NCBI GenBank assembly: GCA_964057225.1
Contig: OZ059895.1
Coordinates: forward strand, 12,524,001-12,588,000
Source of the DNA: Auanema rhodensis
Lineage: Eukaryota > Animalia > Nematoda
Direction: 5' to 3'
DNA: 64,000 nucleotides
How positions within the stretch are numbered: position 1 is the first letter of the stretch; each line of letters opens with the position of its first letter. Positions 1 to 64,000 of the stretch are shown here, piece after piece. The notes under the pieces were generated by a model, which made no database searches, had not been told where the DNA came from, and saw only the letters and a program-made list of their open reading frames with translations. The position numbers were made by a program, and so were the translations under genes.

Positions 1-678
1 GCTTTTCAAATTTTTTTAACGATCATACCACGTTGAAAGTACGCCATGCAGCTGATTTTCAATTTTATCTCTTCCGTAACAAATGTTTTCAATTTTCCAG
101 CAGTTTTACTTAGATAGCTCAACCGAAGGCAGCGAACTATCTCTAATCTTATTCCTATATTACAGTTATAATTCAGTAGTTTATGAACCTTCATCTTAAC
201 TTTACTGTTTCTATCTATTTCCTATTGAAACAAACATTGTTTAAACACAATACAACTGTGAAACCTTTTTTAATTTATTGTATTTGGATCTCATAAGATT
301 TGATATCATCGAGGGATTTAGATGTAACGTAGAAAATTACATAACTAACATGAAATTGGAAAAAAAACTTTTACTTAGATAGCTCAACCCAAGGCATCAA
401 AATATCTTCAATCTTATTTCTATATTACAGTTATAAACCAGTAGTTTATGAACCTTCATCTTAACTTTACTGTTTCTATCTATTTCCTATTGAAACAAAC
501 ATTGTTTAAACACTATACAACTGTGAAACCTTTTTCAATTTATTGTATTTGGATCTCATAAGATTTGATATCATCGAGGGATTTAGATGTAACGTAGAAA
601 ATTACATAACTAACACGAAATTGGAAAAAAAACAATAACGAGGATAAGTATGTAAATCATTGAATATCAGATTTTTTC

Positions 679-711
679 GCTTACGACCATACCACGTTTA
701 AAGTACGCCAT
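679..711 (+). pseudogene. Truncated 5S (nt 1-33 only), representative; others start at 2278, 4406, 5334, 6262, 7720, 8648, 10106, 11033, 12491, 14479, 15937, 16865, 18323, 19251, 20709, 22167, 23095
   Basis: 5S 5' end GCTTACGACCATACCACG... runs directly into spacer GCAGCTGATTTT; internal control region absent. Confidence 0.93.
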
Positions 712-1219
712 GCAGCTGATTTTCAATTTTATCTCTTCCGTAACAAATGTTTTTAATTTTCCAGCAGTTTTACTTAGATAGCTCAACCCAAGGCATCAAA
801 ATATCTTCAATCTTATTTCTATATTACAGTTATAAACCAGTAGTTTATGAACCTTCATCTTAACTTTAACCTTCATCTTAAGTAACAAATGTTTTTAATT
901 TTCCAGCAGTTTTACTTAGATAGCTCAACCCAAGGCATCAAAATATCTTCAATCTTATTTCTATATTACAGTTATAAACCAGTAGTTTATGAACCTTCAT
1001 CTTAACTTTACTGTTTCTATCTATTTCCTATTGAAACAAACATTGTTTAAACACTATACAACTGTGAAACCTTTTTTAATTTATTGTATTTGGATCTCAT
1101 AAGATTTGATATCATCGAAGGATTCAGATGTAACGTAGAAAATTACATAACTAACATGAAATTGGAAAAAAAACAATAACGAGGATAAGTATGTAAATCA
1201 TTGAATATCAGATATTTTT

Positions 1220-1338
1220 GATTACGACCATACCACGTTGAAAGTACGCCATCCCGTCCGATCTGGCAAGTCAAGCAACGTTGGGCCCGGTTAGTACTTG
1301 GATCGGAGACCGCTTGGGAATCCCGGGTGCCGTAAGCT
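1220..1338 (+). rRNA. 5S rRNA variant (C2A, G92C), possibly non-functional
   Basis: 119-nt nematode-type 5S followed by T-run. Confidence 0.9.
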
Positions 1339-1748
1339 TTTCAAATTTTTTTAACGATCATACCACGTTGAAAGTACGCAATGCAGCTGATTTTCAATTT
1401 TATCTCTTCAGTAACAAATGTTTTTAATTTTCCAGCAGTTTTACTTAGATAGCTCAACCCAAGGCATCAAAATATCTTCAATCTTATTTCTATATTACAG
1501 TTATAAATCAGTAGTTTATGAACCTTCATCTTAACTTTACTGTTTCTATCTATTTCCTATTGAAACAAACATTGTTTAAACACTATACAACTGTGAAACC
1601 TTTTTTAATTTATTGTATTTGGATCTCATAAGATTTGATATCATCGAGGGATTTAGATGTAACGTAGAAAATTACATAACTAACATGAAAATGGAAAAAA
1701 AACAATAACGAGGATAAGTATGTAAATCATTGAATATCAGGTATTTTC

Positions 1749-1867
1749 GCTTACGACCATACCACGTTGAAAGTACGCCATCCCGTCCGATCTGGCAAGT
1801 CAAGCAACGTTGGGCCCGGTTAGTACTTGGATCGGAGACGGCTTGGGAATCCCGGGTGCCGTAAGGT
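1749..1867 (+). rRNA. 5S rRNA variant (C118G)
   Basis: 119-nt 5S. Confidence 0.92.
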
Positions 1868-2818
1868 TTTCAAATTTTTTTAACGATCATACCACGTTGA
1901 AAGTACGCCATGCAGCTGATTTTCAATTTTATCTCTTCAGTAACAAATGTTTTTAATTTTCCAGCAGTTTTACTTAGATAGCTCAACCCAAGGCATCAAA
2001 ATATCTTCAATCTTATTTCTATAATACAGTTATAAACCAGTAGTTTATGAACCTTCATCTTAACTTTACTATTTCTATCTATTTCCTATTGAAACAAACA
2101 TTGTTTAAACACTATACAACTGTGAAACCTTTTTTAATTTATTGTATTTGGAGCTCATAAGATTTGATATCATCGAGGAATTCAGATGTAACGTAGAAAA
2201 TTACATAACTAACACGAAATTGGAAAAAAAACAATAACGAGGATAAGTATGTAAATCATTGAATATCAGATTTTTTCGCTTACGACCATACCACGTTTAA
2301 AGTACGCCATGCAGCTGATTTTCAATTTTATCTCTTCCGTAACAAATGTTTTTAATTTTCCAGCAGTTTTACTTAGATAGCTCAACCCAAGGCATCAAAA
2401 TATCTTCAATCTTATTTCTATATTACAGTTATAAACCAGTAGTTTATGAACCTTCATCTTAACTTTAACCTTCATCTTAAGTAACAAATGTTTTTAATTT
2501 TCCAGCAGTTTTACTTAGATAGCTCAACCCAAGGCATCAAAATATCTTCAATCTTATTTCTATATTACAGTTATAAACCAGTAGTTTATGAACCTTCATC
2601 TTAACTTTACTGTTTCTATCTATTTCCTATTGAAACAAACATTGTTTAAACACTATACAACTGTGAAACCTTTTTTAATTTATTGTATTTGGATCTCATA
2701 AGATTTGATATCATCGAAGGATTCAGATGTAACGTAGAAAATTACATAACTAACATGAAATTGGAAAAAAAACAATAACGAGGATAAGTATGTAAATCAT
2801 TGAATATCAGATATTTTT

Positions 2819-2937
2819 GATTACGACCATACCACGTTGAAAGTACGCCATCCCGTCCGATCTGGCAAGTCAAGCAACGTTGGGCCCGGTTAGTACTTGG
2901 ATCGGAGACCGCTTGGGAATCCCGGGTGCCGTAAGCT
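2819..2937 (+). rRNA. 5S rRNA variant (C2A, G92C)
   Basis: Copy of 1220 gene, 1599 bp downstream. Confidence 0.9.
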
Positions 2938-3347
2938 TTTCAAATTTTTTTAACGATCATACCACGTTGAAAGTACGCAATGCAGCTGATTTTCAATTTT
3001 ATCTCTTCAGTAACAAATGTTTTTAATTTTCCAGCAGTTTTACTTAGATAGCTCAACCCAAGGCATCAAAATATCTTCAATCTTATTTCTATATTACAGT
3101 TATAAATCAGTAGTTTATGAACCTTCATCTTAACTTTACTGTTTCTATCTATTTCCTATTGAAACAAACATTGTTTAAACACTATACAACTGTGAAACCT
3201 TTTTTAATTTATTGTATTTGGATCTCATAAGATTTGATATCATCGAGGGATTTAGATGTAACGTAGAAAATTACATAACTAACATGAAAATGGAAAAAAA
3301 ACAATAACGAGGATAAGTATGTAAATCATTGAATATCAGGTATTTTC

Positions 3348-3466
3348 GCTTACGACCATACCACGTTGAAAGTACGCCATCCCGTCCGATCTGGCAAGTC
3401 AAGCAACGTTGGGCCCGGTTAGTACTTGGATCGGAGACGGCTTGGGAATCCCGGGTGCCGTAAGGT
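3348..3466 (+). rRNA. 5S rRNA variant (C118G)
   Basis: 119-nt 5S. Confidence 0.92.
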
Positions 3467-3876
3467 TTTCAAATTTTTTTAACGATCATACCACGTTGAA
3501 AGTACGCCATGCAGCTGATTTTCAATTTTATCTCTTCAGTAACAAATGTTTTTAATTTTCCAGCAGTTTTACTTAGATAGCTCAACCCAAGGCATCAAAA
3601 TATCTTCAATCTTATTTCTATAATACAGTTATAAACCAGTAGTTTATGAACCTTCATCTTAACTTTACTATTTCTATCTATTTCCTATTGAAACAAACAT
3701 TGTTTTAACACTATACAACTGTGAAACCTTTTTTAATTTATTGTATTTGGAGCTCATAAGATTTGATATCATCGAGGAATTCAGATGTAACGTAGAAAAT
3801 TACATAACTAACATGAAATTGGAAAAAAAACAATAACGAGGATAAGTATGTAAATCATTGAATATCAGGTATTTTC

Positions 3877-3995
3877 GCTTACGACCATACCACGTTGAAA
3901 GTACGCCATCCCGTCCGATCTGGCAAGTCAAGCAACGTTGGGCCCGGTTAGTACTTAGATCGGAGACGGCTTGGGAATCCCGGGTGCCGTAAGCT
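3877..3995 (+). rRNA. 5S rRNA (A81 variant)
   Basis: 119-nt 5S plus TTTT terminator. Confidence 0.95.
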
Positions 3996-4804
3996 TTTCA
4001 AATTTTTTTAACGATCATACCACGTTGAAAGTACGCCATGCAGCTGATTTTCAATTTTATCTCTTCAGTAACAAGTGTTTTTAATTTTCCAGCAGTTTTA
4101 CTTAGATAGCTCAACCCAAGGCATCAAAATATCTTCAATCTTATTTCTATATTACAGTTATAAATCAGTAGTTTATGAGCCTTCATCTTTACTTTACTGT
4201 TTCTATCTATTTCTTATTGAAACAAACATTGTTTTAACACTATACAACTGTGAAACCTTTTTTAATTTATTGTATTTGGAGCTCATAAGATTTGATATCA
4301 TCGAGGAATTTAGATGTAACGTAGAAAATTACATAACTAACATGAAATTGGAAAAAAAACAATAACGAGGATAAGTATGTAAATAATTGAATATCAGATT
4401 TTTTCGCTTACGACCATACCACGTTGAAAGTACGCAATGCAGCTGATTTTCAATTTTATCTCTTCCGTAACAAATGTTTTTAATTTTCCAGCAGTTTTAC
4501 TTAGATAGCTCAACCCAAGGCATCAAAATATCTTCAATCTTATTTCTATATTACAGTTATAAACCAGTAGTTTATGAACCTTCATCTTAACTTTACTGTT
4601 TCTATCTATTTCCTATTGAAACAAACATTGTTTAAACACTATACAACTGTGAAACCTTTTTTAATTTATTGTATTTGGATCTCATAAGATTTGATATCAT
4701 CGAGGAATTCAGATGTAACGTAGAAAATTACATAACTAACATGAAATTGGAAAAAAAACAATAACGAGGATAAGTATGTAAATCATTGAATATCAGGTAT
4801 TTTC

Positions 4805-4923
4805 GCTTACGACCATACCACGTTAAAAGTACGCCATCCCGTCCGATCTGGCAAGTCAAGCAACGTTGGGCCCGGTTAGTACTTAGATCGGAGACGGCTT
4901 GGGAATCCCGGGTGCCGTAAGCT
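4805..4923 (+). rRNA. 5S rRNA (A21, A81 variant)
   Basis: 119-nt 5S plus terminator. Confidence 0.95.
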
Positions 4924-5732
4924 TTTCAAATTTTTTTAACGATCATACCACGTTGAAAGTACGCCATGCAGCTGATTTTCAATTTTATCTCTTCAGTAAC
5001 AAGTGTTTTTAATTTTCCAGCAGTTTTACTTAGATAGCTCAACCCAAGGCATCAAAATATCTTCAATCTTATTTCTATATTACAGTTATAAATCAGTAGT
5101 TTATGAGCCTTCATCTTTACTTTACTGTTTCTATCTATTTCTTATTGAAACAAACATTGTTTTAACACTATACAACTGTGAAACCTTTTTTAATTTATTG
5201 TATTTGGAGCTCATAAGATTTGATATCATCGAGGAATTTAGATGTAACGTAGAAAATTACATAACTAACATGAAATTGGAAAAAAAACAATAACGAGGAT
5301 AAGTATGTAAATAATTGAATATCAGATTTTTTCGCTTACGACCATACCACGTTGAAAGTACGCAATGCAGCTGATTTTCAATTTTATCTCTTCCGTAACA
5401 AATGTTTTTAATTTTCCAGCAGTTTTACTTAGATAGCTCAACCCAAGGCATCAAAATATCTTCAATCTTATTTCTATAATACAGTTATAAACCAGTAGTT
5501 TATGAACCTTCATCTTAACTTTACTATTTCTATCTATTTCCTATTGAAACAAACATTGTTTTAACACTATACAACTGTGAAACCTTTTTTAATTTATTGT
5601 ATTTGGAGCTCATAAGATTTGATATCATCGAGGAATTCAGATGTAACGTAGAAAATTACATAACTAACATGAAATTGGAAAAAAAACAATAACGAGGATA
5701 AGTATGTAAATCATTGAATATCAGGTATTTTC

Positions 5733-5851
5733 GCTTACGACCATACCACGTTGAAAGTACGCCATCCCGTCCGATCTGGCAAGTCAAGCAACGTTGGGCC
5801 CGGTTAGTACTTAGATCGGAGACGGCTTGGGAATCCCGGGTGCCGTAAGCT
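5733..5851 (+). rRNA. 5S rRNA (A81 variant)
   Basis: 119-nt 5S plus terminator. Confidence 0.95.
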
Positions 5852-6660
5852 TTTCAAATTTTTTTAACGATCATACCACGTTGAAAGTACGCCATGCAGC
5901 TGATTTTCAATTTTATCTCTTCAGTAACAAGTGTTTTTAATTTTCCAGCAGTTTTACTTAGATAGCTCAACCCAAGGCATCAAAATATCTTCAATCTTAT
6001 TTCTATATTACAGTTATAAATCAGTAGTTTATGAGCCTTCATCTTTACTTTACTGTTTCTATCTATTTCTTATTGAAACAAACATTGTTTTAACACTATA
6101 CAACTGTGAAACCTTTTTTAATTTATTGTATTTGGAGCTCATAAGATTTGATATCATCGAGGAATTTAGATGTAACGTAGAAAATTACATAACTAACATG
6201 AAATTGGAAAAAAAACAATAACGAGGATAAGTATGTAAATAATTGAATATCAGATTTTTTCGCTTACGACCATACCACGTTGAAAGTACGCAATGCAGCT
6301 GATTTTCAATTTTATCTCTTCCGTAACAAATGTTTTTAATTTTCCAGCAGTTTTACTTAGATAGCTCAACCCAAGGCATCAAAATATCTTCAATCTTATT
6401 TCTATATTACAGTTATAAACCAGTAGTTTATGAACCTTCATCTTAACTTTACTGTTTCTATCTATTTCCTATTGAAACAAACATTGTTTAAACACTATAC
6501 AACTGTGAAACCTTTTTTAATTTATTGTATTTGGATCTCATAAGATTTGATATCATCGAGGAATTCAGATGTAACGTAGAAAATTACATAACTAACATGA
6601 AATTGGAAAAAAAACAATAACGAGGATAAGTATGTAAATCATTGAATATCAGGTATTTTC

Positions 6661-6779
6661 GCTTACGACCATACCACGTTAAAAGTACGCCATCCCGTCC
6701 GATCTGGCAAGTCAAGCAACGTTGGGCCCGGTTAGTACTTAGATCGGAGACGGCTTGGGAATCCCGGGTGCCGTAAGCT
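6661..6779 (+). rRNA. 5S rRNA (A21, A81 variant)
   Basis: 119-nt 5S plus terminator. Confidence 0.95.
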
Positions 6780-7190
6780 TTTCAAATTTTTTTAACGATC
6801 ATACCACGTTGAAAGTACGCCATGCAGCTGATTTTCAATTTTATCTCTTCAGTAACAAATGTTTTTAATTTTCCAGCAGTTTTACTTAGATAGCTCAACC
6901 CAAGGCATCAAAATATCTTCAATCTTATTTCTATAATACAGTTATAAACCAGTAGTTTATGAACCTTCATCTTAACTTTACTGTTTCTATCTATTTCCTA
7001 TTGAAACAAACATTGTTTTAACACTATACAACTGTGAAACCTTTTTTAATTTATTGTATTTGGAGCTCATAAGATTTGATATCATCGAGGAATTCAGATG
7101 TAACGTAGAAAATTACATAACTAACATGAAATTGGAAAAAAAAACAATAACGACGATAAGTATGTAAATCATTGAATATCAGATATTTTT

Positions 7191-7309
7191 GCTTACGACC
7201 ATACCACGTTGAAAGTACGCCATCCCGTCCGATCTGGCAAGTCAAGCAACGTTGGGCCCGGTTAGTACTTGGATCGGAGACGGCTTGGGAATCCCGGGTG
7301 CCGTAAGCT
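7191..7309 (+). rRNA. 5S rRNA (G81 reference type)
   Basis: GCTTACGACCATACCACGTTGAAAGTACGCCATCCCGTCCGATCTGGCAAGTCAAGC...AGTACTTGGATCGGAGACGGCTTGGGAATCCCGGGTGCCGTAAGCT, closely resembling nematode 5S. Confidence 0.97.
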
Positions 7310-8118
7310 TTTCAAATTTTTTTAACGATCATACCACGTTGAAAGTACGCCATGCAGCTGATTTTCAATTTTATCTCTTCAGTAACAAATGTTTTTAATT
7401 TTCCAGCAGTTTTACTCAGATAGCTCAACCCAAGGCATCAAAATATCTTCAATCTTATTTCTATAATACAGTTATAAACCAGTAGTTTATGAACCTTCAT
7501 CTTAACTTTACTGTTTCTATCTATTTCCTATTGAAACAAACATTGTTTTAACACTATACAACTGTGAAACCTTTTTTAATTTATTGTATTTGGAGCTCAT
7601 AAGATTTGATATCATCGAGGAATTTAGATGTAACGTAGAAAATTACATAACTAACATGAAATTGGGAAAAAAACAATAACGAGGATAAGTATGTAAATAA
7701 TTGAATATCAGATTTTTTCGCTTACGACCATACCACGTTGAAAGTACGCAATGCAGCTGATTTTCAATTTTATCTCTTCCGTAACAAATGTTTTTAATTT
7801 TCCAGCAGTTTTACTTAGATAGCTCAACCCAAGGCATCAAAATATCTTTAATCTTATTTCTATATTACAGTTATAAACCAGTAGTTTATGAACCTTCATC
7901 TTAACTTTACTGTTTCTATCTATTTCCTATTGAAACAAACATTGTTTAAACACTATACAACTGTGAAACCTTTTTTAATTTATTGTATTTGGAGCTCATA
8001 AGATTTGATATCATCGAGGAATTCAGATGTAACGTAGAAAATTACATAACTAACATGAAATTGGAAAAAAAACAATAACGAGGATAAGTATGTAAATCAT
8101 TGAATATCAGGTATTTTC

Positions 8119-8237
8119 GCTTACGACCATACCACGTTGAAAGTACGCCATCCCGTCCGATCTGGCAAGTCAAGCAACGTTGGGCCAGGTTAGTACTTAG
8201 ATCGGAGACGGCTTGGGAATCCCGGGTGCCGTAAGCT
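8119..8237 (+). rRNA. 5S rRNA (A69, A81 variant)
   Basis: 119-nt 5S plus terminator. Confidence 0.95.
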
Positions 8238-9046
8238 TTTCAAATTTTTTTAACGATCATACCACGTTGAAAGTACGCCATGCAGCTGATTTTCAATTTT
8301 ATCTCTTCAGTAACAAGTGTTTTTAATTTTCCAGCAGTTTTACTTAGATAGCTCAACCCAAGGCATCAAAATATCTTCAATCTTATTTCTATATTACAGT
8401 TATAAATCAGTAGTTTATGAGCCTTCATCTTTACTTTACTGTTTCTATCTATTTCTTATTGAAACAAACATTGTTTTAACACTATACAACTGTGAAACCT
8501 TTTTTAATTTATTGTATTTGGAGCTCATAAGATTTGATATCATCGAGGAATTTAGATGTAACGTAGAAAATTACATAACTAACATGAAATTGGAAAAAAA
8601 ACAATAACGAGGATAAGTATGTAAATAATTGAATATCAGATTTTTTCGCTTACGACCATACCACGTTGAAAGTACGCAATGCAGCTGATTTTCAATTTTA
8701 TCTCTTCCGTAACAAATGTTTTTAATTTTCCAGCAGTTTTACTTAGATAGCTCAACCCAAGGCATCAAAATATCTTCAATCTTATTTCTATATTACAGTT
8801 ATAAACCAGTAGTTTATGAACCTTCATCTTAACTTTACTGTTTCTATCTATTTCCTATTGAAACAAACATTGTTTAAACACTATACAACTGTGAAACCTT
8901 TTTTAATTTATTGTATTTGGATCTCATAAGATTTGATATCATCGAGGAATTCAGATGTAACGTAGAAAATTACATAACTAACATGAAATTGGAAAAAAAA
9001 CAATAACGAGGATAAGTATGTAAATCATTGAATATCAGGTATTTTC

Positions 9047-9165
9047 GCTTACGACCATACCACGTTAAAAGTACGCCATCCCGTCCGATCTGGCAAGTCA
9101 AGCAACGTTGGGCCCGGTTAGTACTTAGATCGGAGACGGCTTGGGAATCCCGGGTGCCGTAAGCT
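9047..9165 (+). rRNA. 5S rRNA (A21, A81 variant)
   Basis: 119-nt 5S plus terminator. Confidence 0.95.
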
Positions 9166-9576
9166 TTTCAAATTTTTTTAACGATCATACCACGTTGAAA
9201 GTACGCCATGCAGCTGATTTTCAATTTTATCTCTTCAGTAACAAATGTTTTTAATTTTCCAGCAGTTTTACTTAGATAGCTCAACCCAAGGCATCAAAAT
9301 ATCTTCAATCTTATTTCTATAATACAGTTATAAACCAGTAGTTTATGAACCTTCATCTTAACTTTACTGTTTCTATCTATTTCCTATTGAAACAAACATT
9401 GTTTTAACACTATACAACTGTGAAACCTTTTTTAATTTATTGTATTTGGAGCTCATAAGATTTGATATCATCGAGGAATTCAGATGTAACGTAGAAAATT
9501 ACATAACTAACATGAAATTGGAAAAAAAAACAATAACGACGATAAGTATGTAAATCATTGAATATCAGATATTTTT

Positions 9577-9695
9577 GCTTACGACCATACCACGTTGAAA
9601 GTACGCCATCCCGTCCGATCTGGCAAGTCAAGCAACGTTGGGCCCGGTTAGTACTTGGATCGGAGACGGCTTGGGAATCCCGGGTGCCGTAAGCT
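9577..9695 (+). rRNA. 5S rRNA (G81 type)
   Basis: 119-nt 5S plus terminator. Confidence 0.97.
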
Positions 9696-10504
9696 TTTCA
9701 AATTTTTTTAACGATCATACCACGTTGAAAGTACGCCATGCAGCTGATTTTCAATTTTATCTCTTCAGTAACAAATGTTTTTAATTTTCCAGCAGTTTTA
9801 CTCAGATAGCTCAACCCAAGGCATCAAAATATCTTCAATCTTATTTCTATAATACAGTTATAAACCAGTAGTTTATGAACCTTCATCTTAACTTTACTGT
9901 TTCTATCTATTTCCTATTGAAACAAACATTGTTTTAACACTATACAACTGTGAAACCTTTTTTAATTTATTGTATTTGGAGCTCATAAGATTTGATATCA
10001 TCGAGGAATTTAGATGTAACGTAGAAAATTACATAACTAACATGAAATTGGAAAAAAAACAATAACGAGGATAAGTATGTAAATAATTGAATATCAGATT
10101 TTTTCGCTTACGACCATACCACGTTGAAAGTACGCAATGCAGCTGATTTTCAATTTTATCTCTTCCGTAACAAATGTTTTTAATTTTCCAGCAGTTTTAC
10201 TTAGATAGCTCAACCCAAGGCATCAAAATATCTTCAATCTTATTTCTATATTACAGTTATAAACCAGTAGTTTATGAACCTTCATCTTAACTTTACTGTT
10301 TCTATCTATTTCCTATTGAAACAAACATTGTTTAAACACTATACAACTGTGAAACCTTTTTTAATTTATTGTATTTGGAGCTCATAAGATTTGATATCAT
10401 CGAGGAATTCAGATGTAACGTAGAAAATTACATAACTAACATGAAATTGGAAAAAAAACAATAACGAGGATAAGTATGTAAATCATTGAATATCAGGTAT
10501 TTTC

Positions 10505-10622
10505 GCTTACGACCATACCACGTTGAAAGTACGCCATCCCGTCCGATCTGGCAAGTCAAGCAACGTTGGGCCAGGTTAGTACTTAGATCGGAGACGGCTT
10601 GGGAATCCGGGTGCCGTAAGCT
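10505..10622 (+). rRNA. 5S rRNA (A69, A81, 1-nt deletion)
   Basis: 118 nt; GAATCCGGG instead of GAATCCCGGG. Confidence 0.9.
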
Positions 10623-11431
10623 TTTCAAATTTTTTTAACGATCATACCACGTTGAAAGTACGCCATGCAGCTGATTTTCAATTTTATCTCTTCAGTAACA
10701 AGTGTTTTTAATTTTCCAGCAGTTTTACTTAGATAGCTCAACCCAAGGCATCAAAATATCTTCAATCTTATTTCTATATTACAGTTATAAATCAGTAGTT
10801 TATGAGCCTTCATCTTTACTTTACTGTTTCTATCTATTTCTTATTGAAACAAACATTGTTTTAACACTATACAACTGTGAAACCTTTTTTAATTTATTGT
10901 ATTTGGAGCTCATAAGATTTGATATCATCGAGGAATTTAGATGTAACGTAGAAAATTACATAACTAACATGAAATTGGAAAAAAAACAATAACGAGGATA
11001 AGTATGTAAATAATTGAATATCAGATTTTTTCGCTTACGACCATACCACGTTGAAAGTACGCAATGCAGCTGATTTTCAATTTTATCTCTTCAGTAACAA
11101 ATGTTTTTAATTTTCCAGCAGTTTTACTCAGATAGCTCAACCCAAGGCATCAAAATATCTTCAATCTTATTTCTATAATACAGTTATAAACCAGTAGTTT
11201 ATGAACCTTCATCTTAACTTTACTGTTTCTATCTATTTCCTATTGAAACAAACATTGTTTTAACACTATACAACTGTGAAACCTTTTTTAATTTATTGTA
11301 TTTGGATCTCATAAGATTTGATATCATCGAGGAATTCAGATGTAACGTAGAAAATTACATAACTAACATGAAATTGGAAAAAAAACAATAACGAGGATAA
11401 GTATGTAAATCATTGAATATCAGGTATTTTC

Positions 11432-11550
11432 GCTTACGACCATACCACGTTAAAAGTACGCCATCCCGTCCGATCTGGCAAGTCAAGCAACGTTGGGCCC
11501 GGTTAGTACTTAGATCGGAGACGGCTTGGGAATCCCGGGTGCCGTAAGCT
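11432..11550 (+). rRNA. 5S rRNA (A21, A81 variant)
   Basis: 119-nt 5S plus terminator. Confidence 0.95.
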
Positions 11551-11961
11551 TTTCAAATTTTTTTAACGATCATACCACGTTGAAAGTACGCCATGCAGCT
11601 GATTTTCAATTTTATCTCTTCAGTAACAAATGTTTTTAATTTTCCAGCAGTTTTACTTAGATAGCTCAACCCAAGGCATCAAAATATCTTCAATCTTATT
11701 TCTATAATACAGTTATAAACCAGTAGTTTATGAACCTTCATCTTAACTTTACTGTTTCTATCTATTTCCTATTGAAACAAACATTGTTTTAACACTATAC
11801 AACTGTGAAACCTTTTTTAATTTATTGTATTTGGAGCTCATAAGATTTGATATCATCGAGGAATTCAGATGTAACGTAGAAAATTACATAACTAACATGA
11901 AATTGGAAAAAAAAACAATAACGACGATAAGTATGTAAATCATTGAATATCAGATATTTTT

Positions 11962-12080
11962 GCTTACGACCATACCACGTTGAAAGTACGCCATCCCGTC
12001 CGATCTGGCAAGTCAAGCAACGTTGGGCCCGGTTAGTACTTGGATCGGAGACGGCTTGGGAATCCCGGGTGCCGTAAGCT
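11962..12080 (+). rRNA. 5S rRNA (G81 type)
   Basis: 119-nt 5S plus terminator. Confidence 0.97.
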
Positions 12081-12890
12081 TTTCAAATTTTTTTAACGAT
12101 CATACCACGTTGAAAGTACGCCATGCAGCTGATTTTCAATTTTATCTCTTCAGTAACAAATGTTTTTAATTTTCCAGCAGTTTTACTCAGATAGCTCAAC
12201 CCAAGGCATCAAAATATCTTCAATCTTATTTCTATAATACAGTTATAAACCAGTAGTTTATGAACCTTCATCTTAACTTTACTGTTTCTATCTATTTCCT
12301 ATTGAAACAAACATTGTTTTAACACTATACAACTGTGAAACCTTTTTTAATTTATTGTATTTGGAGCTCATAAGATTTGATATCATCGAGGAATTTAGAT
12401 GTAACGTAGAAAATTACATAACTAACATGAAATTGGAAAAAAAACAATAACGAGGATAAGTATGTAAATAATTGAATATCAGATTTTTTCGCTTACGACC
12501 ATACCACGTTGAAAGTACGCAATGCAGCTGATTTTCAATTTTATCTCTTCCGTAACAAATGTTTTTAATTTTCCAGCAGTTTTACTTAGATAGCTCAACC
12601 CAAGGCATCAAAATATCTTCAATCTTATTTCTATAATACAGTTATAAACCAGTAGTTTATGAACCTTCATCTTAACTTTACTGTTTCTATCTATTTCCTA
12701 TTGAAACAAACATTGTTTTAACACTATACAACTGTGAAACCTTTTTTAATTTATTGTATTTGGAGCTCATAAGATTTGATATCATCGAGGAATTCAGATG
12801 TAACGTAGAAAATTACATAACTAACATGAAATTGGAAAAAAAAACAATAACGACGATAAGTATGTAAATCATTGAATATCAGATATTTTT

Positions 12891-13009
12891 GCTTACGACC
12901 ATACCACGTTGAAAGTACGCCATCCCGTCCGATCTGGCAAGTCAAGCAACGTTGGGCCCGGTTAGTACTTGGATCGGAGACGGCTTGGGAATCCCGGGTG
13001 CCGTAAGCT
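12891..13009 (+). rRNA. 5S rRNA (G81 type)
   Basis: 119-nt 5S plus terminator. Confidence 0.97.
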
Positions 13010-13419
13010 TTTCAAATTTTTTTAACGATCATACCACGTTGAAAGTACGCCATGCAGCTGATTTTCAATTTTATCTCTTCAGTAACAAATGTTTTTAATT
13101 TTCCAGCAGTTTTACTCAGATAGCTCAACCCAAGGCATCAAAATATCTTCAATCTTATTTCTATAATACAGTTATAAACCAGTAGTTTATGAACCTTCAT
13201 CTTAACTTTACTGTTTCTATCTATTTCCTATTGAAACAAACATTGTTTTAACACTATACAACTGTGAAACCTTTTTTAATTTATTGTATTTGGAGCTCAT
13301 AAGATTTGATATCATCGAGGAATTCAGATGTAACGTAGAAAATTACATAACTAACATGAAATTGGGAAAAAAACAATAACGAGGATAAGTATGTAAATAA
13401 TTGAATATCAGATTTTTTC

Positions 13420-13538
13420 GCTTACGACCATACCACGTTAAAAGTACGCCATCCCGTCCGATCTGGCAAGTCAAGCAACGTTGGGCCCGGTTAGTACTTA
13501 GATCGGAGACGGCTTGGGAATCCCGGGTGCCGTAAGCT
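13420..13538 (+). rRNA. 5S rRNA (A21, A81), recombinant unit
   Basis: Full gene preceded by the 5' flank otherwise found on truncated units. Confidence 0.95.
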
Positions 13539-13949
13539 TTTCAAATTTTTTTAACGATCATACCACGTTGAAAGTACGCCATGCAGCTGATTTTCAATTT
13601 TATCTCTTCAGTAACAAATGTTTTTAATTTTCCAGCAGTTTTACTTAGATAGCTCAACCCAAGGCATCAAAATATCTTCAATCTTATTTCTATAATACAG
13701 TTATAAACCAGTAGTTTATGAACCTTCATCTTAACTTTACTGTTTCTATCTATTTCCTATTGAAACAAACATTGTTTTAACACTATACAACTGTGAAACC
13801 TTTTTTAATTTATTGTATTTGGAGCTCATAAGATTTGATATCATCGAGGAATTCAGATGTAACGTAGAAAATTACATAACTAACATGAAATTGGAAAAAA
13901 AAACAATAACGACGATAAGTATGTAAATCATTGAATATCAGATATTTTT

Positions 13950-14068
13950 GCTTACGACCATACCACGTTGAAAGTACGCCATCCCGTCCGATCTGGCAAG
14001 TCAAGCAACGTTGGGCCCGGTTAGTACTTGGATCGGAGACGGCTTGGGAATCCCGGGTGCCGTAAGCT
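13950..14068 (+). rRNA. 5S rRNA (G81 type)
   Basis: 119-nt 5S plus terminator. Confidence 0.97.
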
Positions 14069-14877
14069 TTTCAAATTTTTTTAACGATCATACCACGTTG
14101 AAAGTACGCCATGCAGCTGATTTTCAATTTTATCTCTTCAGTAACAAATGTTTTTAATTTTCCAGCAGTTTTACTCAGATAGCTCAACCCAAGGCATCAA
14201 AATATCTTCAATCTTATTTCTATAATACAGTTATAAACCAGTAGTTTATGAACCTTCATCTTAACTTTACTGTTTCTATCTATTTCCTATTGAAACAAAC
14301 ATTGTTTTAACACTATACAACTGTGAAACCTTTTTTAATTTATTGTATTTGGAGCTCATAAGATTTGATATCATCGAGGAATTTAGATGTAACGTAGAAA
14401 ATTACATAACTAACATGAAATTGGAAAAAAAACAATAACGAGGATAAGTATGTAAATAATTGAATATCAGATTTTTTCGCTTACGACCATACCACGTTGA
14501 AAGTACGCAATGCAGCTGATTTTCAATTTTATCTCTTCCGTAACAAATGTTTTTAATTTTCCAGCAGTTTTACTTAGATAGCTCAACCCAAGGCATCAAA
14601 ATATCTTCAATCTTATTTCTATATTACAGTTATAAACCAGTAGTTTATGAACCTTCATCTTAACTTTACTGTTTCTATCTATTTCCTATTGAAACAAACA
14701 TTGTTTAAACACTATACAACTGTGAAACCTTTTTTAATTTATTGTATTTGGATCTCATAAGATTTGATATCATCGAGGAATTCAGATGTAACGTAGAAAA
14801 TTACATAACTAACATGAAATTGGAAAAAAAACAATAACGAGGATAAGTATGTAAATCATTGAATATCAGGTATTTTC

Positions 14878-14996
14878 GCTTACGACCATACCACGTTAAA
14901 AGTACGCCATCCCGTCCGATCTGGCAAGTCAAGCAACGTTGGGCCCGGTTAGTACTTAGATCGGAGACGGCTTGGGAATCCCGGGTGCCGTAAGCT
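14878..14996 (+). rRNA. 5S rRNA (A21, A81 variant)
   Basis: 119-nt 5S plus terminator. Confidence 0.95.
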
Positions 14997-15407
14997 TTTC
15001 AAATTTTTTTAACGATCATACCACGTTGAAAGTACGCCATGCAGCTGATTTTCAATTTTATCTCTTCAGTAACAAATGTTTTTAATTTTCCAGCAGTTTT
15101 ACTTAGATAGCTCAACCCAAGGCATCAAAATATCTTCAATCTTATTTCTATAATACAGTTATAAACCAGTAGTTTATGAACCTTCATCTTAACTTTACTG
15201 TTTCTATCTATTTCCTATTGAAACAAACATTGTTTTAACACTATACAACTGTGAAACCTTTTTTAATTTATTGTATTTGGAGCTCATAAGATTTGATATC
15301 ATCGAGGAATTCAGATGTAACGTAGAAAATTACATAACTAACATGAAATTGGAAAAAAAAACAATAACGACGATAAGTATGTAAATCATTGAATATCAGA
15401 TATTTTT

Positions 15408-15526
15408 GCTTACGACCATACCACGTTGAAAGTACGCCATCCCGTCCGATCTGGCAAGTCAAGCAACGTTGGGCCCGGTTAGTACTTGGATCGGAGACGG
15501 CTTGGGAATCCCGGGTGCCGTAAGCT
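15408..15526 (+). rRNA. 5S rRNA (G81 type)
   Basis: 119-nt 5S plus terminator. Confidence 0.97.
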
Positions 15527-16335
15527 TTTCAAATTTTTTTAACGATCATACCACGTTGAAAGTACGCCATGCAGCTGATTTTCAATTTTATCTCTTCAGT
15601 AACAAATGTTTTTAATTTTCCAGCAGTTTTACTCAGATAGCTCAACCCAAGGCATCAAAATATCTTCAATCTTATTTCTATAATACAGTTATAAACCAGT
15701 AGTTTATGAACCTTCATCTTAACTTTACTGTTTCTATCTATTTCCTATTGAAACAAACATTGTTTTAACACTATACAACTGTGAAACCTTTTTTAATTTA
15801 TTGTATTTGGAGCTCATAAGATTCGATATCATCGAGGAATTTAGATGTAACGTAGAAAATTACATAACTAACATGAAATTGGGAAAAAAACAATAACGAG
15901 GATAAGTATGTAAATAATTGAATATCAGATTTTTTCGCTTACGACCATACCACGTTGAAAGTACGCAATGCAGCTGATTTTCAATTTTATCTCTTCCGTA
16001 ACAAATGTTTTTAATTTTCCAGCAGTTTTACTTAGATAGCTCAACCCAAGGCATCAAAATATCTTCAATCTTATTTCTATATTACAGTTATAAACCAGTA
16101 GTTTATGAACCTTCATCTTAACTTTACTGTTTCTATCTATTTCCTATTGAAACAAACATTGTTTAAACACTATACAACTGTGAAACCTTTTTTAATTTAT
16201 TGTATTTGGAGCTCATAAGATTTGATATCATCGAGGAATTCAGATGTAACGTAGAAAATTACATAACTAACATGAAATTGGAAAAAAAACAATAACGAGG
16301 ATAAGTATGTAAATCATTGAATATCAGGTATTTTC

Positions 16336-16454
16336 GCTTACGACCATACCACGTTGAAAGTACGCCATCCCGTCCGATCTGGCAAGTCAAGCAACGTTGG
16401 GCCAGGTTAGTACTTAGATCGGAGACGGCTTGGGAATCCCGGGTGCCGTAAGCT
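16336..16454 (+). rRNA. 5S rRNA (A69, A81 variant)
   Basis: 119-nt 5S plus terminator. Confidence 0.95.
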
Positions 16455-17263
16455 TTTCAAATTTTTTTAACGATCATACCACGTTGAAAATACGCCATGC
16501 AGCTGATTTTCAATTTTATCTCTTCAGTAACAAGTGTTTTTAATTTTCCAGCAGTTTTACTTAGATAGCTCAACCCAAGGCATCAAAATATCTTCAATCT
16601 TATTTCTATATTACAGTTATAAATCAGTAGTTTATGAGCCTTCATCTTTACTTTACTGTTTCTATCTATTTCTTATTGAAACAAACATTGTTTTAACACT
16701 ATACAACTGTGAAACCTTTTTTAATTTATTGTATTTGGAGCTCATAAGATTTGATATCATCGAGGAATTTAGATGTAACGTAGAAAATTACATAACTAAC
16801 ATGAAATTGGAAAAAAAACAATAACGAGGATAAGTATGTAAATAATTGAATATCAGATTTTTTCGCTTACGACCATACCACGTTGAAAGTACGCAATGCA
16901 GCTGATTTTCAATTTTATCTCTTCCGTAACAAATGTTTTTAATTTTCCAGCAGTTTTACTTAGATAGCTCAACCCAAGGCATCAAAATATCTTCAATCTT
17001 ATTTCTATATTACAGTTATAAACCAGTAGTTTATGAACCTTCATCTTAACTTTACTGTTTCTATCTATTTCCTATTGAAACAAACATTGTTTAAACACTA
17101 TACAACTGTGAAACCTTTTTTAATTTATTGTATTTGGATCTCATAAGATTTGATATCATCGAGGAATTCAGATGTAACGTAGAAAATTACATAACTAACA
17201 TGAAATTGGAAAAAAAACAATAACGAGGATAAGTATGTAAATCATTGAATATCAGGTATTTTC

Positions 17264-17382
17264 GCTTACGACCATACCACGTTAAAAGTACGCCATCCCG
17301 TCCGATCTGGCAAGTCAAGCAACGTTGGGCCCGGTTAGTACTTAGATCGGAGACGGCTTGGGAATCCCGGGTGCCGTAAGCT
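17264..17382 (+). rRNA. 5S rRNA (A21, A81 variant)
   Basis: 119-nt 5S plus terminator. Confidence 0.95.
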
Positions 17383-17793
17383 TTTCAAATTTTTTTAACG
17401 ATCATACCACGTTGAAAGTACGCCATGCAGCTGATTTTCAATTTTATCTCTTCAGTAACAAATGTTTTTAATTTTCCAGCAGTTTTACTTAGATAGCTCA
17501 ACCCAAGGCATCAAAATATCTTCAATCTTATTTCTATAATACAGTTATAAACCAGTAGTTTATGAACCTTCATCTTAACTTTACTGTTTCTATCTATTTC
17601 CTATTGAAACAAACATTGTTTTAACACTATACAACTGTGAAACCTTTTTTAATTTATTGTATTTGGAGCTCATAAGATTTGATATCATCGAGGAATTCAG
17701 ATGTAACGTAGAAAATTACATAACTAACATGAAATTGGAAAAAAAAACAATAACGACGATAAGTATGTAAATCATTGAATATCAGATATTTTT

Positions 17794-17912
17794 GCTTACG
17801 ACCATACCACGTTGAAAGTACGCCATCCCGTCCGATCTGGCAAGTCAAGCAACGTTGGGCCCGGTTAGTACTTGGATCGGAGACGGCTTGGGAATCCCGG
17901 GTGCCGTAAGCT
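17794..17912 (+). rRNA. 5S rRNA (G81 type)
   Basis: 119-nt 5S plus terminator. Confidence 0.97.
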
Positions 17913-18721
17913 TTTCAAATTTTTTTAACGATCATACCACGTTGAAAGTACGCCATGCAGCTGATTTTCAATTTTATCTCTTCAGTAACAAATGTTTTTA
18001 ATTTTCCAGCAGTTTTACTCAGATAGCTCAACCCAAGGCATCAAAATATCTTCAATCTTATTTCTATAATACAGTTATAAACCAGTAGTTTATGAACCTT
18101 CATCTTAACTTTACTGTTTCTATCTATTTCCTATTGAAACAAACATTGTTTTAACACTATACAACTGTGAAACCTTTTTTAATTTATTGTATTTGGAGCT
18201 CATAAGATTTGATATCATCGAGGAATTTAGATGTAACGTAGAAAATTACATAACTAACATGAAATTGGAAAAAAAACAATAACGAGGATAAGTATGTAAA
18301 TAATTGAATATCAGATTTTTTCGCTTACGACCATACCACGTTGAAAGTACGCAATGCAGCTGATTTTCAATTTTATCTCTTCCGTAACAAATGTTTTTAA
18401 TTTTCCAGCAGTTTTACTTAGATAGCTCAACCCAAGGCATCAAAATATCTTCAATCTTATTTCTATATTACAGTTATAAACCAGTAGTTTATGAACCTTC
18501 ATCTTAACTTTACTGTTTCTATCTATTTCCTATTGAAACAAACATTGTTTAAACACTATACAACTGTGAAACCTTTTTTAATTTATTGTATTTGGAGCTC
18601 ATAAGATTTGATATCATCGAGGAATTCAGATGTAACGTAGAAAATTACATAACTAACATGAAATTGGAAAAAAAACAATAACGAGGATAAGTATGTAAAT
18701 CATTGAATATCAGGTATTTTC

Positions 18722-18840
18722 GCTTACGACCATACCACGTTGAAAGTACGCCATCCCGTCCGATCTGGCAAGTCAAGCAACGTTGGGCCAGGTTAGTACT
18801 TAGATCGGAGACGGCTTGGGAATCCCGGGTGCCGTAAGCT
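18722..18840 (+). rRNA. 5S rRNA (A69, A81 variant)
   Basis: 119-nt 5S plus terminator. Confidence 0.95.
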
Positions 18841-19649
18841 TTTCAAATTTTTTTAACGATCATACCACGTTGAAAGTACGCCATGCAGCTGACTTTCAAT
18901 TTTATCTCTTCAGTAACAAGTGTTTTTAATTTTCCAGCAGTTTTACTTAGATAGCTCAACCCAAGGCATCAAAATATCTTCAATCTTATTTCTATATTAC
19001 AGTTATAAATCAGTAGTTTATGAGCCTTCATCTTTACTTTACTGTTTCTATCTATTTCTTATTGAAACAAACATTGTTTTAACACTATACAACTGTGAAA
19101 CCTTTTTTAATTTATTGTATTTGGAGCTCATAAGATTTGATATCATCGAGGAATTTAGATGTAACGTAGAAAATTACATAACTAACATGAAATTGGAAAA
19201 AAAACAATAACGAGGATAAGTATGTAAATAATTGAATATCAGATTTTTTCGCTTACGACCATACCACGTTGAAAGTACGCAATGCAGCTGATTTTCAATT
19301 TTATCTCTTCCGTAACAAATGTTTTTAATTTTCCAGCAGTTTTACTTAGATAGCTCAACCCAAGGCATCAAAATATCTTCAATCTTATTTCTATATTACA
19401 GTTATAAACCAGTAGTTTATGAACCTTCATCTTAACTTTACTGTTTCTATCTATTTCCTATTGAAACAAACATTGTTTAAACACTATACAACTGTGAAAC
19501 CTTTTTTAATTTATTGTATTTGGATCTCATAAGATTTGATATCATCGAGGAATTCAGATGTAACGTAGAAAATTACATAACTAACATGAAATTGGAAAAA
19601 AAACAATAACGAGGATAAGTATGTAAATCATTGAATATCAGGTATTTTC

Positions 19650-19768
19650 GCTTACGACCATACCACGTTAAAAGTACGCCATCCCGTCCGATCTGGCAAG
19701 TCAAGCAACGTTGGGCCCGGTTAGTACTTAGATCGGAGACGGCTTGGGAATCCCGGGTGCCGTAAGCT
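19650..19768 (+). rRNA. 5S rRNA (A21, A81 variant)
   Basis: 119-nt 5S plus terminator. Confidence 0.95.
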
Positions 19769-20179
19769 TTTCAAATTTTTTTAACGATCATACCACGTTG
19801 AAAGTACGCCATGCAGCTGATTTTCAATTTTATCTCTTCAGTAACAAATGTTTTTAATTTTCCAGCAGTTTTACTTAGATAGCTCAACCCAAGGCATCAA
19901 AATATCTTCAATCTTATTTCTATAATACAGTTATAAACCAGTAGTTTATGAACCTTCATCTTAACTTTACTGTTTCTATCTATTTCCTATTGAAACAAAC
20001 ATTGTTTTAACACTATACAACTGTGAAACCTTTTTTAATTTATTGTATTTGGAGCTCATAAGATTTGATATCATCGAGGAATTCAGATGTAACGTAGAAA
20101 ATTACATAACTAACATGAAATTGGAAAAAAAAACAATAACGACGATAAGTATGTAAATCATTGAATATCAGATATTTTT

Positions 20180-20298
20180 GCTTACGACCATACCACGTTG
20201 AAAGTACGCCATCCCGTCCGATCTGGCAAGTCAAGCAACGTTGGGCCCGGTTAGTACTTGGATCGGAGACGGCTTGGGAATCCCGGGTGCCGTAAGCT
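20180..20298 (+). rRNA. 5S rRNA (G81 type)
   Basis: 119-nt 5S plus terminator. Confidence 0.97.
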
Positions 20299-21107
20299 TT
20301 TCAAATTTTTTTAACGATCATACCACGTTGAAAGTACGCCATGCAGCTGATTTTCAATTTTATCTCTTCAGTAACAAATGTTTTTAATTTTCCAGCAGTT
20401 TTACTCAGATAGCTCAACCCAAGGCATCAAAATATCTTCAATCTTATTTCTATAATACAGTTATAAACCAGTAGTTTATGAACCTTCATCTTAACTTTAC
20501 TGTTTCTATCTATTTCCTATTGAAACAAACATTGTTTTAACACTATACAACTGTGAAACCTTTTTTAATTTATTGTATTTGGAGCTCATAAGATTTGATA
20601 TCATCGAGGAATTTAGATGTAACGTAGAAAATTACATAACTAACATGAAATTGGAAAAAAAACAATAACGAGGATAAGTATGTAAATAATTGAATATCAG
20701 ATTTTTTCGCTTACGACCATACCACGTTGAAAGTACGCAATGCAGCTGATTTTCAATTTTATCTCTTCCGTAACAAATGTTTTTAATTTTCCAGCAGTTT
20801 TACTTAGATAGCTCAACCCAAGGCATCAAAATATCTTCAATCTTATTTCTATATTACAGTTATAAACCAGTAGTTTATGAACCTTCATCTTAACTTTACT
20901 GTTTCTATCTATTTCCTATTGAAACAAACATTGTTTAAACACTATACAACTGTGAAACCTTTTTTAATTTATTGTATTTGGAGCTCATAAGATTTGATAT
21001 CATCGAGGAATTCAGATGTAACGTAGAAAATTACATAACTAACATGAAATTGGAAAAAAAACAATAACGAGGATAAGTATGTAAATCATTGAATATCAGG
21101 TATTTTC

Positions 21108-21226
21108 GCTTACGACCATACCACGTTGAAAGTACGCCATCCCGTCCGATCTGGCAAGTCAAGCAACGTTGGGCCCGGTTAGTACTTAGATCGGAGACGG
21201 CTTGGGAATCCCGGGTGCCGTAAGCT
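21108..21226 (+). rRNA. 5S rRNA (A81 variant)
   Basis: 119-nt 5S plus terminator. Confidence 0.95.
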
Positions 21227-21637
21227 TTTCAAATTTTTTTAACGATCATACCACGTTGAAAGTACGCCATGCAGCTGATTTTCAATTTTATCTCTTCAGT
21301 AACAAATGTTTTTAATTTTCCAGCAGTTTTACTTAGATAGCTCAACCCAAGGCATCAAAATATCTTCAATCTTATTTCTATAATACAGTTATAAACCAGT
21401 AGTTTATGAACCTTCATCTTAACTTTACTGTTTCTATCTATTTCCTATTGAAACAAACATTGTTTTAACACTATACAACTGTGAAACCTTTTTTAATTTA
21501 TTGTATTTGGAGCTCATAAGATTTGATATCATCGAGGAATTCAGATGTAACGTAGAAAATTACATAACTAACATGAAATTGGAAAAAAAAACAATAACGA
21601 CGATAAGTATGTAAATCATTGAATATCAGATATTTTT

Positions 21638-21756
21638 GCTTACGACCATACCACGTTGAAAGTACGCCATCCCGTCCGATCTGGCAAGTCAAGCAACGTT
21701 GGGCCCGGTTAGTACTTGGATCGGAGACGGCTTGGGAATCCCGGGTGCCGTAAGCT
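21638..21756 (+). rRNA. 5S rRNA (G81 type)
   Basis: 119-nt 5S plus terminator. Confidence 0.97.
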
Positions 21757-22565
21757 TTTCAAATTTTTTTAACGATCATACCACGTTGAAAGTACGCCAT
21801 GCAGCTGATTTTCAATTTTATCTCTTCAGTAACAAATGTTTTTAATTTTCCAGCAGTTTTACTCAGATAGCTCAACCCAAGGCATCAAAATATCTTCAAT
21901 CTTATTTCTATAATACAGTTATAAACCAGTAGTTTATGAACCTTCATCTTAACTTTACTGTTTCTATCTATTTCCTATTGAAACAAACATTGTTTTAACA
22001 CTATACAACTGTGAAACCTTTTTTAATTTATTGTATTTGGAGCTCATAAGATTTGATATCATCGAGGAATTTAGATGTAACGTAGAAAATTACATAACTA
22101 ACATGAAATTGGAAAAAAAACAATAACGAGGATAAGTATGTAAATAATTGAATATCAGATTTTTTCGCTTACGACCATACCACGTTGAAAGTACGCAATG
22201 CAGCTGATTTTCAATTTTATCTCTTCCGTAACAAATGTTTTTAATTTTCCAGCAGTTTTACTTAGATAGCTCAACCCAAGGCATCAAAATATCTTCAATC
22301 TTATTTCTATATTACAGTTATAAACCAGTAGTTTATGAACCTTCATCTTAACTTTACTGTTTCTATCTATTTCCTATTGAAACAAACATTGTTTAAACAC
22401 TATACAACTGTGAAACCTTTTTTAATTTATTGTATTTGGAGCTCATAAGATTTGATATCATCGAGGAATTCAGATGTAACGTAGAAAATTACATAACTAA
22501 CATGAAATTGGAAAAAAAACAATAACGAGGATAAGTATGTAAATCATTGAATATCAGGTATTTTC

Positions 22566-22684
22566 GCTTACGACCATACCACGTTGAAAGTACGCCATCT
22601 CGTCCGATCTGGCAAGTCAAGCAACGTTGGGCCCGGTTAGTACTTAGATCGGAGACGGCTTGGGAATCCCGGGTGCCGTAAGCT
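22566..22684 (+). rRNA. 5S rRNA (T35, A81 variant)
   Basis: 119-nt 5S plus terminator. Confidence 0.94.
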
Positions 22685-23493
22685 TTTCAAATTTTTTTAA
22701 CGATCATACCACGTTGAAAGTACGCCATGCAGCTGATTTTCAATTTTATCTCTTCAGTAACAAATGTTTTTAATTTTCCAGCAGTTTTACTTAGATAGCT
22801 CAACCCAAGGCAACAAAATATCTTCAATCTTATTTCTATATTACAGTTATAAATCAGTAGTTTATGAACCTTCATCTTAACTTTCCTGTTTCTATCTATT
22901 TCCTATTGAAACAAACATTGTTTTAACACTATACAACTGTGAAACCTTTTTTAATTTATTGTATTTGGAGCTCATAAGATTTGATATCATCGAGGAATTT
23001 AGATGTAACGTAGAAAATTACATAACTAACATGAAATTGGAAAAAAAACAATAACGAGGATAAGTATGTAAATCATTGAATATCAGATTTTTTCGCTTAC
23101 GACCATACCACGTTGAAAGTACGCCATGCAGCTGATTTTCAATTTTATCTCTTCCGTAACAAATGTTTTTAATTTTCCAGCAGTTTTACTTAGATAGCTC
23201 AACCCAAGGCATCAAAATATCTTCAATCTTATTTCTATATTACAGTTATAAACCAGTAGTTTATGAACCTTCATTTTAACTTTACTGTTTCTATCTATTT
23301 CCTATTGAAACAAACATTGTTTAAACACTATACAACTGTGAAACCTTTTTTAATTTATTGTATTTGGATCTCATAAGATTTGATATCATCGAGGGATTCA
23401 GATGTAACGTAGAAAATTACATAACTAACATGAAATTGGAAAAAAAACAATAACGAGGATGAGTATGTAAATCATTGAATATCAGGTATTTTC

Positions 23494-23612
23494 GCTTACG
23501 ACCATACCACGTTGAAAGTACGCCATCCCGTCCGATCTGGCAAGTCAAGCAACGTTGGGCCCGGTTAGTACTTGGATCGGAGACGGCTTGGGAATCCCGG
23601 GTGCCGTAAGCT
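23494..23612 (+). rRNA. 5S rRNA (G81 type)
   Basis: 119-nt 5S plus terminator. Confidence 0.97.
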
Positions 23613-23957
23613 TTTCAAATTTTTTTAACGATCCTACCACGTTGAAAGTACGCAATGCAGCTGATTTTCAATTTTATCTCTTCCGTAACAAATGTTTTTA
23701 ATTTTCCAGCAGTTTTACTTAGATAGCTCAACCCAAGGCATCAAAATATCTTCAATCTTATTTCTATATTACAGTTATAAACCAGTAGTTTATGAACCTT
23801 CATCTTAACTTTACTGTTTCTATCTATTTCCTATTGAAACAAACATTGTTTAAACACTATACAACTGTGAAACCTTTTTTAATTTATTGTATTTGGATCT
23901 CATAAGATTTGATATCATCGAGGGATTTAGATGTAACGTAGAAAATTACATAACTAA

Positions 23958-24296
23958 TGTTCTATACGTGTCTTATAAAGAAGGCGGTTGACAACGTCAA
24001 CCGACTTTTGGTTAATAGAATTCAATAAGAAACTAGACCTGAACTACTTTTTGTATAAATTCAATTATATTTGTTATTAATATTTTGCTATATAAACCCC
24101 TGAGAAAGCAACTAGGTTGGCTTTCTCATAACATGTAGTTTCATTTATTTGATTATTGTATTTTGCTTTTATAATTGTATTTCCATATTCTGAATAAACT
24201 TCTTTTTCTCTACTCTCTGTTACTTTTACAATGGCATTCACACTATTAAAGTCCATATGGTTACCTAGCCGGAACCCTAGGAACCAATATGGAACG
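23958..24296 (+). repeat. 5' LTR of gypsy element
   Basis: TGTTC...GGAACG; 3 mismatches seen versus 44344-44682; TATATAAA near 24088 and AATAAA near 24193. Confidence 0.96.
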
Positions 24297-24315
24297 TGGA
24301 GGTTCCACCGAGATT
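24297..24315 (+). promoter_or_regulatory. Primer binding site complementary to tRNA-Gln 3' end
   Basis: TGGAGGTTCCACCGAGATT is the reverse complement of AATCTCGGTGGAACCT-CCA, the animal tRNA-Gln 3' end; directly follows the LTR. Confidence 0.92.
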
Positions 24316-25429
24316 CGTCTATAAGGGACGAATCTCTATGGACCATTGCCGCTACTTTTTCTCACCTTTAAATTACTTTCTCTTTCTTTGAAATCCTTTT
24401 TACTCTAAAAATTTATCTTGATTTCATATCCAAAAATTCTAATTAAATTTTATATTTCAAACTTTCAAGTCAATTTTGTATCTAAAACAAAAACTCCAAT
24501 TTAATCTAGTAATTCGAATTTATCTCTAAATATCATTCTTCTGACATCATTTCTGATATATCTATTTGAAAAAAAAAATGTCTTATACATATTATCTATT
24601 ACAATCTATATTCCTACTTTATTCCTCTACTTTCCTGTATGTTTAAAGCATATAATGCATAAAAACTCTTTTTGGAACAAGCATATCAAAATATTTAACC
24701 ACGAATAATATTAAAAACTATCAATTCATGAAATATCTTAAAGACATTTATTCATATTGCAACACTTACCCATAAGTCATCTTGAAAACATCTTATCACA
24801 AGCTAAATTTTGAAAATATCTATTCATAAATCATTCTGAAAACATTGATTCATAAACAAAACCACTATTCTTGATATCTAACGCATTTTTATGAGAAAGC
24901 TCCGTAAGAAACAATACCAGACATTCTCGGGACATCGCGCGGAGGCGTACACTTTTTGATATAAGACGCGCAATCATTTGAAATTAACCCTTTTTGGTCC
25001 CATATGAGAATTAAAGAATATTTTGAAGTTGAGTGGTCCCACCTAGCAAGACCCAGGGGAACAGAAGTAACGTTAAAAGGGAACGTCTTTTGGGGGTTTG
25101 CTTAGGTAAGAGAAGTCTGGAAAAGTGAGTATGAGAAGCCTGTGTACCTGATCTTGTCCATGACTGAAAAGGAGCAATACACAGACCACTGTCTCATATC
25201 TCATGCCTCTTCGAGAGATAAGAACTTGGTCCTTTGCTAAAGGTCACACGTAGTTGCGGACTCGTGTATGAACCTGACCAGGCTATTCTCCAACTAGAGA
25301 CCCGCTGCAGGCTGGCCCCCTGACAGGAACAGGAGTCGCGCATACCAACCCCATATTGTCTCTTACGTTTTGTATAATATAAGCTCAGTCTTCGTTGGTT
25401 AATAATTTCCTTCCAGGAAACCAACAAAG

Positions 25430-27043
25430 ATGGCTGACGCAGCGAATCAAAACCCTCCGCCGGGAAATATTGCCCAAAATGCTACGAATAGCGCAGAGAA
25501 AACTCAGACAGTGGAAGCAGCACTGCATAGAAACCAAAGAAAAAGAGGACCACCGGATGCATTCCGACCAGATGCGAAATATCCGAAAACGAACGCGAAA
25601 TCAAAGAAATTACCCCCTATTCCGGGTACACCGCTAACTGCTAAGAAACTTTATACTACTGCTATTAAAACTACTAGGCATGCAATTAGCTTGAATAAGA
25701 ATAAAGCATCATCCAGTAAATCTACGCCCGAACGCTCTTCTCACTCTCCAAAAACAGTTGTTAATACCGGCACTAACACTTGTCCTCCAAATCACACTTC
25801 TCCTCAACGCCTTGTTCAAACCGCAAATGCGGAAATCCTCACCTCTCCTATTCCTAGAAACTCTCCCTCTTCCACTGATCAATCTTTGCACGGGCACTCT
25901 CTGTCTCCTGTCTCTTCTTCGTCAGACAATAACGTAAATTTGACTTCGAATGTTACAGAGCAGAGAAGTCGCCCTCAAATGGCAGAGCAGATGGAGCAAG
26001 ACAACTCTCCTATTGCAAGAGCCCACAACGTTTCTATTCGCCATCACAAACCTACGCTTTATGATGGATCGGTTCCATTCAACCTCTACATGCAAAGACT
26101 AGAAGGATATTTCGATGCCCTTCAAGTCCCTATTGCCGAGAGACTTTCCCATCTCTATCTACTTCTCGGAACGGATAGAGCCGCTGAAGCTCTTCGAACT
26201 ATACCAGCAGAAGACTTACGCCTGGGATGGAACCACGTCAAACGCATACTATCGGAGAAATTACAACCTCCAGAAAAGAGAGATGCAGCATTCACAAAAC
26301 TCACTCATTTGAAACAAGGAGAGCACAAAACGGTACAAAATTTCGCTCAACGCTGCAGAAACCTTGCCTACGAATCATGCAACATGGACTCGACAGCCGA
26401 TGAAAGAATACTACGAGTTTCATTCTTAGGAGGACTACGAAAGACTTTAAGAACACATGTCAATAACCGCAGCCCTATCACCTTTGATGCAGCCGTGACT
26501 ATTGCCGAAACTGTGGAAGCTGACGAGGATCCTTCGCTCTTGGTCAACAACTTGATTAAAGACGTGGAACAACTAGAGATTAATAACGGTCTCATAAACC
26601 ACATGAGAGCATCACAACAGGAGAAAATCTATGACGGATCACAAACACACCAATCAAGAACATTCTATGGAAATCAATCAAGACCACAACACCCACAAGA
26701 GCAATGGAATCAAAGAAGAGGAGGATACCGCTCACCAAGATACCAAGAGGATCGACAAAATAACCGTCACAACTTCAGACAGGATAACAGAAACAATGGA
26801 TATCAACGAGGATACAACAATTATCGTAGCCCCCAACGGTACGATAGATACAATGATCGATACAACAGCAGAGGAAACGATCGATATGATAGCAGAAGGA
26901 ACGATCGACAGGAGCACAGAGGAAACGACCGATACAACCGCGGAAACTGTCCTGATCGCGGATTTCAACAACGAAATCGCAGCACTTCATATGGACAGGC
27001 ACAGAGATCGCACAAGAAGCCCCAGCGTCCGTTTTCACGTTAA
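25430..27043 (+). CDS. gag: Gag portion of gypsy polyprotein; frameshifted at about 26996 by an 8-bp deletion
   Basis: Capsid-like YDGSVPFNLYMQRLEGYF and LKQGEHKTVQNFAQRC; R/N/D/Y-rich basic tail; in frame with env in the inverted copy. Confidence 0.88.
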   Translation: MADAANQNPPPGNIAQNATNSAEKTQTVEAALHRNQRKRGPPDAFRPDAKYPKTNAKSKKLPPIPGTPLTAKKLYTTAIKTTRHAISLNKNKASSSKSTPERSSHSPKTVVNTGTNTCPPNHTSPQRLVQTANAEILTSPIPRNSPSSTDQSLHGHSLSPVSSSSDNNVNLTSNVTEQRSRPQMAEQMEQDNSPIARAHNVSIRHHKPTLYDGSVPFNLYMQRLEGYFDALQVPIAERLSHLYLLLGTDRAAEALRTIPAEDLRLGWNHVKRILSEKLQPPEKRDAAFTKLTHLKQGEHKTVQNFAQRCRNLAYESCNMDSTADERILRVSFLGGLRKTLRTHVNNRSPITFDAAVTIAETVEADEDPSLLVNNLIKDVEQLEINNGLINHMRASQQEKIYDGSQTHQSRTFYGNQSRPQHPQEQWNQRRGGYRSPRYQEDRQNNRHNFRQDNRNNGYQRGYNNYRSPQRYDRYNDRYNSRGNDRYDSRRNDRQEHRGNDRYNRGNCPDRGFQQRNRSTSYGQAQRSHKKPQRPFSR

Positions 27044-30000
27044 CAAAGTAGAAAAGGAAACAGTCAAAACAAAGAAGACACTTCCGTTCATACCGCTATT
27101 CTTATCCGTCATCGCCCTATCTATGATACCTTGCCAGGCAGATAACACCTATCAACTCTGCATTGGCAAACGAGGAGGCATTTTCCTCGAACCACCTCGC
27201 CCAACCACCTGCTCAGACTATGCACACAAGGACGGAGTCGAGATAAAAACAGTGGAACTATTCGCAGAAAATATGAATTACAAGGAATGGGAAGCATGGA
27301 AATGCGCCAAGGAAATCTATAAAACGTGCGCCCACGACTTATTCTTCATCAGGGAAAATAACGTTACATTACTCCGAATAGAACCAGCCACTCCACAAGA
27401 ATGCCAAACAGCCATTCAAGAAAGACGACACATGGATAACGACCTCAATCGCGAAGCACCAGGACTATTCAAAGCCCCTATGCCATCTAGTACACAATCA
27501 AAATCGTTTTGGGCATCCTCTTGCACAACCAAGTCAAGATTCACCTTAGAAAGAGGAATGATGACTAGCCTACACGATGACACTATAATCTCCGACTTAT
27601 TCATCAACACTGAAGGATGCACTAAGCAACAAGGAGTATGCAACACCACCAACGCAGTTATCACATGGATCCCACCCAATGATCATCGAAATTGCGACTA
27701 CACGACATTAGGGAAATTCGAAGCACTAATCAACAATGATACTGTATTAATCTCGGAAATACAAGGAGCATTCATTCTCAAAAACAACACGCCAGACCCT
27801 ACAGCTACAAGATGTATGAATACAAGCATCTACTCAACTGATAGTGGTACGTACATTTCCATCAAGGACTTAAAAACACACCGACGTCAAAAGAGGATGG
27901 CACCCCAAGAATATCCTACGAGATTCTTCAATATCACTATCTACAAATCACTTCGCCTCACAGACAGTTCTACAGGTATACTACCTATGTACCAGACATA
28001 TCGAAATAGGAAAAGACTGGACAACGCTTATAACCTTATGGAATATCTCAAGACATCTAGCGTACACATAGGTTTCATCAAATTCCTTCAACTAGATTCA
28101 TCAAAACTGAAGAACCGACTCTTATGGCACAACTACACTGACATCAACATGGTTATCCTGCACACACTTGCAGAAGCTGAGATTCGACTTTCTACGAAAA
28201 TTGCCATCGAACACCTACTGCCATCAGAGATCACGGCAAAACTCAGCAAGCAAATCACTATCAGCGACTTTGCCACACGTCTACTCAACTACGAAGGCGA
28301 TTATCTCGACCGAGCAAGACAAATAGCAATTGAAATAGCTCACACACCTACCACTCTGGCAATAGGAGAGACTATTCCATCAATGGAGGACTATCTGTAC
28401 CAACTGTACCCACCCAGGATGACAAAACTGCCTAGATCACGCACTGACACACAGTTCTACACCCAGATGGATCAAATACAGGAGTTTCTTGATTATCTAG
28501 AGCAAAACAATCGTCTAACTCGGATATCAAAAGAACAAAGAGAGACAGAAAATAAGAAATGGGCAGATCTCACAAAACAGGCAAATTCGTCAGCAATCGT
28601 CTTTCCCAACTATACCCTCATCTTCAACGGACACGCACAAAATTATGGGTTGCCCAAAAATCAACCTACAATCAGACCTATCACGGATGAAGACAGCAAA
28701 TTATTTCAACAAGCATATCTTCAGCTCATTGAGTCACCTGGTGCTAGCCCCACAACGACCACTACTACAACCACCACAACCACTACATCGACTACCACAT
28801 CAACTGCCCCGACAACTACTACTCATCGGACGTCTCCACCTCAACCTACAACTACACCAAGGAGATATTACTATTACCAGAGTACAACAACTCCAGTAAC
28901 TCCACCACCACGTCCTCTCACCACCACATCCCGCAGGGAATCTACTAGGACACTTCCAACAACTCGGACTACTACAAAGCGAGCAACAACGACCCAACCG
29001 ATTGAGGAAATCAAATCTCACACTGGATCACAAGCACACCTCAATTTCCTACGAACACGAGCAGATATCATTCAAAAATACGACGATCAACTACGCCAAC
29101 AAGATACAAGGTCCCACCTCCAATACTCTACGTCAAAACTAGAGGAGGAAATCTTACAATCTTTCCAAATAACAAAGAAAAACGTATGCAGAATGCAAAA
29201 TAAGCAGCTACTTACCTGGTGGGCAATCCTGCAGATTAATCCGACTATAGGAATTCGCACTATGCTTCGTCGACAGGATATTTCAGCAAAGTTTGTTGGA
29301 GAACATCTTATTTACGTCATGCCATGCACCCCTGTACAAGTAACACGTGTATACTCGGATCACAAACGAGACGATAAATGTTACCTGGAGACACCGGTAG
29401 ACACGGAACATCACGGAAAACTCTTCATCACACCAGGATCAAGAGATTTAACACCATTTGCCCACATCATAGCATGCGATATGGCTACATCAGATCCCTA
29501 CAGAGAAAACAATCAATGGATGAAAGATAATTCAACATTGAATGTGACTAACTTCTCATTTTCGGATGAACTCACATCTGTAAAAATTGATCACATTAAG
29601 TTTAACAATTCCAACATATTTTCAAACCTCACGGAGTCAACATTTCCAATGGCACTGGCTATTTCCTACGGCTCTAGCCTAGCATCTTTACAAGCAACTA
29701 TGCCAGGAAAATTGAAACCAGTCTTCAAACACTCTGGACTATCCAGTCTGAATCCAATAGGAATTATAGGAGGAACAGTTGGAACGACATTAATGATAGC
29801 AGATAACATATCAAACAACGCGGAGAAACAAATCACAAATTTCTTTGGATACATAGGAGAATCAATTACAGCATGGATACTAAGGACACTAGCAATTATT
29901 GGAGCAATCATCGTCACAATAGGACTCATAACTGTTACCATTTGGGCATTAAAAATATATGCATGTACCACAATGATACCAATCAATCAAATTACATTCA

Positions 30001-30515
30001 ACGAACAAGACGAAGAACCAAGAGGAGAGGACAAACAATTCGAATTAAAACCATTAGTCACTTCTCAGCAAGAGAAATTATATACAAGAACCTCTCGATA
30101 TGATCCTGACGCCCCACTATCAGATAATGACTTTTTCGCCTATCTACCACGGTATGCTATGAAAGAATCAAGGATTAACTACATCGGAGGATCACGACTA
30201 CCTTTCGTACCTCTCTCCATTCACAATCAGATCTTTACTGCTTTATGGGACACAGGAGCTTCTATATCATACATGAAGGAAAATACATTTCAACAACTAC
30301 CGGCAGCAACAATGGTTATGGAAAAGACAACAGCCATTGTAGCAAACAAATCACGATTTTCTTTCCTGGGCTACACAAGAATCCCAATTATTATCGGGAA
30401 GACAGAAATCGAGCACAAAGTACTGATTTCTGCCAACAACCACTGCCCAGCACCAATATTATTAGGAATAGATTTTGTAGTGGTCGTAAAGATGTATTTA
30501 TTCCTATTTTGTTGA
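26997..30515 (+). CDS. env: Env (gB-like class III glycoprotein, about 27081-29970) fused to aspartic protease (about 30190-30473); terminated by fold-back insertion
   Basis: Signal-like LPFIPLFLSVIALSMIPCQA; Cys-rich ectodomain with N-glycosylation sequons; furin RRQKR at 27882-27896; TM WILRTLAIIGAIIVTIGLITVTIW; protease ALWDTGAS and ILLGIDF. Confidence 0.85.
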   Translation, partial: RHRDRTRSPSVRFHVNKVEKETVKTKKTLPFIPLFLSVIALSMIPCQADNTYQLCIGKRGGIFLEPPRPTTCSDYAHKDGVEIKTVELFAENMNYKEWEAWKCAKEIYKTCAHDLFFIRENNVTLLRIEPATPQECQTAIQERRHMDNDLNREAPGLFKAPMPSSTQSKSFWASSCTTKSRFTLERGMMTSLHDDTIISDLFINTEGCTKQQGVCNTTNAVITWIPPNDHRNCDYTTLGKFEALINNDTVLISEIQGAFILKNNTPDPTATRCMNTSIYSTDSGTYISIKDLKTHRRQKRMAPQEYPTRFFNITIYKSLRLTDSSTGILPMYQTYRNRKRLDNAYNLMEYLKTSSVHIGFIKFLQLDSSKLKNRLLWHNYTDINMVILHTLAEAEIRLSTKIAIEHLLPSEITAKLSKQITISDFATRLLNYEGDYLDRARQIAIEIAHTPTTLAIGETIPSMEDYLYQLYPPRMTKLPRSRTDTQFYTQMDQIQEFLDYLEQNNRLTRISKEQRETENKKWADLTKQANSSAIVFPNYTLIFNGHAQNYGLPKNQPTIRPITDEDSKLFQQAYLQLIESPGASPTTTTTTTTTTTTSTTTSTAPTTTTHRTSPPQPTTTPRRYYYYQSTTTPVTPPPRPLTTTSRRESTRTLPTTRTTTKRATTTQPIEEIKSHTGSQAHLNFLRTRADIIQKYDDQLRQQDTRSHLQYSTSKLEEEILQSFQITKKNVCRMQNKQLLTWWAILQINPTIGIRTMLRRQDISAKFVGEHLIYVMPCTPVQVTRVYSDHKRDDKCYLETPVDTEHHGKLFITPGSRDLTPFAHIIACDMATSDPYRENNQWMKDNSTLNVTNFSFSDELTSVKIDHIKFNNSNIFSNLTESTFPMALAISYGSSLASLQATMPGKLKPVFKHSGLSSLNPIGIIGGTVGTTLMIADNISNNAEKQITNFFGYIGESITAWILRTLAIIGAIIVTIGLITVTIWALKIYACTTMIPINQITFNEQDEEPRGEDKQFELKPLVTSQQEKLYTRTSRYDPDAPLSDNDFFAYLPRYAMKESRINYIGGSRLPFVPLSIHNQIFTALWDTGASISYMKENTFQQLPAATMVMEKTTAIVANKSRFSFLGYTRIPIIIGKTEIEHKVLISANNHCPAPILLGIDFVVVVKMYLFLFC

Positions 30516-30576
30516 GAGCTTCATAGAAGCTCTCAACAAAATAGGAATAAATACATCTTTACGACCACTACAAAAT
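30472..30576. repeat. Perfect inverted repeat, 51-bp arms, 3-nt loop
   Basis: 30472-30522 is the exact reverse complement of 30526-30576. Confidence 0.97.
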
Positions 30577-33500
30577 TCACTACTAATTGGAGACACAATA
30601 GTACCTTTAGCACAAGACTACGCGCCATGGACTGAGAACCACACGATAGCACACGTCGTAAGCCTGGAAACTAAACAGTTCTACCCAGGAGAAACCAGAT
30701 CGCTTACATTGGAAGTAGACGATCCCGCCTCTTACGAACAAGCTTTCATTAGAAGCTCACAGCGGACAGGAAAAATGAGTTTCGCCCCTACTACTTTCAC
30801 CCCAACGGGATATGGAGTTCAGATATTTGCTACAAATATCTCTCCAGACACAATTGTAGTACAGACAAATCAAGGCATTGGAACAGCTTACGCTATCCCG
30901 AAAAACACGGAGGAGCAAAAAGGACAATATGTGCCACCAGAAGCAAGATGGGAAGATCAACTACCATACTTCCCAGAGGACTTTATAAAAGACCTCGATG
31001 TAACAAACACCATCTTTACTCAGCTAGAGAGACAACAGTTAAAGAAAATAGTGCTCAGAAACAAGGAAGCTTTCTTAAACGAGGATCGCAATATTGGACT
31101 TTTCAAAGGACCAGTGGAACATAGCATCCCGATCATCGAAGGAAAAGTTCCATCTTTCAAGATCACGTACAGAATACCTCTATCACAACAAGAAGAAGTA
31201 GAAAAACAAGTGGAGGAAATGTTAGAACAAGGAATAATTGAGCCATCTTTTTCTATGACTACCAGTCCCGTAATATTGGTCAAGAAAAAGGATAAAACGT
31301 ACAGATTTGTGACTGATTTTCGAGCACTCAACGCAATAACGCAAAAACAAATCTACGTTATATCTAACATTCAAGACATTTTGGACCTAGCAGCCGGAGC
31401 GCGTATCCTCAGTAACTTTGATCTAGTATCTGGATTCTTTCAAATCCCTCTTAGATCAGAAGATAGACACCTCACCGCATTCACTACTACGAGCGGAACT
31501 TATCAATACTGCAGAATGCCGATGGGACTCTGCGGAGCTCCACACACATTCCAAAATGCTGTACGATATTTACAACAACACGTACGATGCAAGCTCTTCG
31601 TCTATCTCGACGATCTACTTCTCATATCGGAATCAACGACGAAACATTTACAAGATATCGACGAAGTACTGAACGCATCAGCAGAGCTAGGATTAAAAAT
31701 CAAGCTTAAGAAATGTACCTTTGGACAACAAGAAGTCAAATTCCTAGGATTCATTGTTGGACACGAAGGAATAAAACCAGACCCTCAGAAAGTAAAAGCA
31801 ATCCAAGATTATCCAAGACCGAAATCAATAACAGGAGTTCGAGCATTTATGGGAGTTGTGAACTACTTTCGCAGATTTATTAGAAATGCCGCAGGCATTG
31901 CGTCACCACTTTATGAGCTCACGAAAAAGGATACAGCTTTCAAATGGGGAGATGCAGAAGAACAAGCATTTCAACAACTTAAACAGATACTCTGTCAAGC
32001 TCCTGTACTACAAGCACCTATAGCAAAACGACCTTACGTCATTGAAAGCGACGGAAGTATAATTGCAGTTGGCGCAGTACTATTACAGGCTAAAGACGAC
32101 AAGGAACCACTTCACCCAATTGCATTTGCCAGCCGAAAACTGAACAAAGCCGAACGGAATTACCCGCCAATTGAAATCGAAGCCCTAGCACTCACTTTCG
32201 CAGTACATCAATTTCGGACTTACATACTAGGCACACCAATAAGAATCATCACCGATCACAGGCCTCTTACTAGCCTCATGACAAGAAAAGATCTTATTGG
32301 CAGGCTAGCAAAATTTCAAATCGTATTACAAGAATACGACATCGAGATAGTGTATCGCCCAGGACGTCTTAACAGCGTCTGTGATGCACTTTCACGATAT
32401 TTTGAAGACGAAGTCAACGAAGCCAAGGAAAGAAAGAAGAAACCAAAAGAAACTCCTACACACAAAATCTCGACTATTTCAACTATTACGGACCTTCGGA
32501 CCATTCAAGGCAATACAGAATGGATCATGGAAACAAAAGAAAAGATTCGGAACAAAACAGCAGGAAGGCAACTAATGGATCGATATATCGTTGTGAACGA
32601 CGCTCTGTATGCAAAACCCAAAACAGCTTTACAAACTCCGCGAGCCATTCTACCAAACGATCCAGCAATCACAATACCAATTATAGAAAAATTTCATAAA
32701 GACCCAATTCTCGGAGCGCATCTAGGAATCAATAAGACTCAAGATTCCATTTTGCGGCGGTATACTTGGACCGGAATACAGGACGACATCACAAAATACG
32801 TCAACAGATGTCTCGACTGTGCAAAGAGGAAAAACAACCCACACGAAGCCACTGTCGAGCCAATGAGAAATTTTCCAACAGTAACCCATCCATGGGAAAG
32901 GGTTCACATGGATATACTTGGACCACTACCTCGGACCGCAAATGATAAAAGATACATTTTATCAATACAAGACGCTTTTTCAAAATGGATCATAGCGATA
33001 CCGCTCATTCGTCAAACATCAGAAGAAATAATAGCGGCTATTAAAACACACTTGTTTTATGTTTTTGGACCCCCCAAGAAAATCATCACAGACAATGGAG
33101 CAAATTTTGTTTCAAAGGAATTCAAAAACATGTGTGATGATCTTGGATCGGAACATCACACAACTATGCCATACTACAAAAACGCAAATGGTCAAGTGGA
33201 ACGGCTACACAGAACACTGGAAGAAGCATTAACTTCCTACGTTAATGACGATCAAGACAATTGGGATATCATTCTACCAAATATTGTTTTTACGATGAAT
33301 CGACTACCAAACGCTACTACTCGCACACCACCCTACGATTGTCTGTTTGGACAAACAGCTCGGTTACCAATAGATAAGGACTTAGAAACCCCAGGAGCCA
33401 CAATCAAGAACGCCCCGGACTTACACGAGAAGATTCATGAAAGGATAGAGTTGAATAATGAAAGAATGAAGAAGAAATACGACAAAAATCACAGGACGCA

Positions 33501-34308
33501 GGAAAGAGAGATCTTCGTGGAAAATAGAGCACTCGTCAAGCGAGCAAAGCCAGCAAATAAATTACAAACAACAAGCGATGGACCATATATAATCAAGGAA
33601 ATAAACGGAAATAACGTAATATTAGCAGATAGCGAAGGGAATACGATTATAGCTCACAAGAATAATATAAGATACTTTCCACCCGACGATAACAACGTCG
33701 AAGAAAGCGAGCACAACAGAAACGACTCCGCACCCGCCATTTATAGCGACGGCTCACAGCAGGATACGGAAAATACGCGCGCTAAAAATAGCACGCCCAC
33801 CACAACATCAATCTCTGATTCAGAAATCGACAACGAGGACGAATTCTACGAACAAAGCCGACCTTCAATAACACCACAAGAAACAATAGCACCACAGGAA
33901 ATTACGCGGGAAACACAACAGGACAATTATCAAGCAGAAACCGGACCGAATACGGCAGACAAGTCAGCTACGGACAAGGACGAAAACAACTTATTTCAAC
34001 AACTTGTCGATAAAATTGGAGAAGAAACAAGGCAAGAGCTCTATGAAGAAAGACGTAAAGAGATACCCACAACCAAAAGATGGAGCTCAGCCCTCAAGTT
34101 GGCACTTGGAATAGAAGACAAAAATCCTATAACCGCTCCAAAACCATTCCACGTACCAATAAGGTACAACAGCGTGATACCCACCTTAGAGTCTAAAAAC
34201 AGGCTCACACGCTCTCAGATACCTGATGCTCATTTCGATTCTCCAAAAACACCGGTTGTACGAAAGAAACGACCTTCAACAGTGATTGGAGCAACAACAA
34301 CCATTTAA
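30520..34308 (+). CDS. pol: Pol: RT - RNase H - integrase with long C-terminal extension (frame open from 30520)
   Basis: SPVILVKKKD, DFRALN, MPMGL, YLDD; DGS...AFASRKL...EALA, TDHRPL; H-H-C-C zinc finger, MDILGP, TDNG, NGQVER, GPY. Confidence 0.96.
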   Translation, partial: FIEALNKIGINTSLRPLQNSLLIGDTIVPLAQDYAPWTENHTIAHVVSLETKQFYPGETRSLTLEVDDPASYEQAFIRSSQRTGKMSFAPTTFTPTGYGVQIFATNISPDTIVVQTNQGIGTAYAIPKNTEEQKGQYVPPEARWEDQLPYFPEDFIKDLDVTNTIFTQLERQQLKKIVLRNKEAFLNEDRNIGLFKGPVEHSIPIIEGKVPSFKITYRIPLSQQEEVEKQVEEMLEQGIIEPSFSMTTSPVILVKKKDKTYRFVTDFRALNAITQKQIYVISNIQDILDLAAGARILSNFDLVSGFFQIPLRSEDRHLTAFTTTSGTYQYCRMPMGLCGAPHTFQNAVRYLQQHVRCKLFVYLDDLLLISESTTKHLQDIDEVLNASAELGLKIKLKKCTFGQQEVKFLGFIVGHEGIKPDPQKVKAIQDYPRPKSITGVRAFMGVVNYFRRFIRNAAGIASPLYELTKKDTAFKWGDAEEQAFQQLKQILCQAPVLQAPIAKRPYVIESDGSIIAVGAVLLQAKDDKEPLHPIAFASRKLNKAERNYPPIEIEALALTFAVHQFRTYILGTPIRIITDHRPLTSLMTRKDLIGRLAKFQIVLQEYDIEIVYRPGRLNSVCDALSRYFEDEVNEAKERKKKPKETPTHKISTISTITDLRTIQGNTEWIMETKEKIRNKTAGRQLMDRYIVVNDALYAKPKTALQTPRAILPNDPAITIPIIEKFHKDPILGAHLGINKTQDSILRRYTWTGIQDDITKYVNRCLDCAKRKNNPHEATVEPMRNFPTVTHPWERVHMDILGPLPRTANDKRYILSIQDAFSKWIIAIPLIRQTSEEIIAAIKTHLFYVFGPPKKIITDNGANFVSKEFKNMCDDLGSEHHTTMPYYKNANGQVERLHRTLEEALTSYVNDDQDNWDIILPNIVFTMNRLPNATTRTPPYDCLFGQTARLPIDKDLETPGATIKNAPDLHEKIHERIELNNERMKKKYDKNHRTQEREIFVENRALVKRAKPANKLQTTSDGPYIIKEINGNNVILADSEGNTIIAHKNNIRYFPPDDNNVEESEHNRNDSAPAIYSDGSQQDTENTRAKNSTPTTTSISDSEIDNEDEFYEQSRPSITPQETIAPQEITRETQQDNYQAETGPNTADKSATDKDENNLFQQLVDKIGEETRQELYEERRKEIPTTKRWSSALKLALGIEDKNPITAPKPFHVPIRYNSVIPTLESKNRLTRSQIPDAHFDSPKTPVVRKKRPSTVIGATTTI

Positions 34309-34528
34309 TCAAAAATAGAAACTTTTCGGGAAAATAACTTTATTCATTAATTTTTTTTTATTAATTTATAATAATTCATTCTATCTGCTACCCAAACAAC
34401 AAAAACAATGTTTTCCCCAATCATCAATCTTAATATCTATGTATCACAAAATATATACTTACCTATTTGTTTCACCCTATATAAGCTCAAAATTCACCTC
34501 AAGCAGAAAAACTCCCAGCACCACAAGA

Positions 34529-34885
34529 ATGGCACTCGTCTTCCCTCCACCAGCCTGCGAGACACCTATCGCGATGATCAAGGAAAAGTGGATCAAGATT
34601 CATTCGCTCCAGATAGAACTACAACAACTGGAGACAACAAACAACAGGACTAAAAAGATAAGAATTCTCCAATCATTTTCGGAGAATTTAGCCAGAGTTA
34701 CTCTATTAATAGAGACTCTGGAAAGGTTACAATGTTCATGTAACAATGATGAAGAAGAGATGGCCAAAATGGCGCAAAACTGGTCCGAGGCCACTGCCCG
34801 CACCAAAGCCACCATCAACAAACTACGCGAAGATCTAGGCTATCCAGCCTCCAAAAATGTAGCTAGCGCGGATCTCATCCCAAGA
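34529..34885 (+). pseudogene. Truncated first copy of accessory ORF2
   Basis: Matches 43479 onward until cut by the inversion junction at 34884-34885. Confidence 0.8.
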
Positions 34886-37800
34886 CGATGATTGCTCCAA
34901 TAATTGCTAGTGTCCTTAGTATCCATGCTGTAATTGATTCTCCTATGTATCCAAAGAAATTTGTGATTTGTTTCTCCGCGTTGTTTGATATGTTATCTGC
35001 TATCATTAATGTCGTTCCAACTGTTCCTCCTATAATTCCTATTGGATTCAGACTGGATAGTCCAGAGTTTTTGAAGACTGGTTTCAATTTTCCTGGCATA
35101 GTTGCTTGTAAAGATGCTAGGCTAGAGCCGTAGGAAATAGCCAGTGCCATTGGAAATGTTGACTCCGTGAGGTTTGAAAATATGTTGGAATTGTTAAACT
35201 TAATGTGATCAATTTTTACAGATGTGAGTTCATCCGAAAATGAGAAGTTAGTCACATTCAATGTTGAATTATCTTTCATCCATTGATTGTTTTCTCTGTA
35301 GGGATCTGATGTAGCCATATCGCATGCTATGATGTGGGCAAATGGTGTTAAATCTCTTGATCCTGGTGTGATGAAGAGTTTTCCGTGATGTTCCGTGTCT
35401 ACCGGTGTCTCCAGGTAACATTTATCGTCTCGTTTGTGATCCGAGTATACACGTGTTACTTGTACAGGGGTGCATGGCATGACGTAAATAAGATGTTCTC
35501 CAACAAACTTTGCTGAAATATCCTGTCGACGAAGCATAGTGCGAATTCCTATAGTCGGATTAATCTGCAGGATTGCCCACCAGGTAAGTAGCTGCTTATT
35601 TTGCATTCTGCATACGTTTTTCTTTGTTATTTGGAAAGATTGTAAGATTTCCTCCTCTAGTTTTGACGTAGAGTATTGGAGGTGGGACCTTGTATCTTGT
35701 TGGCGTAGTTGATCGTCGTATTTTTGAATGATATCTGCTCGTGTTCGTAGGAAATTGAGGTGTGCTTGTGATCCAGTGTGAGATTTGATTTCCTCAATCG
35801 GTTGGGTCGTTGTTGCTCGCTTTGTAGTAGTCCGAGTTGTTGGAAGTGTCCTAGTAGATTCCCTGCGGGATGTGGTGGTGAGAGGACGTGGTGGTGGAGT
35901 TACTGGAGTTGTTGTACTCTGGTAATAGTAATATCTCCTTGGTGTAGTTGTAGGTTGAGGTGGAGACGTCCGATGAGTAGTAGTTGTCGGGGCAGTTGAT
36001 GTGGTAGTCGATGTAGTGGTTGTGGTGGTTGTAGTAGTGGTCGTTGTGGGGCTAGCACCAGGTGACTCAATGAGCTGAAGATATGCTTGTTGAAATAATT
36101 TGCTGTCTTCATCCGTGATAGGTCTGATTGTAGGTTGATTTTTGGGCAACCCATAATTTTGTGCGTGTCCGTTGAAGATGAGGGTATAGTTGGGAAAGAC
36201 GATTGCTGACGAATTTGCCTGTTTTGTGAGATCTGCCCATTTCTTATTTTCTGTCTCTCTTTGTTCTTTTGATATCCGAGTTAGACGATTGTTTTGCTCT
36301 AGATAATCAAGAAACTCCTGTATTTGATCCATCTGGGTGTAGAACTGTGTGTCAGTGCGTGATCTAGGCAGTTTTGTCATCCTGGGTGGGTACAGTTGGT
36401 ACAGATAGTCCTCCATTGATGGAATAGTCTCTCCTATTGCCAGAGTGGTAGGTGTGTGAGCTATTTCAATTGCTATTTGTCTTGCTCGGTCGAGATAATC
36501 GCCTTCGTAGTTGAGTAGACGTGTGGCAAAGTCGCTGATAGTGATTTGCTTGCTGAGTTTTGCCGTGATCTCTGATGGCAGTAGGTGTTCGATGGCAATT
36601 TTCGTAGAAAGTCGAATCTCAGCTTCTGCAAGTGTGTGCAGGATAACCATGTTGATGTCAGTGTAGTTGTGCCATAAGAGTCGGTTCTTCAGTTTTGATG
36701 AATCTAGTTGAAGGAATTTGATGAAACCTATGTGTACGCTAGATGTCTTGAGATATTCCATAAGGTTATAAGCGTTGTCCAGTCTTTTCCTATTTCGATA
36801 TGTCTGGTACATAGGTAGTATACCTGTAGAACTGTCTGTGAGGCGAAGTGATTTGTAGATAGTGATATTGAAGAATCTCGTAGGATATTCTTGGGGTGCC
36901 ATCCTCTTTTGACGTCGGTGTGTTTTTAAGTCCTTGATGGAAATGTACGTACCACTATCAGTTGAGTAGATGCTTGTATTCATACATCTTGTAGCTGTAG
37001 GGTCTGGCGTGTTGTTTTTGAGAATGAATGCTCCTTGTATTTCCGAGATTAATACAGTATCATTGTTGATTAGTGCTTCGAATTTCCCTAATGTCGTGTA
37101 GTCGCAATTTCGATGATCATTGGGTGGGATCCATGTGATAACTGCGTTGGTGGTGTTGCATACTCCTTGTTGCTTAGTGCATCCTTCAGTGTTGATGAAT
37201 AAGTCGGAGATTATAGTGTCATCGTGTAGGCTAGTCATCATTCCTCTTTCTAAGGTGAATCTTGACTTGGTTGTGCAAGAGGATGCCCAAAACGATTTTG
37301 ATTGTGTACTAGATGGCATAGGGGCTTTGAATAGTCCTGGTGCTTCGCGATTGAGGTCGTTATCCATGTGTCGTCTTTCTTGAATGGCTGTTTGGCATTC
37401 TTGTGGAGTGGCTGGTTCTATTCGGAGTAATGTAACGTTATTTTCCCTGATGAAGAATAAGTCGTGGGCGCACGTTTTATAGATTTCCTTGGCGCATTTC
37501 CATGCTTCCCATTCCTTGTAATTCATAATTTCTGCGAATAGTTCCACTGTTTTTATCTCGACTCCGTCCTTGTGTGCATAGTCTGAGCAGGTGGTTGGGC
37601 GAGGTGGTTCGAGGAAAATGCCTCCTCGTTTGCCAATGCAGAGTTGATAGGTGTTATCTGCCTGGCAAGGTATCATAGATAGGGCGATGACGGATAAGAA
37701 TAGCGGTATGAACGGAAGTGTCTTCTTTGTTTTGACTGTTTCCTTTTCTACTTTGTTAACGTGAAAACGGACGCTGGGGCTTCTTGTGCGATCTCTGTGC

Positions 37801-39377
37801 CTGTTATGTGGTCCATATGAAGTGCTGCGATTTCGTTGTTGAAATCCGCGATCAGGACAGTTTCCGCGGTTGTATCGGTCGTTTCCTCTGTGCTCCTGTC
37901 GATCGTTCCTTCTGCTATCATATCGATCGTTTCCTCTGCTGTTGTATCGATCATTGTATCTATCGTACCGTTGGGGGCTACGATAATTGTTGTATCCTCG
38001 TTGATATCCATTGTTTCTGTTATCCTGTCTGAAGTTGTGACGGTTATTTTGTCGATCCTCTTGGTATCTTGGTGAGCGGTATCCTCCTCTTCTTTGATTC
38101 CATTGCTCTTGTGGGTGTTGTGGTCTTGATTGATTTCCATAGAATGTTCTTGATTGGTGTGTTTGTGATCCGTCATAGATTTTCTCCTGTTGTGATGCTC
38201 TCATGTGGTTTATGAGACCGTTATTAATCTCTAGTTGTTCCACGTCTTTAATCAAGTTGTTGACCAAGAGCGAAGGATCCTCGTCAGCTTCCACAGTTTC
38301 GGCAATAGTCACGGCTGCATCAAAGGTGATAGGGCTGCGGTTATTGACATGTGTTCTTAAAGTCTTTCGTAGTCCTCCTAAGAATGAAACTCGTAGTATT
38401 CTTTCATCGGCTGTCGAGTCCATGTTGCATGATTCGTAGGCAAGGTTTCTGCAGCGTTGAGCGAAATTTTGTACCGTTTTGTGCTCTCCTTGTTTCAAAT
38501 GAGTGAGTTTTGTGAATGCTGCATCTCTCTTTTCTGGAGGTTGTAATTTCTCCGATAGTATGCGTTTGACGTGGTTCCATCCCAGGCGTAAGTCTTCTGC
38601 TGGTATAGTTCGAAGAGCTTCAGCGGCTCTATCCGTTCCGAGAAGTAGATAGAGATGGGAAAGTCTCTCGGCAATAGGGACTTGAAGGGCATCGAAATAT
38701 CCTTCTAGTCTTTGCATGTAGAGGTTGAATGGAACCGATCCATCATAAAGCGTAGGTTTGTGATGGCGAATAGAAACGTTGTGGGCTCTTGCAATAGGAG
38801 AGTTGTCTTGCTCCATCTGCTCTGCCATTTGAGGGCGACTTCTCTGCTCTGTAACATTCGAAGTCAAATTTACGTTATTGTCTGACGAAGAAGAGACAGG
38901 AGACAGAGAGTGCCCGTGCAAAGATTGATCAGTGGAAGAGGGAGAGTTTCTAGGAATAGGAGAGGTGAGGATTTCCGCATTTGCGGTTTGAACAAGGCGT
39001 TGAGGAGAAGTGTGATTTGGAGGACAAGTGTTAGTGCCGGTATTAACAACTGTTTTTGGAGAGTGAGAAGAGCGTTCGGGCGTAGATTTACTGGATGATG
39101 CTTTATTCTTATTCAAGCTAATTGCATGCCTAGTAGTTTTAATAGCAGTAGTATAAAGTTTCTTAGCAGTTAGCGGTGTACCCGGAATAGGGGGTAATTT
39201 CTTTGATTTCGCGTTCGTTTTCGGATATTTCGCATCTGGTCGGAATGCATCCGGTGGTCCTCTTTTTCTTTGGTTTCTATGCAGTGCTGCTTCCACTGTC
39301 TGAGTTTTCTCTGCGCTATTCGTAGCATTTTGGGCAATATTTCCCGGCGGAGGGTTTTGATTCGCTGCGTCAGCCAT
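34875..39377 (-). CDS. Uninterrupted Gag-Env fusion ORF (1500 aa), truncated within the Env TM helix
   Basis: Single frame through ...STSYGPHNRHRDRTRSPSVRFHVNKV...LPFIPLFL... Confidence 0.9.
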   Translation of the reverse strand: MADAANQNPPPGNIAQNATNSAEKTQTVEAALHRNQRKRGPPDAFRPDAKYPKTNAKSKKLPPIPGTPLTAKKLYTTAIKTTRHAISLNKNKASSSKSTPERSSHSPKTVVNTGTNTCPPNHTSPQRLVQTANAEILTSPIPRNSPSSTDQSLHGHSLSPVSSSSDNNVNLTSNVTEQRSRPQMAEQMEQDNSPIARAHNVSIRHHKPTLYDGSVPFNLYMQRLEGYFDALQVPIAERLSHLYLLLGTDRAAEALRTIPAEDLRLGWNHVKRILSEKLQPPEKRDAAFTKLTHLKQGEHKTVQNFAQRCRNLAYESCNMDSTADERILRVSFLGGLRKTLRTHVNNRSPITFDAAVTIAETVEADEDPSLLVNNLIKDVEQLEINNGLINHMRASQQEKIYDGSQTHQSRTFYGNQSRPQHPQEQWNQRRGGYRSPRYQEDRQNNRHNFRQDNRNNGYQRGYNNYRSPQRYDRYNDRYNSRGNDRYDSRRNDRQEHRGNDRYNRGNCPDRGFQQRNRSTSYGPHNRHRDRTRSPSVRFHVNKVEKETVKTKKTLPFIPLFLSVIALSMIPCQADNTYQLCIGKRGGIFLEPPRPTTCSDYAHKDGVEIKTVELFAEIMNYKEWEAWKCAKEIYKTCAHDLFFIRENNVTLLRIEPATPQECQTAIQERRHMDNDLNREAPGLFKAPMPSSTQSKSFWASSCTTKSRFTLERGMMTSLHDDTIISDLFINTEGCTKQQGVCNTTNAVITWIPPNDHRNCDYTTLGKFEALINNDTVLISEIQGAFILKNNTPDPTATRCMNTSIYSTDSGTYISIKDLKTHRRQKRMAPQEYPTRFFNITIYKSLRLTDSSTGILPMYQTYRNRKRLDNAYNLMEYLKTSSVHIGFIKFLQLDSSKLKNRLLWHNYTDINMVILHTLAEAEIRLSTKIAIEHLLPSEITAKLSKQITISDFATRLLNYEGDYLDRARQIAIEIAHTPTTLAIGETIPSMEDYLYQLYPPRMTKLPRSRTDTQFYTQMDQIQEFLDYLEQNNRLTRISKEQRETENKKWADLTKQANSSAIVFPNYTLIFNGHAQNYGLPKNQPTIRPITDEDSKLFQQAYLQLIESPGASPTTTTTTTTTTTTSTTTSTAPTTTTHRTSPPQPTTTPRRYYYYQSTTTPVTPPPRPLTTTSRRESTRTLPTTRTTTKRATTTQPIEEIKSHTGSQAHLNFLRTRADIIQKYDDQLRQQDTRSHLQYSTSKLEEEILQSFQITKKNVCRMQNKQLLTWWAILQINPTIGIRTMLRRQDISAKFVGEHLIYVMPCTPVQVTRVYSDHKRDDKCYLETPVDTEHHGKLFITPGSRDLTPFAHIIACDMATSDPYRENNQWMKDNSTLNVTNFSFSDELTSVKIDHIKFNNSNIFSNLTESTFPMALAISYGSSLASLQATMPGKLKPVFKNSGLSSLNPIGIIGGTVGTTLMIADNISNNAEKQITNFFGYIGESITAWILRTLAIIGAIIVLG

Positions 39378-39990
39378 CTTTGTTGGTTTCCTGGAAGGAA
39401 ATTATTAACCAACGAAGACTGAGCTTATATTATACAAAACGTAAGAGACAATATGGGGTTGGTATGCGCGACTCCTGTTCCTGTCAGGGGGCCAGCCTGC
39501 AGCGGGTCTCTAGTTGGAGAATAGCCTGGTCAGGTTCATACACGAGTCCGCAACTACGTGTGACCTTTAGCAAAGGACCAAGTTCTTATCTCTCGAAGAG
39601 GCATGAGATATGAGACAGTGGTCTGTGTATTGCTCCTTTTCAGTCATGGACAAGATCAGGTACACAGGCTTCTCATACTCACTTTTCCAGACTTCTCTTA
39701 CCTAAGCAAACCCCCAAAAGACGTTCCCTTTTAACGTTACTTCTGTTCCCCTGGGTCTTGCTAGGTGGGACCACTCAACTTCAAAATATTCTTTAATTCT
39801 CATATGGGACCAAAAAGGGTTAATTTCAAATGATTGCGCGTCTTATATCAAAAAGTGTACGCCTCCGCGCGATGTCCCGAGAATGTCTGGTATTGTTTCT
39901 TACGGGGCTTTCTCATAAAAATGCGTTAGATATCAAGAATAGTGGTTTTGTTTATGAATCAATGTTTTCAGAATGATTTATGAATAGATA
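34884..39990 (-). repeat. Inverted duplicate of 24817-29915 (leader, gag, env)
   Basis: Reverse complement with a few SNPs and 8 extra bp (5107 versus 5099 bp). Confidence 0.97.
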
Positions 39991-39994
39991 ACAA

Positions 39995-42900
39995 ATGTTT
40001 GGTCGTAAGCGAAAAAATCTGATATTCAACGAGGATCGCAATATTGGACTTTTCAAAGGACCAGTGGAACATAGCATCCCGATCATCGAAGGAAAAGTTC
40101 CATCTTTCAAGATCACGTACAGAATACCTCTATCACAACAAGAAGAAGTAGAAAAACAAGTGGAGGAAATGTTAGAACAAGGAATAATTGAGCCATCTTT
40201 TTCTATGACTACCAGTCCCGTAATATTGGTCAAGAAAAAGGATAAAACGTACAGATTTGTGACTGATTTTCGAGCACTCAACGCAATAACGCAAAAACAA
40301 ATCTACGTTATATCTAACATTCAAGACATTTTGGACCTAGCAGCCAGAGCGCGTATCCTCAGTAACTTTGATCTAGTATCTGGATTCTTTCAAATCCCTC
40401 TTAGATCAGAAGATAGACACCTCACCGCATTCACTACTACGAGCGGAACTTATCAATACTGCAGAATGCCGATGGGACTCTGCGGAGCTCCACACACATT
40501 CCAAAATGCTGTACGATATTTACAACAACACGTACGATGCAAGCTCTTCGTCTATCTCGACGATCTACTTCTCATATCGGAATCAACGACGAAACATTTA
40601 CAAGATATCGACGAAGTACTGAACGCATCAGCAGAGCTAGGATTAAAAATCAAGCTTAAGAAATGTACCTTTGGACAACAAGAAGTCAAATTCCTAGGAT
40701 TCATTGTTGGACACGAAGGAATAAAACCAGACCCTCAGAAAGTAAAAGCAATCCAAGATTATCCAAGACCGAAATCAATAACAGGAGTTCGAGCATTTAT
40801 GGGAGTTGTGAACTACTTTCGCAGATTTATTAGAAATGCCGCAGGCATTGCGTCACCACTTTATGAGCTCACGAAAAAGGATACAGCTTTCAAATGGGGA
40901 GATGCAGAAGAACAAGCATTTCAACAACTTAAACAGATACTCTGTCAAGCTCCTGTACTACAAGCACCTATAGCAAAACGACCTTACGTCATTGAAAGCG
41001 ACGGAAGTATAATTGCAGTTGGCGCAGTACTATTACAGGCTAAAGACGACAAGGAACCACTTCACCCAATTGCATTTGCCAGCCGAAAACTGAACAAAGC
41101 CGAACGGAATTACCCGCCAATTGAAATCGAAGCCCTAGCACTCACTTTCGCAGTACATCAATTTAGGACTTACATACTAGGCACACCAATAAGAATCATC
41201 ACCGATCACAGGCCTCTTACTAGCCTCATGACAAGAAAAGATCTTATTGGCAGGCTAGCAAAATTTCAAATCGTATTACAAGAATACGACATCGAGATAG
41301 TGTATCGCCCAGGACGTCTTAACAGCGTCTGTGATGCACTTTCACGATATTTTGAAGACGAAGTCAACGAAGCCAAGGAAAGAAAGAAGAAACCAAAAGA
41401 AACTCCTACACACAAAATCTCGACTATTTCAACTATTACGGACCTTCGGACCATTCAAGGCAATACAGAATGGATCATGGAAACAAAAGAAAAGATTCGG
41501 AACAAAACAGCAGGAAGGCAACTAATGGATCGATATATCGTTGTGAACGACGCTCTGTATGCAAAACCCAAAACAGCTTTACAAACTCCGCGAGCCATTC
41601 TACCAAACGATCCAGCAATCACAATACCAATTATAGAAAAATTTCATAGAGACCCAATTCTCGGAGCGCATCTAGGAATCAATAAGACTCAAGATTCCAT
41701 TTTGCGGCGGTATACTTGGACCGGAATACAGGACGACATCACAAAATACGTCAACAGATGTCTCGACTGTGCAAAGAGGAAAAACAACCCACACGAAGCC
41801 ACTGTCGAGCCAATGAGAAATTTTCCAACAGTAACCCATCCATGGGAAAGGGTTCACATGGATATACTTGGACCACTACCTCGGACCGCAAATGATAAAA
41901 GATACATTTTATCAATACAAGACGCTTTTTCAAAATGGATCATAGCGATACCGCTCATTCGTCAAACATCAGAAGAAATAATAGCGGCTATTAAAACACA
42001 CTTGTTTTATGTTTTTGGACCCCCCAAGAAAATCATCACAGACAATGGAGCAAATTTTGTTTCAAAGGAATTCAAAAACATGTGTGATGATCTTGGATCG
42101 GAACATCACACAACTATGCCATACTACAAAAACGCAAATGGTCAAGTGGAACGGCTACACAGAACACTGGAAGAAGCATTAACTTCCTACGTTAATGACG
42201 ATCAAGACAATTGGGATATCATTCTACCAAATATTGTTTTTACGATGAATCGACTACCAAACGCTACTACTCGCACACCACCCTACGATTGTCTGTTTGG
42301 ACAAACAGCTCGGTTACCAATAGATAAGGACTTAGAAACCCCAGGAGCCACAATCAAGAACGCCCCGGACTTACACGAGAAGATTCATGAAAGGATAGAG
42401 TTGAATAATGAAAGAATGAAGAAGAAATACGACAAAAATCACAGGACGCAGGAAAGAGAGATCTTCGTGGAAAATAGAGCACTCGTCAAGCGAGCAAAGC
42501 CAGCAAATAAATTACAAACAACAAGCGATGGACCATATATAATCAAGGAAATAAACGGAAATAACGTAATATTAGCAGATAGCGAAGGGAATACGATTAT
42601 AGCTCACAAGAATAATATAAGATACTTTCCACCCGACGATAACAACGTCGAAGAAAGCGAGCACAACAGAAACGACTCCGCACCCGCCATTTATAGCGAC
42701 GGCTCACAGCAGGATACGGAAAATACGCGCGCTAAAAATAGCACGCCCACCACAACATCAATCTCTGATTCAGAAATCGACAACGAGGACGAATTCTACG
42801 AACAAAGCCGACCTTCAATAACACCACAAGAAACAATAGCACCACAGGAAATTACGCGGGAAACACAACAGGACAATTATCAAGCAGAAACCGGACCGAA

Positions 42901-43258
42901 TACGGCAGACAAGTCAGCTACGGACAAGGACGAAAACAACTTATTTCAACAACTTGTCGATAAAATTGGAGAAGAAACAAGGCAAGAGCTCTATGAAGAA
43001 AGACGTAAAGAGATACCCACAACCAAAAGATGGAGCTCAGCCCTCAAGTTGGCACTTGGAATAGAAGACAAAAATCCTATAACCGCTCCAAAACCATTCC
43101 ACGTACCAATAAGGTACAACAGCGTGATACCCACCTTAGAGTCTAAAAACAGGCTCACACGCTCTCAGATACCTGATGCTCATTTCGATTCTCCAAAAAC
43201 ACCGGTTGTACGAAAGAAACGACCTTCAACAGTGATTGGAGCAACAACAACCATTTAA
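39995..43258 (+). CDS. pol: Second RT-RNase H-integrase copy with junction-derived N-terminus
   Basis: 40028 onward equals 31078 onward (offset 8950); first 11 codons come from 5S-array filler. Confidence 0.9.
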   Translation: MFGRKRKNLIFNEDRNIGLFKGPVEHSIPIIEGKVPSFKITYRIPLSQQEEVEKQVEEMLEQGIIEPSFSMTTSPVILVKKKDKTYRFVTDFRALNAITQKQIYVISNIQDILDLAARARILSNFDLVSGFFQIPLRSEDRHLTAFTTTSGTYQYCRMPMGLCGAPHTFQNAVRYLQQHVRCKLFVYLDDLLLISESTTKHLQDIDEVLNASAELGLKIKLKKCTFGQQEVKFLGFIVGHEGIKPDPQKVKAIQDYPRPKSITGVRAFMGVVNYFRRFIRNAAGIASPLYELTKKDTAFKWGDAEEQAFQQLKQILCQAPVLQAPIAKRPYVIESDGSIIAVGAVLLQAKDDKEPLHPIAFASRKLNKAERNYPPIEIEALALTFAVHQFRTYILGTPIRIITDHRPLTSLMTRKDLIGRLAKFQIVLQEYDIEIVYRPGRLNSVCDALSRYFEDEVNEAKERKKKPKETPTHKISTISTITDLRTIQGNTEWIMETKEKIRNKTAGRQLMDRYIVVNDALYAKPKTALQTPRAILPNDPAITIPIIEKFHRDPILGAHLGINKTQDSILRRYTWTGIQDDITKYVNRCLDCAKRKNNPHEATVEPMRNFPTVTHPWERVHMDILGPLPRTANDKRYILSIQDAFSKWIIAIPLIRQTSEEIIAAIKTHLFYVFGPPKKIITDNGANFVSKEFKNMCDDLGSEHHTTMPYYKNANGQVERLHRTLEEALTSYVNDDQDNWDIILPNIVFTMNRLPNATTRTPPYDCLFGQTARLPIDKDLETPGATIKNAPDLHEKIHERIELNNERMKKKYDKNHRTQEREIFVENRALVKRAKPANKLQTTSDGPYIIKEINGNNVILADSEGNTIIAHKNNIRYFPPDDNNVEESEHNRNDSAPAIYSDGSQQDTENTRAKNSTPTTTSISDSEIDNEDEFYEQSRPSITPQETIAPQEITRETQQDNYQAETGPNTADKSATDKDENNLFQQLVDKIGEETRQELYEERRKEIPTTKRWSSALKLALGIEDKNPITAPKPFHVPIRYNSVIPTLESKNRLTRSQIPDAHFDSPKTPVVRKKRPSTVIGATTTI

Positions 43259-43478
43259 TCAAAAATAGAAACTTTTCGGGAAAATAACTTTATTCATTAA
43301 TTTTTTTTTATTAATTTATAATAATTCATTCTATCTGCTACCCAAACAACAAAAACAATGTTTTCCCCAATCATCAATCTTAATATCTATGTATCACAAA
43401 ATATATACTTACCTATTTGTTTCACCCTATATAAGCTCAAAATTCACCTCAAGCAGAAAAACTCCCAGCACCACAAGA

Positions 43479-44114
43479 ATGGCACTCGTCTTCCCTCCAC
43501 CAGCCTGCGAGACACCTATCGCGATGATCAAGGAAAAGTGGATCAAGATTCATTCGCTCCAGATAGAACTACAACAACTGGAGACAACAAACAACAGGAC
43601 TAAAAAGATAAGAATTCTCCAATCATTTTCGGAGAATTTAGCCAGAGTTACTCTATTAATAGAGACTCTGGAAAGGTTACAATGTTCATGTAACAATGAT
43701 GAAGAAGAGATGGCCAAAATGGCGCAAAACTGGTCCGAGGCCACTGCCCGCACCAAAGCCACCATCAACAAACTACGCGAAGATCTAGGCTATCCAGCCT
43801 CCAAAAATGTAGCTAGCGCGGATCTCATCCCAAGATGGGCCGCGGAAGAGATCCACAAGAGCTGGACAGAAGAAAGTATGATGGAATCGACCAACCAGTC
43901 GATTAGGAAGGCGGGAGACCTGATCAGCCAGGCCTTAAGGATACTAATGGCGACGCGCGCCACCACTCCGGACCAGAAAAGAAAGAAAATGATGATAGCA
44001 GGCCAGGCGACGGAACTGCTAACAGACGTCAGCCTGTTCCACATATGGACGGTCGCCGACCGGCAACCCGCGACCGACTTCCAGCTGGGACAAATCGAGG
44101 AGGAAGAAGGATAA
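43479..44114 (+). CDS. Accessory ORF2 of gypsy element, about 211 aa, helical/coiled-coil-like, unknown function
   Basis: GC-richer open frame between AT-rich spacers; MALVFPPP start; TATATAA about 45 bp upstream. Confidence 0.7.
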   Translation: MALVFPPPACETPIAMIKEKWIKIHSLQIELQQLETTNNRTKKIRILQSFSENLARVTLLIETLERLQCSCNNDEEEMAKMAQNWSEATARTKATINKLREDLGYPASKNVASADLIPRWAAEEIHKSWTEESMMESTNQSIRKAGDLISQALRILMATRATTPDQKRKKMMIAGQATELLTDVSLFHIWTVADRQPATDFQLGQIEEEEG

Positions 44115-44343
44115 CAGCTGCACGAGGTGAATTCATAGTTTTTCTTTTCTTCTCTTTTCTTTTCTTTTCTTTTTCTTTTTATATTGTTTTCATTTTTTTT
44201 AATATTATTCCTATTACACTATTATTCCTATTCTAGTATTCTAATTCTAATTCATTTATATATATAATTTTCTCTTTTGTTTCTTTTTCTTAAAAGGTCT
44301 AATTTCTTATAGCTGAGGTCAGCTACTTTTTCAATATAAGGCA

Positions 44344-44682
44344 TGTTCCATACGTGTCTTATAAAGAAGGCGGTTGACAACGTCAACCGACTTTTGGTTA
44401 ATAGAATTCAATAAGAAACTAGACCTGAACTACTTTTTGTATAAATTTAATTATATTTGTAATTAATATTTTGCTATATAAACCCCTGAGAAAGCAACTA
44501 GGTTGGCTTTCTCATAACATGTAGTTTCATTTATTTGATTATTGTATTTTGCTTTTATAATTGTATTTCCATATTCTGAATAAACTTCTTTTTCTCTACT
44601 CTCTGTTACTTTTACAATGGCATTCACACTATTAAAGTCCATATGGTTACCTAGCCGGAACCCTAGGAACCAATATGGAACG
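44344..44682 (+). repeat. 3' LTR of gypsy element
   Basis: TGTTCCATA...TATGGAACG; followed by CTAA and resumed 5S spacer. Confidence 0.96.
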
Positions 44683-44751
44683 CTAACATGAAATTGGAAA
44701 AAAAACAATAACGAGGATAAGTATGTAAATCATTGAATATCAGGTATTTTC

Positions 44752-44848
44752 GCTTACGACCATACCACGTTGAAAGTACGCCATCCCGTCCGATCTGGCA
44801 AGTCAAGCAACGTTGGGCCCGGTTAGTACTTGGATCGGAGACGGCTTG
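44752..44848 (+). pseudogene. 5S rRNA gene interrupted at nt 95-97 by BEL/Pao LTR
   Basis: Exact 5S nt 1-97, then LTR sequence; TG is shared by gene and LTR terminus. Confidence 0.95.
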
Positions 44849-45289
44849 TTTGGACTATGAATCCAATAGTTATTCCAGGGGAATAGTTGTAGTATTACAC
44901 GTTCGACGTGATACAGGAGTTAATACCGTTTAGGAGTATTAACGGAGGCTGATACTCGAAGAGAGTATTATCAGGGTTGAACTTCGCAGATTTGAGTTTA
45001 AAAGGTTTATTAAATAAAGATGGTACAGTGGTAGAAAAGTTAGATTCGAAAGTGAAGGTTTCTTGGGTTTATATATGATTTAGCTTAAGGGTGATATTTG
45101 ATATTTGAATAGAAAGGTCACGTTAATGTAAACTATAGAGGTGATAAAAGTTCAACATTCTTTGAGAATGTTGCGCAATAGGTTAATGATACAATTATTC
45201 GGTTAATAGATAATGGTTTAGTATTTCAGAAGAGTTATGTTTATATTGTAAATCATTATATTTTGTTAATAGTCAGGCATTTGCCGACA
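44847..45289 (-). repeat. 3' LTR of BEL copy 1
   Basis: Minus strand TGTCGGC...CCAAACA, preceded by CGCCCGGCAA; TATATAAA and AATAAA on minus strand. Inner boundary inferred from terminal motifs because the tandem copy obscures it. Confidence 0.82.
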
Positions 45290-46140
45290 TTGCCGGGCGA
45301 GGGTTGCGCTTTGAATTTTTCAAACAGCAATAAGAGAGGATAGCTGGTAGAAGGAAAGGAGCGAGAAAGGAGAGGGCTGTGTATAAGATATATGAACATG
45401 CTGTGACTGCAGCTACGACGGGTACGATCCATTTCCAATTATTCTGGATCACTTCTATTAGAGGTTCCAAGTTGGGGAGATTCCAAGAGAGTCCAGATGT
45501 TCCATTATGTAGTTTGATCAGTTCTTCTGAAATTGTAGTGTCACTTATGTAGTGTAATCTGGTACTTAGCTGGATAAATTGCTTTGTTGCTCTTCCGCAT
45601 GTTAGAGTACAATTTTCTTGTACTTTGGGTTCATTGAAGTATAGTTTTATCGTTGTGGCGGGATTTTTGTCGGAGCATCGAATTATAGTAGAAAAGGAAT
45701 CGCAGTTCAGTATTGCATTTAACTCGTCCTTTGTTTCACATGTCATGTTTAGCGTTGTTCCTTCTCTGCATTTATAACATCCTGTTATCATTTGAAAATC
45801 TGAAAAACAAGGATGTCTATTAGTGTATAGACTTTCGATGCTAAATTGCGGGTTTTGCATTGTGAGCGTTGATTCTTCCATTTTTGATAGAACTGTTATA
45901 GTTCCTGCTTCTTTTGTTATCCTATAATTCGTATTAATTTTTGGAAGCTCATATTTTTTCAGTTCTCTTTGCGTCGCTGAATCGCAATTGCAAGAGAGCT
46001 GTGCTGCGGCCCCCAAACATGGGCAAGGCTTTCTTATGTGGCATGCATTAAACTTATCTGCCGCCATTCTTGCATTGCTGCATATAACAGCTGGTTTTAT
46101 TTGCTCCGTTATCATGTAGTTGTTCGTCTCAGATGTTAAA
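45273..46140 (-). CDS. env: C-terminal part of Gc-like glycoprotein with TM anchor (-1 frame relative to polyprotein)
   Basis: CPCLGAAAQLSCNC, ITGCYKCREG, CTLTCG, hydrophobic WKWIVPVVAAVTACSYILY. Confidence 0.85.
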
Positions 46141-49100
46141 AAATTTTGTTGTACAGTTCCGTTGTTGCTTTTGCTGTGACTGACGAAATCTGTAATGATA
46201 TTCCGTGAAACTCGTATTTTCGGTAGGGCTGTAGCAAAATGTCGTATTTTTGAGTGTTGTTGAGGTATATGATCGTTAATTTTGCTTGCACTTCTTGCTT
46301 CCATTGTATGCATTTGATCTCTTCGTATACTTCTTTGTTCTCTGGTTGATAAGTTGGTCTAAATAAAATGCATCCTTCTATAGGAAGTCCACAGCTGTTG
46401 AATAGTCCTCCTCCGGCTCTGGTGCAGTAGGTTCTTCCAGGATTTTCGTATGCAGAATATAGTTCGGATACAAATGTATCCTGTCGAATATCATCGCATC
46501 CGGTGCCCCAGGGGCAATGAGTTGTACCGGCGCATCTATGAGAGGAGTGAATGGTTAGGTTAGTTATTCTAGTGAATCCTTGCGAAACTTTTTGGCATGA
46601 AAATTTATGTTGAATTAGTTGAATTTCTAGTTTTCCTATAGTGGAGTTTTGATATTTGATGTAGGAGCAGAGAGAGTTTTGTAAGGGATTGAATGAAATT
46701 TCTTCGTTGGTTATTTTGGTGCAGTTTTGTATATCGTCGCAAAAGATTTCTATGTTTTTATGAGCGTTGGGGGATCCACAAGCTTGCGCCTGGCATATGA
46801 GAAAAAAGAGTGTGAATAGGAGGGAAGGGATGTACGAAATGGTGGGCTCGTTCTGTCGGCGGTATGTTCTTAGTCTTCTGTAGATTAGACCACAGCTAAT
46901 GAATAAAAGAGCGCAGCCAATTAATGGCGTAAGTACTATAAGAATAGCTAAGATTGGATTACAGTGAGGATTGCCTATGATATGTAGGATGAATGGCGGT
47001 GGGAAGTCACATGGGTGAGGAAGTTTGCATGTTTGATTCTGAGTTGACTCCAAGTTGAAGCGTGAAACGGATGCTGTTTTTGGTAAAACTGAAATAGGTA
47101 GTGGGATTATTTCGGATTGGTGTGCAGAGAGATTATGGCAGCTGGAGTCGATGCATATTGTTGAGTGGTTTGGTTGTGCTGGAAATACCACTTGTGATGT
47201 TGAACACCTGATTATCGGTTGGGTCATAGCAACTGAAAATATTTGTATTAGCATCAGAAAACGAAAAATGTTCCTTAGCCGGTTCGGATTGGTTGGTGTG
47301 TGTGAAAGATGATTGACAGTTATTTCCTGTGATTCTCTTCCTTTGTCGAAATTGTCCTTGAGCTCGAGTGGGTAGAGTTTTTCAACTGGTTTCGTGAGTT
47401 CTTTGCCGTTTCCTAATTTAATTCTTGCGGATCTGAATATGTTATCCGAAGACGGTAGTAGGGCAGTAATGCGTGCCATTTGCCAGTTGCATCTGTTCAG
47501 GTTATCTTCTTCCACAAGGACCACCTCATTTAGCGTTGGGTGGTTAGAACTTCTGTGCGTTTGTTTTGTGGATGCGTGGGCATTACGGAGACATAGAAGA
47601 TATTCCTTGGACCACCGATCCCAGAATGATTCTGCTATAATTTCCACTTTCTGCAGATTTTCAAATGCTTCTTTATTCGTTTGTATTGGGTTTGGTTCAT
47701 CCAAGGCTTGTCCCAATTGTTCTACGTTACCTCCTGGTACGAGAACGGGGCTGCCGTTATTCAAGAAATCTGCTGGTTTCAGGGGTCGGTCGTCTACATT
47801 ATCTGAATTTGTATAGGTGATCGGTCTGGAATTTATTATTCCTTCGATCTTTATAATTGCCGTCGTTAGTTGGTCTTTGTTGACCAATTTAAGCTGCAAT
47901 GATTTGTAGAGCGAAGTTTTTACTATCGCAACCAGTCGCTCCCATACTCCTCCAGTCCATGGGGCACTGGGAGTGTTAAAAATCCATGTAATGTGGTGTT
48001 TTTGTAAAAATTTTGTGAAACTTGTTCTATGTTCACTATCATAAGTTTCTAACATGTTAAGTATCTTAGCCGAGTGAACAAAATTGCTCCCATTGTCCGA
48101 ACGGATAACGTCCGGTAATCCTCTGCGAGCTACGAATCTTATAAATGCATTGAGGAATGTATTAGAGGTCATGTCGTTAATTGGTTCGAGGTGAACTGCC
48201 CGAACCGTTAGACATGTAAAGATTACTATATATATTTGTTCACTTTTTCTATATTTAATGGGTCCGATACAGTCTAGCCCCGTATGCTTAAATGGCATAG
48301 CTTTTGTAATTCGATCTTCTGGCAGAGGTGCCAGAAAATCTGTGGTGAATGGGCGACTGAGTATTTTTTGACACGGGACGCACTTTTTTATAATTGATTT
48401 GCATACCTGCCTTGTTCCTGCCATGAAGAATTTTTGAAGAAATAGGCTGATCATATGTGTAGTTCCCAGGTGTGCATTTTCTTTATGTATGGAAAGCAAA
48501 ATTAGTTTACCTAAATCAGATTTTTTGGGTAGTAAAAAGGGGTACTTTGTGGATGCAGGCAATTTGGCGTTTAGCAAACGTGTTTGAATTATACGTAATC
48601 CGTTGTTATCCTTGGTGGTGCGAAATTGCTTTATTTCCGATTGTTTTAATTTTTTCTGGGCCTCTTGTATGAGAAAGAGATCTGCGGTTTGGGATTGCTG
48701 CTTTTCCTTTTGCGCTCGTTGTAGCATGGTTGATGTTGGAGTTTTGTTTATTTTCTGCAATAGTACTAGCGCGGCTTTAAATACCAAACCTGTGGTCCGT
48801 TGTAGTTTGGAGTACGAACTAAATCTTCCTGGTTGTATTATTGACTCGTATGGTTGAATATCAGTAGATACGGGTAGAATGAGCATGGGGGGTTCGTCTT
48901 CGTCTATTGGAGTGGTGAGTTCCTTTATTGGTCTGTTGTCCATTTGTGATAGCCATGGTGGAGAAAACAACCAGCGTTCCTTTAACAGATTTTGGTCTGT
49001 TGTCCCTCTAGTTCCAATGTCTGCTGGATTATGGTCGGTATCAACATAGTGGAAGTGTAGTGAAGCTTTTTGAGCTTCCAACCTTCTTCCTATTTCTTTA

Positions 49101-52100
49101 ATGTTTTGCCGCATATTACTGATAAAAACGGGGACACTTTTTTTCGTTATAAGCCAAGATAGAGCTATTTGGCTATCTGACGCAATGTTAATTGCCAGAT
49201 TCGGCTCGTTCAAATTATTGTATACTGTTTCCGCGATTTTCATTCCCATAAAAATTGCGGATAGTTCTAAGCGCGGGATGGTCAAAGTCCTATTTTTGGG
49301 GGCTAATTTTACTTTCCCCATTATGATTGGAGCTCTTTCTGTGCTGGTAGTTAAATAGGCGCATGCTGCAATAGCTTTTGTGCTTGCGTCTACAAAAACC
49401 CACAGTTCTTTCTTGTCTCTTTTGCTAGATAATTCCCGCGGAACTTCAATGTTGAACGGCCCTATCTTTGTGCTGGCTTTGTTCCAATCGGCAACGAGAT
49501 CCTCGGGGACTTGCTCCTTCCAATCGACATTGCTGTTCATTACTTGTCTTAAAATAATTTTATATGGAAGTAGGAGCGGTGCCGCTAGTCCTATGGGGTC
49601 ATATATGCTGTGTAAACTACTCAGCATATCTCGTTTAGTAAAGGACTGTTGCATACGCATTTGTCCTGTTAATACAAACGAATCTTTACTGGCGTTATAT
49701 AGTACACCTAGTATTTTGGGATTTTTATCTGGGTGGTGATCTATCGCCGGAATTTCGTTGTTAAAATGGGATGAGTTACTAAAGTATTCTCTAACATTCA
49801 TCGAAATTTGAGAGAATATTTTCTTTGAATCTTTATATAAATCGGTTAGTTCTTTTTGATCATTGGTTGTATAAAAAATATTATCTACATAAAGATATCT
49901 TAGGGTTTTTTCTACAAATGGTGAGGTGTGGCTATTCAAATACGCGTGTAACGACATGTTTAGTACAGCGGGGCTTGCCGTAATGCCAAAAGCTAACCTA
50001 TTAAATCGAAATTCTATTATATTGTTTGGTGTAGGCGGCTTATTGACATCTTTCAACCAAAGAAAGCGACAGAGATCTTTACAATCATTAGCTATGCGTA
50101 TTTGTGTGAAAGCACCTTCAATATCACACATCAGAAAATACGATTTGGTACGAATACCTATCAAGATATCGAGAATTTTGTTGGTGAAGCTCTCACCTGT
50201 TGAGGTTATGTCATTTAGAGAGAGTTGTCCTTTTTGTTTAGCAGATGCGTTAAAGACTATGCGAAGAGGCTTGGTTTTTTGGGGTTTCCACACACCGCGA
50301 TGTGGCATATAATAAGTTCTGGTCGCCTCAACATCTGCCGGGACTAACTCTATTACGTTTTCTTTTAAATATTGTGAGAACGTTTCTTGATAGTATTTTT
50401 GTTGATTGGGGTCTTTTTGTAAGGATATTTGAAGACGATTAAGTGTTGCCAAAGCAAGATTACGGTTAGATTGAATATTTATGGCGTTTTTCTTTAGTGG
50501 GAGAGGGGCGGTTATGTAGCCGTTATCAAACGTAAGTAAAGTAGAATATTCGTTATAGAATAGTTCTGATTTGTTCAAAGCTCCTTCATGTGGAGCAATG
50601 CCCAAACTATCTATTTCGAATAATTGTTTAATCATAACTTCCTCCGGTATTTGAGGGTTTATGATTAAGGAATGGACGGCTATGGATTCATGGGTATTAT
50701 TTGTTTTTCCATAAATACAGGGACCAAAGTGGGTGTGTTTAATTTTTAGACCCGATGGTAATGAAATGGATGGCTCTTCAGTTATTACTGAATCATACCA
50801 ATCCATACCTAACAAAATGTCGGGTGAGAATGTTTCCCCATTAATGAATTGATTGGTGACGGAAATTTTGGTTTTTTCAAGAAATTCTCTATCCCGGATT
50901 TGTAGAGAACAGCATTTTAGGTTTCCGGTGAGTGGTTTTGGGGATGTCAGCAAAATTAGTTTAATTATTTTTCCATATGGGGTTTGCAAAATAGCTTCGA
51001 CTGTTTTTGTTTCAAAAGTTTCTTTATTGCCCGAAAATCCGGTTGCTGTAATGTTTTGTGTTGCTAAGGTATTCAAGTTGCATGTCTCAGCTGTCTTTTG
51101 ATGGATGAAGCTTTGAGTTGCTCCGGGGTCAAGAAATATGGTTTTAGTATGATAAGTGTTTGTTAAAGGATTTAAGAGAGAGATTTGAGAAGTCATGAGG
51201 TAAGCGGGAGAAGGATGGAAAGATTTAGATATAGTGGTGCAATTCATGGACGGTTTAGTAATTTTGATGGTTGGCTTAGGTAGGCATAAAGTATAATTAT
51301 GCTCTTTTTTGCAGTTTCGGCAACTTTCGAATTTGCACTTACTGCTTGAGTGTGTTGGACTAAAGCAAATCCAACACCTATTTTTTCTCTTTATAATCTC
51401 TCTTCGTTCTTGGGGGGTGGTTATCGTGGGGCATTTTGTAGGGCGATGACCCTGCTTATCGCAAAAAACGCAGGGTCGTTCTGATTTTTCTGAGGATTTG
51501 ATGGGTTTTGAGAAAAAAGGCTGAGTTTGGTCTCGATACTGAGGTTCGGATCGTTCTCGTCTTAAATAAGCCGAGGTTTCCTTTGAGTATGCTATACCTT
51601 CTATGTCCTTCAGAATTTGACTTATAGTATTTTCGCCGGGCGATCGCCAACAGCGCATATCTATAATTTCTTCAGGAAATTTCTCAGATATCTCTGTGAC
51701 CCAAGCTGGGTCTTCAGTATTGTATATATATTGAGATCTTGCTCTGTCGAGTTGGTCGAGCAAAGCTCGAATCTCATTAACTCGGGATCTCAAAGAGGTG
51801 GGGTCGGATTTTGCGACAGGTAATCTCCTGATATTACGGTATATGCGAAAGTCAACCGCTAATATCGGTTGATATGTGTTTTGTAAGGTTTCGATTATTT
51901 GGTGATAAAATTCGCCGTTTAAAGGCTTATTCTCGAGATGAACCCTGGCAGGTCCTTGTAGGGCTTCTGCCAAAAAAATGTTTTTCTGTTGTATATTTAG
52001 GCTAGGTTCATTGTGAATGAGGGTTTTGAATTGGTTCCAGAAGAGTGGAAATGTTAAGGAGTCTCCGTTAAATGTGGGAATCGAAAGTTGAGGTGTTTTA

Positions 52101-52496
52101 ACGGAGAGACCAAAGCTAGTTCGCGTTGGTCTTTTATTCCGATCCGACTCTTGGTCGTCTTCGGAATCGGGGAGGGGTTGTTTTTTAGCTGTTTTGGTTT
52201 CTAGTTCCAAAATCAGGATGTTCGCTCTTGTTACTGTGTCAGCATGAAGCGTGGTTACCTCGTTTATTCTTCTGTTCAATTCAGAAAACGTAGGTTCGGG
52301 GAGAAGAGAAGCAAGAGTAGCGAGAGATGATTCTTCAGACCTAAGTTGTGTGAGAGATGTGTGTAGGCGTAGAAGCGAAATGTTTTCTTGGTTCTCAGTT
52401 TTAGTTTTTATGAGTAGTTTGGCTAGTTGCTCAAATTTGTCTGCGAAATTGTGGAGTTGGAGTTTTTTCATTGAAAACTTCTTCAGTACGGTCCAT
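46136..52496 (-). CDS. BEL Gag-PR-RT-RH-IN-Env polyprotein, copy 1 (7-bp insertion frameshift near N-terminus)
   Basis: Three CCHC knuckles, FLDPGATQSFI, YYMPHRGV, YVDN, VFVDAS, TIPRLEL, NPAD, SDNG, GGVWERL, Cys-rich Gn/Gc. Confidence 0.93.
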
Positions 52497-52749
52497 TGCT
52501 ACCGTTTTTTGATTTTTTGATGCAAAATGTATGACTTTTGAATTTCTTAGTTGAATTGTTGCAAAATGTGTTGGTAACTTTTTTGATTTTGAGATTGAGA
52601 TAGAGATAGAGATTCCGATGAGATGAGATGAAGCAAAGAAGTTTAAAGAATGTGATGATGAAGAAAAGTAAACAAAGGAACTGAGAAATAAAAAGTGAGA
52701 ATAGAAAATAATACAAATAAGGTTTCTAACAATTGATACCTGATTTGGA

Positions 52750-52759
52750 CGATGCACCA
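52750..52759 (-). promoter_or_regulatory. Primer binding site, tRNA-Gly(GCC)-like
   Basis: TGGTGCATCG adjacent to the LTR, complementary to ...CGATGCA-CCA. Confidence 0.75.
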
Positions 52760-52760
52760 A

Positions 52761-53201
52761 TTTGGACTATGAATCCAAGAGTTATTCCAGGGGAATAGTT
52801 GTAGTATTACACGTTCGACGTGATACAGGAGTTAATACCGTTTAGGAGTATTAACGGAGGCTGATACTCGAAGAGAGTATTATCAGGGTTGAACTTCGCA
52901 GATTTGAGTTTAAAAGGTTTATTAAATAAAGATGGTACAGTGGTAGAAAAGTTAGATTCGAAAGTGAAGGTTTCTTGGGTTTATATATGATTTAGCTTAA
53001 GGGTGATATTTGATATTTGAATAGAAAGGTCACGTTAATGTAAACTATAGAGGTGATAAAAGTTCAACATTCTTTGAGAATGTTGCGCAATAGGTTAATG
53101 ATACAATTATTCGGTTAATAGATAATGGTTTAGTATTTCAGAAGAGTTATGTTTATATTGTAAATCATTATATTTTGTTAATAGTCAGGCATTTGCCGAC
53201 A
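52761..53201 (-). repeat. Shared central LTR (5' LTR of copy 1, 3' LTR of copy 2)
   Basis: Matches 44849-45289 at offset 7912 with one SNP seen; terminal CA missing. Confidence 0.88.
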
Positions 53202-54052
53202 TTGCCGGGCGAGGGTTGCGCTTTGAATTTTTCAAACAGCAATAAGAGAGGATAGCTGGTAGAAGGAAAGGAGCGAGAAAGGAGAGGGCTGTGTATAAGA
53301 TATATGAACATGCTGTGACTGCAGCTACGACGGGTACGATCCATTTCCAATTATTCTGGATCACTTCTATTAGAGGTTCCAAGTTGGGGAGATTCCAAGA
53401 GAGTCCAGATGTTCCATTATGTAGTTTGATCAGTTCTTCTGAAATTGTAGTGTCACTTATGTAGTGTAATCTGGTACTTAGCTGGATAAATTGCTTTGTT
53501 GCTCTTCCGCATGTTAGAGTACAATTTTCTTGTACTTTGGGTTCATTGAAGTATAGTTTTATCGTTGTGGCGGGATTTTTGTCGGAGCATCGAATTATAG
53601 TAGAAAAGGAATCGCAGTTCAGTATTGCATTTAACTCGTCCTTTGTTTCACATGTCATGTTTAGCGTTGTTCCTTCTCTGCATTTATAACATCCTGTTAT
53701 CATTTGAAAATCTGAAAAACAAGGATGTCTATTAGTGTATAGACTTTCGATGCTAAATTGCGGGTTTTGCATTGTGAGCGTTGATTCTTCCATTTTTGAT
53801 AGAACTGTTATAGTTCCTGCTTCTTTTGTTATCCTATAATTCGTATTAATTTTTGGAAGCTCATATTTTTTCAGTTCTCTTTGCGTCGCTGAATCGCAAT
53901 TGCAAGAGAGCTGTGCTGCGGCCCCCAAACATGGGCAAGGCTTTCTTATGTGGCATGCATTAAACTTATCTGCCGCCATTCTTGCATTGCTGCATATAAC
54001 AGCTGGTTTTATTTGCTCCGTTATCATGTAGTTGTTCGTCTCAGATGTTAAA
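53185..54052 (-). CDS. env: C-terminal part of Gc-like glycoprotein, copy 2
   Basis: Identical translation to 45273 ORF. Confidence 0.85.
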
Positions 54053-57000
54053 AAATTTTGTTGTACAGTTCCGTTGTTGCTTTTGCTGTGACTGACGAAA
54101 TCTGTAATGATATTCCGTGAAACTCGTATTTTCGGTAGGGCTGTAGCAAAATGTCGTATTTTTGAGTGTTGTTGAGGTATATGATCGTTAATTTTGCTTG
54201 CACTTCTTGCTTCCATTGTATGCATTTGATCTCTTCGTATACTTCTTTGTTCTCTGGTTGATAAGTTGGTCTAAATAAAATGCATCCTTCTATAGGAAGT
54301 CCACAGCTGTTGAATAGTCCTCCTCCGGCTCTGGTGCAGTAGGTTCTTCCAGGATTTTCGTATGCAGAATATAGTTCGGATACAAATGTATCCTGTCGAA
54401 TATCATCGCATCCGGTGCCCCAGGGGCAATGAGTTGTACCGGCGCATCTATGAGAGGAGTGAATGGTTAGGTTAGTTATTCTAGTGAATCCTTGCGAAAC
54501 TTTTTGGCATGAAAATTTATGTTGAATTAGTTGAATTTCTAGTTTTCCTATAGTGGAGTTTTGATATTTGATGTAGGAGCAGAGAGAGTTTTGTAAGGGA
54601 TTGAATGAAATTTCTTCGTTGGTTATTTTGGTGCAGTTTTGTATATCGTCGCAAAAGATTTCTATGTTTTTATGAGCGTTGGGGGATCCACAAGCTTGCG
54701 CCTGGCATATGAGAAAAAAGAGTGTGAATAGGAGGGAAGGGATGTACGAAATGGTGGGCTCGTTCTGTCGGCGGTATGTTCTTAGTCTTCTGTAGATTAG
54801 ACCACAGCTAATGAATAAAAGAGCGCAGCCAATTAATGGCGTAAGTACTATAAGAATAGCTAAGATTGGATTACAGTGAGGATTGCCTATGATATGTAGG
54901 ATGAATGGCGGTGGGAAGTCACATGGGTGAGGAAGTTTGCATGTTTGATTCTGAGTTGACTCCAAGTTGAAGCGTGAAACGGATGCTGTTTTTGGTAAAA
55001 CTGAAATAGGTAGTGGGATTATTTCGGATTGGTGTGCAGAGAGATTATGGCAGCTGGAGTCGATGCATATTGTTGAGTGGTTTGGTTGTGCTGGAAATAC
55101 CACTTGTGATGTTGAACACCTGATTATCGGTTGGGTCATAGCAACTGAAAATATTTGTATTAGCATCAGAAAACGAAAAATGTTCCTTAGCCGGTTCGGA
55201 TTGGTTGGTGTGTGTGAAAGATGATTGACAGTTATTTCCTGTGATTCTCTTCCTTTGTCGAAATTGTCCTTGAGCTCGAGTGGGTAGAGTTTTTCAACTG
55301 GTTTCGTGAGTTCTTTGCCGTTTCCTAATTTAATTCTTGCGGATCTGAATATGTTATCCGAAGACGGTAGTAGGGCAGTAATGCGTGCCATTTGCCAGTT
55401 GCATCTGTTCAGGTTATCTTCTTCCACAAGGACCACCTCATTTAGCGTTGGGTGGTTAGAACTTCTGTGCGTTTGTTTTGTGGATGCGTGGGCATTACGG
55501 AGACATAGAAGATATTCCTTGGACCACCGATCCCAGAATGATTCTGCTATAATTTCCACTTTCTGCAGATTTTCAAATGCTTCTTTATTCGTTTGTATTG
55601 GGTTTGGTTCATCCAAGGCTTGTCCCAATTGTTCTACGTTACCTCCTGGTACGAGAACGGGGCTGCCGTTATTCAAGAAATCTGCTGGTTTCAGGGGTCG
55701 GTCGTCTACATTATCTGAATTTGTATAGGTGATCGGTCTGGAATTTATTATTCCTTCGATCTTTATAATTGCCGTCGTTAGTTGGTCTTTGTTGACCAAT
55801 TTAAGCTGCAATGATTTGTAGAGCGAAGTTTTTACTATCGCAACCAGTCGCTCCCATACTCCTCCAGTCCATGGGGCACTGGGAGTGTTAAAAATCCATG
55901 TAATGTGGTGTTTTTGTAAAAATTTTGTGAAACTTGTTCTATGTTCACTATCATAAGTTTCTAACATGTTAAGTATCTTAGCCGAGTGAACAAAATTGCT
56001 CCCATTGTCCGAACGGATAACGTCCGGTAATCCTCTGCGAGCTACGAATCTTATAAATGCATTGAGGAATGTATTAGAGGTCATGTCGTTAATTGGTTCG
56101 AGGTGAACTGCCCGAACCGTTAGACATGTAAAGATTACTATATATATTTGTTCACTTTTTCTATATTTAATGGGTCCGATACAGTCTAGCCCCGTATGCT
56201 TAAATGGCATAGCTTTTGTAATTCGATCTTCTGGCAGAGGTGCCAGAAAATCTGTGGTGAATGGGCGACTGAGTATTTTTTGACACGGGACGCACTTTTT
56301 TATAATTGATTTGCATACCTGCCTTGTTCCTGCCATGAAGAATTTTTGAAGAAATAGGCTGATCATATGTGTAGTTCCCAGGTGTGCATTTTCTTTATGT
56401 ATGGAAAGCAAAATTAGTTTACCTAAATCAGATTTTTTGGGTAGTAAAAAGGGGTACTTTGTGGATGCAGGCAATTTGGCGTTTAGCAAACGTGTTTGAA
56501 TTATACGTAATCCGTTGTTATCCTTGGTGGTGCGAAATTGCTTTATTTCCGATTGTTTTAATTTTTTCTGGGCCTCTTGTATGAGAAAGAGATCTGCGGT
56601 TTGGGATTGCTGCTTTTCCTTTTGCGCTCGTTGTAGCATGGTTGATGTTGGAGTTTTGTTTATTTTCTGCAATAGTACTAGCGCGGCTTTAAATACCAAA
56701 CCTGTGGTCCGTTGTAGTTTGGAGTACGAACTAAATCTTCCTGGTTGTATTATTGACTCGTATGGTTGAATATCAGTAGATACGGGTAGAATGAGCATGG
56801 GGGGTTCGTCTTCGTCTATTGGAGTGGTGAGTTCCTTTATTGGTCTGTTGTCCATTTGTGATAGCCATGGTGGAGAAAACAACCAGCGTTCCTTTAACAG
56901 ATTTTGGTCTGTTGTCCCTCTAGTTCCAATGTCTGCTGGATTATGGTCGGTATCAACATAGTGGAAGTGTAGTGAAGCTTTTTGAGCTTCCAACCTTCTT

Positions 57001-60000
57001 CCTATTTCTTTAATGTTTTGCCGCATATTACTGATAAAAACGGGGACACTTTTTTTCGTTATAAGCCAAGATAGAGCTATTTGGCTATCTGACGCAATGT
57101 TAATTGCCAGATTCGGCTCGTTCAAATTATTGTATACTGTTTCCGCGATTTTCATTCCCATAAAAATTGCGGATAGTTCTAAGCGCGGGATGGTCAAAGT
57201 CCTATTTTTGGGGGCTAATTTTACTTTCCCCATTATGATTGGAGCTCTTTCTGTGCTGGTAGTTAAATAGGCGCATGCTGCAATAGCTTTTGTGCTTGCG
57301 TCTACAAAAACCCACAGTTCTTTCTTGTCTCTTTTGCTAGATAATTCCCGCGGAACTTCAATGTTGAACGGCCCTATCTTTGTGCTGGCTTTGTTCCAAT
57401 CGGCAACGAGATCCTCGGGGACTTGCTCCTTCCAATCGACATTGCTGTTCATTACTTGTCTTAAAATAATTTTATATGGAAGTAGGAGCGGTGCCGCTAG
57501 TCCTATGGGGTCATATATGCTGTGTAAACTACTCAGCATATCTCGTTTAGTAAAGGACTGTTGCATACGCATTTGTCCTGTTAATACAAACGAATCTTTA
57601 CTGGCGTTATATAGTACACCTAGTATTTTGGGATTTTTATCTGGGTGGTGATCTATCGCCGGAATTTCGTTGTTAAAATGGGATGAGTTACTAAAGTATT
57701 CTCTAACATTCATCGAAATTTGAGAGAATATTTTCTTTGAATCTTTATATAAATCGGTTAGTTCTTTTTGATCATTGGTTGTATAAAAAATATTATCTAC
57801 ATAAAGATATCTTAGGGTTTTTTCTACAAATGGTGAGGTGTGGCTATTCAAATACGCGTGTAACGACATGTTTAGTACAGCGGGGCTTGCCGTAATGCCA
57901 AAAGCTAACCTATTAAATCGAAATTCTATTATATTGTTTGGTGTAGGCGGCTTATTGACATCTTTCAACCAAAGAAAGCGACAGAGATCTTTACAATCAT
58001 TAGCTATGCGTATTTGTGTGAAAGCACCTTCAATATCACACATCAGAAAATACGATTTGGTACGAATACCTATCAAGATATCGAGAATTTTGTTGGTGAA
58101 GCTCTCACCTGTTGAGGTTATGTCATTTAGAGAGAGTTGTCCTTTTTGTTTAGCAGATGCGTTAAAGACTATGCGAAGAGGCTTGGTTTTTTGGGGTTTC
58201 CACACACCGCGATGTGGCATATAATAAGTTCTGGTCGCCTCAACATCTGCCGGGACTAACTCTATTACGTTTTCTTTTAAATATTGTGAGAACGTTTCTT
58301 GATAGTATTTTTGTTGATTGGGGTCTTTTTGTAAGGATATTTGAAGACGATTAAGTGTTGCCAAAGCAAGATTACGGTTAGATTGAATATTTATGGCGTT
58401 TTTCTTTAGTGGGAGAGGGGCGGTTATGTAGCCGTTATCAAACGTAAGTAAAGTAGAATATTCGTTATAGAATAGTTCTGATTTGTTCAAAGCTCCTTCA
58501 TGTGGAGCAATGCCCAAACTATCTATTTCGAATAATTGTTTAATCATAACTTCCTCCGGTATTTGAGGGTTTATGATTAAGGAATGGACGGCTATGGATT
58601 CATGGGTATTATTTGTTTTTCCATAAATACAGGGACCAAAGTGGGTGTGTTTAATTTTTAGACCCGATGGTAATGAAATGGATGGCTCTTCAGTTATTAC
58701 TGAATCATACCAATCCATACCTAACAAAATGTCGGGTGAGAATGTTTCCCCATTAATGAATTGATTGGTGACGGAAATTTTGGTTTTTTCAAGAAATTCT
58801 CTATCCCGGATTTGTAGAGAACAGCATTTTAGGTTTCCGGTGAGTGGTTTTGGGGATGTCAGCAAAATTAGTTTAATTATTTTTCCATATGGGGTTTGCA
58901 AAATAGCTTCGACTGTTTTTGTTTCAAAAGTTTCTTTATTGCCCGAAAATCCGGTTGCTGTAATGTTTTGTGTTGCTAAGGTATTCAAGTTGCATGTCTC
59001 AGCTGTCTTTTGATGGATGAAGCTTTGAGTTGCTCCGGGGTCAAGAAATATGGTTTTAGTATGATAAGTGTTTGTTAAAGGATTTAAGAGAGAGATTTGA
59101 GAAGTCATGAGGTAAGCGGGAGAAGGATGGAAAGATTTAGATATAGTGGTGCAATTCATGGACGGTTTAGTAATTTTGATGGTTGGCTTAGGTAGGCATA
59201 AAGTATAATTATGCTCTTTTTTGCAGTTTCGGCAACTTTCGAATTTGCACTTACTGCTTGAGTGTGTTGGACTAAAGCAAATCCAACACCTATTTTTTCT
59301 CTTTATAATCTCTCTTCGTTCTTGGGGGGTGGTTATCGTGGGGCATTTTGTAGGGCGATGACCCTGCTTATCGCAAAAAACGCAGGGTCGTTCTGATTTT
59401 TCTGAGGATTTGATGGGTTTTGAGAAAAAAGGCTGAGTTTGGTCTCGATACTGAGGTTCGGATCGTTCTCGTCTTAAATAAGCCGAGGTTTCCTTTGAGT
59501 ATGCTATACCTTCTATGTCCTTCAGAATTTGACTTATAGTATTTTCGCCGGGCGATCGCCAACAGCGCATATCTATAATTTCTTCAGGAAATTTCTCAGA
59601 TATCTCTGTGACCCAAGCTGGGTCTTCAGTATTGTATATATATTGAGATCTTGCTCTGTCGAGTTGGTCGAGCAAAGCTCGAATCTCATTAACTCGGGAT
59701 CTCAAAGAGGTGGGGTCGGATTTTGCGACAGGTAATCTCCTGATATTACGGTATATGCGAAAGTCAACCGCTAATATCGGTTGATATGTGTTTTGTAAGG
59801 TTTCGATTATTTGGTGATAAAATTCGCCGTTTAAAGGCTTATTCTCGAGATGAACCCTGGCAGGTCCTTGTAGGGCTTCTGCCAAAAAAATGTTTTTCTG
59901 TTGTATATTTAGGCTAGGTTCATTGTGAATGAGGGTTTTGAATTGGTTCCAGAAGAGTGGAAATGTTAAGGAGTCTCCGTTAAATGTGGGAATCGAAAGT

Positions 60001-60401
60001 TGAGGTGTTTTAACGGAGAGACCAAAGCTAGTTCGCGTTGGTCTTTTATTCCGATCCGACTCTTGGTCGTCTTCGGAATCGGGGAGGGGTTGTTTTTTAG
60101 CTGTTTTGGTTTCTAGTTCCAAAATCAGGATGTTCGCTCTTGTTACTGTGTCAGCATGAAGCGTGGTTACCTCGTTTATTCTTCTGTTCAATTCAGAAAA
60201 CGTAGGTTCGGGGAGAAGAGAAGCAAGAGTAGCGAGAGATGATTCTTCAGACCTAAGTTGTGTGAGAGATGTGTGTAGGCGTAGAAGCGAAATGTTTTCT
60301 TGGTTCTCAGTTTTAGTTTTTATGAGTAGTTTGGCTAGTTGCTCAAATTTGTCTGCGAAATTGTGGAGTTTTTCATTGAAAACTTCTTCAGTACGGTCCA
60401 T
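54048..60401 (-). CDS. BEL Gag-PR-RT-RH-IN-Env polyprotein, copy 2 (likely start MDRTEE, 2117 aa to the env frameshift)
   Basis: Same motifs as copy 1 without the 7-bp insertion. Confidence 0.93.
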   Translation of the reverse strand: MDRTEEVFNEKLHNFADKFEQLAKLLIKTKTENQENISLLRLHTSLTQLRSEESSLATLASLLPEPTFSELNRRINEVTTLHADTVTRANILILELETKTAKKQPLPDSEDDQESDRNKRPTRTSFGLSVKTPQLSIPTFNGDSLTFPLFWNQFKTLIHNEPSLNIQQKNIFLAEALQGPARVHLENKPLNGEFYHQIIETLQNTYQPILAVDFRIYRNIRRLPVAKSDPTSLRSRVNEIRALLDQLDRARSQYIYNTEDPAWVTEISEKFPEEIIDMRCWRSPGENTISQILKDIEGIAYSKETSAYLRRERSEPQYRDQTQPFFSKPIKSSEKSERPCVFCDKQGHRPTKCPTITTPQERREIIKRKNRCWICFSPTHSSSKCKFESCRNCKKEHNYTLCLPKPTIKITKPSMNCTTISKSFHPSPAYLMTSQISLLNPLTNTYHTKTIFLDPGATQSFIHQKTAETCNLNTLATQNITATGFSGNKETFETKTVEAILQTPYGKIIKLILLTSPKPLTGNLKCCSLQIRDREFLEKTKISVTNQFINGETFSPDILLGMDWYDSVITEEPSISLPSGLKIKHTHFGPCIYGKTNNTHESIAVHSLIINPQIPEEVMIKQLFEIDSLGIAPHEGALNKSELFYNEYSTLLTFDNGYITAPLPLKKNAINIQSNRNLALATLNRLQISLQKDPNQQKYYQETFSQYLKENVIELVPADVEATRTYYMPHRGVWKPQKTKPLRIVFNASAKQKGQLSLNDITSTGESFTNKILDILIGIRTKSYFLMCDIEGAFTQIRIANDCKDLCRFLWLKDVNKPPTPNNIIEFRFNRLAFGITASPAVLNMSLHAYLNSHTSPFVEKTLRYLYVDNIFYTTNDQKELTDLYKDSKKIFSQISMNVREYFSNSSHFNNEIPAIDHHPDKNPKILGVLYNASKDSFVLTGQMRMQQSFTKRDMLSSLHSIYDPIGLAAPLLLPYKIILRQVMNSNVDWKEQVPEDLVADWNKASTKIGPFNIEVPRELSSKRDKKELWVFVDASTKAIAACAYLTTSTERAPIIMGKVKLAPKNRTLTIPRLELSAIFMGMKIAETVYNNLNEPNLAINIASDSQIALSWLITKKSVPVFISNMRQNIKEIGRRLEAQKASLHFHYVDTDHNPADIGTRGTTDQNLLKERWLFSPPWLSQMDNRPIKELTTPIDEDEPPMLILPVSTDIQPYESIIQPGRFSSYSKLQRTTGLVFKAALVLLQKINKTPTSTMLQRAQKEKQQSQTADLFLIQEAQKKLKQSEIKQFRTTKDNNGLRIIQTRLLNAKLPASTKYPFLLPKKSDLGKLILLSIHKENAHLGTTHMISLFLQKFFMAGTRQVCKSIIKKCVPCQKILSRPFTTDFLAPLPEDRITKAMPFKHTGLDCIGPIKYRKSEQIYIVIFTCLTVRAVHLEPINDMTSNTFLNAFIRFVARRGLPDVIRSDNGSNFVHSAKILNMLETYDSEHRTSFTKFLQKHHITWIFNTPSAPWTGGVWERLVAIVKTSLYKSLQLKLVNKDQLTTAIIKIEGIINSRPITYTNSDNVDDRPLKPADFLNNGSPVLVPGGNVEQLGQALDEPNPIQTNKEAFENLQKVEIIAESFWDRWSKEYLLCLRNAHASTKQTHRSSNHPTLNEVVLVEEDNLNRCNWQMARITALLPSSDNIFRSARIKLGNGKELTKPVEKLYPLELKDNFDKGRESQEITVNHLSHTPTNPNRLRNIFRFLMLIQIFSVAMTQPIIRCSTSQVVFPAQPNHSTICIDSSCHNLSAHQSEIIPLPISVLPKTASVSRFNLESTQNQTCKLPHPCDFPPPFILHIIGNPHCNPILAILIVLTPLIGCALLFISCGLIYRRLRTYRRQNEPTISYIPSLLFTLFFLICQAQACGSPNAHKNIEIFCDDIQNCTKITNEEISFNPLQNSLCSYIKYQNSTIGKLEIQLIQHKFSCQKVSQGFTRITNLTIHSSHRCAGTTHCPWGTGCDDIRQDTFVSELYSAYENPGRTYCTRAGGGLFNSCGLPIEGCILFRPTYQPENKEVYEEIKCIQWKQEVQAKLTIIYLNNTQKYDILLQPYRKYEFHGISLQISSVTAKATTELYNKIF

Positions 60402-61210
60402 TGCTACCGTTTTTTGATTTTTTGATGCAAAATGTATGACTTTTGAATTTCTTAGTTGAATTGTTGCAAAATGTGTTGGTAACTTTTTTGATTTTGAGAT
60501 TGAGATAGAGATAGAGATTCCGATGAGATGAGATGAAGCACTTAGATAGCTCAACCCAAGGCATCAAAATATCTTCAATCTTATTTCTATATTACAGTTA
60601 TAAACCAGTAGTTTATGAACCTTCATTTTAACTATTTTTTTATTTTTTATATTTATATTTTTTTTATTTTTATTTTGATATTTTGATGCCTTGGGTTGAG
60701 CTATCTAAGTAAAACTGCTGGAAAATTAAAAACATTTGTTACGGAAGAGATAAAATTGAAAATCAGCTGCATGGCGTACTTTCAACGTGGTATGGTCGTG
60801 AGCGAAAAAATCTGATATTCAATGATTTACATACTTATCCTCGTTATTGTTTTTTTTTCAATTTCATGTTAGTTATGTAATTTTCTACGTTACATCTAAA
60901 TTCCTCGATGATATCAAATCTTATGAGCTCCAAATACAATGAATTAAAAAAGGTTTCACAGTTGTATAGTGTTAAAACAATGTTTGTTTCAATAGGAAAT
61001 AGATAGAAACAGTAAAGTTAAGATGAAGGTTCAACTACTGGTTTATAACTGTAATATAGAAATAAGATTGAAGATATTTTGATGCCTTGGGTTGAGCTAT
61101 CTAAGTAAAACTGCTGGAAAATTAAAAACATTTGTTACGGAAGAGATAAAATTGAAAATCAGCTGCATTGCGTACTTTCAACGTGGTATGATCGTTAAAA
61201 AAATTTGAAA

Positions 61211-61329
61211 AGCTTACGGCACCCGGGATTCCCAAGCCGTCTCCGATCCAAGTACTAACCGGGCCCAACGTTGCTTGACTTGCCAGATCGGACGGGATGG
61301 CGTACTTTCAACGTGGTATGGTCGTAAGC
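61211..61329 (-). rRNA. 5S rRNA (G81 type)
   Basis: Reverse complement of 119-nt 5S. Confidence 0.97.
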
Positions 61330-62138
61330 GAAAATACCTGATATTCAATGATTTACATACTTATCCTCGTTATTGTTTTTTTTTCAATTTCATGTTAGTT
61401 ATGTAATTTTCTACGTTACATCTAAATTCCTCGATGATATCAAATCTTATGAGCTCCAAATACAATAAATTAAAAAAGGTTTCACAGTTGTATAGTGTTA
61501 AAACAATGTTTGTTTCAATAGGAAATAGATAGAAACAGTAAAGTTAAGATGAAGGTTCATAAACTACTGGTTTATAACTGTAACATAGAAATAAGATTGA
61601 AGATATTTTGATGCCTTGGGTTGAGCTATCTAAGTAAAACTGCTGGAAAATTAAAAACATTTGTTACGGAAGAGATAAAATTAAAAATCAGCTGCATGGC
61701 GTACTTTCAACGTGGTATGGTCGTGAGCGAAAAAATCTGATATTCAATGATTTACATACTTATCCTCGTTATTGTTTTTTTTTCAATTTCATGTTAGTTA
61801 TGTAATTTTCTACGTTACATCTAAATTCCTCGATGATATCAAATCTTATGAGCTCCAAATACAATAAATTAAAAAAGGTTTCACAGTTGTATAGTGTTAA
61901 AACAATGTTTGTTTCAATAGGAAATAGATAGAAACAGTAAAGTTAAGATGAAGGTTCATAAACTACTGGTTTATAACTGTAATATAGAAATAAGATTGAA
62001 GATATTTTGATGCCTTGGGTTGAGCTATCTAAGTAAAACTGCTGGAAAATTAAAAACATTTGTTACGGAAGAGATAAAATTGAAAATCAGCTGCATTGCG
62101 TACTTTCAACGTGGTATGATCGTTAAAAAAATTTGAAA

Positions 62139-62257
62139 AGCTTACGGCACCCGGGATTCCCAAGCCGTCTCCGATCCAAGTACTAACCGGGCCCAACGTT
62201 GCTTGACTTGCCAGATCGGACGGGATGGCGTACTTTCAACGTGGTATGGTCGTAAGC
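62139..62257 (-). rRNA. 5S rRNA (G81 type)
   Basis: Reverse complement of 119-nt 5S. Confidence 0.97.
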
Positions 62258-63465
62258 GAAAATACCTGATATTCAATGATTTACATACTTATCCTCGTTA
62301 TTGTTTTTTTTCCAATTTCATGTTAGTTATGTAATTTTCTACGTTACATCTAAATCCCTCGATGATATCAAATCTTATGAGATCCAAATACAATAAAATA
62401 AAAAAGGTTTCACAGTTGTATAGTGTTAAAACAATGTTTGTTTCAATAGGAAATAGATAGAAACAGTAAAGTTAAGATGAAGGTTCATAAACTACTGGTT
62501 TATAACTGTAATATAGAAATAAGATTGAAGATATTTTGATGCCTTGGGTTGAGCTATCTAAGTAAAACTGCTGGAAAATTAAAAACATTTGTTACGGAAG
62601 AGATAAAATTGAAAATCAGCTGCATGGCGTACTTTCAACGTGGTATGATCGTGAGCGAAAAAATCTGATATTCAATGATTTACATACTTATCCTCGTTAT
62701 TGTTTTTTTTTCAATTTCATGTTAGTTATGTAATTTTCTACGTTACATCTAAATTCCTCGATGATATCAAATCTTATGAGCTCCAAATACAATAAATTAA
62801 AAAAGATTTCACAGTTGTATAGTGTTAAAACAATGTTTGTTTCAATAGGAAATAGATAGAAACAGTAAAGTTAAGATGAAGGTTCATAAACTACTGGTTT
62901 ATAACTGTAACATAGAAATAAGATTGAAGATATTTTGATGCCTTGGGTTGAGCTATCTAAGTAAAACTGCTGGAAAATTAAAAACATTTGTTACGGAAGA
63001 GATAAAATTGAAAATCAGCTGCATGGCGTACTTTCAACGTGGTATGGTCGTGAGCGAAAAAATCTGATATTCAATGATTTACATACTTATCCTCGTTATT
63101 GTTTTTTTTTCAATTTCATGTTAGTTATGTAATTTTCTACGTTACATCTAAATTCCTCGATGATATCAAATCTTATGAGCTCCAAATACAATAAATTAAA
63201 AAAGGTTTCACAGTTGTATAGTGTTAAAACAATGTTTGTTTCAATAGGAAATAGATAGAAACAGTAAAGTTAAGATGAAGGTTCATAAACTACTGGTTTA
63301 TAACTGTAATATAGAAATAAGATTGAAGATATTTTGATGCCTTGGGTTGAGCTATCTAAGTAAAACTGCTGGAAAATTAAAAACATTTGTTACGGAAGAG
63401 ATAAAATTGAAAATCAGCTGCATTGCGTACTTTCAACGTGGTATGATCGTTAAAAAAATTTGAAA

Positions 63466-63584
63466 AGCTTACGGCACCCGGGATTCCCAAGCCGTCTCCG
63501 ATCCAAGTACTAACCGGGCCCAACGTTGCTTGACTTGCCAGATCGGACGGGATGGCGTACTTTCAACGTGGTATGGTCGTAAGC
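63466..63584 (-). rRNA. 5S rRNA (G81 type)
   Basis: Reverse complement of 119-nt 5S. Confidence 0.97.
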
Positions 63585-64000
63585 GAAAATACCTGATATT
63601 CAATGATTTACATACTTATCCTCGTTATTGTTTTTTTTCCAATTTCATGTTAGTTATGTAATTTTCTACGTTACATCTAAATCCCTCGATGATATCAAAT
63701 CTTATGAGATCCAAATACAATAAAATAAAAAAGGTTTCACAGTTGTATAGTGTTAAAACAATGTTTGTTTCAATAGGAAATAGATAGAAACAGTAAAGTT
63801 AAGATGAAGGTTCATAAACTACTGGTTTATAACTGTAATATAGAAATAAGATTGAAGATATTTTGATGCCTTGGGTTGAGCTATCTAAGTAAAACTGCTG
63901 GAAAATTAAAAACATTTGTTACGGAAGAGATAAAATTGAAAATCAGCTGCATGGCGTACTTTCAACGTGGTATGATCGTGAGCGAAAAAATCTGATATTC

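Follow-up and report, generated by a model that had tools for sequence, protein, structure and literature searches.

The 64-kb window, the whole stretch of DNA analysed here, contains a gypsy-type LTR retroelement that is damaged, rearranged and inserted within a 5S rDNA spacer. Unless stated otherwise, its features lie on the forward strand. The LTRs, at 23958–24296 and 44344–44682, show 3 differences across 339 bp and extend the element beyond the span originally noted, 25430–34308. They start with TG, end with CG rather than CA, and bear a 4-bp target-site duplication, CTAA, on their outer flanks. Directly after the 5′ LTR is a primer-binding site (24297–24308), whose reverse complement is the same Gln_UUG_CUG site as that given for two Caenorhabditis elements, Clat_errantivirus_4 and Ctro_errantivirus_1, in supplementary file 1 of PMC13524379. 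Pol runs protease, reverse transcriptase (RT), RNase H, integrase, with gypsy-type profiles PF13975, PF00078, PF17917/PF17919, PF17921 and PF00665; a Pfam search found none of the BEL families PF05380, PF03564 and PF18701 in this element. Pol order, LTR pair, tRNA primer site and target-site duplication are those of Ty3/gypsy elements (Metaviridae), and the two marks of Atlas-like Belpaoviridae, BEL/Pao Pol families and an Env behind integrase, are absent. We did not adopt targeting of 5S rDNA as an explanation for the location, since the array takes up the whole region and a lone insertion there says nothing about site preference; a literature search returned no nematode case of such targeting among the matches listed.

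The gag region (25430–27043) carries the capsid domain PF03732 at about 26171–26440 and ends in an Arg/Asn/Tyr-rich, nucleocapsid-like segment without a zinc knuckle; in this copy it is frameshifted near 27.0 kb. An internal signal-like helix (27075–27143), identified from hydrophobicity only, follows an HVNKV motif and leads into an Env ectodomain (27141–29858) with a predicted class III (gB/rhabdovirus-G-like) fold. The membrane anchor (29859–29969) is followed by PINQI, and RINYI precedes an aspartic protease with the sequence LWDTGAS (30201–30482). Downstream, within 30490–34308, Pfam places RT (with YLDD) and RNase H at 31279–32337, and an integrase with an H2C2 zinc domain, an rve core and an acidic tail occupies 32677–34308, with the stop codon at 34306–34308.

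None of the window copies is intact. The forward one has two breaks, the 27.0-kb frameshift and a short fold-back (inverted repeat 30472–30576) that disrupts the end of the protease, and protease to RT is not read in a single frame in the window. The earlier note had nonetheless read Gag without a stop into the helix and glycoprotein in an inverted copy, and the glycoprotein's transmembrane segment in frame with the protease in the forward copy, and both readings are confirmed. The inverted copy (34884–39990, reverse strand) matches 24817–29915 at 99.8% and has a stop-free frame at 39401–34875, 1508 aa from stop to stop with a methionine at 39377. Gag PF03732 (residues 248–337) leads there through a hydrophobic helix (552–574) into a glycoprotein matching PF24664 (E 4e-16) and PF00606 (E 9e-07), and the frame runs out where the inversion junction cuts through the membrane anchor. 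In the forward copy, a stop-free frame at 26607–30515 joins the glycoprotein, its anchor (residues 1085–1121) and the LWDTGAS protease (PF13975, 1202–1290).

The order Gag-signal helix-Env-anchor-protease-RT-RNase H-integrase can thus be seen across the window copies, and 21 of 192 fetched proteins, from several genera, hold all of it in one chain, although some of these chains come from NCBI gene models with possible introns and need not each represent a single ORF. Contigs from other sequencing runs lack the breaks: that at the protease is absent from the contigs of 4/4 runs and that at 27.0 kb from 3/4, and the contigs that do not share the window copy's breaks come from three studies. Continuity across the protease-to-RT join rests on these relatives and contigs, and the single-polyprotein design put forward in the earlier note is likely.

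All named near relatives are nematode proteins, and Pfam agrees with the order on the relatives scanned. Among 151 proteins, Env precedes the Pol domains in 46 and follows them in 4, of which three were scanned and proved to be BEL/Pao. The closest RT-RNase H relatives are Caenorhabditis proteins that carry PF24664, at 60–63% identity; for RT, identity to the nearest relatives is 60–65%. In a quick tree built without named reference clades, with the published reference sequences outside it, the RT groups with nematode env-before-pol elements in a clade of 7 rows (SH-aLRT 99), five of them named Caenorhabditis, including C. nigoni, C. remanei and C. auriculariae. Searched by word index, the Env of P0001 matched P0001 alone. 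We consider it highly probable that the locus holds a Ty3/gypsy LTR retroelement of recent origin, probably from a nematode, which encodes Gag, a signal helix, a gB-like Env, an anchor, protease, RT, RNase H and integrase, likely as one polyprotein, and which is predicted to be an enveloped endogenous virus belonging to the GAG-ENV-POL group already described.

Such a precursor is predicted to cross the membrane twice, as had been proposed: the signal-like helix is found in 19/20 full-order relatives and the anchor likewise in 19/20. (Border and motif counts use 20 relatives; P0009, which looks internally shortened, was left out.) The short motifs HVNKV, PINQI, RINYI and KISTI, suggested earlier as protease sites, all lie where they had been placed. 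Related motifs occur in 10/20 relatives before the signal helix, in 10/20 behind the anchor, in 10/20 behind RNase H and in 6/20 before the protease, against a background of 16/288 luminal windows and 4/179 RT-RNase H windows; the counts come from related, not independent, sequences, and at each border the motif is missing from half or more of the relatives. This enrichment favours a role in cleavage and supplies concrete predictions of where cuts should fall. For comparison, Ty1 protease sites have Val or Ile at P2 and P2′ and hydrophilic residues at P1 and P1′ (PMC6952103).

From these features a sequence of events can be proposed. Synthesis would begin with cytosolic Gag; the internal signal helix would then enter the ER translocon, and signal peptidase would release the Env N-terminus. 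The ectodomain would be glycosylated in the lumen and then cut by a furin-type protease at RQKR (about 27885–27896), a type of site present in 14/20 full-order relatives. The anchor would stop transfer, leaving Pol to be made in the cytosol, and the element's own protease would probably cut at [VI]-N-x-[VI] before the signal helix, behind the anchor, upstream of the protease, and at the RNase H–integrase boundary. At first, Gag and Pol would be membrane-bound next to Env, which would gather all three at the budding membrane, and they would be freed at maturation; Env would probably mediate entry of particles into other cells by fusion, for example in spread from soma to germline. Of the suggested tethering of Pol to Env, we retain a membrane-bound starting state as a proposal and regard a lasting tether as less likely: the window copy and 10/20 relatives have a motif directly following the anchor, so Pol is probably cut free and released at maturation.

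Capsid assembly in general requires excess Gag. Splicing or early termination of mRNAs could let a single ORF supply Gag, Env and Pol at different levels, with the full polyprotein a minor product and no 1:1:1 ratio of the kind proposed in the earlier note, an alternative that keeps the domain order and differs in expression alone, and to which we give serious weight without thinking it the probable one. There is a precedent in Cer1, a single-ORF C. elegans gypsy element that makes a second mRNA via conventional splice sites (PMC10309623). At the Gag/Env border of the present element, however, no splice or poly(A) signal was found; searching the first copy and the 3′ end for TT[TC][TC]CAG yielded 2 sites, both elsewhere. 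The protease-site motifs on both sides of Env also suit processing of a polyprotein.

The fusogen-like character of Env is predicted from profiles and from a structural model. In profile searches Env matched rhabdovirus G as well as herpes gB, the latter with a best E of 1e-16. The monomer model (pLDDT 68.8, pTM 0.49) has good local confidence, and Foldseek matched it to gB (E 2e-09) and to rhabdo-like/nyamivirus G proteins (E 8e-17 to 2e-12). A VIA comparison with prefusion gB 9q9l gave Z 9.3 and rmsd 6.6, with 372 aligned. Whole-model TM-scores against gB are low (0.15–0.25), which, like the pTM of 0.49, we attribute to a long insert and to domain packing. The Env insert spans about 400 residues, compared with 37–417 in the 20 relatives, and is longer than most. 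Env holds a 277-residue helical insert (27909–28739), common to few relatives and a candidate entry module, which gave no family match and only Atlas matches under 0.9, reached pLDDT 37 when folded alone without an alignment, and is scarcely covered by the 9q9l comparison. A Thr/Ser/Pro-rich stretch (28707–29006) is mucin-like in composition. By eye, the cysteine pattern of Env domains I–II is like that of the Nematoda_C1 rows.

Neither the long insert nor the mucin stretch is present in the viral fusogens among the fold matches, and Env might instead be a non-fusogenic remnant, or a membrane tether or receptor-blocker, of an element that moves inside cells alone. Transmission by gB-type Env proteins is stated to be unknown, and herpes gB needs partner glycoproteins (PMC13524379). 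We nevertheless regard a non-fusogenic Env as unlikely: relatives at 16–40% identity retain the signal helix, the cysteines, the furin-type site and the anchor, and local confidence in the predicted fold is good. Returning to the fusogen reading, we tentatively suggest a fuller scheme, more speculative than the layout itself, in which the lineage assembles along flavivirus-like lines, a route still to be worked out for retroelements of any kind. The precursor would span the ER twice and hold Gag and Pol at the membrane by Env until the [VI]-N-x-[VI] cuts on both cytosolic sides, and the insert and mucin stalk behind the furin site could form a built-in receptor-binding or trigger module, giving a gB-type fusogen without gH/gL-like partners.

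The inverted copy is part of a private internal inverted triplication, which may be either genomic or a product of assembly. A second direct copy of 31075–34885, RT to integrase, lies at 40025–43835 (4 differences in 3811 bp); at the junction 39990–40025, 34 bases are not a direct copy of either flank. At 34885, contigs of 4/4 runs go on into normal downstream sequence. In one independent run, the border between Gag and Env lies within a single contig (X1 record 3) and the Env/protease region within another (X1 record 4); none among the matches listed spans the whole element. No RNA data set was among the holders listed, which says nothing on expression. The 29 coding differences listed comprise 18 silent and 11 residue-changing ones and 0 stops, and the element is apparently under purifying selection. 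The fold-back, the inverted triplication and a position in a hard-to-assemble repeat array invite the reading that the glycoprotein is a one-off nested insertion, as the earlier note had allowed, or that the order is an artefact of local rearrangement or assembly, but we reject both as scarcely credible, given the independent contigs, the recurrence of the order in relatives, its publication elsewhere, and a window repeat analysis that found no repeat ends flanking Env.

The order is real, and it is already described for nematodes; the earlier note did not recognise it from described elements and had named prior cataloguing as counting against its proposal. GAG-ENV-POL elements were reported for Nematoda, Bryozoa and Platyhelminthes by Chary and Hayashi (eLife 2026; PMC13524379), whose supplementary file 1 tables 36 nematode elements, with credit to Sacco 2022. 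The present element shares with these the ORF order, an HSV/gB-type Env between signal peptide and anchor, a gypsy-type Pol and LTRs, and stands nearest the Caenorhabditis members that have a Gln primer site. The 7 supplementary files of that paper gave no match to three short motifs from the Env studied here, a weak negative as the rows are gapped, and its passages on these elements do not discuss a single ORF, topology or cleavage sites. With the layout published, the discovery value of the locus is low; its interest is as a young, apparently selected example of a group whose biology is little studied, including how a mid-precursor fusogen is inserted and processed, how Gag excess arises, and what lets a gB-type protein fuse when the herpes partner proteins are missing.

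Some details also recall the nematode ERVs known as NERV (Nematoda endogenous retrovirus). Work by Sacco et al. (2022, J Gen Virol 103:1739) reportedly gives NERV a continuous gag-env-pro-pol ORF, an Env like Nyamiviridae glycoproteins and, in some members, an extra small ORF. The present element has a nyamivirus G fold match and an extra ORF of 211 aa (43479–44114) between integrase and 3′ LTR, its first copy truncated at 34885; no Pfam family matches this ORF, nor does any of the 192 fetched proteins under E 0.5. NERV are cited in PMC13524379 as having ENV and POL flipped (Sacco et al. 2022).

Like this element, Cer1 is a nematode Ty3/gypsy element without a gag-pol stop, but passages of PMC10309623 describe no gB-type Env between its Gag and protease, and an export protein, CERV, is made from its spliced mRNA. 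Atlas virus and other nematode belpaoviruses have a single, stop-free Gag-Pol-Env polyprotein of 2828 residues with Env inside it (PMC9094657); they differ in having a BEL/Pao Pol, Env last, a class II phlebovirus-like fusogen and a single topology change. An element of this belpaovirus kind lies next to ours, at 44849–60540, and carries PF05380, PF03564 and PF18701.

The Ty3/gypsy element, whose forward copy runs from Gag to integrase at 25430–34308 on the plus strand, encodes its glycoprotein between Gag and the protease. In the inverted copy, retrotransposon Gag (PF03732), a hydrophobic helix and then a glycoprotein that matches PF24664 (E 4e-16) and, weakly, PF00606 share a single stop-free frame of 1508 residues (39401–34875, minus strand), which stops within the membrane anchor, at the inversion end. 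In the forward copy, the frame at 26607–30515 (plus strand) carries the same glycoprotein and anchor, followed ~95 residues on by the protease motif LWDTGAS. These two frames bear out the earlier note, which had Gag joined in frame to Env in the inverted copy and the Env anchor to the protease in the forward copy. RT, RNase H and integrase lie within 30490–34308 (plus strand), so that protease and RT are seen on two separate stretches in the window. The forward copy carries two lesions: its frame shifts near 27.0 kb, and the protease end holds a fold-back (inverted repeat 30472–30576).

The stretch is present in 11 sequencing runs from three studies. Contigs from four of these runs, with all three studies represented, lack the protease break in 4/4 runs and the 27.0-kb break in 3/4, and run on normally at 34885 in all four; none of the contigs listed for these runs covers the whole element. 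Both lesions therefore appear private to the window's copy. Among the 40 single-letter differences listed (83 in all), 29 fall in coding frames, comprising 18 silent changes, 11 residue changes and no stops. About a quarter of changes are expected to be silent without selection, so the element family looks, from its sequence, to be under constraint. One contig from run X1 departs from gag at 26901 and joins the small 3′ ORF sequence, and is likely, in that sample, a derivative that kept Gag alone after an internal deletion.

The gag-env-pol layout of the element is real, and of a kind already known. A continuous gag-env-pro-pol ORF was reportedly described by Sacco et al. in 2022. The coverage here of Chary and Hayashi (PMC13524379) takes in the full set of 36 nematode entries in supplementary file 1, along with 15 nematode entries in file 2. 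According to these authors, a gB-type Env in GAG-ENV-POL order occurs in nematode, bryozoan and platyhelminth errantiviruses, which are not monophyletic; for the flipped nematode order they cite Sacco et al. 2022. The order, which the earlier note did not recognise from described elements, is thus already catalogued. Three Env motifs of the element were not found in the eLife supplements of PMC13524379, as searched in cells to 400 characters, so the family may be unlisted there. Atlas virus also carries Env within a single polyprotein, in the order Gag-Pol-Env (PMC9094657, in excerpt).

A profile built from 55 natural Env sequences and matched against the PDB found herpes gB (best E 1e-16) and rhabdovirus G (E 2e-05). 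We modelled the unbroken ectodomain of the inverted copy (pLDDT 68.8, pTM 0.49); in this model the N-terminal part and the crown are rich in strands, and a helix of 69 residues forms the centre. Foldseek matched the model to herpes gB (E 2e-09) and, at E 8e-17 to 2e-12, to glycoproteins of rhabdo-like and nyamivirus type; TM-scores over the whole model were low. VIA-align placed gB on top, in its postfusion (Z 10.8, rmsd 42.5) and prefusion forms (Z 9.3, rmsd 6.6, 372 aligned), followed by Chandipura G and thogotovirus GP. Behind a furin-type site, Env holds a mucin-like stretch and a helical insert of 277 residues, which 2 of 192 proteins compared clearly share.

An Env search matched a polyprotein of 2943 aa from Aphelenchus avenae in which Env stands between Gag and protease. 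In a HMMER scan over cluster representatives, run profile-free and with 150 of 250 matches taken, Env preceded a Pol domain in 46 and followed one in 4 of 151 proteins (the 150 listed matches and the relative P0001); three of the 46 are supported by short RNase H matches, and the three scanned of the four are all BEL/Pao. Gag, both Env halves, RT, RNase H and integrase follow in order on one chain in 21/192 proteins, among which the NCBI entries are possibly spliced gene models and several others, from 10–12 kb metagenome contigs, are probably plain ORF calls. Searching long proteins with RT-RNase H gave 43 matches, the closest being Caenorhabditis proteins (60–63%) with PF24664. A quick tree of 50 rows, built only from full RT-RNase H spans with named reference clades left out, places the window RT in a clade of seven rows (SH-aLRT 99); the others in it are five Caenorhabditis proteins and one further protein, and all are env-before-pol. 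Further env-before-pol rows sit outside this clade, so the order is not limited to one clade.

Some relatives vary in their parts. Behind the anchor, P0001 (1234–1820), P0011 and P0178 have more than one protease-like domain (two or three), P0001 showing three Pfam stretches, and P0036 has an RRM domain (500–555) between Gag and Env. The gB-like Env family also occurs behind integrase, in BEL/Pao polyproteins (P0054, P0063, P0066, P0097, P0103, P0123) and in gypsy-type P0187 and P0188.

Among 20 full-order relatives (the internally shortened P0009 being left out), 19 have a signal-like helix ahead of Env and 19 an anchor after it, supporting as predicted topology the double membrane crossing put forward earlier; 14/20 have a furin-type site between the Env halves. 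The motif [VI]N.[VIL], scored within 45 residues of a border, occurs before the signal helix, behind the anchor and behind RNase H in 10/20 each and before the protease in 6/20, compared with 16/288 luminal and 4/179 RT-RNase H windows; binomial values for this contrast are too strong because the relatives are kin. Its shape is that of Ty1 protease sites, described in the part of PMC6952103 covered as having Val/Ile at P2 and P2′ and hydrophilic P1 and P1′. Gag would likely be synthesized in the cytosol, Env translocated and Pol cytosolic; host signal peptidase and furin would likely act on the lumen side, and the element's own protease on both cytosolic sides. The tether of Pol to Env proposed in the earlier note would in this likely course be temporary, the protease cutting behind the anchor. 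The boldest reading, in which the precursor spans the membrane, its parts are freed by protease on both sides and Env brings its own entry module, is as a whole tentative and rather unlikely. In the literature searched, with subscription papers and bioRxiv supplements outside it, we found no topology or cleavage tests for the GAG-ENV-POL group. Gag, Env and Pol may or may not be made in the equal amounts proposed in the earlier note; Cer1, a nematode gypsy element with one ORF, shows that splicing can occur as well (PMC10309623, in excerpt).

The whole element spans 23958–44682, with 339-bp LTRs that differ at 3 positions and a CTAA duplication on the outer flanks. Both LTRs end in CG (24295–24296, 44681–44682) rather than the usual CA. 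No clear purine tract was seen ahead of the 3′ LTR; the primer site, in reverse complement, equals the Gln site of two Caenorhabditis elements in supplementary file 1 of PMC13524379. Internally, 24817–29915 is repeated inverted at 39990–34884 (minus strand) and 31075–34885 directly at 40025–43835 (plus strand), each arm differing at 1 to 4 positions. The direct-inverted-direct triplication at 34884–40025, its first junction sharing 2 bases and its second holding 34 unmatched, looks like the product of template switching in replication or repair, or of assembly. An extra 211-aa ORF ahead of the 3′ LTR (43479–44114) matches no known family in a Pfam scan, and its product appears helical. A TATA-like TATATAAG lies ~45 bp 5′ of it (43427–43434), so this ORF may have its own promoter.

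The surrounding array is 5S rDNA (1–23957, 44683–44848 and about 60540–64000), with repeat units near 529 and 399 bp in length and 34 Rfam RF00001 matches in the window. The gypsy element lies in a 5S spacer at a point 66 bp upstream of a 5S gene; 42 other array units show the insertion site empty. Array orientation reverses from one side of the two retroelements to the other. The neighbouring BEL/Pao element (44849–60540, minus strand) comprises two tandem 7.8-kb copies (99.9%) with a phlebovirus-like G2 glycoprotein behind integrase. Both copies carry an identical frameshift within the glycoprotein, and near 44848 the element splits a 5S rRNA gene.
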